Sequence record: PZ445487.1
Source of the DNA: a phage
Reading direction: 5' to 3' (one strand)
DNA length: 64,000 nt
The notes under the pieces are model-generated. The model was not told where the DNA came from. It saw only the letters and a program-made list of their open reading frames with translations, and ran no database searches. The translations under genes were made by a program, and so were the position numbers. Below, piece after piece: positions 1 through 64,000 of the stretch (within the stretch, counting starts at the first letter, position 1; the number at the start of each line of letters is the position of its first letter).

Positions 1-14
1 CCTATAAAACAGGT

Positions 15-43
15 AAGCAAAGAAAACCCCACATTACGTGGGG
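15..43 (-). terminator. putative rho-independent terminator
   Basis: inverted repeat CCCCAC/GTGGGG with T-run in minus orientation; coordinates approximate. Confidence 0.35.
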
Positions 44-194
44 TTGGAAGATTTCTTAGACAATCTAATTTTCAGTGTCTCGGTAAGCAAATCAAGATGC
101 CACGGCATCGATTCACTGATTTCAAATATGCTATAGCCGTGTGCCTTTAATTCGTCACACATCACAAAATAGGAGAGTAAATCAATTTCAAAAA

Positions 195-1001
195 TTAAAT
201 GAAAATCTCGGTGACACTGTTAAATTTGACTTCGTGTTCTTTCCCACACGAAGGGCATTTAATTTTTGTCGCGTAACGAATACGCGGAATCTTTTTAAAG
301 AAATCATTCGAAATGTCCTGAACAATCTCAGATTCAATATTGTCCCCGACCCATTTGACAAATTCATCCTTAATGCGTTGGCGTTCTTTAGCAACTTCTG
401 GATCGATACCAGGTTCAGCCGGATTTTCCACCTTCCAAACCTGACCATCGTCGTCATACAGACAATCGATAAAAGTGGCAATCATTTGTTCAACAGAGGA
501 TGCTTCGTTGAGCACTGAGGCATCCGAGAAGGACGGCTGGCGCATCTTGATGTGATAGCCGCCAGGGAGGTCAAATGTTTCCCTGAAGCCTTCTGGGGAC
601 ACGCATTTTACCTGATTGAGCGGGATCGGTAACACAAGCTCTTGACCACAATCTTTAAGGCCAGAAACTGGTTCTTCACCACCTTCATTGGTTTCGGCTT
701 GAACTTTGTTATTACATTTGTAACGTATCTTCATGACCTCGCCGATAGATATACAGCGCATCTTTAAAAATACTTCTTCAGTAACACCGATTGGCAGTTT
801 ACTAAAGGGAACGCCAGCATCAACACAACTGTCAAATAGTTGCTCCAATGTTGCCACGCGCTCACTCATAGGAGTGTTCGGATCAGCAACCTGAAGTAAC
901 ATGGTCTGTTGCCCTGCTGTAAAGGCGCGGTATTTGATCACAGTCGGCCAGAAATCACTTTTATGTGTTCTCTCAGTTTTGGGCAATGATGGTAAATTCA
1001 T
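195..1001 (-). CDS. hypothetical protein with C-terminal CxxC zinc ribbon
   Basis: 268-aa ORF, KCPSCGKEH motif near C-terminus; no recognisable family. Confidence 0.5.
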   Translation of the reverse strand: MNLPSLPKTERTHKSDFWPTVIKYRAFTAGQQTMLLQVADPNTPMSERVATLEQLFDSCVDAGVPFSKLPIGVTEEVFLKMRCISIGEVMKIRYKCNNKVQAETNEGGEEPVSGLKDCGQELVLPIPLNQVKCVSPEGFRETFDLPGGYHIKMRQPSFSDASVLNEASSVEQMIATFIDCLYDDDGQVWKVENPAEPGIDPEVAKERQRIKDEFVKWVGDNIESEIVQDISNDFFKKIPRIRYATKIKCPSCGKEHEVKFNSVTEIFI

Positions 1002-1050
1002 AATGTATCTCCACGGTATATTGTAATTGTATTTATAACGAGGACTGAAA

Positions 1051-1575
1051 ATGCACGCGTTCTGTTTCAGTAAAGTGGGGGAGCAACTCGCAATTAATTA
1101 TCCGGATGCAAACACGGACTTTTTTGTATTACTCACAGATTTTGCAAATAAATTGGGGATAAAGAATGTCGCCATGACCGTGTCCGATATGAAATTCGGG
1201 TGGCTGGGAGTTAAAGATTTATTGAATTATGGATTCAATGTGATTATCGTTGATCCAACGTACAGCCCAATTGAAGAGGATGATGTTATTCCGGTTTGGG
1301 TGCAACGAGATATTAACACCCTGGACAAACACTATCCGGATTGTATCATCATCGGTGAATTAATACCGTATTTTCATAAACGTCGTCGTCTTGAAACAAT
1401 TAAAAGTTATTTTCAAGATAATGATTGTGGATATAAAATGGATGTCCTTACGAGCGGTTGGGTTGTGAAGAATACCACAGGCAATGCCGACCGAATTACT
1501 TCTCGTCTTTATGAATATGTTAAAGAACGGGATTATGAACTGGAGAACAATAATGCCAAACGTAGAACGCGCTGA
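1051..1575 (+). CDS. hypothetical protein
   Basis: 174-aa ORF in plus-strand gene array. Confidence 0.45.
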   Translation: MHAFCFSKVGEQLAINYPDANTDFFVLLTDFANKLGIKNVAMTVSDMKFGWLGVKDLLNYGFNVIIVDPTYSPIEEDDVIPVWVQRDINTLDKHYPDCIIIGELIPYFHKRRRLETIKSYFQDNDCGYKMDVLTSGWVVKNTTGNADRITSRLYEYVKERDYELENNNAKRRTR

Positions 1576-2038
1576 TATTCAGCAGGTACAAGACGTCATC
1601 CTTCAACGCCTTCGCGCTGTGATCACAAATGAAAAGGGAGAAATTGCGCCAGGGTTTGAAGGCGCATTCGACGGTTTCGTTGCTGATGATCAGGGGAACC
1701 CCGTTGTACAAACGATCGCTGGCATGATTATGCTGAATAGCGAATTTATGGCTGATGGTAAAATCCATTATTCACCCAATCTCAGTGTTGACGGAGAATC
1801 TTTGGCTTCCGAAGTGGTTGATTTAACGGTTGCCGTTGGTGAGTTGGGTTATGTTTTGATGGTTTGCACCGCGCATTATGTGGACGCCAACGGCCATGTG
1901 TCATATGGTGATGAGGCGCGAGGGGTCAAACGTCATGTGGACACTTCTGCATTACTGCAACAGATACGTCAGATGCAAGAAGAAATGGACTCCAAACCTC
2001 GCCTGATTTTACCGGAAAGCAAAATCGTCACCAGATAA
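1553..2038 (+). CDS. hypothetical protein
   Basis: track ORF 1484-2038 trimmed to in-frame ATG (MPNVERAD) overlapping upstream stop. Confidence 0.45.
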   Translation: MPNVERADIQQVQDVILQRLRAVITNEKGEIAPGFEGAFDGFVADDQGNPVVQTIAGMIMLNSEFMADGKIHYSPNLSVDGESLASEVVDLTVAVGELGYVLMVCTAHYVDANGHVSYGDEARGVKRHVDTSALLQQIRQMQEEMDSKPRLILPESKIVTR

Positions 2039-2087
2039 TCCGGTCTAAATACCCATAACACAATGAAACTTCGTTATGGGTATTTTT

Positions 2088-2687
2088 ATGAAATTTTGCG
2101 GAATCGACTATTCTTACGGCTGTCCAGCCATGTGCTTCTGGGACGACAAAGATCCTCTGGATTTTGATCATCTTCATTTCTATGCACACCATACCGTTGA
2201 GAAGCACTGTCGTCAAGTGCGACACAATATTCTTATTTTACGTCAACCCAAATATGAATCCCCCGAAGAACGGTTTTATAACATTTCCAAATGGGCTGAA
2301 GCCGTACTTCTTACGGAGAAGCCGGATTTCATCACCCTAGAAGGCTATGCTATGGGGAATTCAAAAAACTCCAATAACATATGCCAAACCGCCGAGAACA
2401 CATCTCTATTGAAACAAGCGATGCGCCGGAACAATATGGAATTTCAGATTGTTACCCCGTCTTTTGTTAAGAAACATTTTTGTGGTAAAGGAAATGCCGA
2501 CAAATTGGTCATGATAGATCACTTTGAGAAGCTGTTCAACGTTAAGATGCGCGGTATAATGGACATGTTGGACGTGAAGGATCCAAAGCCAATCGATGAC
2601 CTCGTGGATTCGTTCGCAAATATGGTTTCTGGTCCTTACTTCATAGAAAATTATCCTGATTTCAATAGAGGTGTAAGAAATGATTAA
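2088..2687 (+). CDS. RuvC-like Holliday junction resolvase
   Basis: N-terminal KFCGIDYSYG (RuvC GID motif), ITLEGYAMG second acidic motif, FCGKGNADK and DSFANM C-terminal motifs; start at ATG aa5 of track ORF. Confidence 0.5.
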   Translation: MKFCGIDYSYGCPAMCFWDDKDPLDFDHLHFYAHHTVEKHCRQVRHNILILRQPKYESPEERFYNISKWAEAVLLTEKPDFITLEGYAMGNSKNSNNICQTAENTSLLKQAMRRNNMEFQIVTPSFVKKHFCGKGNADKLVMIDHFEKLFNVKMRGIMDMLDVKDPKPIDDLVDSFANMVSGPYFIENYPDFNRGVRND

Positions 2688-2976
2688 CTACTGGCTGCTG
2701 GCAGATATACTGCTTTTCGCCTTGCTGTTGATGACGGCGTTTGTTTGGATTAAGGGATTCTTGACATTCCTTCATTCATTAAGTGCCATGGTATCTTTCT
2801 ATGCGGTTTCACCACATAGTGACGTCAATGTAAGAGCTGCAAATCAATCTGATATGTTGGCCGAATATGTTTTGCTGCGTGATAAAGCAAGCAGGATTGT
2901 CCTGTTTTCTACGCTGGTGGGAGCAGTTATTATATTTCTACGACACGTATTGGAGGCGATTCATGCCGTTTTATGA
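2680..2976 (+). CDS. small membrane protein
   Basis: 98-aa ORF with hydrophobic helices; overlaps neighbours by a few codons. Confidence 0.4.
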   Translation: MINYWLLADILLFALLLMTAFVWIKGFLTFLHSLSAMVSFYAVSPHSDVNVRAANQSDMLAEYVLLRDKASRIVLFSTLVGAVIIFLRHVLEAIHAVL

Positions 2977-3208
2977 TTATGCCTGTACAGGTTGTGGAAA
3001 TTCGTTTAGTGCTCGAAAATCTTGTGCTGAACGTCATACACCTGAATTAGAGCCATGTTCTGAATGTGGCGGTGAAATAAAAATGATTATTGGAGCACCA
3101 AAGATCGTATCTGGTGTTCGTGGTCCTCAGTCCGCGCCTGATGGCTTCAAAGACGTTTTGCGTCATATTAAGAAGCAATCAGGGAAGGGGAATACAATCG
3201 ATGTCTGA
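2963..3208 (+). CDS. FmdB-like zinc-ribbon protein
   Basis: MPFYDYACTGCG...CSECGG two CxxC pairs; GGAGG RBS upstream of internal ATG of track ORF 2867-3208. Confidence 0.45.
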   Translation: MPFYDYACTGCGNSFSARKSCAERHTPELEPCSECGGEIKMIIGAPKIVSGVRGPQSAPDGFKDVLRHIKKQSGKGNTIDV

Positions 3209-3443
3209 TCAACAAATAGCACAAGTGCTCACACCAGATTCTTTTTCCGAATTGGTGTTGATGAGAGCAAGCCAACGCAAGGAATCAATCCTTGAAACGA
3301 TGGCCAGTGTTTGTGAAGAGTATGACATCGAAGAAGCAAAGGTCAAAAAATTGATCACGCCTCCTCTTCTGTCAAGGCTAACAGCTGAATGTTCTGATGC
3401 TCGGTTGTTGAAGGGTGAATTGAAATCTAAAAAACTCATTTAA
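3201..3443 (+). CDS. hypothetical protein
   Basis: track ORF 3090-3443 trimmed to ATG (MSDQQIAQ) overlapping upstream stop ATGTCTGA. Confidence 0.4.
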   Translation: MSDQQIAQVLTPDSFSELVLMRASQRKESILETMASVCEEYDIEEAKVKKLITPPLLSRLTAECSDARLLKGELKSKKLI

Positions 3444-3452
3444 GGTTGTAAC

Positions 3453-3692
3453 ATGAGCAAAGAGCAAATCTATAAAATGTTGAAGGCGCAAGAGTATCTG
3501 CCAGGTTCTATCCGCTGGCGGCACGGTAGCCTCAATGAACATGCTGATGATATGGATCGTGTACGTTACACGACGCCGGAAGGTAAATCCTATGTCATCG
3601 AATACCATACATTCTTGGAAGGACACAAAACCTTCTCAGATGTGTACGACATTATTGAAATAGACCCAGCAAAACAAATGATTGCGGGTTAA
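3453..3692 (+). CDS. hypothetical protein
   Basis: 79-aa ORF with AAGG RBS. Confidence 0.45.
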   Translation: MSKEQIYKMLKAQEYLPGSIRWRHGSLNEHADDMDRVRYTTPEGKSYVIEYHTFLEGHKTFSDVYDIIEIDPAKQMIAG

Positions 3693-3693
3693 C

Positions 3694-3716
3694 TCAATAG
3701 CAAAACGCAGTATAAT
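3694..3716 (+). promoter_or_regulatory. putative promoter upstream of gene 32 (CTCAATA box + TATAAT)
   Basis: CTCAATAGCAAAACGCAGTATAAT about 70 nt upstream of gp32 ATG; approximate. Confidence 0.35.
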
Positions 3717-3788
3717 TACACCGTCGGAATAATTGACAAATACATTTACAGAATAGCCCGAAGGGGCGGATTATAGAGGAATATTAAA

Positions 3789-4820
3789 ATGGGTAATTTA
3801 TTTGATCGTCTTAAACAATCTCGTGGCCAACAAGCCGAAGCTATGCAACAGCGACTCGCTCAGCAAGGCCAGCGTGTTGGTGGCGGTCGTGACCCGCGCA
3901 TCTGGAAGTGGACCTGGAATGACAAGGGTACTTCTGAAAACATCATTCGTTTCCTGCCGATCCCTTTGGTGGACATGAAGGCTCAAGAAGAAGGCACCAT
4001 CCCTGAAGATGCTGTGTTAACTCCGTGTGCCATGATCATGAAACACGCATTCCAGGGCGCTGGTGGTTGGTATATCGAAAACTCTCCTCAGACTTTCGGT
4101 AACGATGATCCTGTTCGTGACCATGACCGTCCTCTGTGGGCACAACAGAAAGAAACGAATGATGAAAAGCTGAAAACAGTTCTCAAAAAACGTCTGCCGG
4201 ACACCAAATACTACGCCAACATCCTGGTGATCAAAGATGGTAACAATCCGGAAAACAACGGCAAGGTCTTCTTGCTTGAGTTCGGTAATGCCGTCAAGAA
4301 AATCCTGGATTCGGCTCAGAATCCTAAGTTCTCAACTGACCCTAAATTCGACCCGTTCGATATGTGGGAAGGCGCGAACCTGATTCTGAACCTCTTTGGT
4401 GAAGAGAAAGAGTTCGGAAACTGGAAAGGTCTGGTGGCTAACTTCACCAATGTGAAGTGGGATACTCCGGCACCTTTGGGGACAGACGAATACATTGAAG
4501 AGATCTGGGAAAAAGAACACAGTCTGTTTGAGTTCTTTAATCCGGCCAACTTCAAATCGTACGAAGATCTGGAAAAACGTTTGCGCAAAGTTCTGGCCAT
4601 CCCTGATAATCAGCCTCTGGTTGAAGGTGGTGCTTCTACTATGGCACATGCGCCTACCCAGTCTCAGGAACCCCAGCGCCCAACAGCGCAGGAAAGTCTG
4701 AACCAACAACAATCTCAGCCTTCTAATGCACAGCAATCTGTTCCAGCCAATAATGGTGGTGCCGATGCGAAACAGACGGCTTCCATTGATGAGTTCGAGC
4801 AGTTCCTGAAGCAAGACTAA
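3789..4820 (+). CDS. 32: single-stranded DNA-binding protein (T4 gp32 family)
   Basis: IRFLP, YANILVIKD, ENNGKVF, WEGANL, FNPANFKSYEDLEKR segments collinear with T4 gp32; acidic/Q-rich C-terminus; GAGGA RBS. Confidence 0.85.
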   Translation: MGNLFDRLKQSRGQQAEAMQQRLAQQGQRVGGGRDPRIWKWTWNDKGTSENIIRFLPIPLVDMKAQEEGTIPEDAVLTPCAMIMKHAFQGAGGWYIENSPQTFGNDDPVRDHDRPLWAQQKETNDEKLKTVLKKRLPDTKYYANILVIKDGNNPENNGKVFLLEFGNAVKKILDSAQNPKFSTDPKFDPFDMWEGANLILNLFGEEKEFGNWKGLVANFTNVKWDTPAPLGTDEYIEEIWEKEHSLFEFFNPANFKSYEDLEKRLRKVLAIPDNQPLVEGGASTMAHAPTQSQEPQRPTAQESLNQQQSQPSNAQQSVPANNGGADAKQTASIDEFEQFLKQD

Positions 4821-4827
4821 TTTCACT

Positions 4828-4850
4828 AAAGCCCCTTCGGGGGCTTTTTA
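4828..4850 (+). terminator. rho-independent terminator after gene 32
   Basis: AAAGCCCC-TTCG-GGGGCTTTTT hairpin with T-run. Confidence 0.7.
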
Positions 4851-5987
4851 GTTTTTGACAACATCCTGTAACAATCCCAACAGACTACTCTTCTCAGACG
4901 CCGTCAGGTTATCATTGCCTAATATATCCCTCTGGATGCCGATAGAGATCCTTTCGAAATCAGCCAAGCTGATACCAGCCAGATTGTTTACAAGCTGATC
5001 GAGTTGCTTATAAGCCAGCAGGGCTTCACCTGTGAAGTTTCCTTCTTTGATCTTTTTATACAGCTGTCCGGCTTTTGACGCAGCGGTTTCCCAGTCTCCG
5101 GAAGCAAGAGCATCAGTAATACCCAAAGGAAGAAAATCGCTGGCGAGGCTGCGCGTTTCATATTCAGTCTCCGATAATACTTTGTTATAAGAAAAGGAAA
5201 TGTTGTACTGATTAAATTGATCGGCGGCGCTTTTATCCAGGTCTATAGAACTGAAGTTGATGGGGTGAGCCTCAGTCACATAAACGCGATGAACAACCTG
5301 ATCTTCTGTATCCATTTGTTCTATACAAATATCGGTCACGAAATCTTCATAATAACCCATCTTGGTTGTGTATGGGTCGAATATCAGATTCTTCCATTTG
5401 TCCATGACCGACTTTTCATAATAATCGTTGGCGAGGAGGAACGACAACTCCAGATCAATGTTCGTCTTGTTGTTCGGCATTTTAATGTGGTTGCCGTTGT
5501 TGGTCATGGGAGTAGTGTCAATCCCTGTACCAGGTAAAGATGCGACCATACACATCATTTGCAGGGAACGAGATGTTTGGTTTGTCCCTCCAAAGAATGC
5601 GTTTACAATACGGGCGCTTTGTTTGAACAGATCCCCAAATGATGAAGATGAAGGATACGCGTTCCCATCATTTGCTAGTGTTGCATTGGAATCAAATATC
5701 CCAGGCGGCAACGGAATTGTAACACGAAATCTGTTCTTGCGGGAAATACCCCGTTGAAGCAGTTGCGTTAGAAAATTGCGATAGTCTTCCACGATGAGGA
5801 CTCCATTTAAATAATATATCTGTTGATATTTATAAGGAGTTGACAAATGGCTAAGAACGCTATGGGTGAAGAAGACCCGTTGTTGCTTCCCGCCGAGATG
5901 GACGCCCCAGAACTGGTCAAGCGTTACATCCGCAAATATCGTCAACATTTTGGGCCGGAAGCGAAGCGTAATATCCGTCGTTCTCAT
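4848..5987 (-). CDS. hypothetical protein (start uncertain)
   Basis: 379-aa ORF; first in-frame ATGs lack clear RBS and 5-prime end overlaps divergent gene at 5847. Confidence 0.4.
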   Translation of the reverse strand: MRTTDITLRFRPKMLTIFADVTLDQFWGVHLGGKQQRVFFTHSVLSHLSTPYKYQQIYYLNGVLIVEDYRNFLTQLLQRGISRKNRFRVTIPLPPGIFDSNATLANDGNAYPSSSSFGDLFKQSARIVNAFFGGTNQTSRSLQMMCMVASLPGTGIDTTPMTNNGNHIKMPNNKTNIDLELSFLLANDYYEKSVMDKWKNLIFDPYTTKMGYYEDFVTDICIEQMDTEDQVVHRVYVTEAHPINFSSIDLDKSAADQFNQYNISFSYNKVLSETEYETRSLASDFLPLGITDALASGDWETAASKAGQLYKKIKEGNFTGEALLAYKQLDQLVNNLAGISLADFERISIGIQRDILGNDNLTASEKSSLLGLLQDVVKN

Positions 5988-6551
5988 GTGTGGTTTATGG
6001 AGCGCGTGTCGAAAGATGCTAACTTATCTCCGAATCACATGATGAAAGCATTCGCTGAAAATAAACGTCCTGTTCAGGGTGTGCGTTATATTGTTGGTCG
6101 CATGTATTATTTCAAATATGATGCGCTGACTAAAGATGAACTCCCGTATTGGGATATGTATCCTCTGGTGTTCTTCTTCAATTTTGTGAAGGGGGATGGA
6201 GTGAAATTCGGTGAACGTGGTGTAACCTATCTTTATGGCCTAAACCTCCATTATTTACCGCCTAAACTCAGATTGTTGGTATTTGAAGATCTCATTAAAT
6301 TGAGAAATGAACGGGCATATCGTTCTAAAACACGTTTGAGACTTACCTGGGATGCGCTAAAGCGGTTTGCGAATCACCCTTTGTACAATCATTGTGTCAA
6401 ATTATACCGCGCAGATCAATTTCGTTCACAACTTTATGAAATTGAACCGCAATATTGGGAGGTCGTTTTGTTTATGCGTACTGCTCGATTCCAGAAACAG
6501 AGCCAGATGTCTGTTTGGAAAGACGCTCGTCGTAAACACAAAAATGGTTAG
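5847..6551 (+). CDS. hypothetical protein
   Basis: 234-aa basic protein; GGAG RBS. Confidence 0.5.
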   Translation: MAKNAMGEEDPLLLPAEMDAPELVKRYIRKYRQHFGPEAKRNIRRSHVWFMERVSKDANLSPNHMMKAFAENKRPVQGVRYIVGRMYYFKYDALTKDELPYWDMYPLVFFFNFVKGDGVKFGERGVTYLYGLNLHYLPPKLRLLVFEDLIKLRNERAYRSKTRLRLTWDALKRFANHPLYNHCVKLYRADQFRSQLYEIEPQYWEVVLFMRTARFQKQSQMSVWKDARRKHKNG

Positions 6552-6556
6552 TTCTA

Positions 6557-6594
6557 AAAGCCGTTCTATGGGATAATTCGCGAACGGCTTTCTA
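6557..6594 (+). terminator. putative rho-independent terminator
   Basis: GCCGTTC...GAACGGC stem followed by T-rich tract. Confidence 0.45.
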
Positions 6595-6612
6595 TAAACA
6601 TGAGGTTATGAT

Positions 6613-7359
6613 ATGTCACAGCTACATCGTATTTTTGGTATTGAATTCAGTTCTAATTGCGTTCGCTATGATCGCACCCATAAAGATTCGGGTGGTAAAA
6701 CCGGATATGAACTCGGTAGCCAGTTGGGATATTCCAAGGAACAATTGTTCAATCAACACAGGCTGAATGAAACGGATCTTCTTAGGGTTATGGGCATTGA
6801 ACTTGATTCCGAAGCCAGCTTGGATCTGGGCGACGAAATTCGTTTTGGCAAACCAGAAGCATTGGAATTCATTGAAGACTTCGTTTCTGGTTATACCCAA
6901 GCCGCTACGAACCGCCGCGCTGCTAATGATGCAGTGGGTAAATTCTACTTTGCGGCGAAATATCTTGCCGACAAACGTATACAGATGGAAGCGGAATTCA
7001 GTAAAGAAAATCTGAAAGCGGTTTTCGGCGAAGAAGGCGATTTCCGTTTAATGCCAGAATCTGGCACTGATTCAGCTCGTGATTTCTTTGAAAAACCATT
7101 TGTGGTCAAAGGCTGTAAAATTCTTACCGACGAAGACCACGCTTTCGCAATCCATACTGAAGTCGTTTACAATGAAGAGAATTGCCTTGTTATTTCCAGA
7201 TTGTTCAACAGTCTGTCATATACAGCGTATTCTTTGATTGAACGTTGTATGGAAGAAGAGCATCGTCAGGTAGTGGTGAATAAAATTCGCTTACACGTTG
7301 AGCAGAATTTTAACGGGTTTGGTTGTGAATCCGGCGAAATCCCTAATTTCTATCTGTAG
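6613..7359 (+). CDS. hypothetical protein
   Basis: 248-aa ORF. Confidence 0.5.
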   Translation: MSQLHRIFGIEFSSNCVRYDRTHKDSGGKTGYELGSQLGYSKEQLFNQHRLNETDLLRVMGIELDSEASLDLGDEIRFGKPEALEFIEDFVSGYTQAATNRRAANDAVGKFYFAAKYLADKRIQMEAEFSKENLKAVFGEEGDFRLMPESGTDSARDFFEKPFVVKGCKILTDEDHAFAIHTEVVYNEENCLVISRLFNSLSYTAYSLIERCMEEEHRQVVVNKIRLHVEQNFNGFGCESGEIPNFYL

Positions 7360-7376
7360 CACAAGCAGGGGGCTGT

Positions 7377-7664
7377 ATGAAGAAATATGTTCGCCTGAAC
7401 ACGGTACTGGAATCTGTAATCGAATATTTCATAATGCAGCACCTGAGAGCAGAAAATGATCATGTGAGCGATGCTTTGACTTATGACCACCGGATAGTGG
7501 TTCATTCCGTCGAAATAGTGGACGACGAATTGTTGATTGCCAACATAGAACATGCTCTCTGGGACGAAGTTTTGGACCAGTATGTTCAACCCAAATTCAC
7601 ACAAATCGAGTTGTCTGCCATGTGGCCACCTGAAACAGTTTTCAATATTGATATACAAAGTTAA
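7377..7664 (+). CDS. hypothetical protein
   Basis: 95-aa ORF with AGGGGG RBS. Confidence 0.4.
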   Translation: MKKYVRLNTVLESVIEYFIMQHLRAENDHVSDALTYDHRIVVHSVEIVDDELLIANIEHALWDEVLDQYVQPKFTQIELSAMWPPETVFNIDIQS

Positions 7665-7742
7665 TATTCACGCCAGTCCGCGCTGATACAGCGTTCCGTT
7701 GTCTAACACAGAAGTGTTAACCAACTTTTCAATAAAAAGTGG

Positions 7743-7770
7743 TTTACATCTTCTAAAAAGGCAGTATATT
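7743..7770 (+). promoter_or_regulatory. putative sigma70-like promoter (TTTACA N16 TATATT)
   Basis: -35/-10 hexamers with 16-nt spacer about 70 nt upstream of 7838; TTCAATAAA box just upstream. Confidence 0.4.
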
Positions 7771-7837
7771 AATGTTCCAGACGCACAGTTGAACATTAGA
7801 CTGCCAAAGAAGGTTACTACACAAAAGGGTTTTTATT

Positions 7838-8797
7838 ATGTCCTATATTCTTCATATCGAGTCCGGCCTGAAATTTGAAATTGATGGTAAAACCGCTGCT
7901 GAACTTCAAGCAGAAATTAAAGGTGCAGACCTTATCATTGGCAATGTAACATTACGCCGCATGATGGAAGGCGTCCTTCAGTCAGCCAATGGCTTTGAAC
8001 TCATCGAAGGTCTGAGCCAGGAAGAGAAAGAAGAGACTCTCGAAGCTCTTGACCGCGCTGAAGCCGAAAAAGTTAAACCGACCGAAGATGCGGGGGTTAA
8101 ACAGGGCGACGGTGAATCAAATCCGGTGATTGACGCCGAAGAAACGGTTGGGCAACCTGTCGGTGATCAAAATTCCCAGACCGTCGAAGACGGTTCTCTT
8201 GAAGTCAACAAAGACGGTTCCATTTCCCTGGTAGTTGAAGGCGAAGAAGTTCTTGACGAAGAAGCGCAAGCCCGTGCTGAAGAAGTTCGCCGTCGTATGC
8301 TGGGCACAACCGTTGCTGAAGCAATCGCCGACGTTGAAAATCCGAAGGATGATCAGGCTTTAGCGAACGCGAAGGCGGTTCTGGCCAAGAAATCTTCTGA
8401 AATGCGCCCTGCATCTTCTACCGAAGAACGCAAGCGTCGTCATAACAAGCGTGAAGAAATGGTTGAAGCGGCTCGCGCATCCAATTATGGTCCGATCCTT
8501 GCTGCGGTTGAATCGGGGGTTGTGCCTGGGGTTTATTTGAGCTATGTGAATCCGGATATGCGCTGGTTCCAGTTCCCTGTTACCGAATTGGCAGATGAAG
8601 CCAATCCACACGCCCGCACCAATACTTATGTTGATCTGGCGCCGATCGTTTCCGGCGGCTGGGGGTTCAGTCTGTATGTGAATGGTAAATCATTCACCAA
8701 ACGCCAGAAAATCAAAGAAACTGATGCCGAATCTCTGGTGAAAGCAATCAATGAATGGTTACCACAGGCGTTGGCCGAAGCGAAAGCTGCTGCGTAA
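7838..8797 (+). CDS. hypothetical acidic protein
   Basis: 319-aa ORF with acidic low-complexity centre. Confidence 0.5.
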   Translation: MSYILHIESGLKFEIDGKTAAELQAEIKGADLIIGNVTLRRMMEGVLQSANGFELIEGLSQEEKEETLEALDRAEAEKVKPTEDAGVKQGDGESNPVIDAEETVGQPVGDQNSQTVEDGSLEVNKDGSISLVVEGEEVLDEEAQARAEEVRRRMLGTTVAEAIADVENPKDDQALANAKAVLAKKSSEMRPASSTEERKRRHNKREEMVEAARASNYGPILAAVESGVVPGVYLSYVNPDMRWFQFPVTELADEANPHARTNTYVDLAPIVSGGWGFSLYVNGKSFTKRQKIKETDAESLVKAINEWLPQALAEAKAAA

Positions 8798-8812
8798 TTT
8801 AATTCAGAAGCG

Positions 8813-8856
8813 TTCAATAGATAAAGGGGCTGCTATAATAGCAGCTCCTTTTGTTT
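8813..8856 (+). promoter_or_regulatory. composite terminator/promoter element (TTCAAT N15 TATAAT with -10 in hairpin loop, then T-run)
   Basis: TTCAATAGATAAAGGGGCTGCTATAATAGCAGCTCCTTTTGTTT; 9-bp stem, loop TATAATA; approximate coordinates. Confidence 0.5.
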
Positions 8857-8869
8857 ATTGGAGCATGTC

Positions 8870-9532
8870 ATGTCTTATTCGCTCAAAGGGCTGTTGAAGC
8901 GCCCTGTGCATTTGTTTGTCAAACCACCTGCTGTAGAAAGGGAATATTCGGCACGAGGAGAGTTGTATTACATTAAAGGCTCCAATGGTAGTGGTAAGTC
9001 TACTGTGCCTTCTTATTTGGCGGAGAATGATCCTCAGGCGTATGTCGTAACCCACAACAGTAAGATCATGCTCACGGTTTGTCCATCTTATAATATTGTC
9101 TGTGTCGGTAAATATGACAAGTCTAAGTCCAAAGGGGTTGATTCTCTGAAGGATACTGAGCAGATGTTGTTCGCGTTGTCTATTGCTGACCAACCAGAAT
9201 ACCTGAAATATGATGTGATTTTCGAAGGCATCATTCCGTCTACATTATTGAGTTCTTGGATTCCCCGCCTGACACGCCCACCACGTGAATTGGTCGTCCT
9301 CTTTATGGATACCCCTCTTGAAACCTGTATTGCCCGTGTTAAATCGCGTAACGGTGGCGCAGACTTCAATGAAAGTCTGGTGGTCGAGAAGTGGGAGAGA
9401 GTTCATGATCACCGTCAACGGCATAAAGGCTTGTTCCCTACCGTTCCCGCAGGTATGATGAAGTCCGATGGCCTGACTGTAGAGCAGGCTGTTTTTGCGT
9501 TTCTCAATCGTGATTTTGGGAGTATTTATTGA
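8870..9532 (+). CDS. P-loop NTPase/kinase-like protein
   Basis: Walker A GSNGSGKST; start at ATG with GGAG RBS (aa5 of track ORF, whose first codon is TTG). Confidence 0.5.
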   Translation: MSYSLKGLLKRPVHLFVKPPAVEREYSARGELYYIKGSNGSGKSTVPSYLAENDPQAYVVTHNSKIMLTVCPSYNIVCVGKYDKSKSKGVDSLKDTEQMLFALSIADQPEYLKYDVIFEGIIPSTLLSSWIPRLTRPPRELVVLFMDTPLETCIARVKSRNGGADFNESLVVEKWERVHDHRQRHKGLFPTVPAGMMKSDGLTVEQAVFAFLNRDFGSIY

Positions 9533-10578
9533 TGGAAATCAAAGCAATTAACAACAACGACATGCTGAAACAGGCTGTCTTGGCTATCCGTGAGCACGGG
9601 ATTGAATCTGACCCTGGTAACGCGGAGATCAACACAGACGGCACTCGTTTTATTGATGGCGTGACGATCACCGTCTCTGACATCCGCGACCGTTGGCTGT
9701 CTGTTGAAGGACGCAACTCATCGGCTATTGCTGCCATCGGCGAGACCTTCTGGGTTCTGTCTGGGCGCGATGATGTGCGCTTCTTGTCCCGTGTCCTCCC
9801 TCGCGCCGCCAACTTCTCTGATAATGGCCATACATGGCGAGCCGCTTATGGTCCGCGTCTGTACGCCCATGGCCAGCTGGATAGCGTTATCAACCGCCTA
9901 CGCAAGAACCCAAATACTCGTCAAGCGTACCTCACCATCTATGATCCGGCTCTAGATTCGGATGCTGGTCTGGCGAAGTTCAGCGAGAGCGGCGAAGCAA
10001 AGACTAAGGACATGGTGTGTAACCTGGCTCTGTTGTTCGCCATCGTTGAAGGTCGTCTGAACCTGACGGTCATCAACCGCTCACAGGATGTTCTGTGGGG
10101 GATGAGTTCAATCAACTTCATTGAGTTCTCTATTCTTCAGGAAGTGATTGCTCAGGTGTTAGATGTTGATGTCGGTCAGTACAAGCTATTCTCTAACAAT
10201 CTTCATTACTACAACAATGAAGTCAGCCAGAAGCAGCTTGGCAAGATCACCAAAGACACAAAAGTCACTGGTGGTTTCATCAACTCCATGATCTACTTCA
10301 CGAACGTGACCAACCAGAACCATATCCGCAATCTGTTCACTGGTGTGCTTCATCACTGTGATATCGGCAGCCCGTGGGAAACTGTTGTCGCTCACCTGAA
10401 GGAGTACGGCGCGGATCGCGGCCTGATCGTGCAGATGGCGTACTGCCTGTACTGCAAACTGAACGACAAGCTCATCAACATGAACCTGATTCAGGATCAT
10501 GGTTTGAACATCGCGCTCGCCCATTCTCCGATTGACCGCAAGATCGTTGATCCCAAGTTCTTGGAAGGTGCAGTATGA
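9532..10578 (+). CDS. thymidylate synthase superfamily protein (candidate pyrimidine hydroxymethylase)
   Basis: MVCNLALLFAIVEGRLNLTVINRSQDVLWGMSSINFIEFSILQEVIA aligns to TS catalytic-Cys..QRS.D..LG.PFNI region; 348 aa, longer than TS or T4 gp42. Confidence 0.6.
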   Translation: MEIKAINNNDMLKQAVLAIREHGIESDPGNAEINTDGTRFIDGVTITVSDIRDRWLSVEGRNSSAIAAIGETFWVLSGRDDVRFLSRVLPRAANFSDNGHTWRAAYGPRLYAHGQLDSVINRLRKNPNTRQAYLTIYDPALDSDAGLAKFSESGEAKTKDMVCNLALLFAIVEGRLNLTVINRSQDVLWGMSSINFIEFSILQEVIAQVLDVDVGQYKLFSNNLHYYNNEVSQKQLGKITKDTKVTGGFINSMIYFTNVTNQNHIRNLFTGVLHHCDIGSPWETVVAHLKEYGADRGLIVQMAYCLYCKLNDKLINMNLIQDHGLNIALAHSPIDRKIVDPKFLEGAV

Positions 10579-11144
10579 TGTATCCGAACCTTGAATTCTT
10601 TACGGGGCGCAAGCGCTCCGGCAAGGACTTCTGTTTGGAGTCCCTCATCAGCTATCACCATTTACAGGGTGATATGGACATCCAGCGCTTATCTTTCTCA
10701 GACGAGTTGCGTCGGGTGGCTCATTACATCTATCCTTGGTTGCCAGAGGAAGTAGAGGACGATATCAAGGACTTGCCATATGTTCACCCAGATAACCCCA
10801 AGGGATTAACTCCAAGGCAGATCTGGCTTCATCTCGGCAGCGATACGGGGCTTCGTTATGTCCAACCGGATCTGTTTTTGTCTTTCTTTAAGCGTTACCA
10901 ACTCCCATTAGTTGAACAGAATCCTAACATTCATTATATTGTGAGTGATCTACGGACGCCTCAAGAATATGAATGGGCGCTGAGCACTAAATGTCCCATC
11001 ACCCGCATTTCAAAGGCAGATCGCGGCGGTATCATAGAGGACGACATAGAGGCTTTCATTGATGAGATGAAAGTTGATTATGAATTTGTTAACCCATTTG
11101 AAGGTTGGCAACCATTCGTCAAATTTTATAGGGAACGGAAATGA
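10575..11144 (+). CDS. deoxynucleoside monophosphate kinase (T4 gp1-like)
   Basis: FFTGRKRSGKDF matches T4 gp1 FLSGVKRSGKDT P-loop; size 189 aa. Confidence 0.65.
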   Translation: MMYPNLEFFTGRKRSGKDFCLESLISYHHLQGDMDIQRLSFSDELRRVAHYIYPWLPEEVEDDIKDLPYVHPDNPKGLTPRQIWLHLGSDTGLRYVQPDLFLSFFKRYQLPLVEQNPNIHYIVSDLRTPQEYEWALSTKCPITRISKADRGGIIEDDIEAFIDEMKVDYEFVNPFEGWQPFVKFYRERK

Positions 11145-11686
11145 TCACAGCAGAGCATATCAAAAGTCTGCTCGAACTTCAAAAGGCCACCAACGTGGCC
11201 TATTTTGGGGAAGAGTGGCGTAAACATTGGACTCATGTGGCGGTGGTGAACTCCATCTATCGTGAGTGGGCAGAGTTCCTTGACGAAGTTTCGACCAGTT
11301 GGAAAATCTACGGCAATGACCAGCAATGGCACCAAGTCAATGCGGTTTACGAATTGGTCGATGTCGTCCACTTCATGCTGTGTGCCGTTATACAAAAAGA
11401 AGCGGAGCCGCATGATATGTACGACATGACGGGTTATGTGTCTGATCAACCTATTCAGAGAAAGCCAGATTTCCTCCATGTGACAAATCTGTTTACGCAT
11501 TTTATGTCTCATCCAGAGCGCAATGTGCTGGCTGCTTTCCTTGCGTATGCTTGTGGTTATTTGGGACTGGATGCCGAAACCTACATGCTGGCGCACAAGC
11601 GCAAGAACGATCGCAATCGTCTACGTGCTGCTGGCGGTGCGAACTATGACAAGTCTGCCGAAACCCCTCTGACTCTGGAGTTCTAA
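11141..11686 (+). CDS. all-alpha NTP pyrophosphatase (MazG/dimeric dUTPase-dCTPase-like)
   Basis: EW..F..E and ELVDVVHF motifs typical of MazG-like/gp56-like pyrophosphatases; position after dNMP kinase. Confidence 0.45.
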   Translation: MITAEHIKSLLELQKATNVAYFGEEWRKHWTHVAVVNSIYREWAEFLDEVSTSWKIYGNDQQWHQVNAVYELVDVVHFMLCAVIQKEAEPHDMYDMTGYVSDQPIQRKPDFLHVTNLFTHFMSHPERNVLAAFLAYACGYLGLDAETYMLAHKRKNDRNRLRAAGGANYDKSAETPLTLEF

Positions 11687-12216
11687 TGTTTACAGTCGTC
11701 GTATCATATTATGCGGAACATGCCCCGTACATGGCAGAGAACTTCGCTGAGTTTATTAAACCAGGCGGTCATGTCGTTATTGCGACCAATTTCAAGAAAG
11801 GGCCAAATGGTGCGGCTACTGTAACACAACATATTACAACACCAGAGCCGGAAACACTTTTTAAACGCATTGAAGATTTTGCTTTTGGCGGGGAAGAAAT
11901 TCCAGAGTCATTGCAGCATATCTATTTTGAAGATGCGATATATTATGTTCATGCTATTCCAAAGGATGTTACAACTGAACAAATGATGTATATCCTGAAT
12001 ATCGCATTGAATGTTTCTTGTGTCAACAGGGCACAGCACAATCGTCTGCGTAATATGTATTTAACAGAACGCGGGGGTTCCGAAATTAACGATGAAAAAC
12101 TCCCGTCAATAATGGCGATTCACGAAGCAATCAATATATTGTCCAAGAAAGTCTTGGGCACCGATTTATTAATTACGATCAACAAGCAAGAGGAAACGAA
12201 ATGGCCGATTCATTGA
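11686..12216 (+). CDS. hypothetical protein
   Basis: 176-aa ORF with start overlapping upstream stop. Confidence 0.45.
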   Translation: MFTVVVSYYAEHAPYMAENFAEFIKPGGHVVIATNFKKGPNGAATVTQHITTPEPETLFKRIEDFAFGGEEIPESLQHIYFEDAIYYVHAIPKDVTTEQMMYILNIALNVSCVNRAQHNRLRNMYLTERGGSEINDEKLPSIMAIHEAINILSKKVLGTDLLITINKQEETKWPIH

Positions 12217-13286
12217 TGGCTCGCATGCTCAAGACAGCAAAGAAACTGGACCCGAATGCCGAAGTGCTGTCAAAGACCGATGCGCTGAAGCCTGACATTA
12301 TTTGCAGTACGGGTATTCCTATTCTGAATTTGGCCTGGTCCGGTCGTATTGATGGTGGTCTGATATCAGGCATCAAACAGTTGGTGGGGGATTCTCGTAC
12401 ATTCAAAACCATGTTTGGGCTGGTGGATGTTAAGGCTTACATGGATAAGTTTCCTGATGCAATTTGTATCTTCGCGGATTCAGAAGGCGGTGCGAATGAA
12501 AACTACTGGACATCTATGGGTATTGACATGGACCGTGTCTTGTATCTGCCGATTGAAAACGTTGAAAAGACGAAGATCAAGCTGACACAGCTTCTGAATG
12601 ATGCTCAGAAAGGTGACAAGATCATCGTATTCATTGACTCAATCAGCCAGTTGCCGTCTACCAAAGAAGTTGATGATGCCATCGCGGGCAAAGACACACA
12701 AGATATGACCCGCGCTCGCGCTCTCAATAGTTTTTGGCGTGTTATCACCCCGTTGGTCACTGAAAAGAAATTCGTTTTGGTATGGATCAACTCGTACTAT
12801 GATGAAATCGGGAACCAATACGCCGAGCCGAACATCAAAGGCGGTAAACAGGGGTTCCTGTCTTCTAACCAATTGTGGTTCATCACGCGTTCTCAAGTTA
12901 AAGAAGACAAAGACCTTTTGGGATGGCAGTTTACAGTCAACATTATGAAAGGCCGCTTTGTCCGTGAAAAAGCCAAGTTCCCTGTCACTGTGTTGTATGA
13001 AGGCGGTATTGACCGTTGGTCCGGTATGTTAGAAATTGCGCGCATGCTGGGGTATGTGGATTTGGTGAGTGGTTCTTGGTATCAACGCACTGCCAAAGGC
13101 GGGTTTGATCCAGAAAAAGAAAAGAAATATCGTAAGGCAGAGCTGGGGGATGACTTCTGGTATCCGCTGCTGGAAAACCCAGACTTTGTTGACGATGTGA
13201 ACAACATGTTCGGTATCTCTCAGAGTTCGGTTATGCCTGCAGATATGCTGGAGCGCCTCGATAATGTCATCAAAACAACCGAGTAA
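12201..13286 (+). CDS. uvsX: RecA-like recombinase UvsX
   Basis: Walker A GDSRTFKTMFGL (T4 GPSKSFKSNFGL); AICIFADSEGG and IIVFIDSISQL collinear with T4 UvsX. Confidence 0.85.
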   Translation: MADSLMARMLKTAKKLDPNAEVLSKTDALKPDIICSTGIPILNLAWSGRIDGGLISGIKQLVGDSRTFKTMFGLVDVKAYMDKFPDAICIFADSEGGANENYWTSMGIDMDRVLYLPIENVEKTKIKLTQLLNDAQKGDKIIVFIDSISQLPSTKEVDDAIAGKDTQDMTRARALNSFWRVITPLVTEKKFVLVWINSYYDEIGNQYAEPNIKGGKQGFLSSNQLWFITRSQVKEDKDLLGWQFTVNIMKGRFVREKAKFPVTVLYEGGIDRWSGMLEIARMLGYVDLVSGSWYQRTAKGGFDPEKEKKYRKAELGDDFWYPLLENPDFVDDVNNMFGISQSSVMPADMLERLDNVIKTTE

Positions 13287-13593
13287 TATTGCAGGGGGAG
13301 GAGACTCCCCCGTTAATTACAAAATCATCGACCCTGGTTCTGATCAGTTAGCAATAATCGAAATAACGGAAGGCAAATTCCGTGGCGTTCAATTTCGTAT
13401 AGGGAAAGTGGGTGTCCATTTAGATAATGGAGAGCCTCGGTTATCCTTTACAACAGATATATTGAAGAAACCATGGCGTTTGTTATTTGTTAATTTGAAA
13501 GAAAATGACTTGTTCACTGTGGTGTCTGGGGATATCTTAGTTGATCTGATACAGCAAAATGCTCAGGATTACAACAAAATTTTGGTGGGGTAG
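13264..13593 (+). CDS. hypothetical protein between uvsX and gene 41
   Basis: 109-aa ORF at the position of T4 gene 40; no sequence recognition. Confidence 0.4.
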   Translation: MSSKQPSNIAGGGDSPVNYKIIDPGSDQLAIIEITEGKFRGVQFRIGKVGVHLDNGEPRLSFTTDILKKPWRLLFVNLKENDLFTVVSGDILVDLIQQNAQDYNKILVG

Positions 13594-15024
13594 TTGCCAA
13601 TGTTACTCGAATCTGTCGTGCTTTCCCAATTAATCTATAACGAAGAATATCAAAGAAAGATCCAGCCGTATTTGAAAGCCGATTATTTCGATAACGAAGG
13701 CGAGAAAATTATATTCGGTCTCATTGACCATTACACTTGCGAATATAATGCTCGTCCTTCGGTTGAAGCGTTGTCTATTATGCTGGAAAAGACTTCGCTC
13801 AACGAACACGTATTTGAACAAGCTATTTCTGCTCTTGAGAATATCAATGACAACACATTCCATCAGGAATGGCTTGTAAAAGAAACAGAAAGTTGGGCGC
13901 GGCAGAAAGCTGTTCATAATGCGATCAAACACGCCGTCAACATCTATGGTGATGAGAAACGTAAAGATGAGATGAACACGATTCCAACTCTCCTACAAGA
14001 GGCGTTGGCGATAAGTTTTGATTCTTATCTTGGCCATATCTATTGGGAAATGGCTGAACAACAATACGACCACATGAACTCTAATGAAGCGAAGATTCCT
14101 TTCGCTGTAGAGATATTCAACAAAGCGACTCGTGGTGGTGTTGGTAAGAAAACGCTGAACATCGTGACGGGTGCAATTAATGCGGGTAAGACAACAACTC
14201 TGATTGATTTGGCTGCTGGTTACTCCGAGCAAGGGTTGAACGTATTCGTATTCACCCTAGAAGTGGCTGAGAACGTCTGGCGTCACCGCCTTGATGCCCG
14301 TATGATGCGCAGGGACTTCGAGTCCTTAGAGAAGCTCTCACGACATGAATATGTCGCCACGATACAAAAGTTGCGAACTCGTCAAGACGGTTCCATGAAG
14401 GGTGATATTGTTATCAAGGAATATCCTTCAGGCGCTGGGCATACAGGACTATATCGCCGCGATATCCTTGATTATGCGACATCCACGGGAATTACGCCGG
14501 ACGTCATTATTATAGACTACTTGGGTGAATCAGCGTCTTCTCGCCTTCCTGCCCATTTAATGCAGAACACCAACGTGTATTATACGTCGGTGGCGCGTGA
14601 ATTCCGTGCGCTTGGATTTGAATTTGATTGCCCTGTATGGACAGGTATGCAATTTAACCGTGAAAAACAATCGGCGACTGATGGTGATATTAGCGACCTG
14701 GCAGATGCTATCGGTATTCCGAAGGTTGCAGACTTCATCATGGCGTTCTATGCCCCTGATGAACTGGCGGCTGTTAAGAAAGCCCGAGCGTCTATCTTGA
14801 AAAACCGTTATGCCAATAAACAGAAACTCAAATCGTTCTTGTTCGGTATGGATCAAGATAAACAGATATTGTTTGACTTGGATTGGAATGAAGTCAAGCG
14901 AGACCTGACAGAAGAGGAAGCCCGTTATGTTGAGAATGTTCATATCAAACATGACTTAAACAAAACAGGCGACGTAAATGATGTCAAGAAAGCCGAGACC
15001 GTGAATAATTGGAATTTCGGTTAA
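13594..15024 (+). CDS. 41: replicative DNA helicase (T4 gp41, DnaB-like)
   Basis: N-terminus LLESVVLSQLIYNEEYQRKIQPYLKADYFDN parallels T4 gp41; Walker A GAINAGKTT; HQEWLVKETE motif. Confidence 0.85.
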   Translation: MPMLLESVVLSQLIYNEEYQRKIQPYLKADYFDNEGEKIIFGLIDHYTCEYNARPSVEALSIMLEKTSLNEHVFEQAISALENINDNTFHQEWLVKETESWARQKAVHNAIKHAVNIYGDEKRKDEMNTIPTLLQEALAISFDSYLGHIYWEMAEQQYDHMNSNEAKIPFAVEIFNKATRGGVGKKTLNIVTGAINAGKTTTLIDLAAGYSEQGLNVFVFTLEVAENVWRHRLDARMMRRDFESLEKLSRHEYVATIQKLRTRQDGSMKGDIVIKEYPSGAGHTGLYRRDILDYATSTGITPDVIIIDYLGESASSRLPAHLMQNTNVYYTSVAREFRALGFEFDCPVWTGMQFNREKQSATDGDISDLADAIGIPKVADFIMAFYAPDELAAVKKARASILKNRYANKQKLKSFLFGMDQDKQILFDLDWNEVKRDLTEEEARYVENVHIKHDLNKTGDVNDVKKAETVNNWNFG

Positions 15025-15026
15025 CT

Positions 15027-15054
15027 TCAATAATGGTGATCATAGGGTATAATC
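15027..15054 (+). promoter_or_regulatory. putative promoter (TTCAATAA N16 TATAAT)
   Basis: CTTCAATAATGGTGATCATAGGGTATAATC upstream of 15088. Confidence 0.4.
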
Positions 15055-15087
15055 TCTATGATCTGAATATTAACCCAGGAGCACATC

Positions 15088-15420
15088 ATGTCGGATGTTG
15101 CATTTATAGCTGACCTGATTCGGGCGGCACAACAGGTGTGCCAGTCTGGAGAAACCAGTCTCAAACTCACTACAGAGCAGACTCTAGAATTTTATAAGAA
15201 TCGTCGGTATTGGGGTAAGAATGTCAAGATACATTGCGAACCAGGTGAATTGGTTCAGCTTGATCTTCCGTCTTTTCCGTTGCCAGTACAGACCAACACT
15301 CAGGAATATTACAATGTTGAAGGCGTTGATATTATTCCTAAGTTTGGTTTTCACAGTATCGTTTATTTCTTCCTGCGCCGTTTGGGAACCAGTATCGGTC
15401 CACTCGGTTCTCGTCATTAA
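15088..15420 (+). CDS. hypothetical protein
   Basis: 110-aa ORF with AGGAG RBS. Confidence 0.4.
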   Translation: MSDVAFIADLIRAAQQVCQSGETSLKLTTEQTLEFYKNRRYWGKNVKIHCEPGELVQLDLPSFPLPVQTNTQEYYNVEGVDIIPKFGFHSIVYFFLRRLGTSIGPLGSRH

Positions 15421-15432
15421 TGAGGATATATT

Positions 15433-15735
15433 ATGTCAGTTGAACAAATTGGTTTTTATCAACTCCCTTCTGATCCAAAACTGCGTCAAAAGATGATGCA
15501 GACTTTAGAAAATTGTCGCGCCGCCCAGATCCGTATCAAGTCTGAACAGACCTTTGTTACCGAAGCCCTGGCTGAATTGGCAAAAGAAACAGGCATCAAA
15601 GCCGTTGATCTGCGCAAAGTCGTTACCGATCGCGCTGGTGGAACTTATACCAAGACCATCGAGACCAGCGCCAAATACCAGGATCTTTATGAGTCGCTGT
15701 ATCCTAACGCCGCGCCTGATCGCACGGATGAATAA
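15433..15735 (+). CDS. hypothetical protein
   Basis: 100-aa ORF. Confidence 0.45.
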   Translation: MSVEQIGFYQLPSDPKLRQKMMQTLENCRAAQIRIKSEQTFVTEALAELAKETGIKAVDLRKVVTDRAGGTYTKTIETSAKYQDLYESLYPNAAPDRTDE

Positions 15736-15743
15736 TATCGGTT

Positions 15744-15768
15744 AAAGCCCAACATTTGTTGGGCTTTA
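15744..15768 (+). terminator. rho-independent terminator
   Basis: AGCCCAAC-ATTT-GTTGGGCT hairpin plus T-run. Confidence 0.65.
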
Positions 15769-15796
15769 CTTCAATAAAACTTTACTTCAATAAAAC
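15764..15796 (+). repeat. tandem direct repeat of TTTACTTCAATAAAAC (2 copies)
   Basis: two adjacent copies of a 16-nt unit carrying the TTCAATAAA box, upstream of 15853. Confidence 0.6.
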
Positions 15797-15852
15797 TTGC
15801 GGCTATCATTTAACCTACATTGAAAAGTTTCACTACATCATGAGAGGCAAAA

Positions 15853-17046
15853 ATGAAAGCCAAGACCTTCAGCATCCCAATTGATAACATTGGTCGTGTC
15901 AAGGAACGTCTTGCCAAACTTGAAAGAACGGCAAACCGCCTGAAACTCGAGTTCCCTCTTGTTGAGTTCAGTGAACCATACAAAACACAACACCGCGATT
16001 CTATCACTGGCGAAAAATTTTATCGTTGGTGGCAAGATTGTACTCTAACTGGTGAAGGCATCGACCGCCCCGTTTCTTATGGTGGGTGGAGTATCATTGG
16101 ACAATTCAACCACCAGTATCCAAAAGTCATTCTGAATAAACTGTCAGATGACATCCACCCAAATTTCGTTCAAAGATTTGAAGCTGAAAACGTATCTTGG
16201 TGCGAGCATTGCAACAAATCTGTGCGTCGTCATAACACATATGTCGTTCGTAACGAACAATCTGGCGCACAGATGCTCGTGGGTAGCAGCTGTATGCATC
16301 ATTATGTCCCGCATCAGAAATCCCTTGATGCGGTTATGTCTTATTACATGTCTATTCACGAAATGTTTACCCCCGATGAAGATGACCCAGAAGGGATTTA
16401 TCGGGTTAATGAACCAGATTATGTTGACACAGAAGGATATTTGTGTAAATGCTTTCAGGTTTTGCTGTCGGGCATGAGCATTAAAAGTGATGATTTTGGT
16501 CGAGTTCTTGGTCATATCTCTAGCGGGACTCGTCCGGAGAAAGGTTCTGACATTGATATATTCTATAACAAGGCTGTTAAAGCCCGTGAAGATGCTCAAT
16601 CAGAGATGTATCATATGATGCTTTTCATCGCATCGTTGTCTGAAAATAACGATTTCAACGTCCGGCTGAAACGTATGTGCGAACCTGGTTATCACCTTGT
16701 TAAAGACTCAACAACAGTTCGTTGGGGAGCAGCAAAGTATTATGATTATATCCACACCCCCCGCCAAACGCGCACTGTATCAAATTGGGTTGGTGAAGTT
16801 GGTGAAATGTTAGAAGCACAGGTCAAATTTGAAGCAAGGATTTTCCTGTATTCATCTGATTATGGTGACACGTATCTGTATACTTTCAAAACCAAGGAAG
16901 GCAATACCATTACATGGAAGACTTCCTATATGGAAACCGAGTTTTTAGAAGGCGATATGATCATTCGAGGTCGTGTCAAAGAATTGACCGAATTCAAAGG
17001 TATTAAACAAACTCAGATTACAAGGGCAAAACTGAGGAAATTATGA
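15853..17046 (+). CDS. hypothetical zinc-binding protein
   Basis: 397-aa ORF with CEHC...SSCMHH cysteine/histidine cluster; GAGAGG RBS; no Toprim motif recognised. Confidence 0.5.
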   Translation: MKAKTFSIPIDNIGRVKERLAKLERTANRLKLEFPLVEFSEPYKTQHRDSITGEKFYRWWQDCTLTGEGIDRPVSYGGWSIIGQFNHQYPKVILNKLSDDIHPNFVQRFEAENVSWCEHCNKSVRRHNTYVVRNEQSGAQMLVGSSCMHHYVPHQKSLDAVMSYYMSIHEMFTPDEDDPEGIYRVNEPDYVDTEGYLCKCFQVLLSGMSIKSDDFGRVLGHISSGTRPEKGSDIDIFYNKAVKAREDAQSEMYHMMLFIASLSENNDFNVRLKRMCEPGYHLVKDSTTVRWGAAKYYDYIHTPRQTRTVSNWVGEVGEMLEAQVKFEARIFLYSSDYGDTYLYTFKTKEGNTITWKTSYMETEFLEGDMIIRGRVKELTEFKGIKQTQITRAKLRKL

Positions 17047-17159
17047 TTCTTTTACAATTTGTTTTGAAAGCATTTGCATTCGGTCTTATCGCATGCGGAG
17101 TGATCACAGCTATGCTGTTAATCATAGCCCTGATCATCCCATTTAAGAGGAAACGTTAA
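17043..17159 (+). CDS. small hydrophobic membrane peptide (38 aa, below ORF-track cutoff)
   Basis: MILLQFVLKAFAFGLIACGVITAMLLIIALIIPFKRKR; ATGA overlap with upstream stop, GAGGAAA RBS, TAATG overlap with downstream start; coordinates +/-1. Confidence 0.4.
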   Translation: MILLQFVLKAFAFGLIACGVITAMLLIIALIIPFKRKR

Positions 17160-17359
17160 TGAAACGGGAAATCTTGGATGTTTACTACCCTGGATCTTGT
17201 TGTCCAGGCCATGACAAGTACCCAGCGGACACATACAAAAATCGCCGCTCTAAATCAAAACGTTCAGACGGTATTAAAAAGGAGCATCGACATGTCCGCC
17301 GTGTCAAGCGCCAAAATCTGAAATCTGATTTGCTCTTCATTACCAAGGAGGATTTCTAA
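17159..17359 (+). CDS. small basic protein
   Basis: 66-aa ORF with AAGAGGAAA RBS. Confidence 0.35.
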   Translation: MKREILDVYYPGSCCPGHDKYPADTYKNRRSKSKRSDGIKKEHRHVRRVKRQNLKSDLLFITKEDF

Positions 17360-17571
17360 TGGAATGTTCATGCGGAGGGCAAGGCACAAGTGCATACTTG
17401 CCATTTAACACCGTGAAGGAAGCCGAAGAAGCCGGATATGCCGTGGATAAGGCTCCCTGTGTAATTGCCACCAAGGATTGTCCGTGCTGTAAGAGGCACT
17501 CTCAGGACGTGCATTACTCACCAAACGCACGTTCAGATAAAGTCAATCTTCTTTCACTGATGAGTAAATGA
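17359..17571 (+). CDS. small Cys-rich protein
   Basis: 70-aa ORF with CSCGG...CPCC cysteines. Confidence 0.35.
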   Translation: MECSCGGQGTSAYLPFNTVKEAEEAGYAVDKAPCVIATKDCPCCKRHSQDVHYSPNARSDKVNLLSLMSK

Positions 17572-17572
17572 C

Positions 17573-17926
17573 ATGCGCAAATATTTTAACTGGTTGTTGG
17601 GGAAACCCCTAAGCGTCGAAATCCGTTGTCTTATTGATGCCATCGACGCTGATGACGTTGAATGGAATGGTGAACGCTTTGTCGGTATCGATGCTGTCAT
17701 CTATAACGGCGTAAGGGTATGTGCATATACAGTCAATAGCAGCGCAGGGTATAGAGTCGATATCGGTTTTTGTTTCGATTGTCTGCCATACCATGAGGCC
17801 AAGGCCGTGTATAAAGCGCTCACCCGACATCACAGGCGTCGGATTAATCGTGAAGCAATTCAGGTCGATACATATGACCGTGAAAAAGTCCGCAAAGCTC
17901 TGGGGTGTCACAATGTCAAAAGTTGA
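17573..17926 (+). CDS. hypothetical protein
   Basis: 117-aa ORF. Confidence 0.4.
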   Translation: MRKYFNWLLGKPLSVEIRCLIDAIDADDVEWNGERFVGIDAVIYNGVRVCAYTVNSSAGYRVDIGFCFDCLPYHEAKAVYKALTRHHRRRINREAIQVDTYDREKVRKALGCHNVKS

Positions 17927-18332
17927 AATCCAATGCAAATGCTGTCCGAACAAGAAGATGGTTCGCCAGGCCGACATTGACCGTGGCTGGGGGTTGTTCT
18001 GTTCTAAGTCTTGCGCCGCCTACTGGAAGACCTTTGGGTGTCGTAAAGATACCCCAACAGACCTGTCCCTGAATGGCAAGCGACCTAAATCGGCGCAGGC
18101 AATCCTTTCTGATTTGCGGAAAGAGTCTGTCCGCCTTTCTGCTGGCCTCACTGAAGAGCAGATGGACAAACTCAATAAGGCGGGTTGTGGTTATATCCGA
18201 TTCGACGGAATGGACTATCCTCTGTTCAGTTCTCGCCAGCTCAGAGTCCTTGGGGCTTCAAAGGCTGAGATAAGAGAAGCTGAACGCGATGAAGCCGAAG
18301 AGGGCGCATACGGCCATCACGATTTTCAATAA
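17913..18332 (+). CDS. hypothetical zinc-finger protein
   Basis: track ORF 17721-18332 trimmed to ATG (MSKVEIQCKCCPNKK) overlapping upstream stop; CxC..C..C pattern. Confidence 0.4.
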   Translation: MSKVEIQCKCCPNKKMVRQADIDRGWGLFCSKSCAAYWKTFGCRKDTPTDLSLNGKRPKSAQAILSDLRKESVRLSAGLTEEQMDKLNKAGCGYIRFDGMDYPLFSSRQLRVLGASKAEIREAERDEAEEGAYGHHDFQ

Positions 18333-18379
18333 ACGATTTACCCATATAATGCATGGGAACTTTACAGAAGGATCAGACT

Positions 18380-18739
18380 ATGACCACACTTGTAGAAACA
18401 TTATTCCCAGGATGCACCCTTGGGCGCGGCGGTAGCGAAGCCAACGGGCTGGCAATTGACGCCGAACCCCAGAACTGTGTTGTTATCGACAAATTCCATG
18501 ACAATCATTATGCTCTGAATGATCGTCGCGATCATTATTTGGTTTCTGTGGGAGAATCTTTGGTTCACCTTCGAATCTGTTCTGCTTTACCAGGATATGG
18601 GTATGACGCATTTGCTTATATCCATGATGTTTCCAACGGTGAGATGGGGAAAGAATCCCTGATTGAAAAATTCAAGAGTTGGAAGGAATCTTTCACCTCT
18701 GCCACACCACCGAACAACAGAAAAAGACGCAGCAAATAA
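18380..18739 (+). CDS. hypothetical protein
   Basis: ATG with AAGGA RBS (MTTLVETL), downstream of TTCAATAAA...TATAAT promoter-like sequence. Confidence 0.4.
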   Translation: MTTLVETLFPGCTLGRGGSEANGLAIDAEPQNCVVIDKFHDNHYALNDRRDHYLVSVGESLVHLRICSALPGYGYDAFAYIHDVSNGEMGKESLIEKFKSWKESFTSATPPNNRKRRSK

Positions 18740-18792
18740 ATCTATTGAAGTCTCTAGGGTTATAATAGCATGACGAATAACCCTGGAGACAC

Positions 18793-20220
18793 ATGATGCT
18801 TCCTCTTTTAGAAATAATTCAAAATCTTCGCGATACCAAAGGCACCAACGCCAAGAAAGCTGTGCTGACCGAGGCGTTCAGAAACAACCCAGAATTGGTT
18901 GATTTCCTTCAATACGTCTACGATCCGATGCGTTCTTATTACCGCACTCAATTCAATCTAAACGCATTCCCTCGCATGCTCTCGCGCGGCGTTGTCGGTA
19001 GCTGGGATCAGGTTTATGACGTTCTTGATATGATGGCCGAACGCAAGATCGGTGGGATGAAGGCAGATCAAGAACTTGCGAAGGCCGCGACCAACATCCA
19101 TCCGGATTACCATACCCTGATACAAATTATACTCGACAGAGACATCAAAGCGGGAATTGCCGAGAAAGGTATAAACGCAGCATTCAACGCAGCAGGTGGT
19201 ACAGGGCGTCTGATTAATATCCTTCCATATCACCGTTATGATAACATGACGATTGACTTGCTGAAGAAGATGGACTTCAAGCGCGGCGTCTTCAGCCAGC
19301 TGAAGTCAGATGGCATGTTTGCCAACATCATCTGTCGTTATGGAAGAGACCCAGAGATTCGTTCTCGTTCCGGTTCTCTTATTGCGGGTGGTTCCGTTGA
19401 TAACCTATCATTGGTTTTCAAAGACCTGATCTACGATGCGGGGATTGGTGAAAGCGTCTTCCATGGTGAACTGCTCGTCATTGATCTGAAAACGAATACA
19501 GTGTTGCCTCGGGCTATCGGCAATGGTAAGCTCAACAGTGTTATCCAAACGGGTGAACCCCTGGAAGATCGTTACAAGGTGATCTATCGGGTATGGGACG
19601 TTGTGCCGTATGATAATTGGTTCAATGCTCAGCGTGTGGACACCCCATATGAGCGCCGTTTTGATATCATACAACAGTTGTTCGAAGGGGATGACGGACT
19701 GGTTCAGGTTCAAGAAACCCGTGTTGTTCATTCATTTGAAGAAGCTGTCGAACACTTCAAAGACGCTTTGGCTCGTCGGGAAGAAGGCACGATTTGTAAG
19801 GCCGCAGATATGCCTTGGGAAGATGGAACATCATCTGAAGGGTTAAAGCTAAAAATGGAAGTAGAATGTGACCTTGAAATCGTTGGCTTCAACGAGGCCG
19901 ATAAGAAAGGGAAGCACGCCAAGACATTTGGATCTCTCCTCTGCAAGACCTCTGATAGCCTCTTAGTTGTTGGCGTATCGGGGATCTCAGATGAGTTGAG
20001 ACTACGAATGTGGGAAAACCAAGAGGACTTCATTGGTAAGATTGCCGCCGTGCTCTCTAATGGCGTACAGGATAAAACCGATGACGCCATGAAGTCTCTA
20101 TTCCTTCCACGTCTCGTTGAAGTACGCACAGACAAGAAAGTCGCTAATACACTGGCTGAAGTCTATGCTATCCAGAAAGCATATATCGAAAATATTTTGG
20201 TGTTGTTGGAAGCGGCATGA
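18793..20220 (+). CDS. 30: ATP-dependent DNA ligase (T4 gp30-like)
   Basis: N-terminus LLEIIQNLRDTKGTNAKKAVL parallels T4 ligase; adenylation motif KSDG; GGAG RBS. Confidence 0.85.
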   Translation: MMLPLLEIIQNLRDTKGTNAKKAVLTEAFRNNPELVDFLQYVYDPMRSYYRTQFNLNAFPRMLSRGVVGSWDQVYDVLDMMAERKIGGMKADQELAKAATNIHPDYHTLIQIILDRDIKAGIAEKGINAAFNAAGGTGRLINILPYHRYDNMTIDLLKKMDFKRGVFSQLKSDGMFANIICRYGRDPEIRSRSGSLIAGGSVDNLSLVFKDLIYDAGIGESVFHGELLVIDLKTNTVLPRAIGNGKLNSVIQTGEPLEDRYKVIYRVWDVVPYDNWFNAQRVDTPYERRFDIIQQLFEGDDGLVQVQETRVVHSFEEAVEHFKDALARREEGTICKAADMPWEDGTSSEGLKLKMEVECDLEIVGFNEADKKGKHAKTFGSLLCKTSDSLLVVGVSGISDELRLRMWENQEDFIGKIAAVLSNGVQDKTDDAMKSLFLPRLVEVRTDKKVANTLAEVYAIQKAYIENILVLLEAA

Positions 20221-20224
20221 AAAT

Positions 20225-20271
20225 CGGGGTTCTTCGGAACCCCCATTCAATAAAGACAGTAGCAGTATAAT
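20225..20271 (+). promoter_or_regulatory. terminator hairpin followed by TTCAATAAA N14 TATAAT promoter-like element
   Basis: CGGGGTTCTTCGGAACCCC hairpin then ATTCAATAAAGACAGTAGCAGTATAATT; approximate. Confidence 0.45.
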
Positions 20272-20298
20272 TCCAAGAAATCATTACCAGGTGTTATT

Positions 20299-20562
20299 AT
20301 GAAACTTATTGATAAGAAACCAAGGAAAGACAATGATTCTCTTAATCTCATAAACATTATGAGGGAATTGGGAGTTTCTGAATTACAGATGATGAAGATG
20401 ATGAATTGTTCTGACGTTGTCTATAATTGGACAAACGGTTATCGTCTTATCCCAAAATCTTTTCGGCGTTTTATTCTGGCGTTGGTTTTTATTCACCGAC
20501 AAGGGAAGACAGAAGAGTTTCAACGTTTCGTTCGCACAGAGGAGAGATCACGTGGTTGGTAA
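20299..20562 (+). CDS. small protein, possible helix-turn-helix
   Basis: 87-aa ORF with AGGTG RBS. Confidence 0.4.
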   Translation: MKLIDKKPRKDNDSLNLINIMRELGVSELQMMKMMNCSDVVYNWTNGYRLIPKSFRRFILALVFIHRQGKTEEFQRFVRTEERSRGW

Positions 20563-20716
20563 AAATCCGCCGTCATATGCCAAGATTGGAATTGCTTTTC
20601 GAAACGCCATTCTCTTTATAAAGGAGAAAGGCTTGGTGACGGAGTTCAATCAGTTCTGTTCTGAACGCCGCAGATTACAGAAACAGAAAAGCAGGGAGAA
20701 ACGCCATGATAACTGA
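20552..20716 (+). CDS. small basic protein (GTG start)
   Basis: GTG preceded by GGAGAG; fills the 20563-20705 gap; low confidence. Confidence 0.25.
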   Translation: MVGKNPPSYAKIGIAFRNAILFIKEKGLVTEFNQFCSERRRLQKQKSREKRHDN

Positions 20717-21368
20717 GTGGGAGAAAATGCAATACGAACGTGCATTTAACGTTTATTGCATATATATGGCGATCAAGTTGCATTTCACCACCAAAGATTT
20801 TGATTATGGCCTGTATGGGCCGATGAACAATTACAAGTTTGAAACGTTCTATTCTAAACAGGGTGTGGCCAAACAATTTGCCAAACTTGCTCGTCGGTTT
20901 GAATCTTCCCAGGGTGAAGTGGTGGAAAATTATATCATCGCCAACTTTGTTAAATCACCAAAAACATGGGTGACAACATTACTCACCCGTCAGGCTCAAG
21001 AAAATTATAATGAATATCGCCGCCTGTATGACAACTTCTCATATAATTTTCTTGAACATTTTGAGAGATATATGATCCCTGAGATAAAAGAAAGAGGCGT
21101 GAATTTTATCCAATATATCAAAGGAAATGGTAATGGGCATCCACCTTTACTGACAGATATTATTGTTAAACGCTATCCAATTTGGTTTCTAGTTGGATTG
21201 AATAAAGTAGTGGGGTTCATCCATTTATATGATACAATACTCAAGGATGACATCTATTGGAACTCTGAGTCCTTTTTATTAAAGAAAACCAATTCAGTTG
21301 TTCCTGATGAAAACACAGAATACACAAAAGGAAAACTCCGTGAGCTAATCCTTGCCCACGGAATTTGA
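20706..21368 (+). CDS. helicase loader (T4 gp59-like)
   Basis: AFNVYCIYMAIKLHFTTKDFDY, FAKLARRFE and NEYRRLYDNFSYNF parallel T4 gp59 segments; 220 aa vs 217 aa. Confidence 0.5.
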   Translation: MITEWEKMQYERAFNVYCIYMAIKLHFTTKDFDYGLYGPMNNYKFETFYSKQGVAKQFAKLARRFESSQGEVVENYIIANFVKSPKTWVTTLLTRQAQENYNEYRRLYDNFSYNFLEHFERYMIPEIKERGVNFIQYIKGNGNGHPPLLTDIIVKRYPIWFLVGLNKVVGFIHLYDTILKDDIYWNSESFLLKKTNSVVPDENTEYTKGKLRELILAHGI

Positions 21369-23309
21369 TTACCAATCCCAGAGAATGCGCCCTGTATCAG
21401 TACGGTTGGACGGCTCCAACTGTGAACTATTGAAGTTGTTCGTCGTACTGACTTTCTTCGAGTTGTCCACATTTTGTTGTACTGGAACCACAACACTGGC
21501 TGGCGGGTTAGCATAGGCGGATTTAACTTCTTCGATGTTATTGGCTGCTCTTCCTTGAACCGGATAAGCCCCGCCCAGAGTACCTCCCCCAATCCCTGCG
21601 TATGCGTCTTTCAATTGTGAAGTTCTATCCGTAACGTTGACAGCGTCTGAGGACACCCCAGAAGGCATCGGAGTTAACGTGCTGATATTGGCATTGGGTT
21701 GTGCTGGTGATTGGCTGCTTGGCGGCGTAGACGCATTCTCAGGAGCCTTATCGTCTTGGCTGATTAGCATAGACTGTCTTGCTTCCGCCATTTTGTTCCT
21801 GGCTGCTTCACCACCCAGAGCATCAGGTATGATACTCACGAATTTATCCACGATATCAAACATGGCATTGGTTATGGCATTCAACATATTAAAGAATGGT
21901 TTCTTCACGTTTTCCGCAAATCCTTTCTTCATATCTTCAACGACTTTATTTGCAGCCGCCATGCCATCATCAATCAATCCCGATATCCCGCCCGTTACCC
22001 AATCAACCAATTTTATCAATTGGCCTTGTAAGTTGTCTGCAAGTTTACCAGGGATTTCGGTCAGTGATGTACTCTTCCCGATACCCGCAAACAAATCGTT
22101 GGTGACCCAATCAACAATCGAGTTCAACCAACGCACGGGCGCTTCGGTCATTTTCAGCACTTGTTCACGGAACGCCTTTCCAAACCCAGCATTGTTCCAT
22201 CCGAATATTTCAGCAACCCAATCAGCGAGATCCCCGAAACTACCGACCAGCTCTGTTATCCCTGCCTGAACCCGATCAACGATCGATACTTGCGCTTTAC
22301 CAAGGATTTCTTTAGCATTAAAGAAACCTTTACCGAATTCAAATACAGATGTTATTAACGCCAGAGGTCCAACTCGAAGCATCTTGGTTGCTGCTTTCAG
22401 AGGCGCAAGTAACCCGCCGATCCCAGCACCAAACCCCATGAATAATTTAATGAAGCCACCAACAAGTTTTAATGGGGACATCAGGAGTTTTAACGCACCC
22501 AGTCCAAGGAGTGCCCCCAGCGCCGCGCCTAACCCAGAAGATTGACCATCTTGTTTAGGCTCAGACGGAGGGATAGAACCAGCCTCTGGGTTGTTCTTGT
22601 TTTCCTTACCTTCTTCGCCACGACGGAATTTCTCTTCTTCTCTATATTTTTGATCACTTTCATAGATACGTGTCAGAGTATCATTAAGATCTTCGTTCAT
22701 GTATCCCAATTTGTCATCAATGCTGTCGAGGCGGGTAACAGTTTCGTTACTGGCATCTTTATTGAAATCCAGCGTGTCCTTATGCGTTTGAAGCATTATG
22801 TCAGTCAGGTTTACGATCTCCCCTCCGACCAACGCCAGCTTATCCTTTAATCCATCAAGGCGTTCAAGACTATCTTCGTTGGCCGCGCCCAATTGATCTG
22901 ATATCATGTCAAGATATTCAACAGACATATCATCAACAGGACCATTCGCCGCTTCGCCAAATTTTTCTATTTTGGTTGCGATTCGCATCAGTTCTTCATT
23001 TCCGTCCTTGGAAAGGCTGACGGTGTCTTTCATCCAAGTGCTGTAATCCCTTGTGAAAATAGGACTGACGCGGACAAACCCACCAACAATATCATTCACC
23101 GATGGGAATTTAATTGGCGGGACTTTCTGCTCCTGATTAGACGCCTGGCGTGTCTTCAGAGATTGCAGTTGTTTGTTGACATCTGCGAGCTGTTTATTCG
23201 TCTCGGATTGGGCGCGCAATTGCTTGCGCTCCATCATTTCTTTTTTGATTTTATCCAAAACCTTGACGATGTCTTGCTGCCCTGGTGTCGGTTGATTGTT
23301 ATCTGCCAT
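21369..23309 (-). CDS. putative tail tape-measure/baseplate hub protein (gp29-like)
   Basis: 646 aa; N-terminal coiled coil, long Gly/Ala/Leu-rich hydrophobic segment, S/T/P-rich C-terminus; position relative to ligase as in T4. Confidence 0.4.
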   Translation of the reverse strand: MADNNQPTPGQQDIVKVLDKIKKEMMERKQLRAQSETNKQLADVNKQLQSLKTRQASNQEQKVPPIKFPSVNDIVGGFVRVSPIFTRDYSTWMKDTVSLSKDGNEELMRIATKIEKFGEAANGPVDDMSVEYLDMISDQLGAANEDSLERLDGLKDKLALVGGEIVNLTDIMLQTHKDTLDFNKDASNETVTRLDSIDDKLGYMNEDLNDTLTRIYESDQKYREEEKFRRGEEGKENKNNPEAGSIPPSEPKQDGQSSGLGAALGALLGLGALKLLMSPLKLVGGFIKLFMGFGAGIGGLLAPLKAATKMLRVGPLALITSVFEFGKGFFNAKEILGKAQVSIVDRVQAGITELVGSFGDLADWVAEIFGWNNAGFGKAFREQVLKMTEAPVRWLNSIVDWVTNDLFAGIGKSTSLTEIPGKLADNLQGQLIKLVDWVTGGISGLIDDGMAAANKVVEDMKKGFAENVKKPFFNMLNAITNAMFDIVDKFVSIIPDALGGEAARNKMAEARQSMLISQDDKAPENASTPPSSQSPAQPNANISTLTPMPSGVSSDAVNVTDRTSQLKDAYAGIGGGTLGGAYPVQGRAANNIEEVKSAYANPPASVVVPVQQNVDNSKKVSTTNNFNSSQLEPSNRTDTGRILWDW

Positions 23310-23319
23310 TTGTCACCTC

Positions 23320-24708
23320 TCAGACCTTCTGGGCTTGTCCTTTCTCTATTGGCGTCGGAGTTGGTGTAGAAGCCACAGTTTGACCAGTCTGAGGCGGTAA
23401 GACCTTCTGGATCATACTATCTTTGGCAATCTCGGCGACGCATTGATAATCATTTGTCAGGCGTGAAATCTTATGGCGTATCTTTGTGACGATATAATGG
23501 CCTGTTGATAACTTACTTAACTCGGCAATGTTTTCATTAGATTTCGGGCGGTTCGACAAATCTTCAATATAATAAACCTGCCCAACATTCAGACGGTTAT
23601 CCCCCACGACCAGCAAACGCATAACCGTTGACGCGAGGCTGAATTCTATAACGCGTCGTGCGTAATCTATTTGTTCGGCACCATCCGGTTGCGCTTCAAT
23701 GTACCTAACGTTCTCGCGGTCGAATTGATCAGAGAACAAAGGGAAAGGATCAAGGTGAGCAGTGCTGTCAAACCATTCTGAATAAATGCGTTGGGTCGCT
23801 GTCGTGGATTTTGTACTAAAGTCATACACGCGCTCGTTCACTGCCAAGATATCCCGATAATTCGCCATGTATTGATCACGCGCCAGTTTCTTTTCAGCCT
23901 TGATTATAGTCCGCATGAAACGTTCTGAGTTGAAATTGTTATCCTGCATCAACGGCGCGTCTTGAGGGTCTCGGAAGAATTTCTTTTCAATAGAAGCCTC
24001 TTGCTTCTCTTCAGCAGTCATAGACTGGTTGCCCTGGTTGAACAACGTCGACATGCTTTTGAAGTGATAACCCGTAAAGTCTTCATAGAAAACGAATGGC
24101 ATGAATAATTCGTCATATGCACGGCTGGCCATATAATCTATGGAGCGGAGTACAGGCCAAAGAGGGGTAGCGAACCTTTCTTGTATCCCATATGAAGGAT
24201 CTATGTCTTCAAATTTGGTGCGTGAATTCAGTTGCTCAAAGATTTTAGCTGCCATCTCAGAATAAGAACCGCTTAATCCAACAGATTTACGCAACATGCT
24301 ATCTCGATACGCGTCTGTTGTCACCAAGTGCAACCAGAATGCCTTTTTCGAAGAAGAGTTCGATTCGTCAGCAACTCTCCCCACCCGACTGACTCGCAAT
24401 GAAAGCGTAGTGTAGTCGGAAGCCGCAGGTGATTTGAACGATACCACTACTTCCTCACCTCCGAGGATTGGCATTGTATCCAATATATCCCAGCCTTCTT
24501 TGATCAGAATATTAGCTGTCAGCGACGGTGAAGCATTCCCTTCCAGACCAAGATCCTGATATACGTTGAATTCTTGAAACAACGATGAAAGGTCATAAGG
24601 CTTGGGAGTACCGCCTTCAGGCGTGTGCGGTAATATCGCCATATATTTCAAATCAAATGTTGTGGACGGAGTTAAAATTCCGTCCTGGGATTCTTTATTT
24701 TCGATCAT
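23320..24708 (-). CDS. hypothetical protein, possible baseplate hub component
   Basis: 462-aa ORF co-oriented and tightly packed with the gp29-like gene. Confidence 0.4.
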   Translation of the reverse strand: MIENKESQDGILTPSTTFDLKYMAILPHTPEGGTPKPYDLSSLFQEFNVYQDLGLEGNASPSLTANILIKEGWDILDTMPILGGEEVVVSFKSPAASDYTTLSLRVSRVGRVADESNSSSKKAFWLHLVTTDAYRDSMLRKSVGLSGSYSEMAAKIFEQLNSRTKFEDIDPSYGIQERFATPLWPVLRSIDYMASRAYDELFMPFVFYEDFTGYHFKSMSTLFNQGNQSMTAEEKQEASIEKKFFRDPQDAPLMQDNNFNSERFMRTIIKAEKKLARDQYMANYRDILAVNERVYDFSTKSTTATQRIYSEWFDSTAHLDPFPLFSDQFDRENVRYIEAQPDGAEQIDYARRVIEFSLASTVMRLLVVGDNRLNVGQVYYIEDLSNRPKSNENIAELSKLSTGHYIVTKIRHKISRLTNDYQCVAEIAKDSMIQKVLPPQTGQTVASTPTPTPIEKGQAQKV

Positions 24709-25301
24709 TTGGTCAGCTCCTGTTCTAGCTGATTAACAAAGGAAGAAACATAATCTGGGTCTAGAACCTGAATATTCCGTTTGGCTTCGTTTTTGTTTAT
24801 AGCATCATCATGATATGTAATACCTGTCAGGCCATAGTTGGCGATAATCGTGGAATCATCCATAGAACCAAGGCCATATGCTAAACGTATTGCTCTAGGA
24901 TCTGTTTCATGACCGAATTCGTCAACGTAGTATTTCACATCCCACATTCCGTCAAGGCCGTATCGAGCCGTCAGTTCTTCAATGATACGGCGCTCTGGTT
25001 TTGGCCAGTCCTCTGTGATGTCCATGATACCATTGATAAGACATGGGATCCAAAACAGCTCGAAGGAACCGTAGACGCGTTCGGCAAAAGACCTTGGGGT
25101 TTCCCCATCGAAAACAGTATACGGCAGGAGAAGCCCTTCTATGTCCCTAATTTTCTTAACAACCATAACCCGTCGTGTTAAGTTCTGCAACAGGACTTGG
25201 TCATCCTCTTTGACACCAATTAATTGATGCCACACGAGTGGAAATTTCTCAAAATATTTCATGGCATCTTTCTCCTTAGAAGCTGTCGCCTTCGGTATCA
25301 A
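24705..25301 (-). CDS. hypothetical protein, possible baseplate hub component
   Basis: 198-aa ORF with ATGA overlap to downstream gene. Confidence 0.4.
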   Translation of the reverse strand: MIPKATASKEKDAMKYFEKFPLVWHQLIGVKEDDQVLLQNLTRRVMVVKKIRDIEGLLLPYTVFDGETPRSFAERVYGSFELFWIPCLINGIMDITEDWPKPERRIIEELTARYGLDGMWDVKYYVDEFGHETDPRAIRLAYGLGSMDDSTIIANYGLTGITYHDDAINKNEAKRNIQVLDPDYVSSFVNQLEQELTK

Positions 25302-26244
25302 AGCGGCCTTTGTGCAACGGTTCTAGTTCTATAAACGTCATGTCGATTTGTGTCGACACGATGCTGTCATCTTTGTGTACGGCATATGAAGAGTCAGGCG
25401 TCTCGTTGACAAACATATTTGATAGGACGCAAGTCGATATCCGATGCAACCATTTGTTGCGTTCTCCCTGGACCATGAACGTGATATCAAACGTGGATGG
25501 ATGAAGATAGAATGCGCTGGAATTCTTGTTGTATTTGTATTCTGGATACATGTGCATCTTGAATAAACGGATAATCTCCCGCACCATTTTCGCCTCTTTT
25601 TGCGATCTTGGAGTGAATTTGAATGTGAACGGGATTTCTCGGTTGCGCACCCCTTGGAAAATCATCTCCACATACGGGTTGGTCATCGTACCTGTAAACA
25701 ATTCTAATGTATCATGAGCATTAATTGTCGGCAAGAAAGGAATTGCTTCCGAAGCAGATTGAATGGCCTTTGTTGCCGCAAATCTCCCCATTTCTTTCCC
25801 AACATTCAAAGCATCCCCAAGTTTGAATTGACTCATATCTTGGGCGGCGCGTGATAAGAATTGGGCACCCATACCTGCTAATCCCAACTCGGAGCCGTTC
25901 CAGCCAACGCCATAGTTGGTTGTAATGGATTCGGGCATACACAACACAATTGACTCGTTAGAGCGGACATGACGCGCCCAAGCATATTTGCTAATAGAAC
26001 CCGATTTAGAACCGTAAACCACAGGAGTCTTACCCAATGGATTTTGTATCGGATTTTCGACGGTTTGGGTTGTGGTGTCCCCATATGAAGAACCAGATAT
26101 TCGGTTGATGTTGAATAGAACATAATGGCCGAGGGTTTTACCCCCTGTTATGTCTAATGGATAGACCAATTGCTTCTGAGACTTGGCCAAGCCTTTTGTG
26201 TTCAGAACTTTGATCTTATCGATGGTCGACTTGAAATTCGCCAT
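25276..26244 (-). CDS. hypothetical protein, possible baseplate/tail tube component
   Basis: 322-aa ORF. Confidence 0.4.
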   Translation of the reverse strand: MANFKSTIDKIKVLNTKGLAKSQKQLVYPLDITGGKTLGHYVLFNINRISGSSYGDTTTQTVENPIQNPLGKTPVVYGSKSGSISKYAWARHVRSNESIVLCMPESITTNYGVGWNGSELGLAGMGAQFLSRAAQDMSQFKLGDALNVGKEMGRFAATKAIQSASEAIPFLPTINAHDTLELFTGTMTNPYVEMIFQGVRNREIPFTFKFTPRSQKEAKMVREIIRLFKMHMYPEYKYNKNSSAFYLHPSTFDITFMVQGERNKWLHRISTCVLSNMFVNETPDSSYAVHKDDSIVSTQIDMTFIELEPLHKGRFDTEGDSF

Positions 26245-26297
26245 GGTCTGAAGCCCTTTAATTAGAATAGAGTGATGACACTATTTAGGACTAGAAT

Positions 26298-26918
26298 ATG
26301 GCTATGTATTTGCAGGGGAAGTATGTTCCCGTAAATCCCAAGAAATATAAAGGCGACGTGAACAAAATAGTATTTCGTTCTTCGCTAGAACTTGTCGCCT
26401 TTAAATTTTGTGATATGAATCCTGCTATCGTCTATTGGTCTTCAGAAGAAACTGTAATCCCTTACATATCTCCGGTTGATGGCCGCGCCCATCGTTATTT
26501 CATGGATTTGAAGGTTTGGACTCGTCGGCAGGATTCCGATGAATTACAAATTACTCTTATTGAAATAAAACCCAAAGACCAGATTAAAGAACCTCGCAAA
26601 ACTAAAACGATGAAGGAATCAACATTCAATAATTCAATGCGCACTTGGTTGGTAAATCAGGCAAAGTGGACAGCAACTAAAGAACATTGCGCAAAGGTAG
26701 GTTGGAAATTCATTATCTGGACAGAAGAACATTTGGTGCCAGGTGAAGACCCAGAAGTTAAAAAACAATTTGCTCTTCGTTCTAAGAAAAAGCGCGAAGT
26801 CGAAATGGAAGATCGACGCCGCGCTCAAAGGATTAATGCGTTGAAAGAGCAAATGAAGAAGGAAACTGCTAATAAACAACCAACGCAATCGGAAGATGAT
26901 GGTTTGTTATTACCCTGA
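26298..26918 (+). CDS. hypothetical protein, possible PD-(D/E)xK nuclease fold
   Basis: FMDLKVW ... ELQITLIEIKPK resembles a D...ExK core; basic C-terminus. Confidence 0.35.
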   Translation: MAMYLQGKYVPVNPKKYKGDVNKIVFRSSLELVAFKFCDMNPAIVYWSSEETVIPYISPVDGRAHRYFMDLKVWTRRQDSDELQITLIEIKPKDQIKEPRKTKTMKESTFNNSMRTWLVNQAKWTATKEHCAKVGWKFIIWTEEHLVPGEDPEVKKQFALRSKKKREVEMEDRRRAQRINALKEQMKKETANKQPTQSEDDGLLLP

Positions 26919-27128
26919 TTTCCTTGGATGTCCAGGGGCAAAGCAAGTTTGTTTGTCCCTGCATATCATCCACCCATCAGCACGGGCTTGTCTAGCACAG
27001 TCTCCCCAAGATTCACCAGCATAAGACTTCATCCCACATCTGGGGTGATGTTCTTGCCAAGCCCAATTACAAGATTTGCATTCAACACACTCACAATACA
27101 AATCGACGGTGTATCCTGCAGTAATCAT
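26910..27128 (-). CDS. small Cys-rich protein
   Basis: 72-aa ORF with CECVECKSC cysteines filling an inter-gene gap. Confidence 0.35.
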   Translation of the reverse strand: MITAGYTVDLYCECVECKSCNWAWQEHHPRCGMKSYAGESWGDCARQARADGWMICRDKQTCFAPGHPRKSG

Positions 27129-27536
27129 TTAGTCACCCAGATGATCATAAATTTTTTGACGGAATTCGTTCCCTTTAGCACAACCTGTAGCCAACAGGCG
27201 AGTACCGCCCGTACCAATAACACTGATGGTCGAAAACTTCAGGATACGGCCTGTAATAGACTGGTCCACCTTAATGGTTTCTACTTTACCAAGACGGAGT
27301 TCATCAGCATCACGACGAATAAATCCCCGTTTGACAATAACACGCTTGTTGGTGACTGCGAATTCAGTTGTCAATACATTTAAAATTGTTGGTATCAGAA
27401 ATAACAAACTGAATCCAAATGTTGGGATAATCGTTAAAATAACCAGAACATAAATCCAAAAACCGCTCCACCAAGTCGGGCGGGTGAAAGCGATGACATG
27501 TTCATTTTCGCCGAGCATGCGGTCTACATAACGCAT
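27129..27536 (-). CDS. membrane protein with bacterial PH-like domain (DUF304-like)
   Basis: two N-terminal TM helices followed by NKRVIVKRGFIRRDADELRLGKVETI region. Confidence 0.4.
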   Translation of the reverse strand: MRYVDRMLGENEHVIAFTRPTWWSGFWIYVLVILTIIPTFGFSLLFLIPTILNVLTTEFAVTNKRVIVKRGFIRRDADELRLGKVETIKVDQSITGRILKFSTISVIGTGGTRLLATGCAKGNEFRQKIYDHLGD

Positions 27537-27537
27537 T

Positions 27538-28059
27538 TTAATTCCTTACTTTGTCTGGGTTGGATAAGATTTGTTCGTATCCGACTTCGCCTTGATCGTC
27601 GAAAACGTGTTTAAGGATTGCCATATCTCCCACCATCCGGTAAACTTCAATTCCGGAGTTCATCAATCTTTTGATTCCATCCATGATACGATATGGCTCT
27701 TGATAATATACTTTATCGATCTTGCCATTGTCGATGATTTTCTGAGTGCAATCAGGGCATGGGCTATGTGTCACAAACATAACCAACCCTGTGAAATCAT
27801 CTGCATTTTCGGGGATACGCATTAGAGCATTTTCCTCCGCATGAATGACACACGGGTTTGTAACAATTTGCCCGTGTTGTTCCATCTCACAAACATTCGG
27901 CATGCCAGGAGGCGTTCCGTTCCATCCGATAGCCACAGGCTGATCAGTTTCAGGGTTTACGATAACACAACCGACTTGCAGACGCCGAGCATAACTGGTT
28001 ACACCATATGCTGCAGCTGATCGCATATGGGCGAACATCATACGTGGTTTGATAGCCAT
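27538..28059 (-). CDS. cd: deoxycytidylate (dCMP) deaminase
   Basis: zinc-binding HAEENAL and PCPDC motifs; 173 aa. Confidence 0.8.
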   Translation of the reverse strand: MAIKPRMMFAHMRSAAAYGVTSYARRLQVGCVIVNPETDQPVAIGWNGTPPGMPNVCEMEQHGQIVTNPCVIHAEENALMRIPENADDFTGLVMFVTHSPCPDCTQKIIDNGKIDKVYYQEPYRIMDGIKRLMNSGIEVYRMVGDMAILKHVFDDQGEVGYEQILSNPDKVRN

Positions 28060-28376
28060 TATTTTACCAGAGCCTTTTCAAGTAAAAAGATCATGTCATC
28101 CTGGTCGGCGCGGCCAAAGATCTGACCGAGGGATACCATGGAATGAACCTCTTTGACAATCAGGTCTTTGCCTGTTACACCGCTGTTGTCCAATTCGAGA
28201 ATTGTGGACATGCGCTCAACCATATGAGGTGGATGATTGATATAACGTTGAAGATACTTTTCACGCAACGCAATTTTTTCGATAAGATCTGACATTTCTG
28301 CATTCTCTTCTGAATACAGACGTTCTTTAGATTTCAGTTCTTCGAGGCGTTCGTACATTTCTTTTAATGAAATCAT
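28059..28376 (-). CDS. hypothetical protein
   Basis: track ORF 28059-28427 trimmed to ATG with GGGAGAG RBS (MISLKEMYERL). Confidence 0.4.
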   Translation of the reverse strand: MISLKEMYERLEELKSKERLYSEENAEMSDLIEKIALREKYLQRYINHPPHMVERMSTILELDNSGVTGKDLIVKEVHSMVSLGQIFGRADQDDMIFLLEKALVK

Positions 28377-28439
28377 GTTTGTCTCTCCCAATAAATTAAG
28401 GGGAAGTATACCTTCCCCTTTCTTCAATAACCTAAAATA

Positions 28440-28778
28440 TTATTCAGTACATGCTTTACCGAGGTCTGTAAGCCTATAGAATGTTACTTCAGACTTCGGC
28501 CAATGCTTATACTCTTCAGAGTTGTCATGAACCATTGTAAACGCAGGTTCGATCAGACCTTTAGACAACAAGGATTGACCTGAACGCGTATCCCATGGAT
28601 CACCCTTTACAGAACGAAACCCGCCAGATATCGGTGGCGCATGAAAAGTCCAAACCGTTTTCCCTTTATCGTTCGTCCAAGATTTGGGATTGAAATACCA
28701 ATGACAAACACCCTTTTCAAAATTCAACATTCCTAAAAGGACGCAGAGTTGATGTCCTGTGATGCGTGGCTTTTTCAT
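28440..28778 (-). CDS. hypothetical protein
   Basis: trimmed to ATG (MKKPRITG) forming ATGA overlap with upstream gene. Confidence 0.4.
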   Translation of the reverse strand: MKKPRITGHQLCVLLGMLNFEKGVCHWYFNPKSWTNDKGKTVWTFHAPPISGGFRSVKGDPWDTRSGQSLLSKGLIEPAFTMVHDNSEEYKHWPKSEVTFYRLTDLGKACTE

Positions 28779-29107
28779 AAGATCCCCAAGTCGGTAAGGT
28801 AACGATAAAACAAGATTATAGACAGAAATCCAATTAACGCCCAAGACGACAGGATAGGCTTTCCATTGAGCGTGGTCTTCCCATTGGGTATGTTAGGACT
28901 TCCGGTAATAACGACGGAGTCTGTTTTGGCTCTCAGCGTCATGATAGAACCCATGAGAATGATTGGGCGCACATAATACCCTTCATGATTGCGCTTCACG
29001 ATACATGGTGAAGAAAATCGCAGGAACGGATCACCGCTTTTATAACCAAATAACTCGACCTTTTCAATTTCTTCGGGTACTTTCTGACCAGGAAAGAATA
29101 TTTTCAT
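28775..29107 (-). CDS. hypothetical protein
   Basis: 110-aa ORF. Confidence 0.35.
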
Positions 29108-29682
29108 AATACAATTCCTAAATTTGTGTATAACAACTCAGCCAGGGTTACAGGACGCTTGAATTGTTCCCAACTGCAGTTCAGGTATTCGCGCTCTTCG
29201 CGAATATTTTCGTGAAGATGACCATGGATATTATACGCCCAACGGTCTAATTGATAAGGAACATGTGTTGTCAACACACAGCCAACAGGCGTGTCACGTT
29301 CGTACATAGCGCCGAAGGAGCTAATCCAGCCGTCCAGATACAGAGACAACAACATCTTAAAGCTGTCATGGTTGCCTTGTGCCACCTTGATGATAAAGTT
29401 CGGACGCCAGTCATCGGGAACGGGGCGTCGCTTAAACTCATCAATGTTTCGCTTGGCACCCTCCCGCATCAGGCGAATGAACCCTTCAGCCCCGATGAAG
29501 CATATATCACCAGCCAGTTCAAGAACGTCCCGAGACTTCAACCCCTGAAAGATACTGTCAATGACCGCAGCGTCATGGGCTTCCTGTGTATCAAATCCAC
29601 GCGGTTTAAAGACCTTCTTATGCCCAAGATGAGTGTCACCAAGGTGCTTTACAATTCCCGCCATTATGGTTTCCTCAGCCAT
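29104..29682 (-). CDS. calcineurin-like metallophosphoesterase
   Basis: GDTHLG, GNHD and GHLH metal-binding motifs. Confidence 0.6.
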
Positions 29683-30005
29683 TCTAAAATCGGTACGTTC
29701 ACAAACCCTTTATGCCAACGATGCGGTTTGTGACCTCTATTATGTTCGAGCAAACACGTGTCTGGTGGGACACTGAAGTGGATGCCGTCGATGTCGTAGT
29801 AATGTCCATCAATCAGAGTATACACATGACCTTCAATCTGGCTATAATGGATCTCTGCTTGAGGATACACATGCTTCAGAACCAGAGCAACCTGATAGCA
29901 CTTTCCGTTCTTCCCAACATACTCAACATCCACCTGTTGTGGGAAGACGTCTTTGATAAGATTTATCAATCTCGTGATGTCATTTACAACAACCGAACAT
30001 TTCAT
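29664..30005 (-). CDS. hypothetical protein
   Basis: 113-aa ORF. Confidence 0.4.
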
Positions 30006-30007
30006 CT

Positions 30008-30670
30008 CTATGATAACTCATGGCGATGTCGAACACAGGCAGGGCAATCACAATTCTTTTTCAAAATTGGCAATTCACACCATGTCATTAAGTCATGTAT
30101 TGGGGACATGTGATGATAGAACCAAGATTTCTTGAGACTAATCAATGGATATAAAATTTCAATAGATCTTTCCCCGTCTCTGGTCATCATGTTGTATCCT
30201 TCAATAACTTTATTAAAGGCGGGTATCCAGTGTATTGCGTCATCGCCGTTAACATATGCCAAGATATACGTGGGTGGCAAGCCACTGCCTTTAAATTGCG
30301 TGTTTAATAACCATATCGGGGCTTGTGCTAAACAAGCGCGAAAACCACCGTTCGGGACGTTGATGCTACTGATAGGTTCTTGATGATGTGTCCAACGATA
30401 CATGAGAAGTGGGGCATTTTTATTAATCCAGTTGTATATTTTATTCCTCGCCCAATTTTCGCGTTTAGATTTAAATTTATTATTTTCGAGGTGGCAATAC
30501 ACAGTATGAACTGAATATCCTTTCGATAGCAACCAAATCAACATGTATGTGCTATCCACCCCACCAGACCAGAACAACGTCACTTCTTGATTATTCTGCG
30601 GCAATGGAGCATCCCCTTGAAGAACACGGTATACAAAATCACAATCAGATATTGAGACAACAATTTCCAT
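30008..30670 (-). CDS. QueC-like PP-loop ATPase
   Basis: PP-loop LFWSGGVDS (SGGxDS); C-terminal CDCPACVRH cysteine cluster as in the QueC zinc site; 220 aa. Confidence 0.55.
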   Translation of the reverse strand: MEIVVSISDCDFVYRVLQGDAPLPQNNQEVTLFWSGGVDSTYMLIWLLSKGYSVHTVYCHLENNKFKSKRENWARNKIYNWINKNAPLLMYRWTHHQEPISSINVPNGGFRACLAQAPIWLLNTQFKGSGLPPTYILAYVNGDDAIHWIPAFNKVIEGYNMMTRDGERSIEILYPLISLKKSWFYHHMSPIHDLMTWCELPILKKNCDCPACVRHRHELS

Positions 30671-30966
30671 TAAAATATTCCTCTTAAAGAATCATTTATC
30701 CTGCGCAATTCGTTTTCCACTTTTATCTTCATATTTTTATCGTCGTTCACGAAAATCATTTTATCTAAATCTTCGCCATTAATCTTTGTATAAAAATAAA
30801 TGTCATGCTCAAAGAAAATCGTTTTTCCAACAGAACGCATGGCAAAGAACGTTGCGATAGTTCTTGGTAAAGGTTTGAATTTAATGGCATTGAAACGCAA
30901 AGCCTGATAGAGAGGTTTTAATGTTCCTAAGCGAATACAATGCTGGATAATTTCTTGCTCTTTCAT
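30670..30966 (-). CDS. hypothetical protein
   Basis: 98-aa ORF; extended -10 (TGTATAAT) upstream in minus orientation. Confidence 0.4.
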   Translation of the reverse strand: MKEQEIIQHCIRLGTLKPLYQALRFNAIKFKPLPRTIATFFAMRSVGKTIFFEHDIYFYTKINGEDLDKMIFVNDDKNMKIKVENELRRINDSLRGIF

Positions 30967-31023
30967 TTGTTGTGTGCCATAAAGATATGATGGTACAATG
31001 ATAATACATTATACAAATAGAAA

Positions 31024-31040
31024 AGCCCCTTTCGGGGCTT
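31024..31040 (-). terminator. rho-independent terminator (GCCCC-GAAA-GGGGC)
   Basis: hairpin immediately after stop of 31039-31329 gene, followed by T-run in minus orientation. Confidence 0.55.
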
Positions 31041-31329
31041 ATTTGTCTTCAGATTCGTACAAACGCCAATTGCCGATGCTAAACCATTCCCCTACATTAT
31101 TTGAATATCTGGTTGTTCGGACTCCTCCGACTTCATACGCCCATTTGAAGAATTTCCATTTGGACGATAAAGAAGGACATTCGCTTCCAGATTTCAAAGA
31201 ACACGCTGTGAGCCAACGTGTAATACTGAGAGCCTGAAAAATCGGATGGATAAATGAAGAATACAATATCCAAAGCGTTATGACAACAAAAACAATGGTC
31301 GTGATCACCCCGACAATTTGAAAGAACAT
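31039..31329 (-). CDS. small membrane protein
   Basis: GGAGG RBS; TM helix IVGVITTIVFVVITLWILY; chosen over overlapping 31133-31390 ORF. Confidence 0.4.
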   Translation of the reverse strand: MFFQIVGVITTIVFVVITLWILYSSFIHPIFQALSITRWLTACSLKSGSECPSLSSKWKFFKWAYEVGGVRTTRYSNNVGEWFSIGNWRLYESEDK

Positions 31330-31406
31330 TTAAGAACCTCCAAAATATTGAACACAGACTATGAAGAAAACTATGATTGTAAACAACCATGAAAACAAGG
31401 AAAGAT

Positions 31407-32039
31407 TCATCCTTCTACCTTCAGCCCCATCAGGTCTTCCATGGTTTTCTGAATGCGTAGCCAGTCAAGCGCCGCATCATAACGAGGATCATGATAGACC
31501 ATGCCTTCCAGTTCCCACGCCTTGATACCAGCATATCGATCCTGCTGCCCAACACCCTTCAGCCAGCTTACGATGTCAAATGTGTGGTGATAGTCCCAAG
31601 GTTCGTTGGAATCTTGCTTACACGTCACCTCAATGATGTGCTGAGCCTTGCGTAGGTCAAACAGATTCCTATCACACCAGTCAACCGATCGCGGGTCGAT
31701 CCCAAGGCGATGGCATCCCCTGCGAATTTCATCGGCCAATTTGAAAATAGAAATATCCTTGTCGGTCGGATATAGACTGATAGTTCGGGCGGCGTCGCAC
31801 GGGTTGCGTTTACCTGTACCCAGCCACCATTCCACAGTGCCCTGGTCTTTCACACGGCCAAGTTCAATCTGTTCTTTGACATTCAGTTTGATAAATGTCG
31901 TGCGCTCTACAACAAGCTGCTGAAGAGTATAACGCTTGGTCAGGTCGGCGATAGTCTGTGCCCAAGACAACATGACAGCATCATCCCAACGACCGAGAGT
32001 TTCGCTATCAGCGACGGCCAAGAAATTAGATTTATACAT
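31407..32039 (-). CDS. possible DEDD-type 3-prime-5-prime exonuclease
   Basis: N-terminal FLAVADSETLG resembles DnaQ-like Exo I motif (D-x-E); weak. Confidence 0.35.
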   Translation of the reverse strand: MYKSNFLAVADSETLGRWDDAVMLSWAQTIADLTKRYTLQQLVVERTTFIKLNVKEQIELGRVKDQGTVEWWLGTGKRNPCDAARTISLYPTDKDISIFKLADEIRRGCHRLGIDPRSVDWCDRNLFDLRKAQHIIEVTCKQDSNEPWDYHHTFDIVSWLKGVGQQDRYAGIKAWELEGMVYHDPRYDAALDWLRIQKTMEDLMGLKVEG

Positions 32040-32376
32040 CAGTTTCCCCTGCTTTCTCTAAAAGGAGTTTCAAAGGATATGTCCCACAAGCGGTGGCATA
32101 CTCGACTTTGAAATATGAATTATCGTTCATGGCGAAATTTCGATGTGGGAAATATTCCCCGTCATCCAACCCGCCTAATCCCCCGCCGACGCGATATTGT
32201 TTCAACTCAACTTCGCCGCCATAACGGAGTTGGGCATATAGGCCGATAGGAGCGCGAACGTAATGCTCCAGCCATACCCAATTTCCGTCGTGTAAACGTG
32301 TAGGGATAAATGCAAAACGCACCTTGGGATGAAGAACGGCTTTGGCGAGCATCTCTTCTGTTATTTCACGCTTCAT
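32032..32376 (-). CDS. hypothetical protein
   Basis: 114-aa ORF. Confidence 0.4.
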   Translation of the reverse strand: MKREITEEMLAKAVLHPKVRFAFIPTRLHDGNWVWLEHYVRAPIGLYAQLRYGGEVELKQYRVGGGLGGLDDGEYFPHRNFAMNDNSYFKVEYATACGTYPLKLLLEKAGETDV

Positions 32377-32993
32377 CCAATACCTTCCTCTTCGATGATA
32401 TCTTCTTCACTAGCGACGACAGAGATTCCGTAGTCCACCATCTGGGAAAGTTCTTGTAAATCTTGTTCAAACCCGTCACCCTGTCGGATATAAAAGACGG
32501 GTACGACACGACGCCTGGTATCTTCGAAGATAGTCTCCGCGATTTTATTAATCTGACTCACTACATGAAACAGTTTCAAACCACCGATGCCACAGCCGAT
32601 GGCGGGTAAACCAACATAGACTGTTTCGTCAGTTTTTGCCTCAATGATATCGTGAACTTGTTCAAACATAATCTGAACTGAACTGATAATGGAAGGCATG
32701 CGTGCGTTAGGACCAGGGTAGAACTGAGTATACAAATTGAATCCCCAGACACCAGTGTCATGATCAAACGCATAGGACATGTTCCCCAAACGTTGTTCCG
32801 GACCACGTTCATCTAATTGGTCGGCTCGGTAAATTTCTGGGAAATCTAATCGAACATGGTTGGCGATACCTGCGCCCATCACAGACCAACAATTTGCTCC
32901 ATGAGCGAAAGCATTGATGAGATTAAAACTCGTAGCGGCTTTCAGTAAATCGCCGTTTGTGATAACATATGTGGTCATGCGTAACGTCTCCAT
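32373..32993 (-). CDS. macro-domain protein (ADP-ribose binding/processing)
   Basis: YVITNGDLL...INAFAHGANCWSVMGAGIA matches macro-domain N-terminal signature; GLPAIGCGIGG second glycine-rich motif. Confidence 0.55.
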   Translation of the reverse strand: METLRMTTYVITNGDLLKAATSFNLINAFAHGANCWSVMGAGIANHVRLDFPEIYRADQLDERGPEQRLGNMSYAFDHDTGVWGFNLYTQFYPGPNARMPSIISSVQIMFEQVHDIIEAKTDETVYVGLPAIGCGIGGLKLFHVVSQINKIAETIFEDTRRRVVPVFYIRQGDGFEQDLQELSQMVDYGISVVASEEDIIEEEGIG

Positions 32994-33211
32994 TGTATAA
33001 TTTCGTTGTTGACACAGCTAACCTGGATGATACACATATTCTGGCGATGGTCAGTGAGTGTCATAATAAAACTATCTGTCTGTGTCATAACGCAATTGAC
33101 AGATATTCCTCGCATCATCAAACGAACACAGATTTCTTGATATAATCGTTTCATGTATCCTGAAACTGAAGCGGACTCATACACGCGTTCAAATTCATAT
33201 AACTCGTTCAT
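32975..33211 (-). CDS. hypothetical protein
   Basis: 78-aa ORF. Confidence 0.35.
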   Translation of the reverse strand: MNELYEFERVYESASVSGYMKRLYQEICVRLMMRGISVNCVMTQTDSFIMTLTDHRQNMCIIQVSCVNNEIIQWRRYA

Positions 33212-33432
33212 TTATTCAGACCATCAATAGCGTGTTCAGAAATATATTCAACAAATTGGTTATCAGCTGCCATCTTTAAAAGTTCAAATAATTCCGTTCC
33301 AACGGTACTCCCAAACATCCCTTCCAATACACCCTGAACATCTTCATCTATTTCTTCGATGACGAGTCCATACGATTTCAGGCGGCGTGAAATAGCACGG
33401 AACTGGGCAATATCACCAATTTCATTTGCCAT
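33208..33432 (-). CDS. hypothetical protein
   Basis: 74-aa acidic ORF. Confidence 0.35.
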   Translation of the reverse strand: MANEIGDIAQFRAISRRLKSYGLVIEEIDEDVQGVLEGMFGSTVGTELFELLKMAADNQFVEYISEHAIDGLNK

Positions 33433-33481
33433 GTTATTTGTCTCATTATGGGGTTAGGCGGCAATTATACCGCCAATTTAT

Positions 33482-33895
33482 TCAATAGAGGTCTTCGGAA
33501 AAGAGTTTTTTGAAAGGAGTGTTCTTCAAACGGACCTGATTAGTTTGTCCGGCTTCACGGGCGACCACAGCGGCCTCTTCACGGGACATCCATTGCCCAT
33601 AGTTATCAATAAACCCTTGTTCACGAGTGTGGGTGGTTTCGATAATACCTGCTTCCTTCAATCGTTTGAGTTGCGTGTTCATCAATTTGTCGTGATGTCG
33701 GGCGCTTACAACGATCACATCACCATATTTGTTGGCAGCAGCCACAACACGCCGATCAAACTTGGTTGGGTCAGGTATATCACGAGCATACAAGGCGATG
33801 TGAGTGTCGTCCACGTCCCCTTTCACTTCAGAGTATAATTGACACCCATTAGGAGATCCAGTAGGCAAAGAACGAAAATATCCAAGTAATTTCAT
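33482..33895 (-). CDS. hypothetical protein
   Basis: 137-aa ORF. Confidence 0.4.
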   Translation of the reverse strand: MKLLGYFRSLPTGSPNGCQLYSEVKGDVDDTHIALYARDIPDPTKFDRRVVAAANKYGDVIVVSARHHDKLMNTQLKRLKEAGIIETTHTREQGFIDNYGQWMSREEAAVVAREAGQTNQVRLKNTPFKKLFSEDLY

Positions 33896-33898
33896 AAT

Positions 33899-34258
33899 CT
33901 AATCTATCCATATTTCAGGTTCAGGAATATCGACCATCTCCACGGTTTGATTCTTTAATTCGTGGAAACAATCTCCAAGGAATTGTAATTTACCATCAGT
34001 CAAGAACAAATGACAACGACTCGCCGGATGAGAATGATTCACCAACAGACTAGGAGTGAAAGTCGGTGATTCGAGATCGTGATTCCATTGCCATATTGGG
34101 CCAGGCATTTGCCCTGAAATGCGATAAGGATGAAGCATATTACATCCAGGACAATGAAAATATATGGAACCACCCATTGATAATAATTTTGGAGTCAATA
34201 ATTTTGACATATCACGCCTCCACTTCTTCATCAGGATTGTATGGGTGTAATTCTCCAA
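33899..34258 (-). CDS. hypothetical protein with CPGC motif
   Basis: 119-aa ORF. Confidence 0.4.
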   Translation of the reverse strand: MENYTHTILMKKWRRDMSKLLTPKLLSMGGSIYFHCPGCNMLHPYRISGQMPGPIWQWNHDLESPTFTPSLLVNHSHPASRCHLFLTDGKLQFLGDCFHELKNQTVEMVDIPEPEIWID

Positions 34259-34523
34259 TTAACTTAGGGAATAATGCGAATCCAAATAAATTAAATGAAC
34301 GCATGGTGCCAACCATACCCACTTCATCCGATTCGGTTACATCAGAAAGAGCGCAAAGAGGTATCCATAAATCTTGTTGGCCTTCATGATTGACAAAAGC
34401 AACTTCCTCTTTAATAAAACGAGGGCATAAGATATCGAACAACCAATAGAAGAAAGTCAGCAATGAGAGACTGCGGAAATATACAAACATGGTGAACCCC
34501 TTGCTTGTTTGGAGGGAATTCAC
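34212..34523 (-). CDS. hypothetical protein
   Basis: 103-aa ORF. Confidence 0.3.
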   Translation of the reverse strand: MNSLQTSKGFTMFVYFRSLSLLTFFYWLFDILCPRFIKEEVAFVNHEGQQDLWIPLCALSDVTESDEVGMVGTMRSFNLFGFALFPKLIGELHPYNPDEEVEA

Positions 34524-34532
34524 CCTCCGGAT

Positions 34533-35945
34533 TTATAGGCCCAATGCCTTTTCAAGATCATCTAAATCTTCAGTATAAAGATCGATGTCTTGCTTATTAT
34601 TTAATTCTTCTCGTTGAACTTCTAAATTCTTTATCTGGTTCAACAAACGTTCACGGGCATCTAGTGTAATTGATGATAAAGACATCTTGAATAAATCATC
34701 GAGATCGCCATCAAAATCAGGATAGTCTGTCTGGAATAACGCTTTCAGTTCCGTGAGGCTCCGGCGCATATCTGTAACGACAGCCCACCCAATGAATATG
34801 GCACGATTGTTCAAACGGTGTATTTTGTCGGTCAATTCCTTGATAAGATACTGACGTCTATCTTCATAGCGACTCAGGCGATAATTGAAAAATGGAAGCA
34901 ACATATCTTTCCAACCATCGTAACGGTGAATAACACCATCTTCATCCCAAGCTGTCCACACGGGCTTATTAGCTGAGTAGAGGCGGAACATTTGTTCAAC
35001 CTGTTCGTCATTCAACTTAGACAATTCACCCCGCTTGAATACAACAGTGATATCCCAACCATCTTCGGTCGTATCGTTAGCATATTCAGTGAGTATGCCG
35101 GATTTGTACAACGGCAACAACACTTTGGTCTCATAGGTTTTAGAGAACCAACCAATAGGAACCTCGGTGATGTTCAGAGTGGTTGCATTGACGCGGGTGA
35201 ACAAACCACGACTGTATGCTCTTCCTTCCTCAGTATAGCCTGTCTCTCCTTTGAAACCATTCCAGTACGGTTTTAAGTCCTTCGGGTCTTCGCCACGGAG
35301 AAGTGCTCTCAGGGCACTGAGTACGGACTTAACGCAGTGACATGGGGTGTCGGTGGCATAACCCGAGCCGATACCATTGATACCATTCACGAGAAACATG
35401 GGCAGGATGGGTAAAAAGAATTTCGGCTCCAGTTTCTCTTCCCCAAGATAATTGTATTCCAATATCCCATCGTCCTCCTTTCGGAAGATTTTACGGATAA
35501 CTTCAGACACTGCCACTGAAATATAACGAGCGGAAGACGCTTCGCGCCCCATGATTGAACCAAACTGTCCGTCGCGGTCAAAGTATGGGATGTTATTCGT
35601 ACCTGGGAACCCCTGAGCCATGTTCACGATCGTACCGCTCATGTTCTCACCACCGGATTTGTAATTCGTGCGAGCGGCGGCGAACATGCCAAGGCGGTCA
35701 ACAATCTCCTCCTTGTTGTATTCAAGAGCAGCGAAGAGTATCTTGCGCTGGCTTGGCTTCAGGCTGTCAATCAGCTGAGGGATTTGACGGATGCTGTTGA
35801 CCACGGAAAACTCCTTGTGGTCAGTGTTGACAAAGTCCGTTACAGTAATGCTCTTGGCAACCATCTTATTCATCCTCGGTTTCAAATAGGCAAACATCGC
35901 TAAACCAGGTTTTGCGGTAATCGGCGGCCTCATCACCGAAGCCAT
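34533..35945 (-). CDS. 52: DNA topoisomerase II medium subunit (gp52, GyrA-like)
   Basis: LKPSQRKILFAA (GyrA/ParC RDGLKPVQRR-like), active-site region SARYI; start may be an internal ATG near 35873. Confidence 0.7.
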   Translation of the reverse strand: MASVMRPPITAKPGLAMFAYLKPRMNKMVAKSITVTDFVNTDHKEFSVVNSIRQIPQLIDSLKPSQRKILFAALEYNKEEIVDRLGMFAAARTNYKSGGENMSGTIVNMAQGFPGTNNIPYFDRDGQFGSIMGREASSARYISVAVSEVIRKIFRKEDDGILEYNYLGEEKLEPKFFLPILPMFLVNGINGIGSGYATDTPCHCVKSVLSALRALLRGEDPKDLKPYWNGFKGETGYTEEGRAYSRGLFTRVNATTLNITEVPIGWFSKTYETKVLLPLYKSGILTEYANDTTEDGWDITVVFKRGELSKLNDEQVEQMFRLYSANKPVWTAWDEDGVIHRYDGWKDMLLPFFNYRLSRYEDRRQYLIKELTDKIHRLNNRAIFIGWAVVTDMRRSLTELKALFQTDYPDFDGDLDDLFKMSLSSITLDARERLLNQIKNLEVQREELNNKQDIDLYTEDLDDLEKALGL

Positions 35946-37779
35946 TCTTCAGTGACTGCTTGTATCCATCGTCCAGCGTGACCGTCGTAGTATACGCATC
36001 CAGGTTGTTTAGAATACGCTTGAAGTCTTCAGTGCTGTTACCGCCAAGACCTTTCAGATATTTCTTCTTCGTGATCTTCTTGGCGTCAGGTGTCTTCAGG
36101 AACTCCTCATATTCGGCATTGTTCATGAATTCATGCATTATATTACCACACCACACGCGCATGTATGGGGTACGAAGGAGCTTCAGCCTACCCTGACGAA
36201 CGTATTCAGGCCAGAACGTACAATACAGAGTTATTAACAACCCACGGATGTGAATGCCGTCGTCATCCGCGTCTGTTGCCACGACGGTCTGTGGATAGCG
36301 ACTGATATCAAGCGGCTGGCCTGGCACAGCACCGCCGTGAATGGTGCATAAATTCTTGAATTCTTCGTTCGCCATCACTTTTGAGCGCGGGGCGTTCAAG
36401 CAGTTGATAAACTTACCACGAAGCGGGAACAAACCAATTTTCTTGGTATCACGAGCGTTCAGGATAGGGTTGGATGCGCTATCACCTTCTGTCAGTAGCA
36501 GCGAACACCCACTGCGGTCGCCTCTGGCGGTCGCCGGATAATACTTCTCAATCTCACGATAATCCCGTTTGCTGATATCCTTCTTCGCCTTTTCAAATTC
36601 GGCATCTTCTTGTTCATTGCGTAATGAAGCCAGTTCTTTACTCAGCCCTGCTGTCACGAACTCAAGCGCCTTACGAATCAGACGTTCGCTTGGCTTGTAG
36701 GTCGTGCCAAACTGGCTAACAGGAGTCGTCATGCGCTCCTTGGTCTGGCTGTCAAAGCGAGGGTTGTTGATGTCGGCGGCGATGAACAATGACATGTGGT
36801 TCTTGATCATCGCTGGCTTCAGTTCGGTCTTGAACTTCTTAACCAGCTGAGGGCGTATAGCCGCCACGATCTGGTCAGCAACATAATCAACGTGAGGTCC
36901 ACCGATGTGCGTGGCGATTGAGTTCACGTATGATGCATGCATGAACGCACCAGATGAGGGAGTGATAGCAACAGACCAATCATCCGTTTCATCAACAGCC
37001 GAGCCAGCGTAGAAGTAATCAACGAAATGACCAAATCGATCAATGCGGATTTGCTTGCCGTTGAGAACAACCTTCAGGCGCGGGTTGCATGCCGCCACTT
37101 CGAATGCACGACGGTAAATCATGAGCAGGTTGTTCTGGTCAAGCCCCTTAACACCCAGGCGCGCATAATCAGGGATCCAGGCAATAGTGGTGCCGAACTC
37201 TTTCGGTGTATTGCCGATGACCGGATTGGACTTCTTGCTCATGTTGTCTTCAAACAGCTGAGTATAAGACTTCTTGCCGTCACTGGTAGCAACGCGGAAC
37301 CACTTTGAGAACACGTTGACGAGCGAAGCCCCTTCACCGTTCTGGCCGCCGGACTTCTGGTTGTTGTACTCCTCGTCCTCATCGTTGAAGTTGCTGCCCG
37401 CATAGAGCGAGCCAAACAACATCTCAGGGAGCCACTCATTGGTGACGCCATGCTTGACCACAGGGATACCCCCGTTGTCAGAAACGATGATTTGACCGTT
37501 CATAGGGGAGACCGTGACGGTGATTTCCGTCAAGCCTTTACCCTCAGAGGTCTTGCTGTGGTCAACACAGTTGGTGATGATTTCATCAAACTGTTTGATC
37601 AGCGCAGGGGAGTACTCAAAGTTGTCACGGAAGATGACTTTGTCTTTGGTTGGGTCATACACCCACACCGTCCCCACAGACGAACGGATACTGCCCAGAT
37701 GACGCTCTGGGCGAAGTAGGATATGCTCTATGTGAGTGAGCTTTTTGTATTTGCGTTCAATATCAATTTTGTTGGACAT
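35866..37779 (-). CDS. 39: DNA topoisomerase II large subunit (gp39, GyrB-like; appears fused with gp60 region)
   Basis: GHKL ATPase motifs, RFDSQTKER and LTEGDSA Toprim-region motifs collinear with T4 gp39; 637 aa. Confidence 0.85.
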   Translation of the reverse strand: MSNKIDIERKYKKLTHIEHILLRPERHLGSIRSSVGTVWVYDPTKDKVIFRDNFEYSPALIKQFDEIITNCVDHSKTSEGKGLTEITVTVSPMNGQIIVSDNGGIPVVKHGVTNEWLPEMLFGSLYAGSNFNDEDEEYNNQKSGGQNGEGASLVNVFSKWFRVATSDGKKSYTQLFEDNMSKKSNPVIGNTPKEFGTTIAWIPDYARLGVKGLDQNNLLMIYRRAFEVAACNPRLKVVLNGKQIRIDRFGHFVDYFYAGSAVDETDDWSVAITPSSGAFMHASYVNSIATHIGGPHVDYVADQIVAAIRPQLVKKFKTELKPAMIKNHMSLFIAADINNPRFDSQTKERMTTPVSQFGTTYKPSERLIRKALEFVTAGLSKELASLRNEQEDAEFEKAKKDISKRDYREIEKYYPATARGDRSGCSLLLTEGDSASNPILNARDTKKIGLFPLRGKFINCLNAPRSKVMANEEFKNLCTIHGGAVPGQPLDISRYPQTVVATDADDDGIHIRGLLITLYCTFWPEYVRQGRLKLLRTPYMRVWCGNIMHEFMNNAEYEEFLKTPDAKKITKKKYLKGLGGNSTEDFKRILNNLDAYTTTVTLDDGYKQSLKNGFGDEAADYRKTWFSDVCLFETEDE

Positions 37780-37828
37780 CGGCCTATCCCGTCAATGGTA
37801 AACACACAAGATTATGTATGGGGTTGGC

Positions 37829-38407
37829 TTATAGACCAAATTTACCACGCCACTTTTCAACTTTGTGTTCTATGGCATGTTCTACTTTAACGATCGTGTT
37901 GATATGGTTTTGATTATACCCACACGCCAATTTGGCAGTATTGCGTATCAGATTTGAAACCAGGTCCACCATATTATCTTCTGAACGTTGAGGTTGGTTC
38001 AGTAAACGAGTGATGCGGCCTTTGTAATGATTAACCATCGCAAGATATTTGTCTATAGTTTCAACACCACTGCAGAACCAATAATCCTCCAACGTATGTT
38101 GGCTGAGATCAGTTGTGTGATTGGCCGTAGCCAAAGCAAACACCATGGAGTCAAAGATTTCTTCTTTGGTCATAGACCCATGTTGTTGAACTTGTTGATA
38201 ATCCACAACATATAATAGATCCAGAGCCGAGATGATAACGTCCGCCACTTCACCGTTCAGGGGTTCGGATGCAGCGATTCCATAAAGCACATCTGATAGT
38301 TCACAAGACTCTTCCACGAGTTTGCAATATACAAACACAGGAGAACGATTAGGATCGCGCTGGCTGAGTTCATATGATGTGTTGAAGATAATTTTTAGAA
38401 AATTCAT
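37829..38407 (-). CDS. MazG-like nucleotide pyrophosphohydrolase
   Basis: KLVEESCELSDVL and GEVADVIISALDLL match MazG EExxE / E-x-x-D helices. Confidence 0.45.
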   Translation of the reverse strand: MNFLKIIFNTSYELSQRDPNRSPVFVYCKLVEESCELSDVLYGIAASEPLNGEVADVIISALDLLYVVDYQQVQQHGSMTKEEIFDSMVFALATANHTTDLSQHTLEDYWFCSGVETIDKYLAMVNHYKGRITRLLNQPQRSEDNMVDLVSNLIRNTAKLACGYNQNHINTIVKVEHAIEHKVEKWRGKFGL

Positions 38408-38420
38408 TTCAAATATCCTT

Positions 38421-38903
38421 CTAGACGGAAGCGGTTAATATGCTGTATGATAAAATCCATAGAGTTTTGAAAACTGTATTTCCCTGATGCTCATATGCAT
38501 GAATAAGGGGAAGACGGCTGTGGGCCAATTGGAATCTCAACTTGGATGGCATTGTCAGCAATTTTTGACTCGTCGCTGCGATAATGTCTCGTTTAAATTT
38601 GGGATCATCAGGGGACAATACAACGATGCGTGACTTGGCCAGGGTTTGTCCAAATTGCTTGGCGTCGTTCCCGTAAAGACTACGCAAGTCGTCGTGGCGA
38701 TATTTTAGCCAATACCAGTAGCCTTCTATTGAGTTGAAATTACCATCAACAGTATCCATGGGATGGTATGCAAAATGGGAAAGGAATCTGCCTAGTTCTG
38801 TGCGACTTCGACTGTATATGTTGTAATGGGTCTTACCTTCACTATCCGGCGTCATACGTTCTTTTGGAACATTGAGTAATGGGAGCATGATATAGGGTCT
38901 CAA
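38421..38903 (-). CDS. NADAR-like (YbiA/DUF1768-like) domain protein
   Basis: YSRSRTELGRFLSHFAY and NSIEGYWYWLKY resemble NADAR FSNF and E-x-Y-x-x-x-K motifs; tentative. Confidence 0.3.
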   Translation of the reverse strand: MRPYIMLPLLNVPKERMTPDSEGKTHYNIYSRSRTELGRFLSHFAYHPMDTVDGNFNSIEGYWYWLKYRHDDLRSLYGNDAKQFGQTLAKSRIVVLSPDDPKFKRDIIAATSQKLLTMPSKLRFQLAHSRLPLIHAYEHQGNTVFKTLWILSYSILTASV

Positions 38904-38929
38904 ATCAAAATTGCTGTGTGTGTGTTAAA

Positions 38930-39121
38930 TCAGATCTTTTTGTACGCTTTCAAAGCACTAATAACCGAGACGCCGCCAAATAGAACTAACAATATGAATC
39001 GTTCCATCCTGAAATCAGGAAGGGAAAGCAGTCCCACAAGGCTGTCTAAAGCAATCATGAACGTTACTCCAGTCAGCATGCCCAACTTAAAGGAGTTGGA
39101 ACCTCTTTTGCAACGTAGCAT
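38930..39121 (-). CDS. small membrane protein (2 TM)
   Basis: 63-aa ORF with GGAGGTGA RBS filling gap 38904-39167. Confidence 0.45.
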   Translation of the reverse strand: MLRCKRGSNSFKLGMLTGVTFMIALDSLVGLLSLPDFRMERFILLVLFGGVSVISALKAYKKI

Positions 39122-39167
39122 AAATCACCTCCGATTCAAATGGGGAGTTCTCTCCCCACACAGATAT

Positions 39168-39677
39168 CTAGCCCAGAAACACTACTAAAGTCAAATTTGT
39201 GAGACTGGTCCGAGCATCCTGCAACATTTCACGGGCAGCGGCTAAACGTTTTACATCATGTAGAGTGTCAGAGAACACGATTATGTTAGCCTTATCGATC
39301 CTGGTCCCCATGAAATGGGTGATTGTCGTCGTGCTCTCTTTCTTGTCGACATCAGGGATAAGTAATTCTTCGCCCGTCTGAGGGTTGCGGGAAGGATAGA
39401 AGAATGCATCACGTTCACGAGAAGTATGGAAGACGCCAAACACATATGCGTCGTTTTCGACCTGAAACTTTTTAGAAAGTAGTTTCTTCAGAGCGGCTGT
39501 ATGTCCGGTCTGGCGGAGCATTCTGTAGTAGAGCATGTTGCCGGAGCAAATAGGGTCTATCACTCCCCTAATTTGACGTTCCTTTTGTATCTCATACGCA
39601 TCTGCCACAAGCTGCTGGATCATATCGACATGGGCATTCATGGAGATTTCTATTTTACGTTTGATCATAGATTGCAT
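39168..39677 (-). CDS. hypothetical protein
   Basis: 169-aa ORF. Confidence 0.4.
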   Translation of the reverse strand: MQSMIKRKIEISMNAHVDMIQQLVADAYEIQKERQIRGVIDPICSGNMLYYRMLRQTGHTAALKKLLSKKFQVENDAYVFGVFHTSRERDAFFYPSRNPQTGEELLIPDVDKKESTTTITHFMGTRIDKANIIVFSDTLHDVKRLAAAREMLQDARTSLTNLTLVVFLG

Positions 39678-39764
39678 TTGGTATATCCTCAGTTAGGTTC
39701 CGCTCATGGGGAACGGGTCCATTATACACCCAATGCTGGAAATGAAAAAGAGGCCGAAGCCTCT

Positions 39765-39986
39765 TTAATCGTCGTATTGGCCTGTCCTGAAATTCCATTT
39801 TCGCGCCTTGGATAAATCCAAATCTTTGAAAATGCTGCCAAAGATCTTTTTAAAATCAGACTCTTCTTCAAGATCTTTTGGTTTTTTGACAGGCTCCTTA
39901 ACCATACCGCCTTCGGGTTTCCCCACATCGGCGGTCGTGGTTGCCGGAGCAGAAGAGTCTTCAAGGAAATCCTGGAAGCTCTTCAT
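39765..39986 (-). CDS. small acidic/basic protein
   Basis: 73-aa ORF. Confidence 0.3.
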   Translation of the reverse strand: MKSFQDFLEDSSAPATTTADVGKPEGGMVKEPVKKPKDLEEESDFKKIFGSIFKDLDLSKARKWNFRTGQYDD

Positions 39987-39989
39987 AAA

Positions 39990-40799
39990 TTACACCACAG
40001 CCATTTCACAACGAGTAGACGTGACAGAATGGCCATCTGCATCAGAAACAACACACCAATATTCGCCTTCATTTGCGGCTTCAACTGCTGTGATAACCAG
40101 GTTAGCAGTGGCGGCGGTGGCATTAGTGCCAGCATCGATAACTGACCCCGCACCCCCAGGAGTATCAGAGAAATGCCACACATAAGTGTATGGAGTTGTA
40201 CCGCCCGCAGCAACAACACTAAAGGTTCCGTCTTGTCCAGAAGTCACGTCTTTGGTGGCAGGTAAATCAGTCGACAGCGATAGAGCGCCTGCAACTGTAA
40301 TAACCGTAGAATCTGTGTGATTCCCTTCAACCGTGACACCATAAACCGTTACAGTTCCTGAAGCCAGCAATTTGAATTTACCACCACCGACATGTACAGC
40401 TTTCGTAATATCACCAGAATACCAATTAACGCCTTGATATGTGGCATTGGCAGGGGATACCGTCGCTAGCAATTCAACAAATTGTCCGATCTCTCCGCTG
40501 GCTGTAGCTGGAGTAATCACAAGTCCGGTGGTTAAAATAGCATTCGGATCGTGGATTTCATAAGATACTTGAAAGCCGATAGGCTTGGTGGGATCCACTT
40601 TGGTGACACCGTCCGCTTGTAAATTGCTCTTGGTGAGCAGAGCGTCAAGACCTTTACATTCGGTCAGGATCTCATCAGGATCTTGGTTGAGGCTGGTCTT
40701 TTGCCAACCCTTTGCAACACCCGTCACGACATGATTGCGTTCGGTTTCGGGTTTGTTGCGGACAACTTCCGGTGCGACTAATACTGTGATTGTTGGCAT
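39990..40799 (-). CDS. Ig-like domain protein
   Basis: beta-rich T/S/G/V composition with Ig-type YWCVVSD motif near C-terminus; ATG with GGAGG RBS. Confidence 0.5.
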   Translation of the reverse strand: MPTITVLVAPEVVRNKPETERNHVVTGVAKGWQKTSLNQDPDEILTECKGLDALLTKSNLQADGVTKVDPTKPIGFQVSYEIHDPNAILTTGLVITPATASGEIGQFVELLATVSPANATYQGVNWYSGDITKAVHVGGGKFKLLASGTVTVYGVTVEGNHTDSTVITVAGALSLSTDLPATKDVTSGQDGTFSVVAAGGTTPYTYVWHFSDTPGGAGSVIDAGTNATAATANLVITAVEAANEGEYWCVVSDADGHSVTSTRCEMAVV

Positions 40800-41170
40800 G
40801 GTTTCCTCCACTCATCCAAATCGTTGTTCAGAGCCATCATCAGCTCATTATCTGGTTCGTATGAACCGGAACATAAATCATCTCGCCAAACTCCTAACGT
40901 CAACAGCGCTGCTTTAAGACGAGGATGTTGGTTCTTATCCGTTTTCAACACCAACATTCGGCACACGGCTTCGGTTTCAAAGGTATTGAAAAGAATAATC
41001 AATTGATTGATAAGTACTCGAGGACTTTTCCCTGGCACAAATCTTTTCAATGATTGATTAATTAGCGAAATTCGCTGAATGTCTACCATCAAATCATCTC
41101 TTGAGACACCAGGGGTGATATAATGTCTTAGAGCGTACTCCATCAAATTGCTTTCGTCAACGATAGCCAT
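40778..41170 (-). CDS. hypothetical protein
   Basis: 130-aa ORF. Confidence 0.4.
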   Translation of the reverse strand: MAIVDESNLMEYALRHYITPGVSRDDLMVDIQRISLINQSLKRFVPGKSPRVLINQLIILFNTFETEAVCRMLVLKTDKNQHPRLKAALLTLGVWRDDLCSGSYEPDNELMMALNNDLDEWRKPCQQSQY

Positions 41171-41202
41171 ATTGAATTATAATCAGCAGTTATACACTGG
41201 GA

Positions 41203-41616
41203 TTATTTAATCTGCAGTTTTTCAGCCAATTGCGAGATTATTTCATTACGGTCAGTCGCGTCGATACCCAGGGGTTCCGCAAGTGTTTTAAGATCATTGA
41301 TATCGAGCAAAAGAAGAACTTCAACTGTAATATCGGTTGATACCACAGTACCTGGTTTCATCGGCTTACCGAATTTATCTAACCCATAACGGCGCAAAGT
41401 TCCGGCAAGTCCGGTGAGTTCCTCTAGAAGCTCCTTAGAGCCGTCTTTATATTCACACACCCAACCGTAGTCACCAGCGTAGACAATACCGCCGTCGCCG
41501 CCCTGAGGCACGTTATCCACCACGCGTTGCAGATAACTGGGAAGTTTATTTTCTTCCTGTGCAGTGATTTCTTGGATGGTTTGGGTGTTTTCAATTTTCT
41601 TTTGTGTCTTCGCCAT
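41203..41616 (-). CDS. hypothetical protein
   Basis: trimmed to ATG with GGAGA RBS (MAKTQKKIE). Confidence 0.4.
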   Translation of the reverse strand: MAKTQKKIENTQTIQEITAQEENKLPSYLQRVVDNVPQGGDGGIVYAGDYGWVCEYKDGSKELLEELTGLAGTLRRYGLDKFGKPMKPGTVVSTDITVEVLLLLDINDLKTLAEPLGIDATDRNEIISQLAEKLQIK

Positions 41617-41890
41617 GATCAGTTCTCCTATAGACTGTAATATATTTACCACAACAATTGCAGCAATAAACATGCATGGAATATCCGTCGTCGTTAAAGT
41701 CACAGCCGCCACAACGACAAAATAATTTCACGAACTGGTCGCCTATGACTTCTCTCGGAGGAAAATTCCTGAACGAGTATTCCTTGAGTTCTCCATCAAA
41801 TTGGAATGAATCAACAAGGAACTTTGTTTTTCGGCGCAGTGATCCAAATGCCTGTTGCTCATACACGAAGTAAACATCTCTGGTTTCCAT
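41591..41890 (-). CDS. zinc-finger protein
   Basis: CRCGGCDF...CCNCCGKY cysteine pairs. Confidence 0.35.
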   Translation of the reverse strand: METRDVYFVYEQQAFGSLRRKTKFLVDSFQFDGELKEYSFRNFPPREVIGDQFVKLFCRCGGCDFNDDGYSMHVYCCNCCGKYITVYRRTDHGEDTKEN

Positions 41891-41894
41891 ATCG

Positions 41895-41925
41895 ACCTCA
41901 AAGAAAAGGAGGCCGAAGCCCCCTC
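41895..41925 (-). terminator. putative terminator after rIIB-like gene
   Basis: GGAGGCCGAAGCCCCC hairpin flanked by T-runs on both strands; approximate. Confidence 0.4.
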
Positions 41926-41943
41926 TTTTATGTCAGTTCGCGG

Positions 41944-43527
41944 TTACTTGTATAGACCTTCAACATCAATGGATTTATGTTGGCGGTTGTATTCCGTGGT
42001 GTAATCGTCTAATACCAGATATTCACAGCAGCGGATTTTACTGGAGCCATAATCATCAGTGATAGACACGATATCTTTCGGGTTCAGTTTGCAACGGACA
42101 ACGCGTTGTCCCAGGCTACCAAAACATTGTTTCAGATAAGCCAGAGAACAAACGTGAAGACCGTAAGAGCACAGATCTTTGTTGTTATCGTTCACGAATG
42201 AGCGAGCCATCCGAACAATGGTGCCAGGAGCATTACTAACTTTTCCTGTGCGCTTGTCCATGTAGTTACCGCGAACGGATTTATACAGAATGATATCACC
42301 GTCTTCATGAATTTCGATATCCGAATATGCCATGAATTCATAGATTCGACCGGACTGAACCAGCGCGGCGCTCGGGTTTTGGAACATTTTGTCCAGGAAA
42401 CGACCCAAGCGTTCCAAGTTCGGATAATCGCCTTTTAATGCCAAAGCCAAAATGCGTTTGGCAACGGAAGTTCCGGTGATATCATAGCCACCCCAGCGAA
42501 CACGATTGTCTGAAAGGTCAACCATGCCTGTGGTGAATTGTTTGATGGCTTCACGCGGTTTCATCAGAGTGTACGCTGTTTTGACGTCACGATTTTTAAT
42601 CGCTTCAACAATACGGTCATACGCCTGGTGGCTCGTTGTGATCGTTTCCGGTTTACCATCAACCACGATCACGATACTTTCCGGCAAAATCATGATCTGG
42701 TGTTCGTTCAGGAACACAGACAGATCTTTTTCATTAAATGAATTCTGAGTTTGCTTGTCGCCTGTTTCTCCAACAACTGCAACAGTCTTGACCACGAATA
42801 ATACGGATGACAATGCCAGACGAAGTGTACGGCCTAAAATTACATCAAAGTAACCCACGCGCCGACGGGCATCAAGGGAACCGCGCATCGGGTATGTTTC
42901 GCCGTCATGTTGTACACTGATTACCACGCCATCATTGACTTTGGTAACGCCATCAACCAGTGCTGTCGCCAATTCGGCCAACGGCGAAATATTTTCTTCA
43001 TTGAAGCGGCTTGACCGAGTTTCTAACGGTTTCAGTTCTTCGCTTCTGAAAAGTTTGGCCTGAATAGCAGCAGAGCTATCGTAACGCATACAGATAAACA
43101 CTGTTTGGTTTTCCAGGAAACGGCCAACATACCATTCTTCGCCTTCAGAATCGACAGACACCGAACCTTCCAGAACTTCATAGGTGTCGGGGATTTTCCC
43201 TTCTTCAGTCAATTCTTTAATTGGCGAAATCACGACCACGTTATTAGATTCTTTGATGATACGAACCATCAGGGCGCGGGCAATTGTTTTGGCACTGACG
43301 CCATAAACTGATGCCAGAGAAGAATTGCTTTCACCTTTGCTGCTCTTGGTTTGTATTTCTTGAATCTGTTCAGTGGTCAGAGACTTAATCGAAGCTGGAT
43401 CCACTCCCAGTTCTTTATCCGACACGCGTTGTATCATTGAGCGCGGTACGCCCAATTCACTGGCTATTGAACTTTGACTTCTGTTCTCATTCAACAGCTT
43501 GAGAATACGTTTTTCTATAGCATTCAT
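41944..43527 (-). CDS. probable rIIB-like protein
   Basis: 527-aa ORF immediately downstream of rIIA; assignment by synteny, N-terminal HTH-like segment. Confidence 0.45.
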   Translation of the reverse strand: MNAIEKRILKLLNENRSQSSIASELGVPRSMIQRVSDKELGVDPASIKSLTTEQIQEIQTKSSKGESNSSLASVYGVSAKTIARALMVRIIKESNNVVVISPIKELTEEGKIPDTYEVLEGSVSVDSEGEEWYVGRFLENQTVFICMRYDSSAAIQAKLFRSEELKPLETRSSRFNEENISPLAELATALVDGVTKVNDGVVISVQHDGETYPMRGSLDARRRVGYFDVILGRTLRLALSSVLFVVKTVAVVGETGDKQTQNSFNEKDLSVFLNEHQIMILPESIVIVVDGKPETITTSHQAYDRIVEAIKNRDVKTAYTLMKPREAIKQFTTGMVDLSDNRVRWGGYDITGTSVAKRILALALKGDYPNLERLGRFLDKMFQNPSAALVQSGRIYEFMAYSDIEIHEDGDIILYKSVRGNYMDKRTGKVSNAPGTIVRMARSFVNDNNKDLCSYGLHVCSLAYLKQCFGSLGQRVVRCKLNPKDIVSITDDYGSSKIRCCEYLVLDDYTTEYNRQHKSIDVEGLYK

Positions 43528-43559
43528 CTTGTAGTTCTCACTGTGGGGTAATGGGGCTA

Positions 43560-46301
43560 TTATGCCCCGAGAATACGTTTTGAAATAGCCTTCACAAATC
43601 TAGTGGCATCTTCAATCGCGTTGTGTGCCGAAGGCTGATATGTTGACATCATGAATTTCACCAAACGATGACATTCAACTCGGTATCGGTTTTTGGCCTT
43701 TTGCTTTTGAGATATAGTGCTAGTGACCTTTATCTCATCAAATCCTTCAGCAGTTAATTTTTCATTCAATAAATCAACAACTTGAGTTAACTGGTTACAG
43801 GCGCGGAAAAATCTCGTAGTTGAGAAAGGCATTTCTATATGATAATGTAATTCCTCAACAGCCTTGCGGAAATAACCGTACCCCGATCCAGACGGATTTC
43901 GTTTGGCCAGCATACGAACAATCTTCCATTCTTCTTCAGTGATTTGTTGTTTCGCATAACTGATGATTGCTTTTGCCCTGTGTTGATGATGGGCATAGCC
44001 ATCCGTAACTTTTCCATGGGAATCAATCAACAGCTTGGCACCATAATCAATGCGATGAGACATGATGTTTATGCCCTTGCGAAGTTTCAGGAGTTTCTTA
44101 GATTCAAGCGCCTGAAATTCATCTTTATAATGCTCAAGCAACATATCAAACACTGCGTCAATGGGGATGAATACTTCTGGGAATTTCTTCATCATCGGAA
44201 CAGATTTACGACGCGCAAGAACGATTGTTGGATGTGCTCCCAGCAAATCAAACAGGTTTTCGTTTCCATTCTCGCCGAACTTCGTTCTTTCCATCGCTTC
44301 ACGCAAATGTCCAGCCGCGGATTGTCGTAAGGTATTACCATGAATTTTATGGATACCTTCTCGGCCAGATACTTCGATATATACGATCTTTTTGCCCGAA
44401 TCAATAATATCTGAAACGGTTTTTCCATCTAATTCATAAACGCGGTCGAAGTTAAATGAATTGTAATGGAAACTAAACATCCCAGGATCTTTTTCAACGG
44501 TCGGGCGAACATATTCCATTTCATGCATGAAATAGACTTCATCCGGATTGAATAAATCGCCAAAGACCTCGATCAGTTTATCGGCAAAGACCAGGTAGTC
44601 CGGCGTTGTTTCTTGTACACCGATCCATGATTCAAAATAAGACTTCAATTCCTCATGGTTGGTAAATGATTCTTTATGTGCCGCCAGCTGATTCCGATTA
44701 CTGAAATAATTTTCATTCGGTTTGACGACGATAACGACATTGAAGTTATTGCGTGCTGTTTGTATCTTCAGGTTTCGAGCACGATTCGAGTTATCAATAA
44801 TAACAGCAATTTTTGATTTAGATTTCAACCAATTTCCGACAGAGTTCACATAAATGCTGTCGTGTACTACACCGTTGTCGTGTACTTCAATTTCGTAAGG
44901 ACTACCAATAGACCGGAAAGGTGCATCCAAAGAGTAATCGCGCACGACGTCCGGCGCTCCGATATAACGGAACGTGCCTTTGTAGAAACGGTTATCTGCA
45001 GGAAATTCCCGTTCGACCAATTTACGGAAACCACTACCGAACATATCAGTCAGCTGAGTCTTTTTCATATACAACATAAGAGGACCCATAGATTCGGCCT
45101 GGCGAAGTTCATACATCTTCGCCTGCATAATATTGTCAGCCACATGCTTGAACACGCGGTTCAGGCTTTCACGGGTGAACTCGTCATATGACAAGTCTTC
45201 ACGTGATGGAGGAACATTCAATTCTCCAAGTTCGAAGAAGGTATAGGAACTCGGGAATTTTTCCAGCACGGTGCATATTTCAGAGTCCAATTGGTCGAGA
45301 TCTATCGGGTAAGAAACCCCGCCCATGACAGCATAGTGGATGTTGTCGGAATCTAACTTCGGTTGGATATATGTGTTGCCTACACGGTTTTCGAAGTTGA
45401 TGTCAGACCAACGGAAAGAATAACTGGCGTTTTCAACCTTCGGTCGCATTGAAGGTCGCATCACTCGACCCAAACGGACCAACTCTTGTTCAAAGGCGGT
45501 AAAACGCTGATTCTTTACAGGAACTTTAACAGTCAGGCCGTTGAACTCATCAGTGTCCTCCGGTTTAGGATCACGGGTATCTAAATCCTTGGTAATGAGA
45601 TCCACAGTTGGGATTCTGTCCGCATTCAGATACATCAGGAAACGATACAGTTTCCCTTCATAGCGACTTTCTACTGTAAATGAATCAGATACAGCAAATG
45701 GGGATTTAGAACCTAGCCCAAACGCCCCTATTTGCCCGTCGTCGTCCTCTTTTGTACTATGGAAGAGTGTTGTATACAAACCAGGTCCACGAATGATCTC
45801 GCCATCCTCAGCGCGGAATACCAGTACCCCATTATAATAACCAGGTGTACCAATAACAGCAGTGCTATCAGGGATTTCGTCTTCCTTCACGACGATATTA
45901 CCTTCAACCAGCACTTCATCTTCACGCGCTGTAATAGGCTCGCCGATGATCATTTCTAATGGAAGACCAACCCCATAATCTTTAATTTCCAGCCAGGGTT
46001 CCATAACATCCGGTAAATGTACAACAACAGGAGTTCCCTTGGGGGCAAGATGTTTGCTGTATCGTTGAGGCATAGGAGTGAGAGGAGCATAATGCGATGG
46101 CATCCAGCGTTGTTGGCGATCACGCATATTATGTGAGTCTATACCATTACACAACGTCTCACGCAAAGACGCCGCCTCTTTATATTTGTAGAGACTTGAA
46201 AATAATGTTTCAAATAATTTATCCGTCATCTTGACATTGAATGTCTGTCCGACGATGGTAGAAGAAGAGCGCACGAAATGCTCGGACTTGCGCATTTTCA
46301 T
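43560..46301 (-). CDS. rIIA: rIIA-like protein (GHKL ATPase domain)
   Basis: 913 aa; N-terminal histidine-kinase-like ATPase motifs (LCNGIDSH; G-rich GAFGLGSKS); AGGAA RBS. Confidence 0.65.
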   Translation of the reverse strand: MKMRKSEHFVRSSSTIVGQTFNVKMTDKLFETLFSSLYKYKEAASLRETLCNGIDSHNMRDRQQRWMPSHYAPLTPMPQRYSKHLAPKGTPVVVHLPDVMEPWLEIKDYGVGLPLEMIIGEPITAREDEVLVEGNIVVKEDEIPDSTAVIGTPGYYNGVLVFRAEDGEIIRGPGLYTTLFHSTKEDDDGQIGAFGLGSKSPFAVSDSFTVESRYEGKLYRFLMYLNADRIPTVDLITKDLDTRDPKPEDTDEFNGLTVKVPVKNQRFTAFEQELVRLGRVMRPSMRPKVENASYSFRWSDINFENRVGNTYIQPKLDSDNIHYAVMGGVSYPIDLDQLDSEICTVLEKFPSSYTFFELGELNVPPSREDLSYDEFTRESLNRVFKHVADNIMQAKMYELRQAESMGPLMLYMKKTQLTDMFGSGFRKLVEREFPADNRFYKGTFRYIGAPDVVRDYSLDAPFRSIGSPYEIEVHDNGVVHDSIYVNSVGNWLKSKSKIAVIIDNSNRARNLKIQTARNNFNVVIVVKPNENYFSNRNQLAAHKESFTNHEELKSYFESWIGVQETTPDYLVFADKLIEVFGDLFNPDEVYFMHEMEYVRPTVEKDPGMFSFHYNSFNFDRVYELDGKTVSDIIDSGKKIVYIEVSGREGIHKIHGNTLRQSAAGHLREAMERTKFGENGNENLFDLLGAHPTIVLARRKSVPMMKKFPEVFIPIDAVFDMLLEHYKDEFQALESKKLLKLRKGINIMSHRIDYGAKLLIDSHGKVTDGYAHHQHRAKAIISYAKQQITEEEWKIVRMLAKRNPSGSGYGYFRKAVEELHYHIEMPFSTTRFFRACNQLTQVVDLLNEKLTAEGFDEIKVTSTISQKQKAKNRYRVECHRLVKFMMSTYQPSAHNAIEDATRFVKAISKRILGA

Positions 46302-46408
46302 AGTATAGAATTCCTGTTCAGATCAAAGAAGAACACATTATTGGGTAAGGTTATGATACTGGCGGGTGGTTCAATAGAAAAGCCTCCAATCGGAGGCTTT
46401 AATCAGGA

Positions 46409-46762
46409 TTAACTTCCCTGAACGTTTACAACGGTGGCGTTGAAATTGAATATCGGGTGGGTGGCACCTGGCTCTAACGTCTCTTCCAGATAACCCACAA
46501 TATTGCGTGTCACAGATTTCGGCTCTGCGCGGGAAGGCTTCGTTGCGCCGAGGTCAATAATGCTCGAAGTGACTTGTTCAACCTGAGTGTGATTGACAAC
46601 AAAATGATAACGACTACCGAAGGCCGCAACTTCAACTTCTGTTATTTCTAAACCACTCAATTCAGAGCTGTTCAACTGCTTCACATTCAATTGAGAGCGG
46701 AGGTGCTCTACAATATTGCTGTAAACATATTGTGGTGTGATCAGCTGTTCAATAGAACTCAT
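46409..46762 (-). CDS. hypothetical protein
   Basis: 117-aa ORF. Confidence 0.4.
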   Translation of the reverse strand: MSSIEQLITPQYVYSNIVEHLRSQLNVKQLNSSELSGLEITEVEVAAFGSRYHFVVNHTQVEQVTSSIIDLGATKPSRAEPKSVTRNIVGYLEETLEPGATHPIFNFNATVVNVQGS

Positions 46763-46931
46763 GACATATCCTCATTTCTTTGGGGGTTTATTGTTACTTA
46801 AACGGATCACCTCTGCTCGAAGGAAGAGGATTTCATCGGCCATCATTTTACCTTCTTGAAACATAACATGACATCGTGATGATCTGGGTTCACCTTCCGA
46901 TAATGCGTAAAGGCGATATTCGGGGATGACA

Positions 46932-47138
46932 TCATTTACGGCGTTTCTTTTTGTTCTTTCCATGGGTCTTGGCCTTTTTAGGACGACTGACGGAAGGACG
47001 AGCATGCCCAGGTTCCCCAGGGGTACACCCTTGTGCATAACGATGATCATCCCAGAGACGACCATTATGCGTCATATCTTCAGCCATGGCGGACAAAGCA
47101 AGGGTTGCTACAGCCGCAGCAGATAATGGTTTAGACAT
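46932..47138 (-). CDS. small secreted-like protein with polybasic C-terminus
   Basis: AAAGGAGAAACAA RBS before ATG (MSKPLSAAAVATLALSAMA signal-like N-terminus; tail KKAKTHGKNKKKRRK). Confidence 0.45.
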   Translation of the reverse strand: MSKPLSAAAVATLALSAMAEDMTHNGRLWDDHRYAQGCTPGEPGHARPSVSRPKKAKTHGKNKKKRRK

Positions 47139-47577
47139 TTGTTTCTCCTTTTGCTGCATACGACAGAGCTTTTACGATCATAACAGCCAAACCGATAGGA
47201 TCGTATGCATTGTCGAATTCTTGTTCTATGTTCTGACGAATTTCATCAGAAGATTGTACTTCAGAGCAGTTCTTACTCTGTCTGCGTTGCTCTTGCTCGA
47301 CTAGATCTTTGAACAGAAGGTCTTTGAAAGAATACTCATCGAAGTTTTCAAGATACCGTTGGATGCTTGGTTGTTTTACATCCATCGTTTGACGCAAATT
47401 GCTAATAGTTGAACTTGCCTGTTCGCGGTGTTTGTTCATAACAGCAAAGTTAACGGGCTTGCCCCAAGCATTCATCACTGGATTAGAGCATACTTGGCCA
47501 AAGAGATCTTGGAAGGCATCATCCATGTGGATCAACGCAGTGGCCAATTCCTCATAAGTCGGTTTTTGAGTAGTCAT
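47131..47577 (-). CDS. hypothetical protein
   Basis: 148-aa ORF. Confidence 0.4.
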   Translation of the reverse strand: MTTQKPTYEELATALIHMDDAFQDLFGQVCSNPVMNAWGKPVNFAVMNKHREQASSTISNLRQTMDVKQPSIQRYLENFDEYSFKDLLFKDLVEQEQRRQSKNCSEVQSSDEIRQNIEQEFDNAYDPIGLAVMIVKALSYAAKGETNV

Positions 47578-47951
47578 TTTCGTTTACTCCGATTTTTATA
47601 TTTCTTAGCCTGACGTTTATGTTGGGCGGCTCCATATAGGCGCGGCGGCTTTTGATAACGTTGTGACGCAATTATGTCTCTGTCATCGGCTTCACAATAC
47701 GAAATATCTGCCTTCCGTAACTGAGCCACCGCTTGAGATACCAAGGTTTTGCGTTCACTTTCTACCAGATCATCACAAATTATCATGCGTTCACCTGGTT
47801 CACAACAACGTTTAGGAATATCGTCTACACTGATACATTCTACTTCAACACCTTTCAACTTTTCTTGAAGGATAATGGCCATAGTCCGAGCGCCGATTCC
47901 TCCTCCAATAATCGCTATCTTTCTTGTCTTGTCTGTCATGTTCTTGCCCAT
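47574..47951 (-). CDS. hypothetical protein with Rossmann-like GGGIG motif
   Basis: KIAIIGGGIGA dinucleotide-binding-like motif; track start 47969 is TTG inside a hairpin, ATG at 47951 or 47939 more likely. Confidence 0.4.
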   Translation of the reverse strand: MGKNMTDKTRKIAIIGGGIGARTMAIILQEKLKGVEVECISVDDIPKRCCEPGERMIICDDLVESERKTLVSQAVAQLRKADISYCEADDRDIIASQRYQKPPRLYGAAQHKRQAKKYKNRSKRK

Positions 47952-47956
47952 GAAAA

Positions 47957-47994
47957 GGGGATAGAGCAATAATACCCTATCCCCATTTATTGAA
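47957..47994 (-). promoter_or_regulatory. composite terminator/promoter element (TTCAAT N14 TATTAT in hairpin loop, T-run)
   Basis: minus orientation TTCTTCAATAAATGGGGATAGGGTATTATTGCTCTATCCCCTTTTC; approximate. Confidence 0.5.
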
Positions 47995-48000
47995 GAACTA

Positions 48001-48492
48001 TTAGTCTTCCGAACCTACAACCCCACCACGCAGATCCTGTGCTGGCTTACCATCAGGTGCCATGACATAGATGGTATTGATAGTCTCAAACCAAGACAAT
48101 AAATCAACTCCTTCGGTGTATGGCGTTACCGGAACAGAAGTTTTGATTTCTTTCTGTTCATCCTTCAAATCCGGATGACTTCCCGATAGGGTTAACCAAG
48201 CGAATCTTCCATTGGGATAAATAATGCCTTCTTTGAACATTACAATCTTTTTGCGAGGATTATTGGCTTCACCCAGGCACACCACCAGATGATGGATCAT
48301 TTCGGGGCGCGTCAACAACGTGTCATCTTTGATAATGCCCTGCTTGACAGCAGAGATTACCACTTCATCCAGCAACGCCTGTTGCTGTTCCAGCGTCAGA
48401 GATTCGGTTAGTTTCACGCTCATAAGATCAGCCTTTGAAGTTAATCGGAGTCTGGACACCAGAGTCAAATGCGGCCTGGGTGCGGGTGTCAC
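48001..48492 (-). CDS. hypothetical protein
   Basis: 163-aa ORF. Confidence 0.4.
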   Translation of the reverse strand: MTPAPRPHLTLVSRLRLTSKADLMSVKLTESLTLEQQQALLDEVVISAVKQGIIKDDTLLTRPEMIHHLVVCLGEANNPRKKIVMFKEGIIYPNGRFAWLTLSGSHPDLKDEQKEIKTSVPVTPYTEGVDLLSWFETINTIYVMAPDGKPAQDLRGGVVGSED

Positions 48493-48997
48493 TCACCACC
48501 TGACATGTCTTGTCAAGATCGATACGCGGATATCCAAAGATTCCTGCTATCAGAGAACCAGGGAACTGGCCAAGTTTAGTTTCATAGATCGCACATGCGT
48601 CCAATTTTTTAGTTTGGCTAATGCGGAATTCATCCCGACCTGAGCTGATAACAACCTGAATCTCTTTGTACAAAGATGAATCAAACTGAATATTCTGTTC
48701 CTGAATCCATTGCATTACTGCTTTAGAACCGTCTGCGCCATAACGGCCTTGGAAAGTATCTTTGATCACTTCCTTCAAACCGTTTTTGTACATGTCAGGA
48801 ATCTGCGCCGTCTCCTGAACTTTGAGCGTGTAGTTGCTCAGGTGGTTTTCAGAATCTTTGTTGAACTTTTTGACCTGTTGTTCAATGCGGTTGAAGTCAT
48901 TGAAATAGCTAACCACACTGCCAATCCCAATTACAGCAAATGCTAGAATCGCCAACCCAACAATCCAACCAATTGAAATACCTTTACGTTGTGACAT
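48428..48997 (-). CDS. LemA-family membrane protein
   Basis: N-terminal TM helix; C-terminal LGQFPGSLIAGIFGYP matches LemA VxKFPGxLIA motif. Confidence 0.5.
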   Translation of the reverse strand: MSQRKGISIGWIVGLAILAFAVIGIGSVVSYFNDFNRIEQQVKKFNKDSENHLSNYTLKVQETAQIPDMYKNGLKEVIKDTFQGRYGADGSKAVMQWIQEQNIQFDSSLYKEIQVVISSGRDEFRISQTKKLDACAIYETKLGQFPGSLIAGIFGYPRIDLDKTCQVVSDTRTQAAFDSGVQTPINFKG

Positions 48998-49012
48998 CTT
49001 TACTTCCTCTTG

Positions 49013-50122
49013 TTAAAACAAACGTTTATAAGTTCGACCATTGTACTGCATGCGGCCTAATATGAAAACTGCGGTAAAAGGGATACATCCAAACAGCACG
49101 ACGATAATCACTTCCCAAGTTTTAAGATCTCGCCATTTCAGATATTCCATTTCCTTCATCTCAACTCGGTTGTATCCCTTACTGATATTGACCGCAACTT
49201 CTTGGAACACGGATATGCCCATTGGTTTCCCAGTCAATGAAAGTCCGTTACGAGAATGGAGTTCCATGTTGTTCATGCCGTCGGCAAATGACGTAGACTT
49301 ACCCCAATTAATTTTCATATCCTTTGAAATATCGGTGACTACAATAACATCGTTCTTTTTACCGCCAGACCATGCATATAGAAGTCCCTGAAAATATTCA
49401 ACAGGCTGGCCAGAAGTCACAACCCAAACGATATTAACCTGACGTGAAGCACCTAATGTTTTCAGAGTATTGTTCAGATAATCATTCCAGTAATCAACAG
49501 GAATGTCCATCCCTGACATATTCAGAACACGAGTTACTCGGTAATAATCATACACCCTCGGATATGAAGGGATATGCTCTTTGAACTTCTCGGCGAATTT
49601 CTGGTCAGATTTAGAGAATAATGAATCTTTGTTGCCCAGCACATAATTCATATATGAATGTTCACGTGCCGCAGGTTCCCCGATTTTAACTTGTGCCCAA
49701 CGCGGAGGCTCTGTAGTACCCTGACGATCAATACGGTCAATGCTCAGATCACCGACGGTTGTTAATACGTCCCAATCAACGTCATAAGAGTGCTCATAGC
49801 ATGTGCTGCAATGACGCGTTTGTGTACAAGATCGGTTATTTCCTGAACCTGTACAAGATGTTGTGTAATAACACATACATTCATAAGAATGTTCACAACC
49901 CACCTTATTCCGTTGCTTATCAGTTACATATCCATTCAGGATTTCCACGTCCCCAGAACTACCAAGGGAGAAAGCAGCATATAATCCCGACTGGATAAGG
50001 CAAGACAATACGATAACAATGGCCGTGGCGATCAAAGTCTCCTTTGGCTCATGAGTCTTGCGGTGATATATCACAAACAAGATGGCCAAAATTACAGGAA
50101 CCACAAACAGAAGGTAAATCAT
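49013..50122 (-). CDS. Cys-rich membrane protein (TM helices at both ends)
   Basis: 369 aa; N- and C-terminal hydrophobic helices; cysteine-rich segment CEHSYECMCYYTTSCTGSGNNRSCTQTRHCSTC. Confidence 0.5.
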   Translation of the reverse strand: MIYLLFVVPVILAILFVIYHRKTHEPKETLIATAIVIVLSCLIQSGLYAAFSLGSSGDVEILNGYVTDKQRNKVGCEHSYECMCYYTTSCTGSGNNRSCTQTRHCSTCYEHSYDVDWDVLTTVGDLSIDRIDRQGTTEPPRWAQVKIGEPAAREHSYMNYVLGNKDSLFSKSDQKFAEKFKEHIPSYPRVYDYYRVTRVLNMSGMDIPVDYWNDYLNNTLKTLGASRQVNIVWVVTSGQPVEYFQGLLYAWSGGKKNDVIVVTDISKDMKINWGKSTSFADGMNNMELHSRNGLSLTGKPMGISVFQEVAVNISKGYNRVEMKEMEYLKWRDLKTWEVIIVVLFGCIPFTAVFILGRMQYNGRTYKRLF

Positions 50123-50505
50123 AACACACCATCCACGAGTTGTTCCTTCGTCATACCAAGAAGTTGATTTTTATGCTCAGATTTAGCCCCATTTTTCAAC
50201 AACAGATCCCAACGTTCTTCATGATACTGTGGAGTCATTGCATCGTCAAAAGAAACATGGTGGAGATGCATAATTGTTGCAACGGTATGAAGAACGATTG
50301 CTGTTTCTCTTTTTAAAGCACGTGTATCCGTGATATGGTCTTCATATTCGATTCCCATCAAATCGAGTTCTTTTCGGATATATGCTATAGACAAATCACC
50401 TTCAGAATGCAATTTAACAATAGTCGCTTTCTTAGGATGTAACACGCCGTCTGTTTCTTTCATGAACAGATCGTACAGGTACTGTTTGTATTCGGACTGT
50501 GTCAT
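50119..50505 (-). CDS. hypothetical protein
   Basis: 128-aa ORF. Confidence 0.4.
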   Translation of the reverse strand: MTQSEYKQYLYDLFMKETDGVLHPKKATIVKLHSEGDLSIAYIRKELDLMGIEYEDHITDTRALKRETAIVLHTVATIMHLHHVSFDDAMTPQYHEERWDLLLKNGAKSEHKNQLLGMTKEQLVDGVL

Positions 50506-50714
50506 TTAGATTCTCCCATGACGATAACAGGAGCGCCATTACGGAAACAACTATATTCTGCAGGAAGACCTTCGCGAACCTTCTGGGCGAACGCTTCAGA
50601 AACAACCAAACGACCAACCAGAGGTTCTTTTTGTTTTGGGGTGGACTCAAAGTAATCACCAAAAGTCGCTTCCATATCGAGCACAGACATGTCTTCAATT
50701 CGTTGCATTGCCAT
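50502..50714 (-). CDS. hypothetical protein
   Basis: 70-aa ORF. Confidence 0.3.
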   Translation of the reverse strand: MAMQRIEDMSVLDMEATFGDYFESTPKQKEPLVGRLVVSEAFAQKVREGLPAEYSCFRNGAPVIVMGESK

Positions 50715-50725
50715 GATATAGGACC

Positions 50726-50917
50726 TCAGTATAATTTCGTATAAACTTGTTTAACGCCAATATCGGCAGGAGCTGTGCTCTGCTGCATATTATAGAATGC
50801 CAAATCTGCTTGTTCTTTGTTTTCAAAATCAACTACAACTGTGTGTACTGATATTGCTTCACCCTGTCCATAAGCATAACAACGGCTGGTGACCAATATT
50901 TTGTATTGAGGTGTCAT
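50726..50917 (-). CDS. hypothetical protein
   Basis: 63-aa ORF with AAGGA RBS. Confidence 0.4.
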   Translation of the reverse strand: MTPQYKILVTSRCYAYGQGEAISVHTVVVDFENKEQADLAFYNMQQSTAPADIGVKQVYTKLY

Positions 50918-50941
50918 AAAATCAATCCTTGCAAAAAGAAA

Positions 50942-50980
50942 GGGGAACGGGCTAATAATAACCCATTCCCCTTTATTGAA
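50942..50980 (-). promoter_or_regulatory. composite terminator/promoter element (TTCAAT N14 TATTAT in hairpin loop, T-run)
   Basis: minus orientation TTCTTCAATAAAGGGGAATGGGTTATTATTAGCCCGTTCCCCTTTCTTT; approximate. Confidence 0.5.
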
Positions 50981-51000
50981 GAACGCAATCGCAATCAGAT

Positions 51001-51167
51001 TACTTTTTCTTCAGCTCGTCCAGTTTGGCTTCGATTTGTTCCAGGATGTCTTTACCCTTCTGAACAATCACTTCACCGTCTTGCGCGTGTTTGCGAAAGA
51101 CCAGAGCGCCAGCGATGAAGCCGACAACCACACCAGGAAGCGCATAAACCAACAGATCTTGTAACAT
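51001..51167 (-). CDS. small membrane protein (55 aa, below ORF-track cutoff)
   Basis: MLQDLLVYALPGVVVGFIAGALVFRKHAQDGEVIVQKGKDILEQIEAKLDELKKK; GAGGA RBS; coordinates +/-2. Confidence 0.35.
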
Positions 51168-51202
51168 GATAATATCCTCACTTTATAGCGAGGATATTTA
51201 TA

Positions 51203-52444
51203 TCAGCGTTTCAAGAGTGTCATGAGGTTCACACTTTTAGAAGGATACACAGTACCATTTCGGCTCATGGTGTCCAATTTACCAACTGACAAACAAACCT
51301 CAGACGGTTCCCAACGTGTACCCTGCTGTAAATGCCAGATATGTAGAGGAACACCCGTCTCAAAGAACACGGGCATCTTCCACTTCTGGACGCCTGGAAC
51401 GTGCCCTGCAGGAGCCTTCTCACATAACAGGGTATCTGGTAGCCAGAGTGAACGGGCTTCCCAGAGAGGTGCACAGGAGTATTCAGGCCAAATACGTTCC
51501 ATATAATCGATCTCGTCCCATGTACGCTCGGCGTCCCACCCGATGTAACGGGTATTCTTCAGTCGGAAGAATTTCTTCAACCAACAAGCACCGGAGGTCT
51601 CAAAGTTCAGACGATTGATAAACGTGATGTGGCCAAACTCTTCAACGCATTCCTGAAACGCTTTCTCAAGGTCGGTTTCGAGTATATCACATTCTTCGTC
51701 TGTAATAGGACAACCGTTAATCTTTTTCTTCCCGTGCTTGGTCACCCAATCATCACGGTTGGATAAGAATGCCGCGCCGTTACGATTGGATTCGCTACCA
51801 TCACGGTCACGCAACATGAAACCAGGGACGTCTATATCCCATATGTTACCGAAGACCATGTTCAGGGCTTCCAGGAAGTTCCATGCGCTCAGGCGACCGA
51901 AGTATTTCCATGACATCGCCGTATTCCACAGTTCGGTGAATTGGTCTTCCTTGGTAGTGCATTCCAACATCCAACGAAAAGAATCCATTTGGGTTTTACC
52001 ACCCAACCAATCGATATAGGACTGAACGCACGGAATCATCTTCGACTTACGATAACGACAATCTGTATCGAAGCGCATACGATCAAAGTTCAGGTTATAC
52101 CAATCAGAAAATCGCTGAAACTCTTTCGGAGATTGTGGGGGTACAGGAAATTCACTGTAAATTGTCCATGGTCCAATCCCATTATAGCAACAACCCCACA
52201 AAAAGGCCATCCAAATCTTGCGCTCGATCTTCTCGAGCTGTGTGATGCCTTCTGTAACCTCGATGGCATAATCCATCAGACGGACTTGCTGGTTATGCTC
52301 TTCAGTGTAGGATAGCGCCTCCACCCATGCCTTGAGCAGGTACATGCGATTTTCTGGCTTACGATAATCTACTGCCAGATCAATCGGGTATTTCCATTTT
52401 TCAGGGGCTTTATATCCCTGCGGCATTTTAGAAATGTGTATCAT
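51203..52444 (-). CDS. hypothetical protein (candidate DNA base-modification enzyme by context)
   Basis: 413-aa Trp/Cys-rich protein with no recognised family, directly upstream of P-loop kinase and nucleotidase genes. Confidence 0.5.
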   Translation of the reverse strand: MIHISKMPQGYKAPEKWKYPIDLAVDYRKPENRMYLLKAWVEALSYTEEHNQQVRLMDYAIEVTEGITQLEKIERKIWMAFLWGCCYNGIGPWTIYSEFPVPPQSPKEFQRFSDWYNLNFDRMRFDTDCRYRKSKMIPCVQSYIDWLGGKTQMDSFRWMLECTTKEDQFTELWNTAMSWKYFGRLSAWNFLEALNMVFGNIWDIDVPGFMLRDRDGSESNRNGAAFLSNRDDWVTKHGKKKINGCPITDEECDILETDLEKAFQECVEEFGHITFINRLNFETSGACWLKKFFRLKNTRYIGWDAERTWDEIDYMERIWPEYSCAPLWEARSLWLPDTLLCEKAPAGHVPGVQKWKMPVFFETGVPLHIWHLQQGTRWEPSEVCLSVGKLDTMSRNGTVYPSKSVNLMTLLKR

Positions 52445-52626
52445 CCGATTTTACTCCCGAGTTCAACACGGAACGCCAGATAGAAGAAAGTGGCGATCGA
52501 TACTGGACAGATCACCAAGAATGGGCGCTGTTGCACCCCTTCTGTGACCATGACGCCGACCAGCGAAACCGTAAAGATAACGAACATCAGCATCATGAAG
52601 ATAAAATCAACATGCTTGATTTTCAT
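52441..52626 (-). CDS. small membrane protein
   Basis: 61-aa hydrophobic ORF. Confidence 0.3.
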   Translation of the reverse strand: MKIKHVDFIFMMLMFVIFTVSLVGVMVTEGVQQRPFLVICPVSIATFFYLAFRVELGSKIG

Positions 52627-52993
52627 CTTTCACTTCCTCTACAGGAGAAACAACTTCAGGCTCAGCTTCGGGAGCCAGCTGAATTTCTTCGGGGCTTACT
52701 ACGGGCTGTCCCAGAGACCAGATAGGCAGGAAACGACGATCATTCGTCACCAACCAAATTTGCTTGGCGGTTTTCGTCTTTTCGGAAATAAAATGCTGGG
52801 CATTGACCTGGGTACGAGCCAAACCCACCTGACGCCAAGAACCGAAATCCTTAGAAGAAGGATTGGTATTCAGTTGAAATTGTGGGACGATTTTATTCTG
52901 TTCCGGATAATAACGGACAGCGTTAATCATCTTCGCATCACCACGGTAATCAATAGCAACAGCGACAACGTTGCGTGGAATGAGGATTTTCAT
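52607..52993 (-). CDS. hypothetical protein
   Basis: 128-aa ORF. Confidence 0.4.
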   Translation of the reverse strand: MKILIPRNVVAVAIDYRGDAKMINAVRYYPEQNKIVPQFQLNTNPSSKDFGSWRQVGLARTQVNAQHFISEKTKTAKQIWLVTNDRRFLPIWSLGQPVVSPEEIQLAPEAEPEVVSPVEEVKDENQAC

Positions 52994-52994
52994 T

Positions 52995-53198
52995 TTAATT
53001 CCTTTTGAAACTCTGAATTATGTTATAGACGAAAGGCGTTAATAAGATAGCACCCCCCAAATAATATAACGCGTAAACGTTCAATATTTCGGTTGAATCC
53101 AACTCAACGATGCCCAAATATTTCATGACACCGACAAGCACAGCTGTGATACACATCACCAATCCGACGAACACAAAATATTTAGACATCTGTTTCAT
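52995..53198 (-). CDS. small membrane protein (2 TM)
   Basis: 67-aa hydrophobic ORF. Confidence 0.35.
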   Translation of the reverse strand: MKQMSKYFVFVGLVMCITAVLVGVMKYLGIVELDSTEILNVYALYYLGGAILLTPFVYNIIQSFKRN

Positions 53199-53200
53199 TT

Positions 53201-54106
53201 CTAACCCTTACTCAACAGGCCGAGAAGGGATACAGAGGACTTTGTTACCTCTCCCTTGGCGCTCGCCTTGGTTTTAGATTTGGTCGCCTTCTCAGGGACT
53301 CGATGCGCTAGAGGATCATCCCCACCGACTTCACGCGTCATTGGGTCAGTTTCACAGAATCCGTAGAAATCTTTGATGTCCAGACCCATGGCGTGAAACT
53401 CACCACGCATTTGATGATGAATAGCGTTGCCAATCACCCATAAAGGTGCATCAAACGGCATCATGGCTAATTCGCTATCATTTCCTGTTTTGAATTCTTG
53501 AGTGTTTGTAGGCGATTGACGGTACAACACGTCTTGCCCGCTGTAGTCATTGACCACCACTTCCCAACCCAGCACCAGCATTTCAGTCTTCGACTTCTCA
53601 AACTCCTTGGAGTAAGATTCGTTGCGTGACCAGCCGGAGTCCCCTGCTTCCTTACCAGAGCGACCACGGATGCGTGCATCATACTGATAGCGGTCTGGGT
53701 ATGCAAAATAAAGCAACGCCAGAGATTCAATCGGATAGTTCTTGAACATCCATTCAGGACGCCATTTATCCGATAGCATGAGGGGTTCACCCTCGCACAC
53801 CAAAGTGTAACCCTGAGCCAGCCAGCCTTTGACCAGATCACGGGCGATATCACCCGAGCCTGTGGCGGCGTGGATGGCGTCCATGGAAGTCCAGGAAGCC
53901 AGGCCGGATTTGTTGGACACAGTATACTGGCCAACGAAGATTAACTTCAGCTCTTCGAACTTCAGGCCGAATGGGCGCGTCTTGTCACCAATGGTGTAGG
54001 TGAGTTCAGTAGGCTCCAGCTTAGTTCGGAGCCATTCGATGAACTGGACTACTCTCGTACCCTTGCCCGTGGCCGAGGTGCCTTTCACTACAATTATTTT
54101 AGCCAT
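53201..54106 (-). CDS. P-loop kinase-like protein
   Basis: N-terminal IIVVKGTSATGKGT Walker A-like loop; 301 aa. Confidence 0.45.
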   Translation of the reverse strand: MAKIIVVKGTSATGKGTRVVQFIEWLRTKLEPTELTYTIGDKTRPFGLKFEELKLIFVGQYTVSNKSGLASWTSMDAIHAATGSGDIARDLVKGWLAQGYTLVCEGEPLMLSDKWRPEWMFKNYPIESLALLYFAYPDRYQYDARIRGRSGKEAGDSGWSRNESYSKEFEKSKTEMLVLGWEVVVNDYSGQDVLYRQSPTNTQEFKTGNDSELAMMPFDAPLWVIGNAIHHQMRGEFHAMGLDIKDFYGFCETDPMTREVGGDDPLAHRVPEKATKSKTKASAKGEVTKSSVSLLGLLSKG

Positions 54107-54447
54107 TATGCATCTTCCTCAATACGCCAGCTCACACCGCCCAACCAGGGAGACCAGAAAACAGCAACCTGTGGACGTTCGTTTTCTACAAACTTCACTT
54201 TATACTGGTCTTCAAAGTTATAGAAAATTTCATCGTCATCTGGTGCCATACCGTTTTCTATCAGAACACGCTTTAACTCCAGCGCCGCACCAACGGAAGT
54301 GGGTGTGGTTTGTTTACGAATGAAGTTGTTCACATGGATAATAACGCCATCCATATCGCTATCACCGGAACGCTTGTCTGGGGTTTCCCCAAACTTAGAT
54401 TGTTCTTGCACGATGTCCTCCTCAACGGACGTATTGATAATGGCCAA
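54106..54447 (-). CDS. hypothetical protein
   Basis: 113-aa ORF. Confidence 0.4.
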   Translation of the reverse strand: MAIINTSVEEDIVQEQSKFGETPDKRSGDSDMDGVIIHVNNFIRKQTTPTSVGAALELKRVLIENGMAPDDDEIFYNFEDQYKVKFVENERPQVAVFWSPWLGGVSWRIEEDA

Positions 54448-55204
54448 TCAGGCGATTCACCACTTCGACAATATTACGGTTCAGGAAGTCGAAGTGGTTC
54501 TGGCCTTCTACTGGTTTAATATAAAGCATATCTTCCGAGTTCGAAAGATCCAGTTTTTCATAATTTCCCTGAGGAACAAAGATGACAAAAATATTGTTCA
54601 TCGCACAGGGTTCAACGTATTTCGGGTTATCATCAATTAAAACATCACCTGCCAAAAGATGCTTTTCGTCGGTGCTGACAAACCCGTTGAAGATGCCAGG
54701 GAACTTGTCATAGACAAACTGGCGCTTGCTGCGCTCGTGTTCTGGCTCACACTTAGATACTGCGATCAATTCAACATTTTCAAAGTCTTCGAGTAGGATC
54801 TTCTTCAGATTCACCAGGAACTCGTAAGCGCCTGGAAGCGGGTTCATCTTGGCATACAGGTCCGGCATGCGCCACCAATCCATAGGATCACGTCCTGTAG
54901 GTGAATCCATCCATTGACCAGCAACAAACACACGGCGTGTCAACCATGCTGGGTGAGCGCGTTCCCGCATGAGGATCGCCAGATCACCAGCATGAGCCAT
55001 ATAGCACTCTTTGGTGATTGGTTGAAATTCAGATGGGTAGTCGTGACAACCCATGTTTTCCGCAGCAGCTTTTGAATTGGAAATATTAAACCAATCCACC
55101 CAAGGGGAGAGGCTATCAACCAAAGTCAAGTCTACGTCTACCAGGATACGATACATTCCACCGATTTTAGAATTGGCATCATACAGACCAACATGATTAT
55201 TCAT
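54422..55204 (-). CDS. HAD-superfamily 5-prime-deoxynucleotidase-like (NT5C-like) protein
   Basis: HAD motif I ILVDVDLTLVD and C-terminal GDVLIDDNP motif; start set to ATG with GGAGAAG RBS. Confidence 0.5.
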   Translation of the reverse strand: MNNHVGLYDANSKIGGMYRILVDVDLTLVDSLSPWVDWFNISNSKAAAENMGCHDYPSEFQPITKECYMAHAGDLAILMRERAHPAWLTRRVFVAGQWMDSPTGRDPMDWWRMPDLYAKMNPLPGAYEFLVNLKKILLEDFENVELIAVSKCEPEHERSKRQFVYDKFPGIFNGFVSTDEKHLLAGDVLIDDNPKYVEPCAMNNIFVIFVPQGNYEKLDLSNSEDMLYIKPVEGQNHFDFLNRNIVEVVNRLIGHYQYVR

Positions 55205-55541
55205 CAGACTTCTCCACTTGATCATAACCAGTTGCGGTGCATTGCTCTTCTGTGCAATCTGCATACAGAACCACAGAAGATTCCTTCACGTAAGTGGTGC
55301 AGTGATAGGTTTCATCTTCCTGGATGGAATCATCATAATTGCAAACAGTTTGCAACGGACCAGGAGTGGTGTTGTCCAAAGCTGCATGTGCCTTGATGGT
55401 GTCTTCCATCTTATTCACCGCTTGCTGATTGGTGAACGTCGGCGCATCGAGGTCAACAGTAGACGCAACGTCCAGAAGGGTAGAGCATGCAGTGGTAGAG
55501 AAAGCCAGAGCACACACCAGAAGAATCTTATTGAGTTTCAT
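55197..55541 (-). CDS. putative lipoprotein
   Basis: MKLNKILLVCALAFSTTACS signal peptide with lipobox-like cysteine. Confidence 0.45.
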   Translation of the reverse strand: MKLNKILLVCALAFSTTACSTLLDVASTVDLDAPTFTNQQAVNKMEDTIKAHAALDNTTPGPLQTVCNYDDSIQEDETYHCTTYVKESSVVLYADCTEEQCTATGYDQVEKSDE

Positions 55542-55601
55542 AACAATACCTGTTGTCAAAGGGATAACAGGGGGAATTATATCCCCCTTTGGTTTATTGA
55601 A

Positions 55602-58598
55602 TCAACCTTTCTTGCCCATCATGGACAACAGATTAACTCGACGTTTATGAGACCAACCAACCACATCCAAGATAGACTGAATTGGCTCTATAAAGGTCTT
55701 TTCAAACGTGGTGTGGTAATCCACCCATTTATCCAATCCCAATTCTGGAGGAAGGAAGTCAGGGAAGGCTATGCGATCATTCCCCACAGGATTGCCAGGT
55801 TTCAGGTTGATGATTTTAACCTTATCACCGGATTCGATAGGCGGAAGACCGAGATCTTCGTGCTTATCGATCAGCTTGTTGTACATAATACAAGCCTTGG
55901 CAGCAAAGTGCGTACCGCTGATGTAATTCCCGTTCGCGTCTAACCACTTCTCAATATCGCTCACACCAGATGCCTGAGCGATATCATCCACGGTGAGTTC
56001 CATATATTCCTTTTTGTATCCAGCGATTAATTCCTGAACCTCCGCCTCAGTACCGAGCAGGACTTTCTCATAACATTTGACAAGACGCTCACGACACCAT
56101 TCCGGCGTTGTAGATTTACGCGCTTCCAGACCTTTGAATTTGATCTTTGGTTTCTCATACTTGATGCCTTCGCTATCGTATACTGCCATGCAATACATCT
56201 TCTTGGCTCGCCATACAGCAGACGATGCGATGACCTCACGTTCCCAGACCATGCGCTGCTCAAACCCGTTCATGGTATTACACAGCAATTGCGCCCATTC
56301 ACTAGTTTTTGGTTGGTAATTCTCTTTGATCCATTGGTCGATGTTATCAACAAGTTTATGATGATCCTTTTCATCAGGCCATAATTGCTTGACCAGGCGT
56401 TCAATGCAAATATAATTGGAGTCTGTATCACCTGCGATAACAAAATCCTGACCAGTAGTACCACAAAGTTTGTTCAGATAATCATCAGTGTGGCGTTTGT
56501 TCCATTTATTGATCAGCTGGCCGGAAGTGGTAATTGCTTCAGCGATGTTGATGTTGAAGTATTCTTTAAACCAGACGTTAGAAATTGCACCATATCCTGC
56601 GTTCATCAAGATCTTCAGACCTTGTTGTAACGTATCTTGGGCAACTCCCAAATCTTCCCACTTGTGCATGACTTCGGTCAGGTGATCAAGGTCGATATGC
56701 TTGTGTTCTTCATACCATTCAGGATCGTAGAAACGAGACTTCATGGCGGATTCAAGGTGGAAATCACCTTTAGACATTTCCTTACACCAACCAGCCCATT
56801 GCTCATACTTCAGGCCAGTTGCTTTCTCTCCTTTACGGTCAGCGTATATGCCTCGCATAATTTCGGAAAGGAAGGACATCTTCTCATTACTGAAGAACTG
56901 AACGTTCGGGGTAAAAGAAACGTTATAACGGCGTAACGTTTCAAAATGGAATTCACCCAGCGCGACCAATTCATCAACAACTTGTATGCGTTCATCAATA
57001 GCACGCTGCAGCTTGTCGTGAAGATTTTTGAGATGACGGCGCTTGTTCATAGGCGTTGTCATATCATTCATCGCTTTGGTCAATTCTTCACACATGGACT
57101 CAATGATATCGCGACGTGTGTGCTTGTCAGAAACGATAGTCTCAGGACCAAGGTTGTATTGCTGTATGATGTGGGGATACAGGGAGTTTAAGTCCTCAGA
57201 GAATACCCAGAAATATATCCCTGGTGCAACCTCCATGACATATGCGCCTTCAAAGTCCGTTGGACCATCATATACACGCTGTATTTTAGGGACAATCCCC
57301 TTTTCATAAAGACGATAGTAACACATCGCCAGCCATGGTGCTACAGTCCCAAGACCGTCTTCATAGTTAGATTTGGTGCGATACGCCAATACGAACATCA
57401 GCTGTATCAAACGCAGCTTTTGTTCTAAACGCCACACGAGTTTGACGTCTTTGATACCATATCGGGTGTGTTTGCAATAATCATTAAAATATAGATCATA
57501 CAATGACTTGCTTTCACTATAATCCAACTTCTTCTCACCGAGTTCACAATAAGCGATCCAATCCAGTGAGTATTTTTCGCGGGTCGTGTACGTGTGTTTC
57601 TTGTAAACTTGCATGTAGTCCATCATAGGACAACCGACGAATTGATAAGAAGTCACGTCGCCTTTACGGTCTTTGATGAAACGTTTCTTGAGTTTGCTCC
57701 AAGGACTGAGACGCTCTGCCTGAGTTTCACCGAGAACCTGCGTAATACGTTCAACCAAGTACGGGCTATCAAACGTTTCGATGTTCCAGCCAGTCCAACC
57801 ATCAAATTGACGTTCAGACCAATAATCTAAGAAAGCGCGAAGAAGTTCTTGTTCAGTAGTGTATTCTTTGTATTCAACCTCAAGACCACCTATCTCTTCA
57901 TCATTTGGATCATATTTGAATTTATGGCGATCCTTAGAGCACGGCATACCCCAGACATAGAACTTGTTGGTGTTCATGTCTTGAAGCTGGATGAGCGTAA
58001 TAGGGAAGGCGGCATTCATGTTCTGTGTGATCTTCCCATTACTATCAATGATAGGGAACTGGTCAGTCACGTTGTTGGAAATAAAGGAACCTGGGAAATG
58101 CTCTCGAACGAAATCATGGTTGGCCAACACTTGCTTATGAAATCGGCGAACACGCGCCTCGCTCCCCTTAAACGTGTGGGATTCAATCGTCGCGTGAGGA
58201 AATGGACCTTTAGTCATTTCTCCATCGCGCCACCCAGCCGAGAAAACTTCGATATCCACGTTGGCGATGTGAATATTTGAGTAATCGGGGGTAATCATCC
58301 CAGGAAAACTATGCGCTATGAATTGATATGCATAATCCGTTTGCCCGTAAACGGCAGCGCCTTCGACCTCCTTATATTCCTCCAGATAGTTGTCGGCGTC
58401 ACGCATTGACGCAAATTTTTTAGACACCAACGGTTCATTGAGGAGGCCAATCTTTTCAACTTTGGAATAATCGGCTGTGGGTAAATACAAGGTGGGTTCG
58501 AATTTCTTACGCAACATACGGCGATTGCCGTTGTCGTCTGCAATACGAATCAGAAGGTCGTTACCCTGTCGGGCAACGTTCGTATAGAAAACAGTCAT
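55602..58598 (-). CDS. 43: B-family DNA polymerase (T4 gp43-like)
   Basis: N-terminus MTVFYTNVARQGNDLLIR parallels T4 gp43; exo motif VDIEVF, pol motifs DLNSLYPHII and IAGDTDSNY; start trimmed to ATG with GGAG RBS. Confidence 0.9.
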   Translation of the reverse strand: MTVFYTNVARQGNDLLIRIADDNGNRRMLRKKFEPTLYLPTADYSKVEKIGLLNEPLVSKKFASMRDADNYLEEYKEVEGAAVYGQTDYAYQFIAHSFPGMITPDYSNIHIANVDIEVFSAGWRDGEMTKGPFPHATIESHTFKGSEARVRRFHKQVLANHDFVREHFPGSFISNNVTDQFPIIDSNGKITQNMNAAFPITLIQLQDMNTNKFYVWGMPCSKDRHKFKYDPNDEEIGGLEVEYKEYTTEQELLRAFLDYWSERQFDGWTGWNIETFDSPYLVERITQVLGETQAERLSPWSKLKKRFIKDRKGDVTSYQFVGCPMMDYMQVYKKHTYTTREKYSLDWIAYCELGEKKLDYSESKSLYDLYFNDYCKHTRYGIKDVKLVWRLEQKLRLIQLMFVLAYRTKSNYEDGLGTVAPWLAMCYYRLYEKGIVPKIQRVYDGPTDFEGAYVMEVAPGIYFWVFSEDLNSLYPHIIQQYNLGPETIVSDKHTRRDIIESMCEELTKAMNDMTTPMNKRRHLKNLHDKLQRAIDERIQVVDELVALGEFHFETLRRYNVSFTPNVQFFSNEKMSFLSEIMRGIYADRKGEKATGLKYEQWAGWCKEMSKGDFHLESAMKSRFYDPEWYEEHKHIDLDHLTEVMHKWEDLGVAQDTLQQGLKILMNAGYGAISNVWFKEYFNINIAEAITTSGQLINKWNKRHTDDYLNKLCGTTGQDFVIAGDTDSNYICIERLVKQLWPDEKDHHKLVDNIDQWIKENYQPKTSEWAQLLCNTMNGFEQRMVWEREVIASSAVWRAKKMYCMAVYDSEGIKYEKPKIKFKGLEARKSTTPEWCRERLVKCYEKVLLGTEAEVQELIAGYKKEYMELTVDDIAQASGVSDIEKWLDANGNYISGTHFAAKACIMYNKLIDKHEDLGLPPIESGDKVKIINLKPGNPVGNDRIAFPDFLPPELGLDKWVDYHTTFEKTFIEPIQSILDVVGWSHKRRVNLLSMMGKKG

Positions 58599-58677
58599 TG
58601 TTTGTCTCCGGTTAACCGTGCCGTTAGCACGTCCCCGTAATTTAGCCGAGGAACGTTCAATGACCAAGGAGTTTATT

Positions 58678-59250
58678 ATGGCAATCCCCTTTGTGAGTAT
58701 GATCCCAGGGGCGCTCAAGCAACTCTGGAACCTCGGGACTGATTTGATCCAATACAAGCGGGAAGTTGTTCAGGCCAAACACGATGTCAAGCTAGAGGCT
58801 ATCAAGTCCTCCTCAGATTGGGAGCTGTCTAAGATCACCGAAGTCGGCGGGTCTTGGAAAGACGAATTCTGGACTATCGTGTTAGCTGTTCCCGCTATCC
58901 TCGTCATGACTGCTCCGGTTGTGGAACTAATTCTGTTCCCTGATGAGTATCATAAAGGGGATTTCATCAAAGCAGTAATCGACGGCCTCCAGGCGCTCGA
59001 TACCGCACCTGAATGGTATACCTATTCGTTATTGACAGCAATTAGTGCATCATTCGGTATCAAGGGGTATAACCATTACAAAAGCAACAGCCGGAAGGCG
59101 CAAGCTGTGGATGCTCTCAAGCAGTTTGGGGTCAAAGTGGTTAACAAAGATCCCACTGTTGTTACTCAGTCGGGTTCTCCCGATCTTGAGTCTGCTCCCC
59201 CAGCTGGGTCTACTGCGACCTCTGGTGCGTGGCCTGATCTGAAGAAATAA
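58678..59250 (+). CDS. hypothetical membrane-associated protein
   Basis: AAGGAG RBS before ATG (MAIPFVSMIPG); one TM helix; diverges from polymerase gene. Confidence 0.45.
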   Translation: MAIPFVSMIPGALKQLWNLGTDLIQYKREVVQAKHDVKLEAIKSSSDWELSKITEVGGSWKDEFWTIVLAVPAILVMTAPVVELILFPDEYHKGDFIKAVIDGLQALDTAPEWYTYSLLTAISASFGIKGYNHYKSNSRKAQAVDALKQFGVKVVNKDPTVVTQSGSPDLESAPPAGSTATSGAWPDLKK

Positions 59251-59253
59251 GTT

Positions 59254-59280
59254 AGAGGGGAGGAAACTCCCCTTTCTTTT
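59254..59280 (+). terminator. putative rho-independent terminator
   Basis: GAGGGGAGGAAACTCCCCTTTCTTTT; approximate. Confidence 0.5.
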
Positions 59281-59291
59281 GGTGTTAAGGA

Positions 59292-59504
59292 ATGAAAGTG
59301 GTAAACAAGAGATTGCTGGTCACCCAAGGCGGGGCGACGATAGTGAGAGGAAGGATTTACGAACAGATTCAGCTGGGTGATCATAAGACACGCCTGACTG
59401 TCAAAGCACCGGACGGCGGATGGCCCACAAAGGTGGTTGTCCCCGACGGCCTCATAGAACGAGGGAAAGCAGTGTACAAAGGAGCAGAGTTCAAAATTTA
59501 TTAA
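59292..59504 (+). CDS. hypothetical protein
   Basis: 70-aa ORF. Confidence 0.4.
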   Translation: MKVVNKRLLVTQGGATIVRGRIYEQIQLGDHKTRLTVKAPDGGWPTKVVVPDGLIERGKAVYKGAEFKIY

Positions 59505-59599
59505 AATATTTATTGAATAAAGTTTACTTCTTCAATAACTGGCGTATACTTCTAATTGTAGTACGAACAAACAACAATCTGAAGAGAAGGAAATACATC

Positions 59600-60157
59600 A
59601 TGGCAATCGAAATTATCGCTCAATCTAAATCCGGCAAAACTGTATTGTTCGGCACCGAAGAAGGCCGTGTAATCACCACTTTGGGCACAGTTGACGGCAG
59701 CAACCCCGTAAAAGGCGGTCGCTTCCTGGTTGAGTACGGTTCTCGTGTCGTGATGGTAAGTAAAATTGATGGGCGTGATATCACCGCTCCTCGTCAAGAA
59801 TTCTTTGATTCACGTTCTGCCGCCATGCAATTCTTTCTCTTCCAGAAACGTCATGAACTCTTTGTAGAAGCGAAAGACGCAGGTCTGGACGACGAAACGG
59901 CTGAGCTGATTGCCGAAGGTAAAATGACTCTTGAGACTGCTCTGGGAGACATGGATTGCGAAGCCGAAGCGCATTATATTGAATATTCCGCATATCAGAA
60001 CGAATGTGAAGATGATCCGGAAGACGACGGATTCGACCCTGACCTCCACGGCGGCGAAGACGATAACACCCCTTCCTTAGAAGTTCTGATGGCTGGCGGC
60101 CAGGCCGCTTGGGAATGGCAGAACGAGAAGAACGCCTGGCTGGATTCCCGTATCTAA
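59600..60157 (+). CDS. hypothetical acidic protein
   Basis: track ORF 59420-60157 trimmed to ATG (MAIEIIAQSK) downstream of a promoter-like TTCAATAA region. Confidence 0.45.
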   Translation: MAIEIIAQSKSGKTVLFGTEEGRVITTLGTVDGSNPVKGGRFLVEYGSRVVMVSKIDGRDITAPRQEFFDSRSAAMQFFLFQKRHELFVEAKDAGLDDETAELIAEGKMTLETALGDMDCEAEAHYIEYSAYQNECEDDPEDDGFDPDLHGGEDDNTPSLEVLMAGGQAAWEWQNEKNAWLDSRI

Positions 60158-60159
60158 TT

Positions 60160-60182
60160 GACTGAAGCCCCTTCGGGGGCTT
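60160..60182 (+). terminator. rho-independent terminator (GAAGCCCC-TTCG-GGGGCTT)
   Basis: same hairpin type as the gene 32 terminator. Confidence 0.55.
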
Positions 60183-60205
60183 ACTTTGAACTGAAGGACT
60201 ATATC

Positions 60206-60358
60206 ATGATTTTAATCTTATGGTTTGTATTCACATTTCTGGCCATGGCCGACATCGGCAAGTATCACGTTCTCCCAAGCGACCTGACCGTCCTGCTATA
60301 CGGCATAGTTTCGTTTGTGCTGGGTTCCTTGCGCGCCCATATGAGGACTATATCATGA
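60206..60358 (+). CDS. small membrane protein
   Basis: GAAGGA RBS before ATG (MILILWFVFTFLAMADIG). Confidence 0.4.
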   Translation: MILILWFVFTFLAMADIGKYHVLPSDLTVLLYGIVSFVLGSLRAHMRTIS

Positions 60359-60897
60359 GCACCCCAAAAACTCCTGTCCGTATCGCTGTTGAGCCTCTGC
60401 TGGTTGATGCTGAGAATGCTGCTGAGCAGTACGCGAACAAAATCATCAAGAACATAATGGACGATCTAGCATCCAACGGCTGGGACGTTGAGAAGTGCGC
60501 TCCGTGGCCATCTTCGGTTGGCGTCAAGTTTGGTGATCCAGATTACCAACGAATGAAATCAAAACACGCACTCTACCGTTCTTTGACCCAGGCAGTGAAT
60601 CCTTCTTACACACCTGGGAAGCCGGATATTGTCAAAGCTGATCCTGAACGCCATGCTCTATTTGTCAAGGAAGCACGTCGAAACGCTGCGATGCAATATG
60701 AGTCTTTCATTTGTAAACTGGAAGACAAAATTGGTGGGCACAGCGCGGCTGTGCTGAATGGTTCCCATATATGGGGTTATTCAATCCTAACCGTGACTAC
60801 ACCAGAGGGGATCGAGCGCTGGAAGACTCAGACGATTATCAATGTGTCCAAGCTGGGCAAACTCTTTAACCAATATCCAACGAGGAAGGTGAAATGA
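60355..60897 (+). CDS. hypothetical protein
   Basis: track ORF 60220-60897 trimmed to ATG (MSTPKTPV) with ATGA overlap. Confidence 0.45.
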   Translation: MSTPKTPVRIAVEPLLVDAENAAEQYANKIIKNIMDDLASNGWDVEKCAPWPSSVGVKFGDPDYQRMKSKHALYRSLTQAVNPSYTPGKPDIVKADPERHALFVKEARRNAAMQYESFICKLEDKIGGHSAAVLNGSHIWGYSILTVTTPEGIERWKTQTIINVSKLGKLFNQYPTRKVK

Positions 60898-61268
60898 TGA
60901 AAAACTTCGCACAAGAATTACAGACTACGATTGACCAGGCTCAGATTTGGGAAGCCATGGGGATAGTTGAAAAAGCCGTTGATATCTTTGTTTGCAAAAT
61001 GAAGAAGCAACTCGTTTCCCAAGCAAATCGCGGAGTTGAAATTGATGACATGGTGTACGCTGTTGGTGGCCACAGGTTTGACGAAATATTAACCGCATTT
61101 CAACAGGCATATAAGTCTCAAAAATACCCAACAGACAAGCAAGTCGAAAAGTTCAAAACATTGTTGGTGGCGAGTCTTCTGAAGGAAGGTTTGAAGTTCG
61201 AATTACACAAGGATGAAAGAACAGATGTCGTAACAATGAGATTCACAGTACACACAAACGATATCTAA
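60894..61268 (+). CDS. hypothetical protein
   Basis: 124-aa ORF. Confidence 0.45.
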   Translation: MMKNFAQELQTTIDQAQIWEAMGIVEKAVDIFVCKMKKQLVSQANRGVEIDDMVYAVGGHRFDEILTAFQQAYKSQKYPTDKQVEKFKTLLVASLLKEGLKFELHKDERTDVVTMRFTVHTNDI

Positions 61269-61290
61269 AACAAAGGGGCATTAAGCCCCT
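61264..61290. terminator. bidirectional terminator at convergent gene junction
   Basis: AAAGGGGCATTAAGCCCCTTTGTTTATTT between plus gene end 61268 and minus gene end 61295. Confidence 0.55.
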
Positions 61291-61294
61291 TTGT

Positions 61295-61753
61295 TTATTT
61301 CCCATCCCAAAAGTCGTCTTCATCGTCTACTTCATCAAACGCAGAATCCAATTCTTCGTCAGAGTACTCTGGAAGACGACCATTCTGTTTCAGATATTCA
61401 ATTTCGTCATCTTCCAATTGAAGATCCGTGGCTATAAACAGCGCCCCTGTTTCTTCATCGTGCTCAATACTGTAAGATGTATATTCAGCACCCTGGACTG
61501 TAATGATGATAGACGTCGGGTCTTCTGGGTCCACATGGGCTTCAAACGGGATACCGTCAATCGGGGCGTCCTCTAAAAATGTAGCAAGAGCTACGGCGGC
61601 GCGGACGACGTCTGTCCCTTGCACGGAAGCATAAATCTCTTCAGCGCCTGTTTCCCCGCGCTCAAAGAATTCAATCGTAGTCCCGTCTTGAACACCAGTC
61701 CAGATAGGCATGTCTGCTGGGGAATCCGCTTCAAATAATTTCGAAATTGGCAT
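61295..61753 (-). CDS. hypothetical acidic protein
   Basis: 152-aa ORF with D/E-rich termini. Confidence 0.45.
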   Translation of the reverse strand: MPISKLFEADSPADMPIWTGVQDGTTIEFFERGETGAEEIYASVQGTDVVRAAVALATFLEDAPIDGIPFEAHVDPEDPTSIIITVQGAEYTSYSIEHDEETGALFIATDLQLEDDEIEYLKQNGRLPEYSDEELDSAFDEVDDEDDFWDGK

Positions 61754-61788
61754 GGTAATGTCCTCTTGAATAAACCGCTTTGGACTAT

Positions 61789-62238
61789 TTAGGCTTCTCT
61801 GGTCGCCAACCCTGGCTTAAACACCACCATTTCCTCAACGTTATTGGCACTCATAGAGGCTATAGAATCGAACCCTTTGTTGATAAGTTCTTTCACATTA
61901 TCATGTATCTTACCAGGCTTTATCCCCAACTCTCGCATTTTATTTTCCCACACCGAAACATTGTTGGAATCTATTACAAGAGTCTTCTTGGCCTTGACAC
62001 GAAATGCCATGACAATAGGTTCACCAGATTGACGATAGCGCACGGCATTTTCTGCGTAGATCTGTGCCTTTTCTGGATCCCCCGTCAGGTAAAACCCAGC
62101 ACCCATCGTACCAGAGTCAGTCTGGCCAAATTTTTCAAAATCAAAGATATCGAATTCAACATTAGACCCATGATACAAAACGATATTCGTAAAATCAGGT
62201 AACGTTGATTCGCGATAAAATTCTAGAAAGGTTTTCAT
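61789..62238 (-). CDS. hypothetical protein, possible ADP-ribosyltransferase-fold (H-G-S motif)
   Basis: IVLYHGSNVEF followed by GAGFYLTGD and EEMVVF resembles KptA/Tpt1 and PARP-like H-G-[ST] / Y / E elements; tentative. Confidence 0.35.
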   Translation of the reverse strand: MKTFLEFYRESTLPDFTNIVLYHGSNVEFDIFDFEKFGQTDSGTMGAGFYLTGDPEKAQIYAENAVRYRQSGEPIVMAFRVKAKKTLVIDSNNVSVWENKMRELGIKPGKIHDNVKELINKGFDSIASMSANNVEEMVVFKPGLATREA

Positions 62239-62277
62239 AGATACCCCACACTGGTCGTATGGGGTATTTAGGATGGA

Positions 62278-63471
62278 TTAGCTGGGGACAAACTCATTCA
62301 CAGGAACATGTTCAGGTATTGATAATTCAGGACAAGCAGCTTTCATCGCTTCCAGATATGGCTTGCTACCCACGATCCAAAACAATGAGTTCTCATTAAG
62401 CAATTCTGGTTTGTGTTCCTGTATCCATGTCATCACCTTCCCTTCATAACGAGGATGCAACTCAATATCTCCCCACTGGTAATCCATGAGGTCGTTGTAA
62501 CGAACCCAATTAGTGGTATGAAGATCCCAATGGTGTACCTCAAAACGAGGAAGCACGATATCCGGCTCGTTCTTTGGCCTGATACCACTTAGGAGGCCAG
62601 CCAGCGAAACGCTCTTAGAGGCATGCTGGAGATCCTTCTTACCATACACATAGTCTGGGTTGTCGTGATAGCGACGAGTGAAATCAGTTATGTGAGGGAG
62701 GTTTGCTTGCTTACCGATAATGCGCAAACGACTTTCAATGAAATCTAATCGGTTTGGGCCAATCCCGATCAGATAAACATTCTTCAGATTTGGTTTCGGA
62801 TGCATCGCCAAACCTGTCAGGATACTGGTGCATGAATTACAAGAACCAGCAGGAATGATCAGATCAGTGATATGGTCTGGGATATTGGCAACCTGCTCGC
62901 CACCCAGCATATGGAATCCAGCAATGCGTTCTGGTGAATGAACGGTATGATCCAATGTAATGCCATATTCCAGATAATACGCCTTTGGATTTAATTGTTC
63001 AATGAGTTTCTTACAGCGCGGCTGAATGGTGCTATTGTAACCAGATCCAACAAAGTTGAACTCACTACCAAACCATGCTGACATTGAAACCATATCATGA
63101 TTCATGCATGTGGTTGGTTTAGTGGCACCCAGCACAGTGGTTGTCTTACCGCCGAAATGCCGTGAGACTGCCGTCGCCATAGGGGACTGCGGACTACCAA
63201 CGACAGTACCATGGATAAGATCTGGGGATCCTCCAGCTTTCAGATGCTCCATCATGAGCCAGATGGCCTGACGGAGTTTGCTGCCATTGATCCCCTGCTT
63301 GCCATTCATATAGCATGACAAAGGCGCGAAGTAATCTTCACGTTTGAACCAAACCTGCTGATTGGTTTCTGGATTGGCAATGAGTTCGCACGGGGTGTGT
63401 TTGTAGAGATAATCTTCCCAATGAACCAGATCGCGGTTGAGGGAAAGAGTATCGAAGATGGTTTTGTTCAT
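62278..63471 (-). CDS. PLP-dependent enzyme, fold type II (ACC deaminase/D-cysteine desulfhydrase-like)
   Basis: GINGSKLRQA candidate PLP-lysine motif; Gly/Ser-rich loop IIPAGSCNSCTS; 397 aa. Confidence 0.5.
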   Translation of the reverse strand: MNKTIFDTLSLNRDLVHWEDYLYKHTPCELIANPETNQQVWFKREDYFAPLSCYMNGKQGINGSKLRQAIWLMMEHLKAGGSPDLIHGTVVGSPQSPMATAVSRHFGGKTTTVLGATKPTTCMNHDMVSMSAWFGSEFNFVGSGYNSTIQPRCKKLIEQLNPKAYYLEYGITLDHTVHSPERIAGFHMLGGEQVANIPDHITDLIIPAGSCNSCTSILTGLAMHPKPNLKNVYLIGIGPNRLDFIESRLRIIGKQANLPHITDFTRRYHDNPDYVYGKKDLQHASKSVSLAGLLSGIRPKNEPDIVLPRFEVHHWDLHTTNWVRYNDLMDYQWGDIELHPRYEGKVMTWIQEHKPELLNENSLFWIVGSKPYLEAMKAACPELSIPEHVPVNEFVPS

Positions 63472-63540
63472 TCTATTTCTCCTGTAGGCATTGGCTTATC
63501 ATAGCGTATCTACAGGAGTATAGAAAAGGAGAATCTCAGA

Positions 63541-63990
63541 TTACTTAGTCAGGAAGTCCAGCAGACGGCGGAAGAACGATTTGCGATCTACTGGTTTCTT
63601 CGATTCCGGTACAGGATATTGAAGGATAGGTGGGAGTTCAGGGTATCCACCAGGGAAACATTTATCCAGATCATTTAAACTACAACTGGCCAGAGGAGTC
63701 GGCTTCAAAGATTTAATTGCCTGATTCAAATCGGAATTATCCACGACACCCACTTCTTCACCGACCGTAACGCATGGTTTGATTAGAACGGATTTCTTAG
63801 ATTGCTCATATTGATGAGCGATATCCAGATATTTCTTGCGCTCTGCGTAGAAATCAACATTCTTTACTTTACGGCGGCGAGCAGTAGAACTCTCTTCACC
63901 ATAGAAATCATAACCATTTTTGAATAACCAATTCACGGCTTGCTCAAATGAATTGAATACCATATACAGGCCGCGCCGCCCGTTGACCAT
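63541..63990 (-). CDS. hypothetical protein (5-prime end may extend beyond window)
   Basis: 149-aa ORF running to the window edge. Confidence 0.35.
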   Translation of the reverse strand: MVNGRRGLYMVFNSFEQAVNWLFKNGYDFYGEESSTARRRKVKNVDFYAERKKYLDIAHQYEQSKKSVLIKPCVTVGEEVGVVDNSDLNQAIKSLKPTPLASCSLNDLDKCFPGGYPELPPILQYPVPESKKPVDRKSFFRRLLDFLTK

Positions 63991-64000
63991 ATCGTCTTCG

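Follow-up and report, generated by a model that had tools for sequence, protein, structure and literature searches.

Composite promoter-terminator motifs have been described in T4-type phages. These promoter-early stem-loops (PeSLs) are known from RB49/phi1, PST/T4 and nt-1/KVP40 (Arbiol 2010, PMC2839356; Comeau 2014, PMC4122927), and reporter-assay evidence is available for them (PMC2839356). Comeau et al. further described PmSLs, in which a Mot box and a TATTAT -10 are combined with a stem-loop (PMC4122927). For CBA120, according to the 2011 genome paper, informatics could reveal neither early nor middle promoters and the ViI-like late promoter was unidentified; the paper also reported no MotA or AsiA homologs (PMC3184105). 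The searchable literature contains no transcript-end mapping for the Ackermannviridae.

Here we analyzed a stretch of 64,000 nucleotides of phage DNA (sequence record PZ445487.1, hereafter the window), which is 100% identical to Escherichia phage Cba120 (NC_016570.1), a Kuttervirus of the Ackermannviridae, and corresponds exactly to the reverse complement of its genome positions 139606-157304 joined to 1-46301. Genome-wide tests used the whole annotated Cba120 genome, and the relatives used for comparison were taken from IMG/VR. Positions below are those of the window unless they are called genome positions.

A sequence-only reading of the window had pointed to three sites with a shared architecture (8811-8856 on the plus strand, 47957-47994 and 50942-50980 on the minus strand), where a TTCAAT box is followed by a GC-rich stem with a -10 hexamer as its loop and then by a T-run close to the next start codon. 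All three are present (Table 1), and RNA folding and an independent consensus scanner agree on them. Compared with shuffles, site 1 folds at -32.1 kcal/mol (z = -5.6), site 2 at -26.3 kcal/mol (z = -3.2) and site 3 at -31.0 kcal/mol (z = -5.0; its hairpin centred on the -10 gives -25.6 kcal/mol), and the scanner places the sites as the top terminator-like structures in their 20-kb regions. In each of them a purine-rich 5' arm of 10-16 nt lies within the 14-15-nt spacer and the 3' arm is pyrimidine-rich, with TATAAT or TATTAT at the hairpin tip and the start codon 10-15 nt past the T-run. The hairpin and T-run are built like an intrinsic terminator that would serve the upstream gene, as had been proposed, and both sequence statistics and the relatives are in line with this; the U-run of site 2 is short (UUUU). 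Two details needed correction, namely that the box reads TTCAATA(A/G) and not TTCAAT(A/G)A, and that the hexamer does stand at the tip but its outer bases pair, leaving an open loop of only 3-4 nt. The three sites are also not the only ones. Across the genome we count 7 strong and about 3 weaker copies of the element, which are dispersed. The fourth instance has a hairpin of -14.1 kcal/mol and a weak T-rich tail, and the variant upstream of orf019 holds TATAAT between GGCGG and CCGCC arms without a T-run.

Table 1. Positions of the composite elements and related promoter motifs of Cba120 (window coordinates unless given as genome positions).
Feature	Position	Strand	Parts and remarks
Site 1 composite element, between orf076 and orf074 (dNMP-kinase-like)	8813..8859	+	box TTCAATAG 8813-8820; 5' arm 8823-8835; TATAAT 8834-8839; 3' arm 8839-8851; T-run TTTTGTTTATT 8849-8859
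orf074 translation signals		+	Shine-Dalgarno GGAG 8860-8863; ATG 8870-8872
Site 2 composite element, between orf255 and orf256	47952..47994	-	box TTCAATAA 47987-47994; 5' arm 47975-47984; TATTAT 47969-47974; 3' arm 47957-47966; TTTT 47953-47956; ATG 47937-47939
Site 3 composite element, between orf249 and orf250	50933..50980	-	box 50973-50980; 5' arm 50959-50974; TATTAT 50955-50960; 3' arm 50939-50954; T-run 50933-50941; Shine-Dalgarno AAGGA 50926-50930; ATG 50915-50917
Fourth instance, after the DNA polymerase gene, upstream of orf238	55569..55601	-	box 55594-55601; arm AGGGGGA 55582-55588; TATAAT 55576-55581; arm TCCCCCT 55569-55575
Fifth instance, after the gp41 helicase gene, upstream of orf064	15026..15063	+	box 15026-15033; arm 15038-15047; TATAAT 15048-15053; arm 15054-15063
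Box variant upstream of orf019	33457..33485	-	TTGAATAA box 10 nt from TATAAT
Instances beyond the window	genome 74288 and 86933 (-10)
Class-A promoter without hairpin, upstream of orf050	20246..20271	+	box and -10 present
Class-A box and -10 at the usual spacing, without hairpin	genome 133395
Class-A promoter upstream of orf053	18325..18357	+	weak 5-bp stem CCCAT/ATGGG around -10
Second promoter type	59523-59550; 15781-15809	+
Second promoter type, further copies	genome 97477, 62084, 56229	-
Tandem boxes of the 15781-15809 promoter	15770-15777 and 15786-15793	+
CTAAATA in the window	26282-26288; 62265-62271	-	13 more elsewhere in the genome, beyond these two and the next
CTAAATA in the window	2045-2051	+

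The box and the -10 proved to be a recurrent, gene-oriented and conserved promoter-like motif that overlaps the hairpin, just as had been described. In the window, TTCAAT-N13-17-TATWAT occurs 7 times against 0.27 expected, and 0 of 100 shuffles get to 7. The motif TTCAATA(A)-N12/13-TATAAT has about 18 copies across the whole genome, almost all of them intergenic and in the orientation of the gene that follows, and a relaxed genome-wide scan gave 19 intergenic matches of this class (hereafter class A), 15 of which end 28-44 nt ahead of a co-oriented start codon. Intergenic enrichment, a genome-wide check suggested by the sequence-only reading, is also seen with the 8-mer TTCAATAA, whose 30 intergenic and 14 coding copies correspond to a roughly 20-fold greater density in intergenic DNA. 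The class-A consensus is T-rich at -3/-2, followed by TTCAATAA, N12 and TATAAT, and it contains no conserved hexamer at the sigma-70 -35 position (17 bp).

Simple re-initiation by the host sigma-70 polymerase is not supported for these sites. The box ends 12 (13) bp from the -10, and TTCAAT itself lies 14-15 bp from it. A sigma-70 scanner did not call sites 1-3, and its calls showed no enrichment (51 against 38±7 and 35 against 37±7). On these grounds a canonical sigma-70 promoter was rejected. A sigma-70 -35 element would have to lie 3 bp further from the -10 than the box does, and from this we infer that a phage factor is required, as for T4 middle promoters. A limited test of 8 annotated candidate proteins of Cba120 detected no MotA or AsiA Pfam family, and a phage-encoded sigma factor, present in a Vibrio relative, was set aside as it has no homolog in Cba120. 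The relative in question, Vibrio phage K367 g2 (OZ196356), is a distant ViI-like phage with an annotated 600-aa RNA polymerase sigma factor (2254-4056); its genome carries TTCAATAA-N11-TATAAT at 36330 and 37502, and a short stem encloses the -10 of the second of these sites.

The genes 3' of class A belong to nucleotide metabolism and replication or are small unknown genes, and include orf074 (dNMP-kinase-like), NrdA, orf064, orf238, orf053 (upstream of the ligase gene) and orf050 (upstream of gp59). Upstream of the structural and late genes the class-A motif is absent, and CTAAATA is found there instead. Because of this division we read class A as a probable pre-replicative promoter. For the same reason a late (gp55-type) promoter was rejected, since it is CTAAATA that the late genes carry.

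Hairpins are associated with this promoter class. A hairpin of -10 kcal/mol or lower centred on the -10 accompanies 7 of the 19 class-A promoters against 7 of 497 (1.4%) other TAWWAT hexamers (Fisher p = 8e-8). All 7 hairpin-bearing promoters have a co-directional gene upstream, with a gap of 57-82 nt, and the two promoter matches whose upstream gene is divergent both have no hairpin. Among the other class-A members, some are preceded closely by a terminator of its own, and in some it is the box that a hairpin surrounds. The stem at the orf053 promoter is not significant in folding (z = +0.74) and has no T-run. Thus the -10-in-loop layout is specific and recurrent, yet the promoter does not require the hairpin; upstream of orf050, box and -10 occur without one.

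A box-centred geometry, with the TTCAAT box and not the -10 in or next to the hairpin loop, was observed upstream of nrdA (genome 53546-53577, minus strand) and at genome 136891-136914 (plus strand). The hairpin of this geometry, CGTCGCCTTCA-atcca-TGGAGGCGACG, folds with -18.7 kcal/mol.

The explanation we favor, to which we would give roughly two chances in three, is that the sites are composite terminator-promoter cassettes. Read-through RNA of the upstream gene would fold into the GC-rich hairpin followed by the U-run, and most transcripts would end there. The same DNA, some 50 bases in all, would be a phage pre-replicative promoter, its TTCAATA(A) box spanning roughly -32 to -25 and its -10 being of the TATAAT type, from which transcription would restart about 7 nt past the -10, inside the 3' arm or the T-run. 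Since the only sequence-free segments of such a promoter are the 12-13-nt spacer and the region after the -10, these would become the stem arms and the hexamer would become the loop. A fixed hexamer fits only in the loop and the free segments fit the arms; this would be the tightest packing of the two signals, into about 60-80 nt. The cassette would act as a gate, closed to read-through in the early phase, behind which the downstream gene is expressed under separate control.

With such a start site, the leaders are predicted to be U-rich and roughly 25-30 nt long (about 25 nt for orf074), and they would contain a Shine-Dalgarno site, GGAG at site 1 and AAGGA at site 3. The leaderless start considered in the sequence-only reading is therefore rejected for sites 1 and 3, where these Shine-Dalgarno sites are present, and is unlikely at site 2, where relatives carry GGAG before the same ATG. 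At site 2, orf256 also has an in-frame ATG (47949-47951, minus strand) four codons upstream of its annotated start and directly 3' of the T-run; some relatives have a similar one, and the most distant have none, GGAG preceding the annotated ATG there.

In the relatives the box is invariant, the -10 stays TAnnnT (TATAAT, TATTAT, TATATT or TAATAT) and the pairing of the stem is kept. Site 1 is kept in 20 relatives with changes that preserve pairing, its G.U position moving or turning into A-U. At site 2, 96.7% of the alignment cells are paired and two pairs are changed on both sides, GGGG/CCCC becoming AGGG/CCCT; the observed covariation score was reached by 10 of 500 shuffles. At site 3, a distant clade drops one G-C pair from both arms and the stem register shifts between clades. 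Covariation at these three sites is modest because the available relatives diverge little there. The clearest case is the element downstream of gp41, where 93.5% of the cells are paired and three pairs are changed on both sides (10 compensatory cells), a result matched by 0 of 500 shuffles, while slid controls are only 33-56% paired. In the most distant relatives, where gp41 is only 69% identical, the TATAAT is the same but the stem that encloses it, GGTGGTA/TACCAC, is unrelated.

This gp41-downstream element, a conserved member that had been overlooked, has no T-run in any relative examined. Since neither its hairpin nor that of orf053 is followed by a T-run, a canonical terminator fails to explain every member of the class, and these two may be attenuators, or elements for 3'-end stability or processing. 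Such a role could be extended to the hairpins in general, which would then be mainly RNA 3'-end stability or processing elements or weak attenuators, with the promoter reading unchanged. The conserved and strongly covarying gp41 stem without a U-run is in favor of this explanation, and so are the only moderately U-rich tails after the DNA polymerase element and site 2. On the other hand, classical U-runs follow the hairpins of sites 1 and 3 and of most other members and are kept in the relatives with varying sequence, and sites 1 and 3 are the best terminator-like matches in their regions. We consider this general extension unlikely.

It could also be argued that the sites are terminators only, the TTCAAT box and the TATAAT loop being coincidental or parts of the terminator, such as an A-tract partner of the U-run. 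In the RNA folds the AAUA(A)A of the box does pair with part of the U-run. However, box and -10 are found at the same spacing without any hairpin both upstream of orf050 and at genome 133395, their count far exceeds expectation as described above and their distance to the start codon is fixed. Moreover, ordinary terminators of Cba120 have TTCG or GAAA tetraloops, and the relatives keep the box and the -10 invariant while the stems change, all of which makes this account improbable.

The non-Watson-Crick positions of the stems bear on the level at which the hairpin is selected. Counted over all variants on the sense strand, G.T mispairs amount to 49 and A.C mispairs to 4. This excess of G.T suggests that the hairpin is selected as RNA in the upstream transcript; such a wobble asymmetry is expected for sense-strand RNA, and not for a DNA cruciform or a protein operator. 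If the sites were promoters only, with the inverted repeat working as DNA, extruded into a cruciform or bound as a palindromic operator that covers the -10, one could understand that some members have no T-run and that the stem always brackets the -10. But a cruciform needs both strands paired, stems that differ between sites and covary are not those of a sequence-specific operator, there is no hairpin where the upstream gene is divergent, and many members of the class have no hairpin at all. We regard this possibility as very improbable, and reject both the operator and the cruciform on account of stem diversity, covariation and wobble asymmetry.

Sites 2 and 3 (47957-47994 and 50939-50980, minus strand) lie about 3 kb apart and are paralogous, with about 83% identity over 47 nt including the stems. 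Next to site 3, a 205-bp cassette with the 63-aa orf250 (about 50721-50925, minus strand) is present in Cba120-type genomes and missing from several relatives, and its left breakpoint is the exact 3' end of the site 3 element (after CAAGGA). That the elements matter mainly as cassettes for recombination by which small genes are shuffled, a role proposed for PeSLs, is compatible with terminator-promoter cassettes and could draw on this paralogy and this breakpoint, but only one indel was examined, it has the element at only one flank, and several elements lie between conserved core genes (gp41, DNA polymerase) with no rearrangement, so that we see very little chance of it.

Two further promoter motifs were observed. 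One is (c)TTTACT-N16/17-TATA(A/C)T, which is sigma-70-like or T4-early-like and has the TTCAATAA box in its spacer, separated from the -10 by 10 nt. In the copy at genome 62116, the -35 is at the same time the T-run of a terminator, CCCCTTTAC. The other is CTAAATA, with an intergenic enrichment of about 18-fold; each of its 16 intergenic copies precedes a co-oriented, mostly structural gene (gp22, sheath, tailspikes 2-4 and gp6 among them) at a distance of 24-79 nt, and we regard it as a candidate late promoter. Upstream of orf108 (genome 58661-58684, minus strand) a terminator hairpin, AATCCCCCT-AAATAC-AGGGGGATT, followed by TTCTTTTT, carries the late-type motif as its loop, so that the promoter-core-in-loop layout seems to be used by a second promoter class as well.

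As the box lies inside the early-type spacer, a single box-binding factor could repress the early-type promoters and activate those of class A. It is tempting to go further and propose that the TTCAATAA box defines a factor-dependent, pre-replicative promoter system of the Ackermannviridae that had gone uncharacterised, which would resemble sigma appropriation in T4 but use an unrelated box-binding protein, with the terminator fusions as temporal gates, one factor that switches early promoters off and class A on, and a separate role for the gp41 hairpin without a U-run. We offer this larger scheme tentatively, as a possibility with the odds against it; if it is true, the conserved hairpin after gp41 would serve, for instance, attenuation or transcript stabilisation. 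About 40% of the thymidines of CBA120 are hypermodified (5-NeOmdU) (PMC5889632), and the recognition of T-rich boxes may therefore depart from expectation.

These observations provide a testable transcription map, which consists of the TTCAATAA class, often fused to terminators, an early-type class with the box in its spacer, and the candidate late motif CTAAATA. Phages of the ViI-like/CBA120 type find wide use in the biocontrol of E. coli O157 and Salmonella. The results also carry the PeSL principle, in which the loop of a terminator holds the promoter core, to phages outside the T4 type, and suggest that this is a general way to insulate genes in dense phage genomes, from which synthetic biology might draw compact insulator parts.

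How do the Cba120 elements compare with the known systems? An Rfam gathering search of the window gave 0 matches, and a known RNA family was rejected on this basis. With intrinsic terminators, sites 1-3 share a short-looped, GC-rich stem of 10-16 bp that runs straight into a U-run, together with selection for the hairpin on the sense strand, as seen from the mispair counts and covariation. They differ in that the loop is a conserved promoter hexamer and not a stable tetraloop, and in that the gp41 element (15038-15063) has a hairpin without a U-run. The virion RNA polymerase of phage N4, which the phage itself encodes, recognises its promoters as extruded DNA hairpins. Although a promoter combined with a DNA inverted repeat recalls them, the likeness is superficial, since the wobble asymmetry in Cba120 points to RNA and the boxes resemble -10 elements of the host polymerase.

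The resemblance to T4 middle promoters and PmSLs is closer. In both cases an upstream box centred near -30 ends about 12 bp from a sigma-70-type -10 (TATTAT in nt-1), within the 11-13 bp typical of T4-type middle promoters, as seen from TTCAATAA-N12(13)-TATAAT. The promoters likewise stand upstream of nucleotide-metabolism and replication genes, and in nt-1 they are combined with a stem-loop. The box itself is different, being TTCAATAA and not the (T)TGCTT of MotA.

In the literature searched we found no description of the TTCAATAA box or of PeSL-like elements in the Ackermannviridae. The abstract of the Viunalikevirus genus paper (Arch Virol 2012) reportedly mentions conserved regulatory sequences, and the box may already be described there.

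Like PeSLs, the Cba120 elements unite a putative promoter and a putative stem-loop terminator in intergenic DNA and recur throughout the genome, in dispersed copies with shared sequence, and the stable stem-loop, either between the boxes or over the -10, is placed in the intergenic gap so as to terminate upstream transcription. Even the nt-1 stems, A3-4 G3-loop-C3 T3-4, resemble AAAGGGG...CCCCTTT of Cba120. PeSLs are associated with indels of small genes, for which Cba120 offers one case, the orf250 cassette abutting site 3. Unlike the PeSL promoters, which come close to the sigma-70 consensus (TTGACA/TTTACW-N17-TATAAT), the Cba120 elements have no sigma-70-like -35 at 16-18 bp from TATAAT and carry the TTCAATAA box at 14-15 bp. 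In addition, they belong to the Ackermannviridae, several of them lie between core replication genes, and their activity is predicted from sequence. The arrangement had been called unusually compact in the sequence-only reading, but T4-type phages are known to have this layout too. What appears to be new is the phage family, the TTCAATAA box and one conserved hairpin without a T-run; the architecture itself matches that of the published PeSLs and PmSLs.

What the first reader, a model, noticed from the sequence alone, without database searches (positions are those of the whole stretch)
8870..11686. Nucleotide-level pyrimidine modification module: P-loop kinase, thymidylate-synthase-family enzyme with C-terminal extension, dNMP kinase, NTP pyrophosphatase
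Four co-oriented, translationally coupled genes (overlapping stop/start codons). The 348-aa protein has the TS/dCMP-hydroxymethylase catalytic core (MVCN...QRSQDV...G) but is about 100 aa longer than either. It is preceded by a P-loop kinase and followed by a gp1-like dNMP kinase and an all-alpha pyrophosphatase. This is the gene set needed to make a non-canonical pyrimidine dNTP (for example 5-hydroxymethyl-dUMP to the triphosphate) while hydrolysing the canonical one. The extension and the extra kinase suggest chemistry beyond the classical T4 hm-dC route.
Basis: partly seen in the sequence, partly recalled or inferred. Interest (0 to 1): 0.7.

Follow-up and report, generated by a model that had tools for sequence, protein, structure and literature searches.

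The report
Known phage thymidine-hypermodification gene cluster (CBA120)
These four genes are the already published front end of the pathway by which coliphage CBA120 and its ViI-like relatives replace about 40% of the thymidines in their DNA with the hypermodified base 5-NeOmdU, so the finding is real but not new.

Summary
The window is 100% identical to Escherichia phage CBA120 (Kuttervirus, Ackermannviridae). The four overlapping genes exist exactly as described. They are orf074, orf073, orf072 and orf070.

- **orf074 (P-loop kinase)** is not a nucleotide kinase. It matches Pfam HMUDK_HMUD1 at full length and is 94% identical to ViI gp67, which phosphorylates 5-hydroxymethyl-dU inside DNA in vitro.
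- **orf073 (348 aa, TS family)** is a dUMP hydroxymethylase. It has the catalytic Cys and the uracil/deoxyribose signature Arg130/Ser184/Asn195, and it scores far below every ThyA equivalog cut-off. Its C-terminal "extension" is a helical domain like the one in the solved hydroxymethylase MilA. All 44 aligned homologs have a tail of similar length, so it does not signal new chemistry.
- **orf072** is a remote T4 gp1-type dNMP kinase.
- **orf070** is a dimeric-dUTPase-family pyrophosphatase. Together, orf072 and orf070 are the split form of the fused gp18 of phage SH-Ab 15599, a demonstrated dTTPase/dUTPase.

The downstream enzymes also lie in the window: a second DNA kinase, the serine:DNA transferase and the PLP decarboxylase. 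Published LC-MS of CBA120 virion DNA shows 5-NeOmdU replacing about 40% of T.

Verdict: already known.

The parts
8823..8851 (+). G+C-rich 13-bp stem-loop followed by a T-run (terminator-like). It sits in the 72-bp gap between orf076 and the kinase gene and marks the upstream edge of the coupled gene chain.
   Evidence: Consensus scan; sequence. Function as a terminator is not tested.
8870..9532 (+). orf074: 5-hydroxymethyl-dU DNA kinase (5-HMUDK, clade HMUD1). It phosphorylates the hydroxymethyl group of 5-hmdU in polymerised DNA. RefSeq mislabels it 'terminase small subunit'.
   Evidence: PF18748 E=5e-113, profile positions 1-196 of 196. 94% identical to ViI gp67 (YP_004327432). ViI gp67 activity on 5-hmdU DNA is shown in PMC8989533.
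9532..10578 (+). orf073: dUMP hydroxymethylase (thymidylate-synthase superfamily). TS-like core at about residues 1-236, plus a MilA-like helical C-terminal domain at about residues 260-340.
   Evidence: PF00303 59.3 bits, residues 64-234 only. All NCBIfam ThyA equivalogs far below cut-off. AF2 model pLDDT 93.9. Foldseek best hit MilA, 343 columns, TMq 0.73. Cys163, Glu71, His225 and Tyr227 invariant; Arg130/Ser184/Asn195 signature.
10575..11144 (+). orf072: dNMP kinase, a remote homolog of T4 gp1. Inferred to convert 5-hmdUMP to 5-hmdUDP.
   Evidence: phrog_139 E=8e-49. hhalign of family alignment A2 against T4 gp1: probability 97.9%, E=3e-13. 32% identity to the N-terminal half of SH-Ab 15599 gp18. 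Substrate not tested.
11141..11686 (+). orf070: all-alpha dimeric-dUTPase-family NTP pyrophosphatase. Inferred dUTPase/dTTPase that spares 5-hmdUTP.
   Evidence: PF08761 44.7 bits against cut-off 22.9. phrog_173. Weak PDB sequence hits to dimeric dUTPases. 30% identity (E=5e-9) to the C-terminal domain of SH-Ab 15599 gp18, shown in vitro to hydrolyse dTTP and dUTP but not 5hmdUTP. No 3H-thymidine incorporation in CBA120 infection.
11686..12216 (+). orf069: ACT_phage-domain protein, translationally coupled (TAATG) to the pyrophosphatase gene. Role unknown; listed as a neighbour, not as a proven pathway part.
   Evidence: PF24021 E=4e-86. Found in 270 phage records, nearly all named for hosts of Ackermannviridae. 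In nearly all of the 25 records listed, the annotated features at or next to the match are the dUTPase-family gene and UvsX.
27538..28059 (-). dCMP deaminase (orf037). Supplies dUMP for the hydroxymethylase.
   Evidence: PF00383 E=5e-17. RefSeq annotation. Role inferred from the published pathway.
51203..52444 (-). orf248: amino acid:DNA transferase (aGPT-Pplase clade 2). Ortholog of ViI gp247, the serine:DNA transferase that makes O-serinyl-thymidine from phosphorylated 5-hmdU in DNA.
   Evidence: PF18724 E=2e-57. 86% identical to ViI gp247. Activity in PMC8989533.
53201..54106 (-). orf243: second 5-hmdU DNA kinase (clade HMUD2). Ortholog of ViI gp243. Mislabelled 'guanylate kinase'.
   Evidence: PF18747 E=2e-149. 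86% identical to ViI gp243. Only 22% identical to orf074. Activity in PMC8989533.
54422..55264 (-). NT5C-like 5'-nucleotidase ORF. The RefSeq gene orf240 uses the internal start and spans window 54422-55204. Candidate dTMPase of the pool-remodelling set; inferred only.
   Evidence: PF06941 32.7 bits against cut-off 24.8. Role suggested by analogy with the dTMPase of hmU phages described in PMC8989533.
62278..63471 (-). orf228: PLP-dependent decarboxylase. Ortholog of ViI gp226. Converts O-serinyl-thymidine in DNA to 5-NeOmdU.
   Evidence: 94% identical to ViI gp226. Weak PF00291 match, 31.4 bits, below the cut-off of 35. Activity in PMC8989533.

Best explanation
The region is the core of the thymidine-hypermodification pathway of Escherichia phage CBA120 (Kuttervirus). 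It works in two stages.

**Stage 1, before replication (nucleotide pool).**
- The phage dCMP deaminase makes dUMP.
- orf073 is a thymidylate-synthase-family enzyme that traps the exocyclic methylene intermediate with water instead of reducing it. It converts dUMP plus methylene-tetrahydrofolate to 5-hydroxymethyl-dUMP.
- orf072 is a gp1-type dNMP kinase that makes the diphosphate. A host NDP kinase makes 5-hmdUTP.
- orf070 is a dimeric-dUTPase-family pyrophosphatase. It hydrolyses dUTP and probably dTTP back to monophosphates, so the phage polymerase incorporates 5-hmdU instead of T.

**Stage 2, after replication (on the DNA polymer).**
- orf074 is a P-loop nucleobase kinase (5-HMUDK). With its paralog orf243 it phosphorylates the hydroxymethyl group of 5-hmdU in DNA.
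- The aGPT-Pplase2/ADDT enzyme orf248 replaces the phosphate with the side-chain oxygen of serine.
- The PLP enzyme orf228 decarboxylates the serine adduct to give 5-(2-aminoethoxy)methyl-dU (5-NeOmdU) at about 40% of T positions.
- The remaining 5-hmdU ends up as thymidine by a step that is still unknown.

**What is shown and what is inferred.**
- Shown for this phage: the modified nucleoside in virion DNA, and the lack of thymidine incorporation.
- Shown for 86-94% identical ViI orthologs: both kinases, the transferase and the decarboxylase.
- Inferred: the hydroxymethylase activity of orf073, the substrate of orf072, and the dTTPase activity of orf070.
For: - **Identity of the window.** It is 100% identical to CBA120 over all 64 kb.
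- **orf074.** PF18748 at 375.7 bits and full length. 94% identical to ViI gp67, with identical synteny in ViI. ViI gp67 and gp243 phosphorylate 5-hmdU in DNA in vitro (PMC8989533).
- **orf073, sequence.** TS-fold core with the catalytic Cys163 and with Glu71, His225 and Tyr227 invariant in 44 homologs. Asn195 aligns with the ThyA Asn177-equivalent, whereas MilA has Asp. Arg130 and Ser184 sit at the positions that are Lys and Ala in the ribose-preferring MilA. ThyA equivalog scores are 19-57 bits against cut-offs of 108-427.
- **orf073, structure.** The AF2 model has pLDDT 93.9. Its best PDB match is the hydroxymethylase MilA over 343 columns with TMq 0.73, against about 0.53 for thymidylate synthases.
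- **orf072.** hhalign against T4 gp1 gives 97.9% probability.
- **orf070.** PF08761 match.
- **Fusion evidence.** orf072 and orf070 match the two halves of gp18 of the Ackermannviridae phage SH-Ab 15599 in the same gene order. gp18 hydrolyses dTTP and dUTP but not 5hmdUTP in vitro (PMC13458397).
- **Downstream enzymes in the window.** They are 86-94% identical to ViI gp243, gp247 and gp226.
- **Literature on CBA120 itself.** No 3H-thymidine is incorporated, and its TS clusters with dUMP hydroxymethylases (PMC3184105). A 301-Da nucleoside replaces about 40% of T (PMC5889632). The paper says 'CBA120 natively synthesizes 5-NeOmdU' (PMC8989533).
Against: - I found no direct enzymology for CBA120 or ViI orf073, orf072 or orf070 in the papers I read. 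Their activities rest on homology, residue signatures and the phenotype of the infected cell.
- Two of the four residues that the SH-Ab 15599 paper's docking model uses to explain base recognition and 5hmdUTP exclusion (Y35, W56) are not conserved at the aligned positions of orf070. Q13 and N17 are conserved (Q14 and N18 here; my reading of the alignment). The dTTPase specificity is therefore inferred, not demonstrated.
- Sequence alone cannot strictly separate a dUMP hydroxymethylase from a divergent thymidylate synthase.
- How about 60% of positions end up as plain T is unexplained (PMC5889632).
Confidence: 0.93

Rival explanations
1. One reading: all four proteins act on free nucleotides. 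The P-loop protein is an extra nucleoside or nucleotide kinase, and the TS-family enzyme's C-terminal extension performs or enables a further chemical step on the nucleotide, giving a novel modified dNTP.
For: Tight translational coupling of the kinase gene to the hydroxymethylase gene. Weak generic P-loop kinase matches: AAA_33 and phrog_761 thymidylate kinase at E=2.5e-5.
Against: The specific full-length match is to the 5-hmdU DNA kinase family (375.7 bits). The 94%-identical ViI gp67 transfers phosphate to 5-hmdU in DNA. Reconstitution of 5-NeOmdU used 5-hmdU DNA as substrate. The C-terminal domain matches the MilA extra helical domain, which lies away from the active site and is thought to aid folding. 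All 44 homologs have a tail of comparable length.
Confidence: 0.03
2. An ordinary housekeeping dTTP-synthesis module: ThyA, thymidylate kinase and dUTPase, making canonical thymidine for phage replication.
For: RefSeq and many GenBank records call orf073 'thymidylate synthase' and orf070 'dUTPase'. PF00303 is above its gathering score. About 60% of T positions in virion DNA are plain thymidine.
Against: Every NCBIfam ThyA equivalog model is far below its cut-off, for example 56.5 against 327 bits. The Pfam match ends at profile position 218 of 266, and the ThyA C-terminal segment is replaced by a helical domain. CBA120-infected cells incorporate no 3H-thymidine. The genome encodes two 5-hmdU DNA kinases that need 5-hmdU in DNA as substrate. 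Virion DNA contains 5-NeOmdU.
Confidence: 0.02
3. A T4-type cytosine route: dCMP hydroxymethylase, gp1 kinase and dCTPase (gp56-like), making hm-dC DNA.
For: The gene set is formally analogous to T4 gp42, gp1 and gp56. The closest solved structure is a cytidylate hydroxymethylase, MilA. Some GenBank records label the pyrophosphatase 'dCTP pyrophosphatase'.
Against: The base-specifying residue is Asn195 (Asn in 43 of 44 family members), not the Asp of T4 dCMP hydroxymethylase and MilA. T4 dCMP hydroxymethylase is not among PDB sequence hits at E<0.01. Kutter et al. report that CBA120 does not substitute hmdC. LC-MS shows canonical dC plus a modified T. The phage encodes a dCMP deaminase that feeds dUMP.
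Confidence: 0.01
4. orf074 is the small terminase subunit, as RefSeq and PHROG 800 name it, and only happens to sit next to nucleotide-metabolism genes.
For: phrog_800 'terminase small subunit' E=2e-68. RefSeq product name in CBA120, ViI and many relatives.
Against: The PHROG match covers only positions 4-220 of a 511-position profile. The label is an annotation, not a test. Pfam assigns the whole protein to HMUDK_HMUD1. It has a Walker A P-loop. The ViI ortholog has demonstrated DNA nucleobase kinase activity. The gene sits in an early replication/nucleotide operon, not next to the large terminase.
Confidence: 0.01

Closest known systems
Salmonella phage ViI (Vi01) 5-NeOmdU pathway: gp67 (5-HMUDK), thyA/Vi01_060c (dUMP hydroxymethylase), dnk, dUTPase, gp243, gp247, gp226 (Lee et al. 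2018, 2021)
   Same: Same gene order and same overlaps. Protein identities are 94% (kinase), 77% (hydroxymethylase), 91% (dNMP kinase), 86% (pyrophosphatase), 86% (gp243), 86% (gp247) and 94% (gp226). The same modified nucleoside was measured in CBA120 DNA.
   Different: Only allelic divergence. The hydroxymethylase and the pyrophosphatase diverge more than their neighbours. The C-terminal domain of the hydroxymethylase is visibly more divergent in the alignment.
Acinetobacter phage SH-Ab 15599 dapT pathway (dUMP HMase, gp18 dTTPase/dUTPase, 5-HMUDK, Pplase2; NAR 2026, PMC13458397)
   Same: An Ackermannviridae relative with the syntenic block DNA kinase, dUMP HMase, gp18, UvsX, helicase. The hydroxymethylase core is 35% identical. 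gp18 covers both orf072 and orf070.
   Different: In 15599 the kinase-like and pyrophosphatase domains are fused into one 391-aa protein. Its DNA kinase belongs to another Pfam family (HMUDK_hel, PF18723). The final base is diaminopropanyl-thymine rather than 5-NeOmdU.
MilA, CMP 5-hydroxymethylase of mildiomycin biosynthesis (PDB 5B6D, 5JNH)
   Same: Closest solved structure by both sequence (E=5e-17) and fold (TMq 0.73 over 343 columns). TS-like core plus an extra all-helical C-terminal domain. Hydroxymethylation rather than methylation.
   Different: MilA acts on CMP and has Lys133/Ala176/Asp186. orf073 has Arg130/Ser184/Asn195, the deoxyribose plus uracil signature. Identity is only about 20%. 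MilA works in antibiotic biosynthesis, not DNA precursor supply.
T4 hm-dC route (gp42 dCMP hydroxymethylase, gp1 dNMP kinase, gp56 dCTPase/dUTPase)
   Same: Same logic: a TS-family hydroxymethylase, a dedicated dNMP kinase, and a pyrophosphatase that removes the canonical dNTP. orf072 is a remote homolog of gp1.
   Different: The base is uracil, not cytosine (Asn195). The later decoration is not glucosylation. It is phosphorylation of the base in DNA, followed by amino-acid transfer and decarboxylation. Replacement is partial (about 40%).
Classical thymidylate synthase ThyA (E. coli, PDB 2TSC and others)
   Same: Same fold for the core, same catalytic Cys, same dUMP-binding residues (Arg, Ser, Asn, His, Tyr).
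   Different: Scores are far below the ThyA equivalog cut-offs. The C-terminal segment that closes over the folate in ThyA is replaced by a helical domain. The second phosphate-binding Arg is Gln131 here, and Gln in 27 of 44 family members.

Membership tests
5-hmdU DNA kinase, clade 1 (Pfam PF18748 HMUDK_HMUD1; 5-HMUDK of Lee et al.) | Full-length match to the family profile above the gathering score | tested here: met
   375.7 bits against cut-off 27; protein residues 14-209 cover profile positions 1-196 of 196.
5-hmdU DNA kinase, clade 1 (Pfam PF18748 HMUDK_HMUD1; 5-HMUDK of Lee et al.) | P-loop (Walker A) NTP-binding motif | tested here: met
   GSNGSGKST at residues 37-45.
5-hmdU DNA kinase, clade 1 (Pfam PF18748 HMUDK_HMUD1; 5-HMUDK of Lee et al.) | Orthology to a biochemically characterised member | tested here: met
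   94% identity over 219 aa to ViI gp67 (YP_004327432) at the syntenic position. gp67 activity is reported in PMC8989533.
5-hmdU DNA kinase, clade 1 (Pfam PF18748 HMUDK_HMUD1; 5-HMUDK of Lee et al.) | Genomic co-occurrence with a dUMP hydroxymethylase and an aGPT-Pplase2/ADDT transferase | tested here: met
   The hydroxymethylase gene is adjacent with a 1-nt overlap. The ADDT gene is at 51203-52444 (PF18724).
5-hmdU DNA kinase, clade 1 (Pfam PF18748 HMUDK_HMUD1; 5-HMUDK of Lee et al.) | ATP-dependent phosphorylation of 5-hmdU in DNA by this protein | not testable with these tools
   Needs an enzyme assay. It has been shown only for the ViI ortholog.
dUMP hydroxymethylase (TS superfamily, SPO1 gp29 / phiW-14 type) | TS fold with catalytic Cys and the conserved Glu, His and Tyr | tested here: met
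   PF00303 59.3 bits. Cys163, Glu71, His225 and Tyr227 invariant in 44 homologs. Confident model with TS and MilA structural hits.
dUMP hydroxymethylase (TS superfamily, SPO1 gp29 / phiW-14 type) | Uracil-specifying Asn (not Asp) and deoxyribose-type Arg/Ser | tested here: met
   Asn195 aligns with the TS Asn. Arg130 and Ser184 align with MilA Lys133 and Ala176. The rule is taken from PMC5175136. 38 of 44 homologs are Arg/Ser/Asn.
dUMP hydroxymethylase (TS superfamily, SPO1 gp29 / phiW-14 type) | Lacks the ThyA C-terminal closing segment needed for hydride transfer | tested here: met
   The Pfam match stops at profile position 218 of 266. Residues 260-340 are helices that superpose on MilA rather than ThyA.
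dUMP hydroxymethylase (TS superfamily, SPO1 gp29 / phiW-14 type) | Product is 5-hmdUMP and tetrahydrofolate | not testable with these tools
   Indirect support only: no thymidine incorporation and a 5-hmdU-derived base in virion DNA.
Classical thymidylate synthase ThyA | Reaches the NCBIfam equivalog cut-off | tested here: not met
   Best score is 56.5 bits against a cut-off of 327. All seven ThyA models are sub-threshold.
T4 gp42-type dCMP hydroxymethylase | Asp at the base-specifying position (T4 Asp179) | tested here: not met
   Asn195. There is no PDB sequence hit to T4 dCMP hydroxymethylase at E<0.01.
T4 gp1-type dNMP kinase | Detectable homology to T4 gp1 | tested here: met
   hhalign of A2 against T4 gp1: probability 97.9%, E=3e-13 over 102 columns. 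phrog_139 E=8e-49. However, there is no Pfam DNMK hit, and no T4-like phage appears in the organism summary or listed rows of the tblastn search at E<=1e-3. The relationship is remote.
T4 gp1-type dNMP kinase | Phosphorylates the modified dNMP (here 5-hmdUMP) | not testable with these tools
   Needs an enzyme assay.
Dimeric all-alpha dUTPase family (Pfam PF08761 dUTPase_2) | Match above the gathering score over the whole domain | tested here: met
   44.7 bits against 22.9; residues 7-164 cover profile positions 2-159 of 162. Weak PDB hits to C. jejuni and trypanosomatid dUTPases.
Dimeric all-alpha dUTPase family (Pfam PF08761 dUTPase_2) | dTTP/dUTP hydrolysis with exclusion of 5-hmdUTP, as in SH-Ab 15599 gp18 | tested here: inconclusive
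   Homologous to the gp18 C-terminal domain (30% identity, E=5e-9). Q and N of the proposed base-binding set are conserved; the Y35 and W56 equivalents are not at the aligned positions. Activity not testable here.

The most novel reading that the evidence does not exclude
Two things in or next to this block have no assigned function. One is the helical C-terminal domain of the hydroxymethylase, which is conserved at sequence level only in Ackermannviridae. The other is the coupled ACT_phage protein orf069. They could belong to the unsolved part of the pathway, which is deciding which 5-hmdU residues become 5-NeOmdU and which revert to thymidine. One possible mechanism is that they tether the precursor enzymes and the HMUD1 kinase to the replisome. 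Another is that the two very different DNA kinases (HMUD1 at 8870 and HMUD2 at 53201) feed different fates. Nothing I ran tests this. It is only not excluded.
Probability: 0.07. Interest if true: 0.5.

Novelty: already known. Interest (0 to 1): 0.1.

Why it matters
The biology matters. A phage swaps T for 5-hmdU at the nucleotide level and then builds an aminoethoxy side chain on the DNA itself. In the cited in vitro tests, about 60% of commercial restriction enzymes fail to cut such DNA. The 5-HMUDK kinase is also used as a DNA-labelling and switching tool in other laboratories (papers listed).

All of this has been published for this exact phage and its close relative ViI (2011, 2018, 2021). 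The finding adds no new knowledge. Its practical value is as an annotation correction. RefSeq still calls the DNA kinase 'terminase small subunit', the hydroxymethylase 'thymidylate synthase', and the second kinase 'guanylate kinase'.

Tried and rejected
1. **Ordinary ThyA.** Rejected on NCBIfam scores, the replaced C-terminus and published labelling data.
2. **dCMP hydroxymethylase.** Rejected on Asn195 and the literature.
3. **C-terminal extension as a separate catalytic domain.** There is no Pfam domain beyond residue 234. The full-length model superposes on MilA including its helical tail. BFVD hits with full-length alignment are simply other long phage 'thymidylate synthases'. I did not fold the tail alone.
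4. **Direct PDB sequence hits for the DNA kinase and the dNMP kinase.** These gave nothing significant.
5. **Homologs of orf072.** A tblastn search of the phage collection showed no T4-like phage in its organism summary or listed rows. Profile-profile comparison was needed to link it to T4 gp1.
6. **A published explanation of how 5-hmdU becomes plain T.** None was found in the papers searched.
7. **Promoter and terminator scans.** These gave only consensus-level matches near background, apart from the 13-bp stem-loop at 8823-8851.

Full report
**What is there.** ORF listing and the junction sequences confirm four + strand genes at exactly the coordinates given:
- 8870-9532 (220 aa)
- 9532-10578 (348 aa)
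- 10575-11144 (189 aa)
- 11141-11686 (181 aa)

Their stop and start codons overlap (TGATG, ATGA, ATGA). The coupled chain does not end there. It runs on through an ACT_phage-domain protein (11686-12216, TAATG), UvsX, a small ORF and the gp41-type helicase. A 13-bp G+C-rich stem-loop followed by a T-run at 8823-8851 precedes the first gene.

**Where the window comes from.** Megablast gives 100% identity to Escherichia phage CBA120 (JN593240 / NC_016570; Kuttervirus, Ackermannviridae). A local BLAST shows the whole window is the reverse complement of that record. Window 1-46301 equals record 46301-1, and window 46302-64000 equals record 157304-139607. The four genes are orf074, orf073, orf072 and orf070.

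**The P-loop kinase.**
- It matches Pfam PF18748, '5-hmdU DNA kinase', at 375.7 bits over the entire profile.
- It is 94% identical to ViI gp67 (YP_004327432), which occupies the same position upstream of thyA, dnk and dUTPase in phage ViI.
- Lee et al. 2021 (PMC8989533) showed that ViI gp67 and gp243 transfer the gamma-phosphate of ATP to 5-hydroxymethyl-dU within DNA.

This protein therefore acts on the polymer, not on nucleotides. The RefSeq and PHROG label 'terminase small subunit' is a propagated misannotation.

**The TS-family enzyme: sequence.**
- The Pfam TS profile matches only residues 64-234, ending at profile position 218 of 266.
- All seven NCBIfam thymidylate-synthase equivalog models score far below their cut-offs, the best being 56.5 against 327 bits.
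- The best solved relative by sequence is MilA, a CMP 5-hydroxymethylase (E=5e-17).

**The TS-family enzyme: structure and specificity.**
- I collected homologs, aligned 44 of them and obtained a confident AlphaFold model (pLDDT 93.9). It has a TS-like core and helices between residues 262 and 338.
- Foldseek against the PDB puts MilA first, aligned over 343 columns with TMq 0.73. Thymidylate synthases align over about 240-275 columns with TMq about 0.53.
- The MilA paper describes an extra five-helix C-terminal domain located away from the active site, with insoluble truncations (PMC5175136).
- All 44 homologs have 91-162 residues after the conserved His-x-Tyr motif. The 'extension' is therefore a clade-wide architectural feature and not a sign of additional chemistry.
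- The same paper gives residue rules. Asp marks cytosine substrates and Asn marks uracil substrates. Lys/Ala marks ribose and Arg/Ser marks deoxyribose.
- orf073 has Arg130, Ser184 and Asn195, which points to dUMP as substrate.
- Cys163, Glu71, His225 and Tyr227 are invariant.

**The dNMP kinase and the pyrophosphatase.**
- orf072 matches PHROG 139 'dNMP kinase'.
- A small family alignment compared with T4 gp1 by hhalign gives 97.9% probability. 'gp1-like' holds, but only remotely. There is no Pfam DNMK hit, and no T4-like phage appears in the organism summary or listed rows of the tblastn search.
- orf070 is a member of the dimeric all-alpha dUTPase family (PF08761; weak PDB hits).
- In the Ackermannviridae phage SH-Ab 15599 the syntenic position holds a single 391-aa protein, gp18.
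- The N-terminal half of gp18 is homologous to orf072 (32% identity, E=1e-19). Its C-terminal half is homologous to orf070 (30% identity, E=5e-9; Pfam).
- gp18 was shown in vitro to hydrolyse dTTP and dUTP but not 5hmdUTP (PMC13458397).
- This fusion links the two CBA120 genes functionally and supports a dUTPase/dTTPase role for orf070.
- Two of the four residues highlighted by that paper's docking model are not conserved at the aligned positions, so the specificity remains inferred.

**The rest of the pathway is in the same window.**

| Window coordinates | Strand | Product | Evidence |
|---|---|---|---|
| 53201-54106 | - | Second DNA kinase (PF18747) | 86% to ViI gp243 |
| 51203-52444 | - | Amino acid:DNA transferase (PF18724) | 86% to ViI gp247 |
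| 62278-63471 | - | PLP enzyme | 94% to ViI gp226 |
| 27538-28059 | - | dCMP deaminase | Pfam match |
| 54422-55264 | - | NT5C-like nucleotidase | Pfam match |

Lee et al. 2021 showed that gp247 transfers serine to phosphorylated 5-hmdU in DNA, and that gp226 decarboxylates the adduct to 5-NeOmdU.

**Direct evidence for this phage in the literature.**
- Kutter et al. 2011 (PMC3184105) reported that CBA120-infected cells incorporate no 3H-thymidine.
- They reported that orf073 clusters with dUMP hydroxymethylases of SPO1, phiW-14 and YuA, and that a dNMP kinase lies next to it.
- They suggested that the dUTPase is probably also a dTTPase.
- Lee et al. 2018 (PMC5889632) list CBA120 among 5-HMUDK phages. 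They measured the same 301-Da nucleoside as in ViI, replacing about 40% of thymidines.
- Lee et al. [quoted passage not shown]
- A 2024 review states the same for the whole family.

**Verdict.** It is right about a non-canonical pyrimidine route through 5-hmdUMP, about removal of canonical dNTPs, and about chemistry beyond T4. It is wrong that the extra kinase acts on nucleotides, and wrong that the C-terminal extension points to new chemistry. The system is already known, for this exact phage.

**What remains open in the field.** How the other roughly 60% of 5-hmdU becomes thymidine is unexplained. So is why there are two very different DNA kinases (22% identity), and what the coupled ACT_phage protein does. 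Nothing in this region resolves those questions.

Noticed in passing
L004:11151-12326 (Acinetobacter phage SH-Ab 15599 gp18) compared with window 10575-11686: gp18 was published in 2026 as a dTTPase/dUTPase with a C-terminal dUTPase-like domain. That paper assigns 5hmdUMP phosphorylation to host kinases. The N-terminal half of gp18 (residues 4-171) is homologous to the CBA120 dNMP kinase orf072 (E=1e-19), and the orf072 family is itself related to T4 gp1. gp18 therefore looks like a dNMP kinase-pyrophosphatase fusion, and the phage may supply its own 5-hmdUMP kinase.
   Followed up: partly
window 8870-9532, 9532-10578 and 53201-54106: RefSeq product names are misleading. The 5-hmdU DNA kinase is called 'terminase small subunit' (also in PHROG 800 and many relatives). 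The dUMP hydroxymethylase is called 'thymidylate synthase'. The second DNA kinase is called 'guanylate kinase'.
   Followed up: yes
window 11141-11686: The pyrophosphatase gene is a mosaic spot. Many Kutterviruses are more than 99% identical to CBA120 in the megablast-aligned part of window 8800-11800 (91% of the query, in two pieces). Their orf070 protein is only about 68% identical. This suggests allele replacement at this one gene.
   Followed up: partly
window 11686-12216: The ACT_phage-domain protein (PF24021, unknown function) is translationally coupled to the pyrophosphatase gene (TAATG). It occurs in 270 phage records, nearly all named for hosts of Ackermannviridae. In nearly all of the 25 records listed, the annotated features at or next to the match are the dUTPase-family gene and UvsX. 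It is absent at the equivalent position in SH-Ab 15599.
   Followed up: partly
alignment A1 (homologs P0041, P0044, P0054, P0057, P0061, P0111): Five distant homologs of the hydroxymethylase carry Lys/Ala/Asn at the MilA specificity positions. At least two carry bacterial names in their source records (Paenarthrobacter, Rhizobium rhizogenes). This is a ribose-type sugar signature with a uracil-type base signature, so they may be UMP hydroxymethylases. One homolog (P0111) has Arg/Ser/Asp, the dCMP type.
   Followed up: no
window 8823-8851: A strong 13-bp stem-loop with a T-run lies immediately upstream of the kinase gene, in the only sizeable intergenic gap (72 bp) of this stretch. It is probably the terminator of the preceding unit or a regulatory hairpin.
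   Followed up: no
window 30008-30670 (-) and 37829-38407 (-): A QueC-like/ThiI-like PP-loop ATPase (weak Pfam matches) and a protein RefSeq calls 'MazG-like pyrophosphatase' (no Pfam hit) also lie in the window. It is not established whether either takes part in nucleotide-pool remodelling.
   Followed up: no
L005 (Vibrio phage K414) 1203-6570: A distant Vibrio phage has the same gene order: DNA kinase ('terminase small subunit'), 382-aa TS homolog, dNMP kinase, pyrophosphatase, hypothetical protein, UvsX, small ORF, helicase. Protein identities are only about 36-39%. The block is therefore old and conserved across the wider Ackermannviridae-like group.
   Followed up: partly

Follow-up and report, generated by a model that had tools for sequence, protein, structure and literature searches.

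We identified the 8-mer TTCAATAA as very probably a promoter element of a ViI-like phage. It recurs in front of many genes of the stretch analysed here (64,000 nucleotides of phage record PZ445487.1, hereafter the window). Our fuller reading, to which we give a probability of roughly one half, is that it constitutes the upstream element of the non-late promoters of ViI-like phages and is read by a putative phage factor. The box is the upstream half of a published ViI-like motif and hence not new: a 2020 paper lists TTCAAT[N14]TATAAT, alongside the late-type CTAAATAcCcc, as one of two regulatory motifs unique to this group (PMC7283392). That paper lists the occurrences of the motif, without a mechanism, the -30 geometry or the -10 hairpin described below.

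Occurrence of the box in phage CBA120

The window matches Escherichia phage CBA120 (NC_016570.1; Kuttervirus, Ackermannviridae) at all 64,000 bases, once that record is reverse-complemented and its two ends are joined, and this 100% identity makes the source genome a ViI-like member of the Ackermannviridae. The RefSeq gene table of CBA120 was moved onto window coordinates and the whole genome of 157,304 bp was assembled for the census; non-coding DNA accounts for 5.8% of the window and 8.7% of the genome. The window holds 12 copies of the 9-mer TTCAATAAA, against 1.39 ± 1.17 expected from dinucleotide-preserving shuffles, none of which (0/100) reached 12. As for the 8-mer TTCAATAA, 11 of its 19 window copies touch the non-coding 5.8% (binomial p = 1e-9), and a twelfth, at 18325, shares bases with the orf055 stop codon. 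In the genome as a whole, 30 of 44 copies fall in the non-coding 8.7%, a 22.6-fold excess in density (p = 5e-22). No other 8-mer is as frequent or as over-represented in the non-coding DNA of CBA120, where TTCAATAA is three times as common as the late-type CTAAATAC box, the unrelated motif that ranks next.

This enrichment, both over shuffles and in non-coding DNA, confirms the recurrent intergenic box reported in the initial annotation, and the distribution over coding and non-coding DNA is far from the equal frequency that it had named as a refuting outcome. All the sites that it listed were recovered within 1-4 nt, the one near 3694 being merely the variant CTCAATAG; the others are at 7728, 8813 (TTCAATAGA), 15026, 15770, 15786, 18325, 20246, 59531, ~47986-47987(-) and ~50972-50973(-). 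Boxes at ~55593-55594(-) and 33477(-) were absent from its list. The placement is directional, 24 of the 30 non-coding boxes aiming at a gene start no more than 250 nt away. The distance from box to gene start is 44-102 nt, with a TATAAT-like hexamer after the box. Genes behind box promoters include SSB, nrdA, the clamp loader, the ligase and gp59 operons, polymerase-adjacent genes, an HU-like protein and an ADP-ribosylase. The box promoters of the window are as follows.

3693-3716 (+): degenerate box promoter of the SSB gene (orf082); CTCAATAG, N12, TATAAT.
8813-8851 (+): box promoter of orf074; TTCAATAG at 8813-8820, N15 from TTCAAT, TATAAT at 8834-8839; terminator-like hairpin at 8823-8851 with the -10 at its apex, then a T run.
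15026-15063 (+): box promoter of orf064/orf063; TTCAATAA at 15026-15033, N16, TATAAT at 15048-15053 in the loop of a hairpin at 15038-15063.
18325-18357 (+): box promoter of orf053; TTCAATAA over the orf055 stop codon, N14, TATAAT at 18345-18350; small hairpin at 18341-18357.
20246-20271 (+): box promoter of orf050, in an operon with the gp59 helicase loader; TTCAATAA, N14, TATAAT.
33457-33485 (-): box-variant promoter of orf019; TTGAATAA, N10, TATAAT at 33464-33469; hairpin at 33457-33474 with a GGCGG/CCGCC stem and TATAAT in the loop, an arrangement matched in phage May.
39721-39746 (-): degenerate box promoter of orf010 (histone-family DNA-binding protein); TTCATTTC, N14, TATAAT, TG extended -10.
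47957-47994 (-): box promoter of orf256; TTCAATAA at 47987-47994, N14, TATTAT at 47969-47974; terminator-like hairpin at 47957-47984 with TATTAT in the loop, then TTTT.
50939-50980 (-): box promoter of orf250; TTCAATAA at 50973-50980, N14, TATTAT at 50955-50960; terminator-like hairpin at 50939-50974 with TATTAT in the loop, then a T run.
55569-55601 (-): box promoter of orf238, directly after the DNA polymerase gene; TTCAATAA at 55594-55601, N14, TATAAT at 55576-55581; hairpin at 55569-55588 with a GGGGGA/TCCCCC stem and TATAAT in the loop.

The orf050 promoter has no hairpin around its -10 and directly follows the ligase terminator hairpin (20226-20243); it is kept in four further Kuttervirus species. 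In two cases inverted boxes (CTATTGAA, TTATTGAA) stand 11-12 nt upstream of good -10s, at the ligase gene (18742-18766(+)) and at orf036 (28405-28430(-)).

The presumed origin of the published motif is the description of the genus Viunalikevirus by Adriaenssens and colleagues in 2012, whose abstract reportedly mentions 'conserved regulatory sequences'. Motif and CBA120 box agree in sequence, 14-nt spacing and phage group, and their core is identical; CBA120 is a founding member of the group, and our census likewise gives N14 as the mode. TTCAAT-N14-TATAAT-like sites occur in the intergenic DNA of CBA120 together with CTAAATAcCcc, given that CTAAATAC, AAATACCC and AATACCCC are among its top non-coding 8-mers. 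Genome papers before that had missed the motif. For CBA120, only eight sigma-70-like promoters were described, early and middle promoters were not identifiable by informatics, and MotA, AsiA and other known regulators were missing (Kutter 2011). The AG3 genome paper is similar and the motif was not seen there, a 2024 Ackermannviridae review makes no mention of promoters or transcription, and the literature searched yielded no experimental study of the motif.

Late-type signals are present as well. CTAAATAcCcc boxes lie at 2045-2090(+) and 62236-62271(-) and, outside the window, in the upstream regions of TSP2-4 and orf171. Their ATACCCC is complementary to a GGGGTAT that directly precedes the start codon, and pairing of the two would give a leader hairpin beside the ribosome-binding site of late genes. 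T4-consensus late promoter sequences (TATAAATA) point toward structural genes in the short divergent intergenic regions 1002-1050 and 5793-5846, flanked by baseplate hub/orf089 and tail tube/DNA end protector.

Promoter geometry and conservation

Spacers of all lengths from TTCAAT to a -10-like hexamer were scored. Of the 24 boxes that are exact and oriented toward a gene start, 8 have a good -10 at precisely 14 nt and none at 17-18 nt (p = 9e-9), with minority groups at 15-16 nt or 8-12 nt. There are at least nine exact TTCAAT-N14 sites genome-wide, those of the window being at 18325, 20246, 47987(-), 50973(-) and 55594(-). In this modal class, 12 nt separate the end of the 8-mer from the -10, or 11 nt if counted from the 9-mer. 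The 12-16 nt to the hexamer given in the initial annotation has to be revised: the mode is 11 nt from the end of the 9-mer (14 nt from TTCAAT) and the range 5-13. That the box is associated with promoters has strong support from orientation, fixed distance to the -10, intergenic enrichment and invariance over six genera.

Given the 14-nt spacing, the box falls at about -32 to -25, near -30 like the T4 MotA box and not at -35; an N14 box is 3 bp too near the -10 for a -35 hexamer. The initial annotation was right that the box resembles neither of the two obvious candidates. TTCAAT agrees with TTGACA at 3 of 6 positions, where a canonical sigma-70 element would have at least 4, and its distance is wrong too, the mode of 14 nt and the minority at 15-16 nt comparing with a canonical spacer of 16-18 nt. 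The MotA box is (a/t)(a/t)(a/t)TGCTT(t/c)A, and TTCAATAA is without the TGCTT core. The -10 is of canonical type, with A at position 2 and T at position 6 (TATAAT, TATTAT, TATGAT or TATATT), and the TG extended -10 is missing from most box promoters. A consensus sigma-70 scan called 0 box promoters, though it called TTTACT/TTTACA-N16/17 promoters.

We compared the syntenic regions of Klebsiella phage May and Serratia phage IME250 (both Taipeivirus), Shigella phage AG3 (Agtrevirus), Dickeya phage JA15 (Limestonevirus), Erwinia phage Bue1 (Nezavisimistyvirus) and Serratia phage Kevin (Miltonvirus). In the alignments upstream of orf074 and orf064, which cover 7 phages of 6 genera with Escherichia, Klebsiella, Serratia, Shigella, Dickeya and Erwinia as hosts, the only invariant blocks besides the start codon are TTC-AT(A) and (G)TATAAT. 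Among the orthologous spacers, those of orf074 measure 15 nt in 7/7 phages and those of orf064 14-16 nt. That box and -10 remained invariant while flanks and spacers diverged argues for selection on the box itself. A scan of IMG/VR for TTCAATAA-N12-TATAAT gave mostly single, chance-like matches among the matches listed. A side observation concerns orf074 (8870-9532(+)), which is a 'terminase small subunit' in RefSeq, yet lies within a nucleotide-metabolism operon; in JA15 and Kevin the orthologues carry the annotation thymidylate kinase, and a different gene for a small terminase adjoins that for the large terminase. The RefSeq annotation is probably wrong.

The main rival of a phage factor is direct recognition, in which the box would be an unusual -35 read by region 4 of the host sigma-70, making these ordinary host-type early promoters that owe their strength to the near-consensus -10 and require no phage factor. 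We consider this unlikely, though it has substantial arguments on its side. The hexamers are near-consensus TATAAT, a conserved sigma-70 is common to the hosts, no activator homologue was found, and the AG3 authors marked one such site as an ordinary host-type promoter signal. Moreover, orthologous promoters tolerate 14, 15 or 16 nt, of which 16 nt is within the reach of sigma-70, and elsewhere boxes stand 8-12 nt from the -10, so that the box is not bound to one position; these points, like the AG3 assignment, also count against a factor. On the other hand, TTCAAT has only the 3/6 match to TTGACA, and the modal spacer is 14 with none at 17-18. In E. coli promoters, spacers below 15 preclude simultaneous contact with the -35 and the -10. 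Furthermore, the conserved stretch comprises 8-9 bp (TTCAATAA[A/C]) rather than 6, and the same genome has a proper N16/17 geometry with TTTACT in another class of promoters. We favour a trans-acting factor because the N14 spacing is sharp, with nothing at 17-18, and because conservation spans 8-9 bp.

Hairpins, early promoters and the tandem repeat

Many box promoters are predicted to carry a hairpin around the -10. Of 17 box promoters (0-1 mismatch in the box, spacer 13-16), 8 reach a folding energy of <= -12 kcal/mol over a 40-nt stretch with the -10 at its centre, against 2.7% of other genomic -10-like hexamers (p = 5e-9); with shuffled flanks, 0.44/17 on average reach this threshold. Folding energy replaced a first metric, the pairs enclosing the -10, for which 60% of controls were positive and which thus did not discriminate. 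The hexamer is placed in the loop or at the loop apex of these hairpins, and intrinsic-terminator-like calls in the window are at 8823-8851(+), 47984-47957(-) and 50974-50939(-). In the orf074 stem 5 of 13 pairs are changed on both sides, with 94.5% of cells paired and no shuffle as high, and in the orf064 stem 3 of 10. These compensatory changes, drawn from seven related sequences, are supportive of the predicted stems, not conclusive. For about half of the box promoters the -10 is thus predicted to be in the loop of a hairpin that is conserved and often resembles a terminator, a layout that we did not find described and that is possibly new.

Such a hairpin might end or stabilise the upstream transcript. 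RNA starting 6-9 nt past the -10 would begin within the 3' arm, and being without the 5' arm it could not form the hairpin and would escape it. The simplest reading of a hairpin around the -10 is compaction. A comparable economy is known from the PeSL and PmSL elements, in which promoter and terminator are likewise fused in compact repeated cassettes, and CBA120 shares with T4-type early promoters and PeSL the TTTACT-N16/17-TAYAMT sequence, the GC stem-loops before it and the small ORFans behind (Arbiol 2010; Comeau 2014). The arrangement differs, the stem-loop of PeSL being just upstream of the promoter and that of the CBA120 box promoters enclosing the -10. A stem-loop just upstream was found only for the TTTACT class and, in addition, at 20246 and at 15764.

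This second class of promoters, T4-early-like (G)TTTACT-N16/17-TAT(A/C)(A/C)T, stands upstream of small ORFans as well as of orf061 and orf076, and matches the T4/PST early consensus TTTACW-N17-TAYWAT (PMC4122927). In five of these promoters (orf061, orf104, orf112, orf176 and orf234) the TTCAATAA box lies within the spacer, right behind TTTAC(T). The features of the window are as follows.

7728-7770 (+): T4-early-like promoter of orf076; TTTACA-N16-TATATT at 7743-7770, box at 7728-7735 upstream at about -50; conserved in JA15.
15745-15767 (+): GC-rich hairpin after orf063, AAGCCCAACA-TTTG-TTGGGCTT; terminator-like with a short T run, adjoining the repeat upstream.
15764-15798 (+): perfect tandem repeat of the 16-bp unit CTTTACTTCAATAAAA (2.2 copies, 100% match); boxes at 15770-15777 (distal) and 15786-15793 (proximal).
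15781-15809 (+): T4-early-like sigma-70 promoter of orf061 (397 aa), from the sigma-70 scan; TTTACT at 15781-15786, N17, TATCAT at 15804-15809.
59513-59550 (+): T4-early-like promoter of orf234; TTTACT at 59523-59528, N16, TATACT at 59545-59550, box at 59531-59538 within the spacer, variant TTGAATAA at 59513-59520 upstream.

The orf234 promoter module recurs before orf112 and orf176, the upstream regions sharing roughly 80-bp modules. These modules combine the TTTACT promoters with a translation-initiation leader, approximately TTTGAAATGAAGGAACTAYATCATG, that is conserved before many small early ORFs, at 59579-59602(+) and 60185-60208(+) in the window and genome-wide before orf096, 104, 112, 138, 140, 141, 153 and 176; the leader could be a translational operator or a recombination module. 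It also precedes an ORF of ~50 codons that is absent from the CBA120 RefSeq record (60206-60358(+)), in the 197-nt 'gap' ahead of orf232. Further ORFs absent from RefSeq are 2680-2976(+) and 26910-27128(-) (98 aa and 72 aa), whose positional counterparts are annotated in May, JA15 or AG3. The products of orf076 (7838-8797(+)) and orf104 (record 55647-56135, beyond the window), both behind T4-early-like promoters with a box, have a weakly similar N-terminal domain of ~48 aa (BLASTP E = 0.003) that is winged-helix-like by eye.

The tandem duplication that the initial annotation described before the 397-aa gene, orf061, is exact (15764-15798, period 16). The hairpin adjoining it at 15745-15767 is conserved in relatives, and a strict terminator scan makes no call there. 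In the orf061 promoter the proximal box lies in the spacer, an arrangement conserved in Kuttervirus and Taipeivirus relatives. Within Kuttervirus the distal copy has one mismatch in SeSz-1 and is degenerate in ECML-4, Maynard and Se-J, the proximal copy and the -10 being unchanged; a degenerate second copy is found also in Taipeivirus (May, IME250), Agtrevirus (AG3) and Limestonevirus (JA15), and in Miltonvirus two boxes stand 23 nt apart. In IMG/VR the perfect 16-bp repeat occurs in only 2 contigs, both CBA120-like genomes of ~158 kb, and a hypothetical single-copy form of the orf061 promoter has no match there. Since the proximal copy is unchanged and the distal one degenerate in most relatives, the proximal copy is the constrained one. 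To judge from these alignments, the perfect duplication is a recent product of slippage or conversion in the CBA120 lineage, on top of an older, decaying two-box arrangement; it is a minor lineage-specific feature and no special regulatory device.

Boxes in these positions raise the question of whether the box is mainly an operator, through which a phage regulator represses or times promoters (early shut-off or autoregulation) rather than activating them. It is suggestive that boxes lie in the spacer or over the -35 of the T4-early-like promoters of orf061, orf104, orf112, orf176 and orf234, that a tandem pair precedes orf061 in several genera, and that there are a few inverted copies before the -10s at the ligase gene (18742-18766) and orf036 (28405-28430). 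We nevertheless hold this improbable, given that the largest class (N14-16) is without any other -35-like element, so that a box serving repression only would leave these promoters with no upstream recognition, and that the distal tandem copy is not conserved.

Another explanation would dispense with a binding protein altogether, the repeats being PeSL-like mobile cassettes of promoter and stem-loop and the motif being sharp through common descent, not through selection on a protein site. Composites of this kind are repeated and shuffled in T4-type phages (PMC2839356, PMC4122927), the modules of roughly 80 bp common to the orf112, orf176 and orf234 upstream regions have such an appearance, and the perfect tandem copy resembles slippage. 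Yet the orthologues of six genera keep box and -10 while flanks and spacers diverged, which points to selection on the box, and the distance to the -10 is constrained; we therefore regard descent of this sort as a very improbable source of the motif.

The putative reader of the box

In the reading that we prefer, TTCAATAA would be the upstream recognition element of conserved pre-replicative, 'middle'-like promoters in ViI-like phages. The TATAAT-like -10 would be read by the host sigma-70 RNA polymerase, and a putative factor, phage-encoded or delivered with the virion, would read the box and stand in for -35 recognition. The same factor, when bound to a box in a spacer (e.g. that of orf061), would be positioned to turn early promoters down. 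Thymidine is hypermodified in the DNA of these phages (PMC5889632). From the observed enrichment, orientation, spacing, conservation and covariation we infer promoter activity, its timing and the existence of the factor. A phage-encoded activator, as proposed in the initial annotation, would be consistent with the -30 geometry.

The resemblance to T4 MotA/AsiA would be functional, not homologous. T4 middle promoters likewise have, in place of the -35 element, a box of 9 bp that lies 11-13 bp ahead of a sigma-70 -10, and likewise stand upstream of replication and nucleotide-metabolism genes; late machinery, too, is common to T4 and CBA120 (gp55, gp33 and gp45 homologues). The CBA120 boxes share the MotA-type geometry, near -30 and 11-13 bp from the -10 (for the T4 geometry see also PMC4122927), whereas the box itself differs (TTTGCTTTA in T4, TTCAATAA in CBA120) and CBA120 is without MotA and AsiA homologues. 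Searches with T4 MotA (whole, N- and C-terminal domains) and AsiA by phmmer --max against 203 proteins and 1774 six-frame ORFs yielded no significant match (best E = 0.04), and no member of phrog_1345 or phrog_1166, the MotA and AsiA PHROGs, was found among 24 scanned regulators and early ORFs. Pfam and PHROG scans of the same 24 gave no DNA-binding activator, the sole DNA-binding Pfam family being that of orf125 (HU-family). To our knowledge, the box also does not match the sites of IHF, sigma-32, sigma-S, Fur or PhoB.

Several products were considered as binders of the box. No activator-like domain was found in orf108, orf125 (HU family), orf010, orf140, orf061 or 17 early ORFans. The 'transcriptional regulator' orf063 (15433-15735(+)), just upstream of the tandem repeat, is a member of the T4 DsbA family (phrog_639), with no pairwise similarity to T4 DsbA by BLASTP despite the common phrog_639. 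It is an unlikely primary activator because it is itself expressed from a box promoter. T4 DsbA, of the same PHROG 639, is a dsDNA-binding protein aiding some late promoters. Searches of PDB sequences with orf061 and orf063 gave no match.

A more far-reaching proposal we advance only tentatively. The box could be the target of a putative activator or sigma-appropriation system, Ackermannviridae-wide and distinct from MotA/AsiA, that would drive middle transcription and also shut off those early promoters whose spacer holds the box, while the hairpins might act as 'stop-and-restart' insulators separating transcription units.

The motif had already been published as a signature of the genus, so the element itself is not new. 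A promoter inside a terminator hairpin would be a compact design that could interest engineers of these phages, which are widely used in biocontrol. If a factor that binds the box is found, it would represent a second, independent replacement of the -35 in a T4-related lineage.
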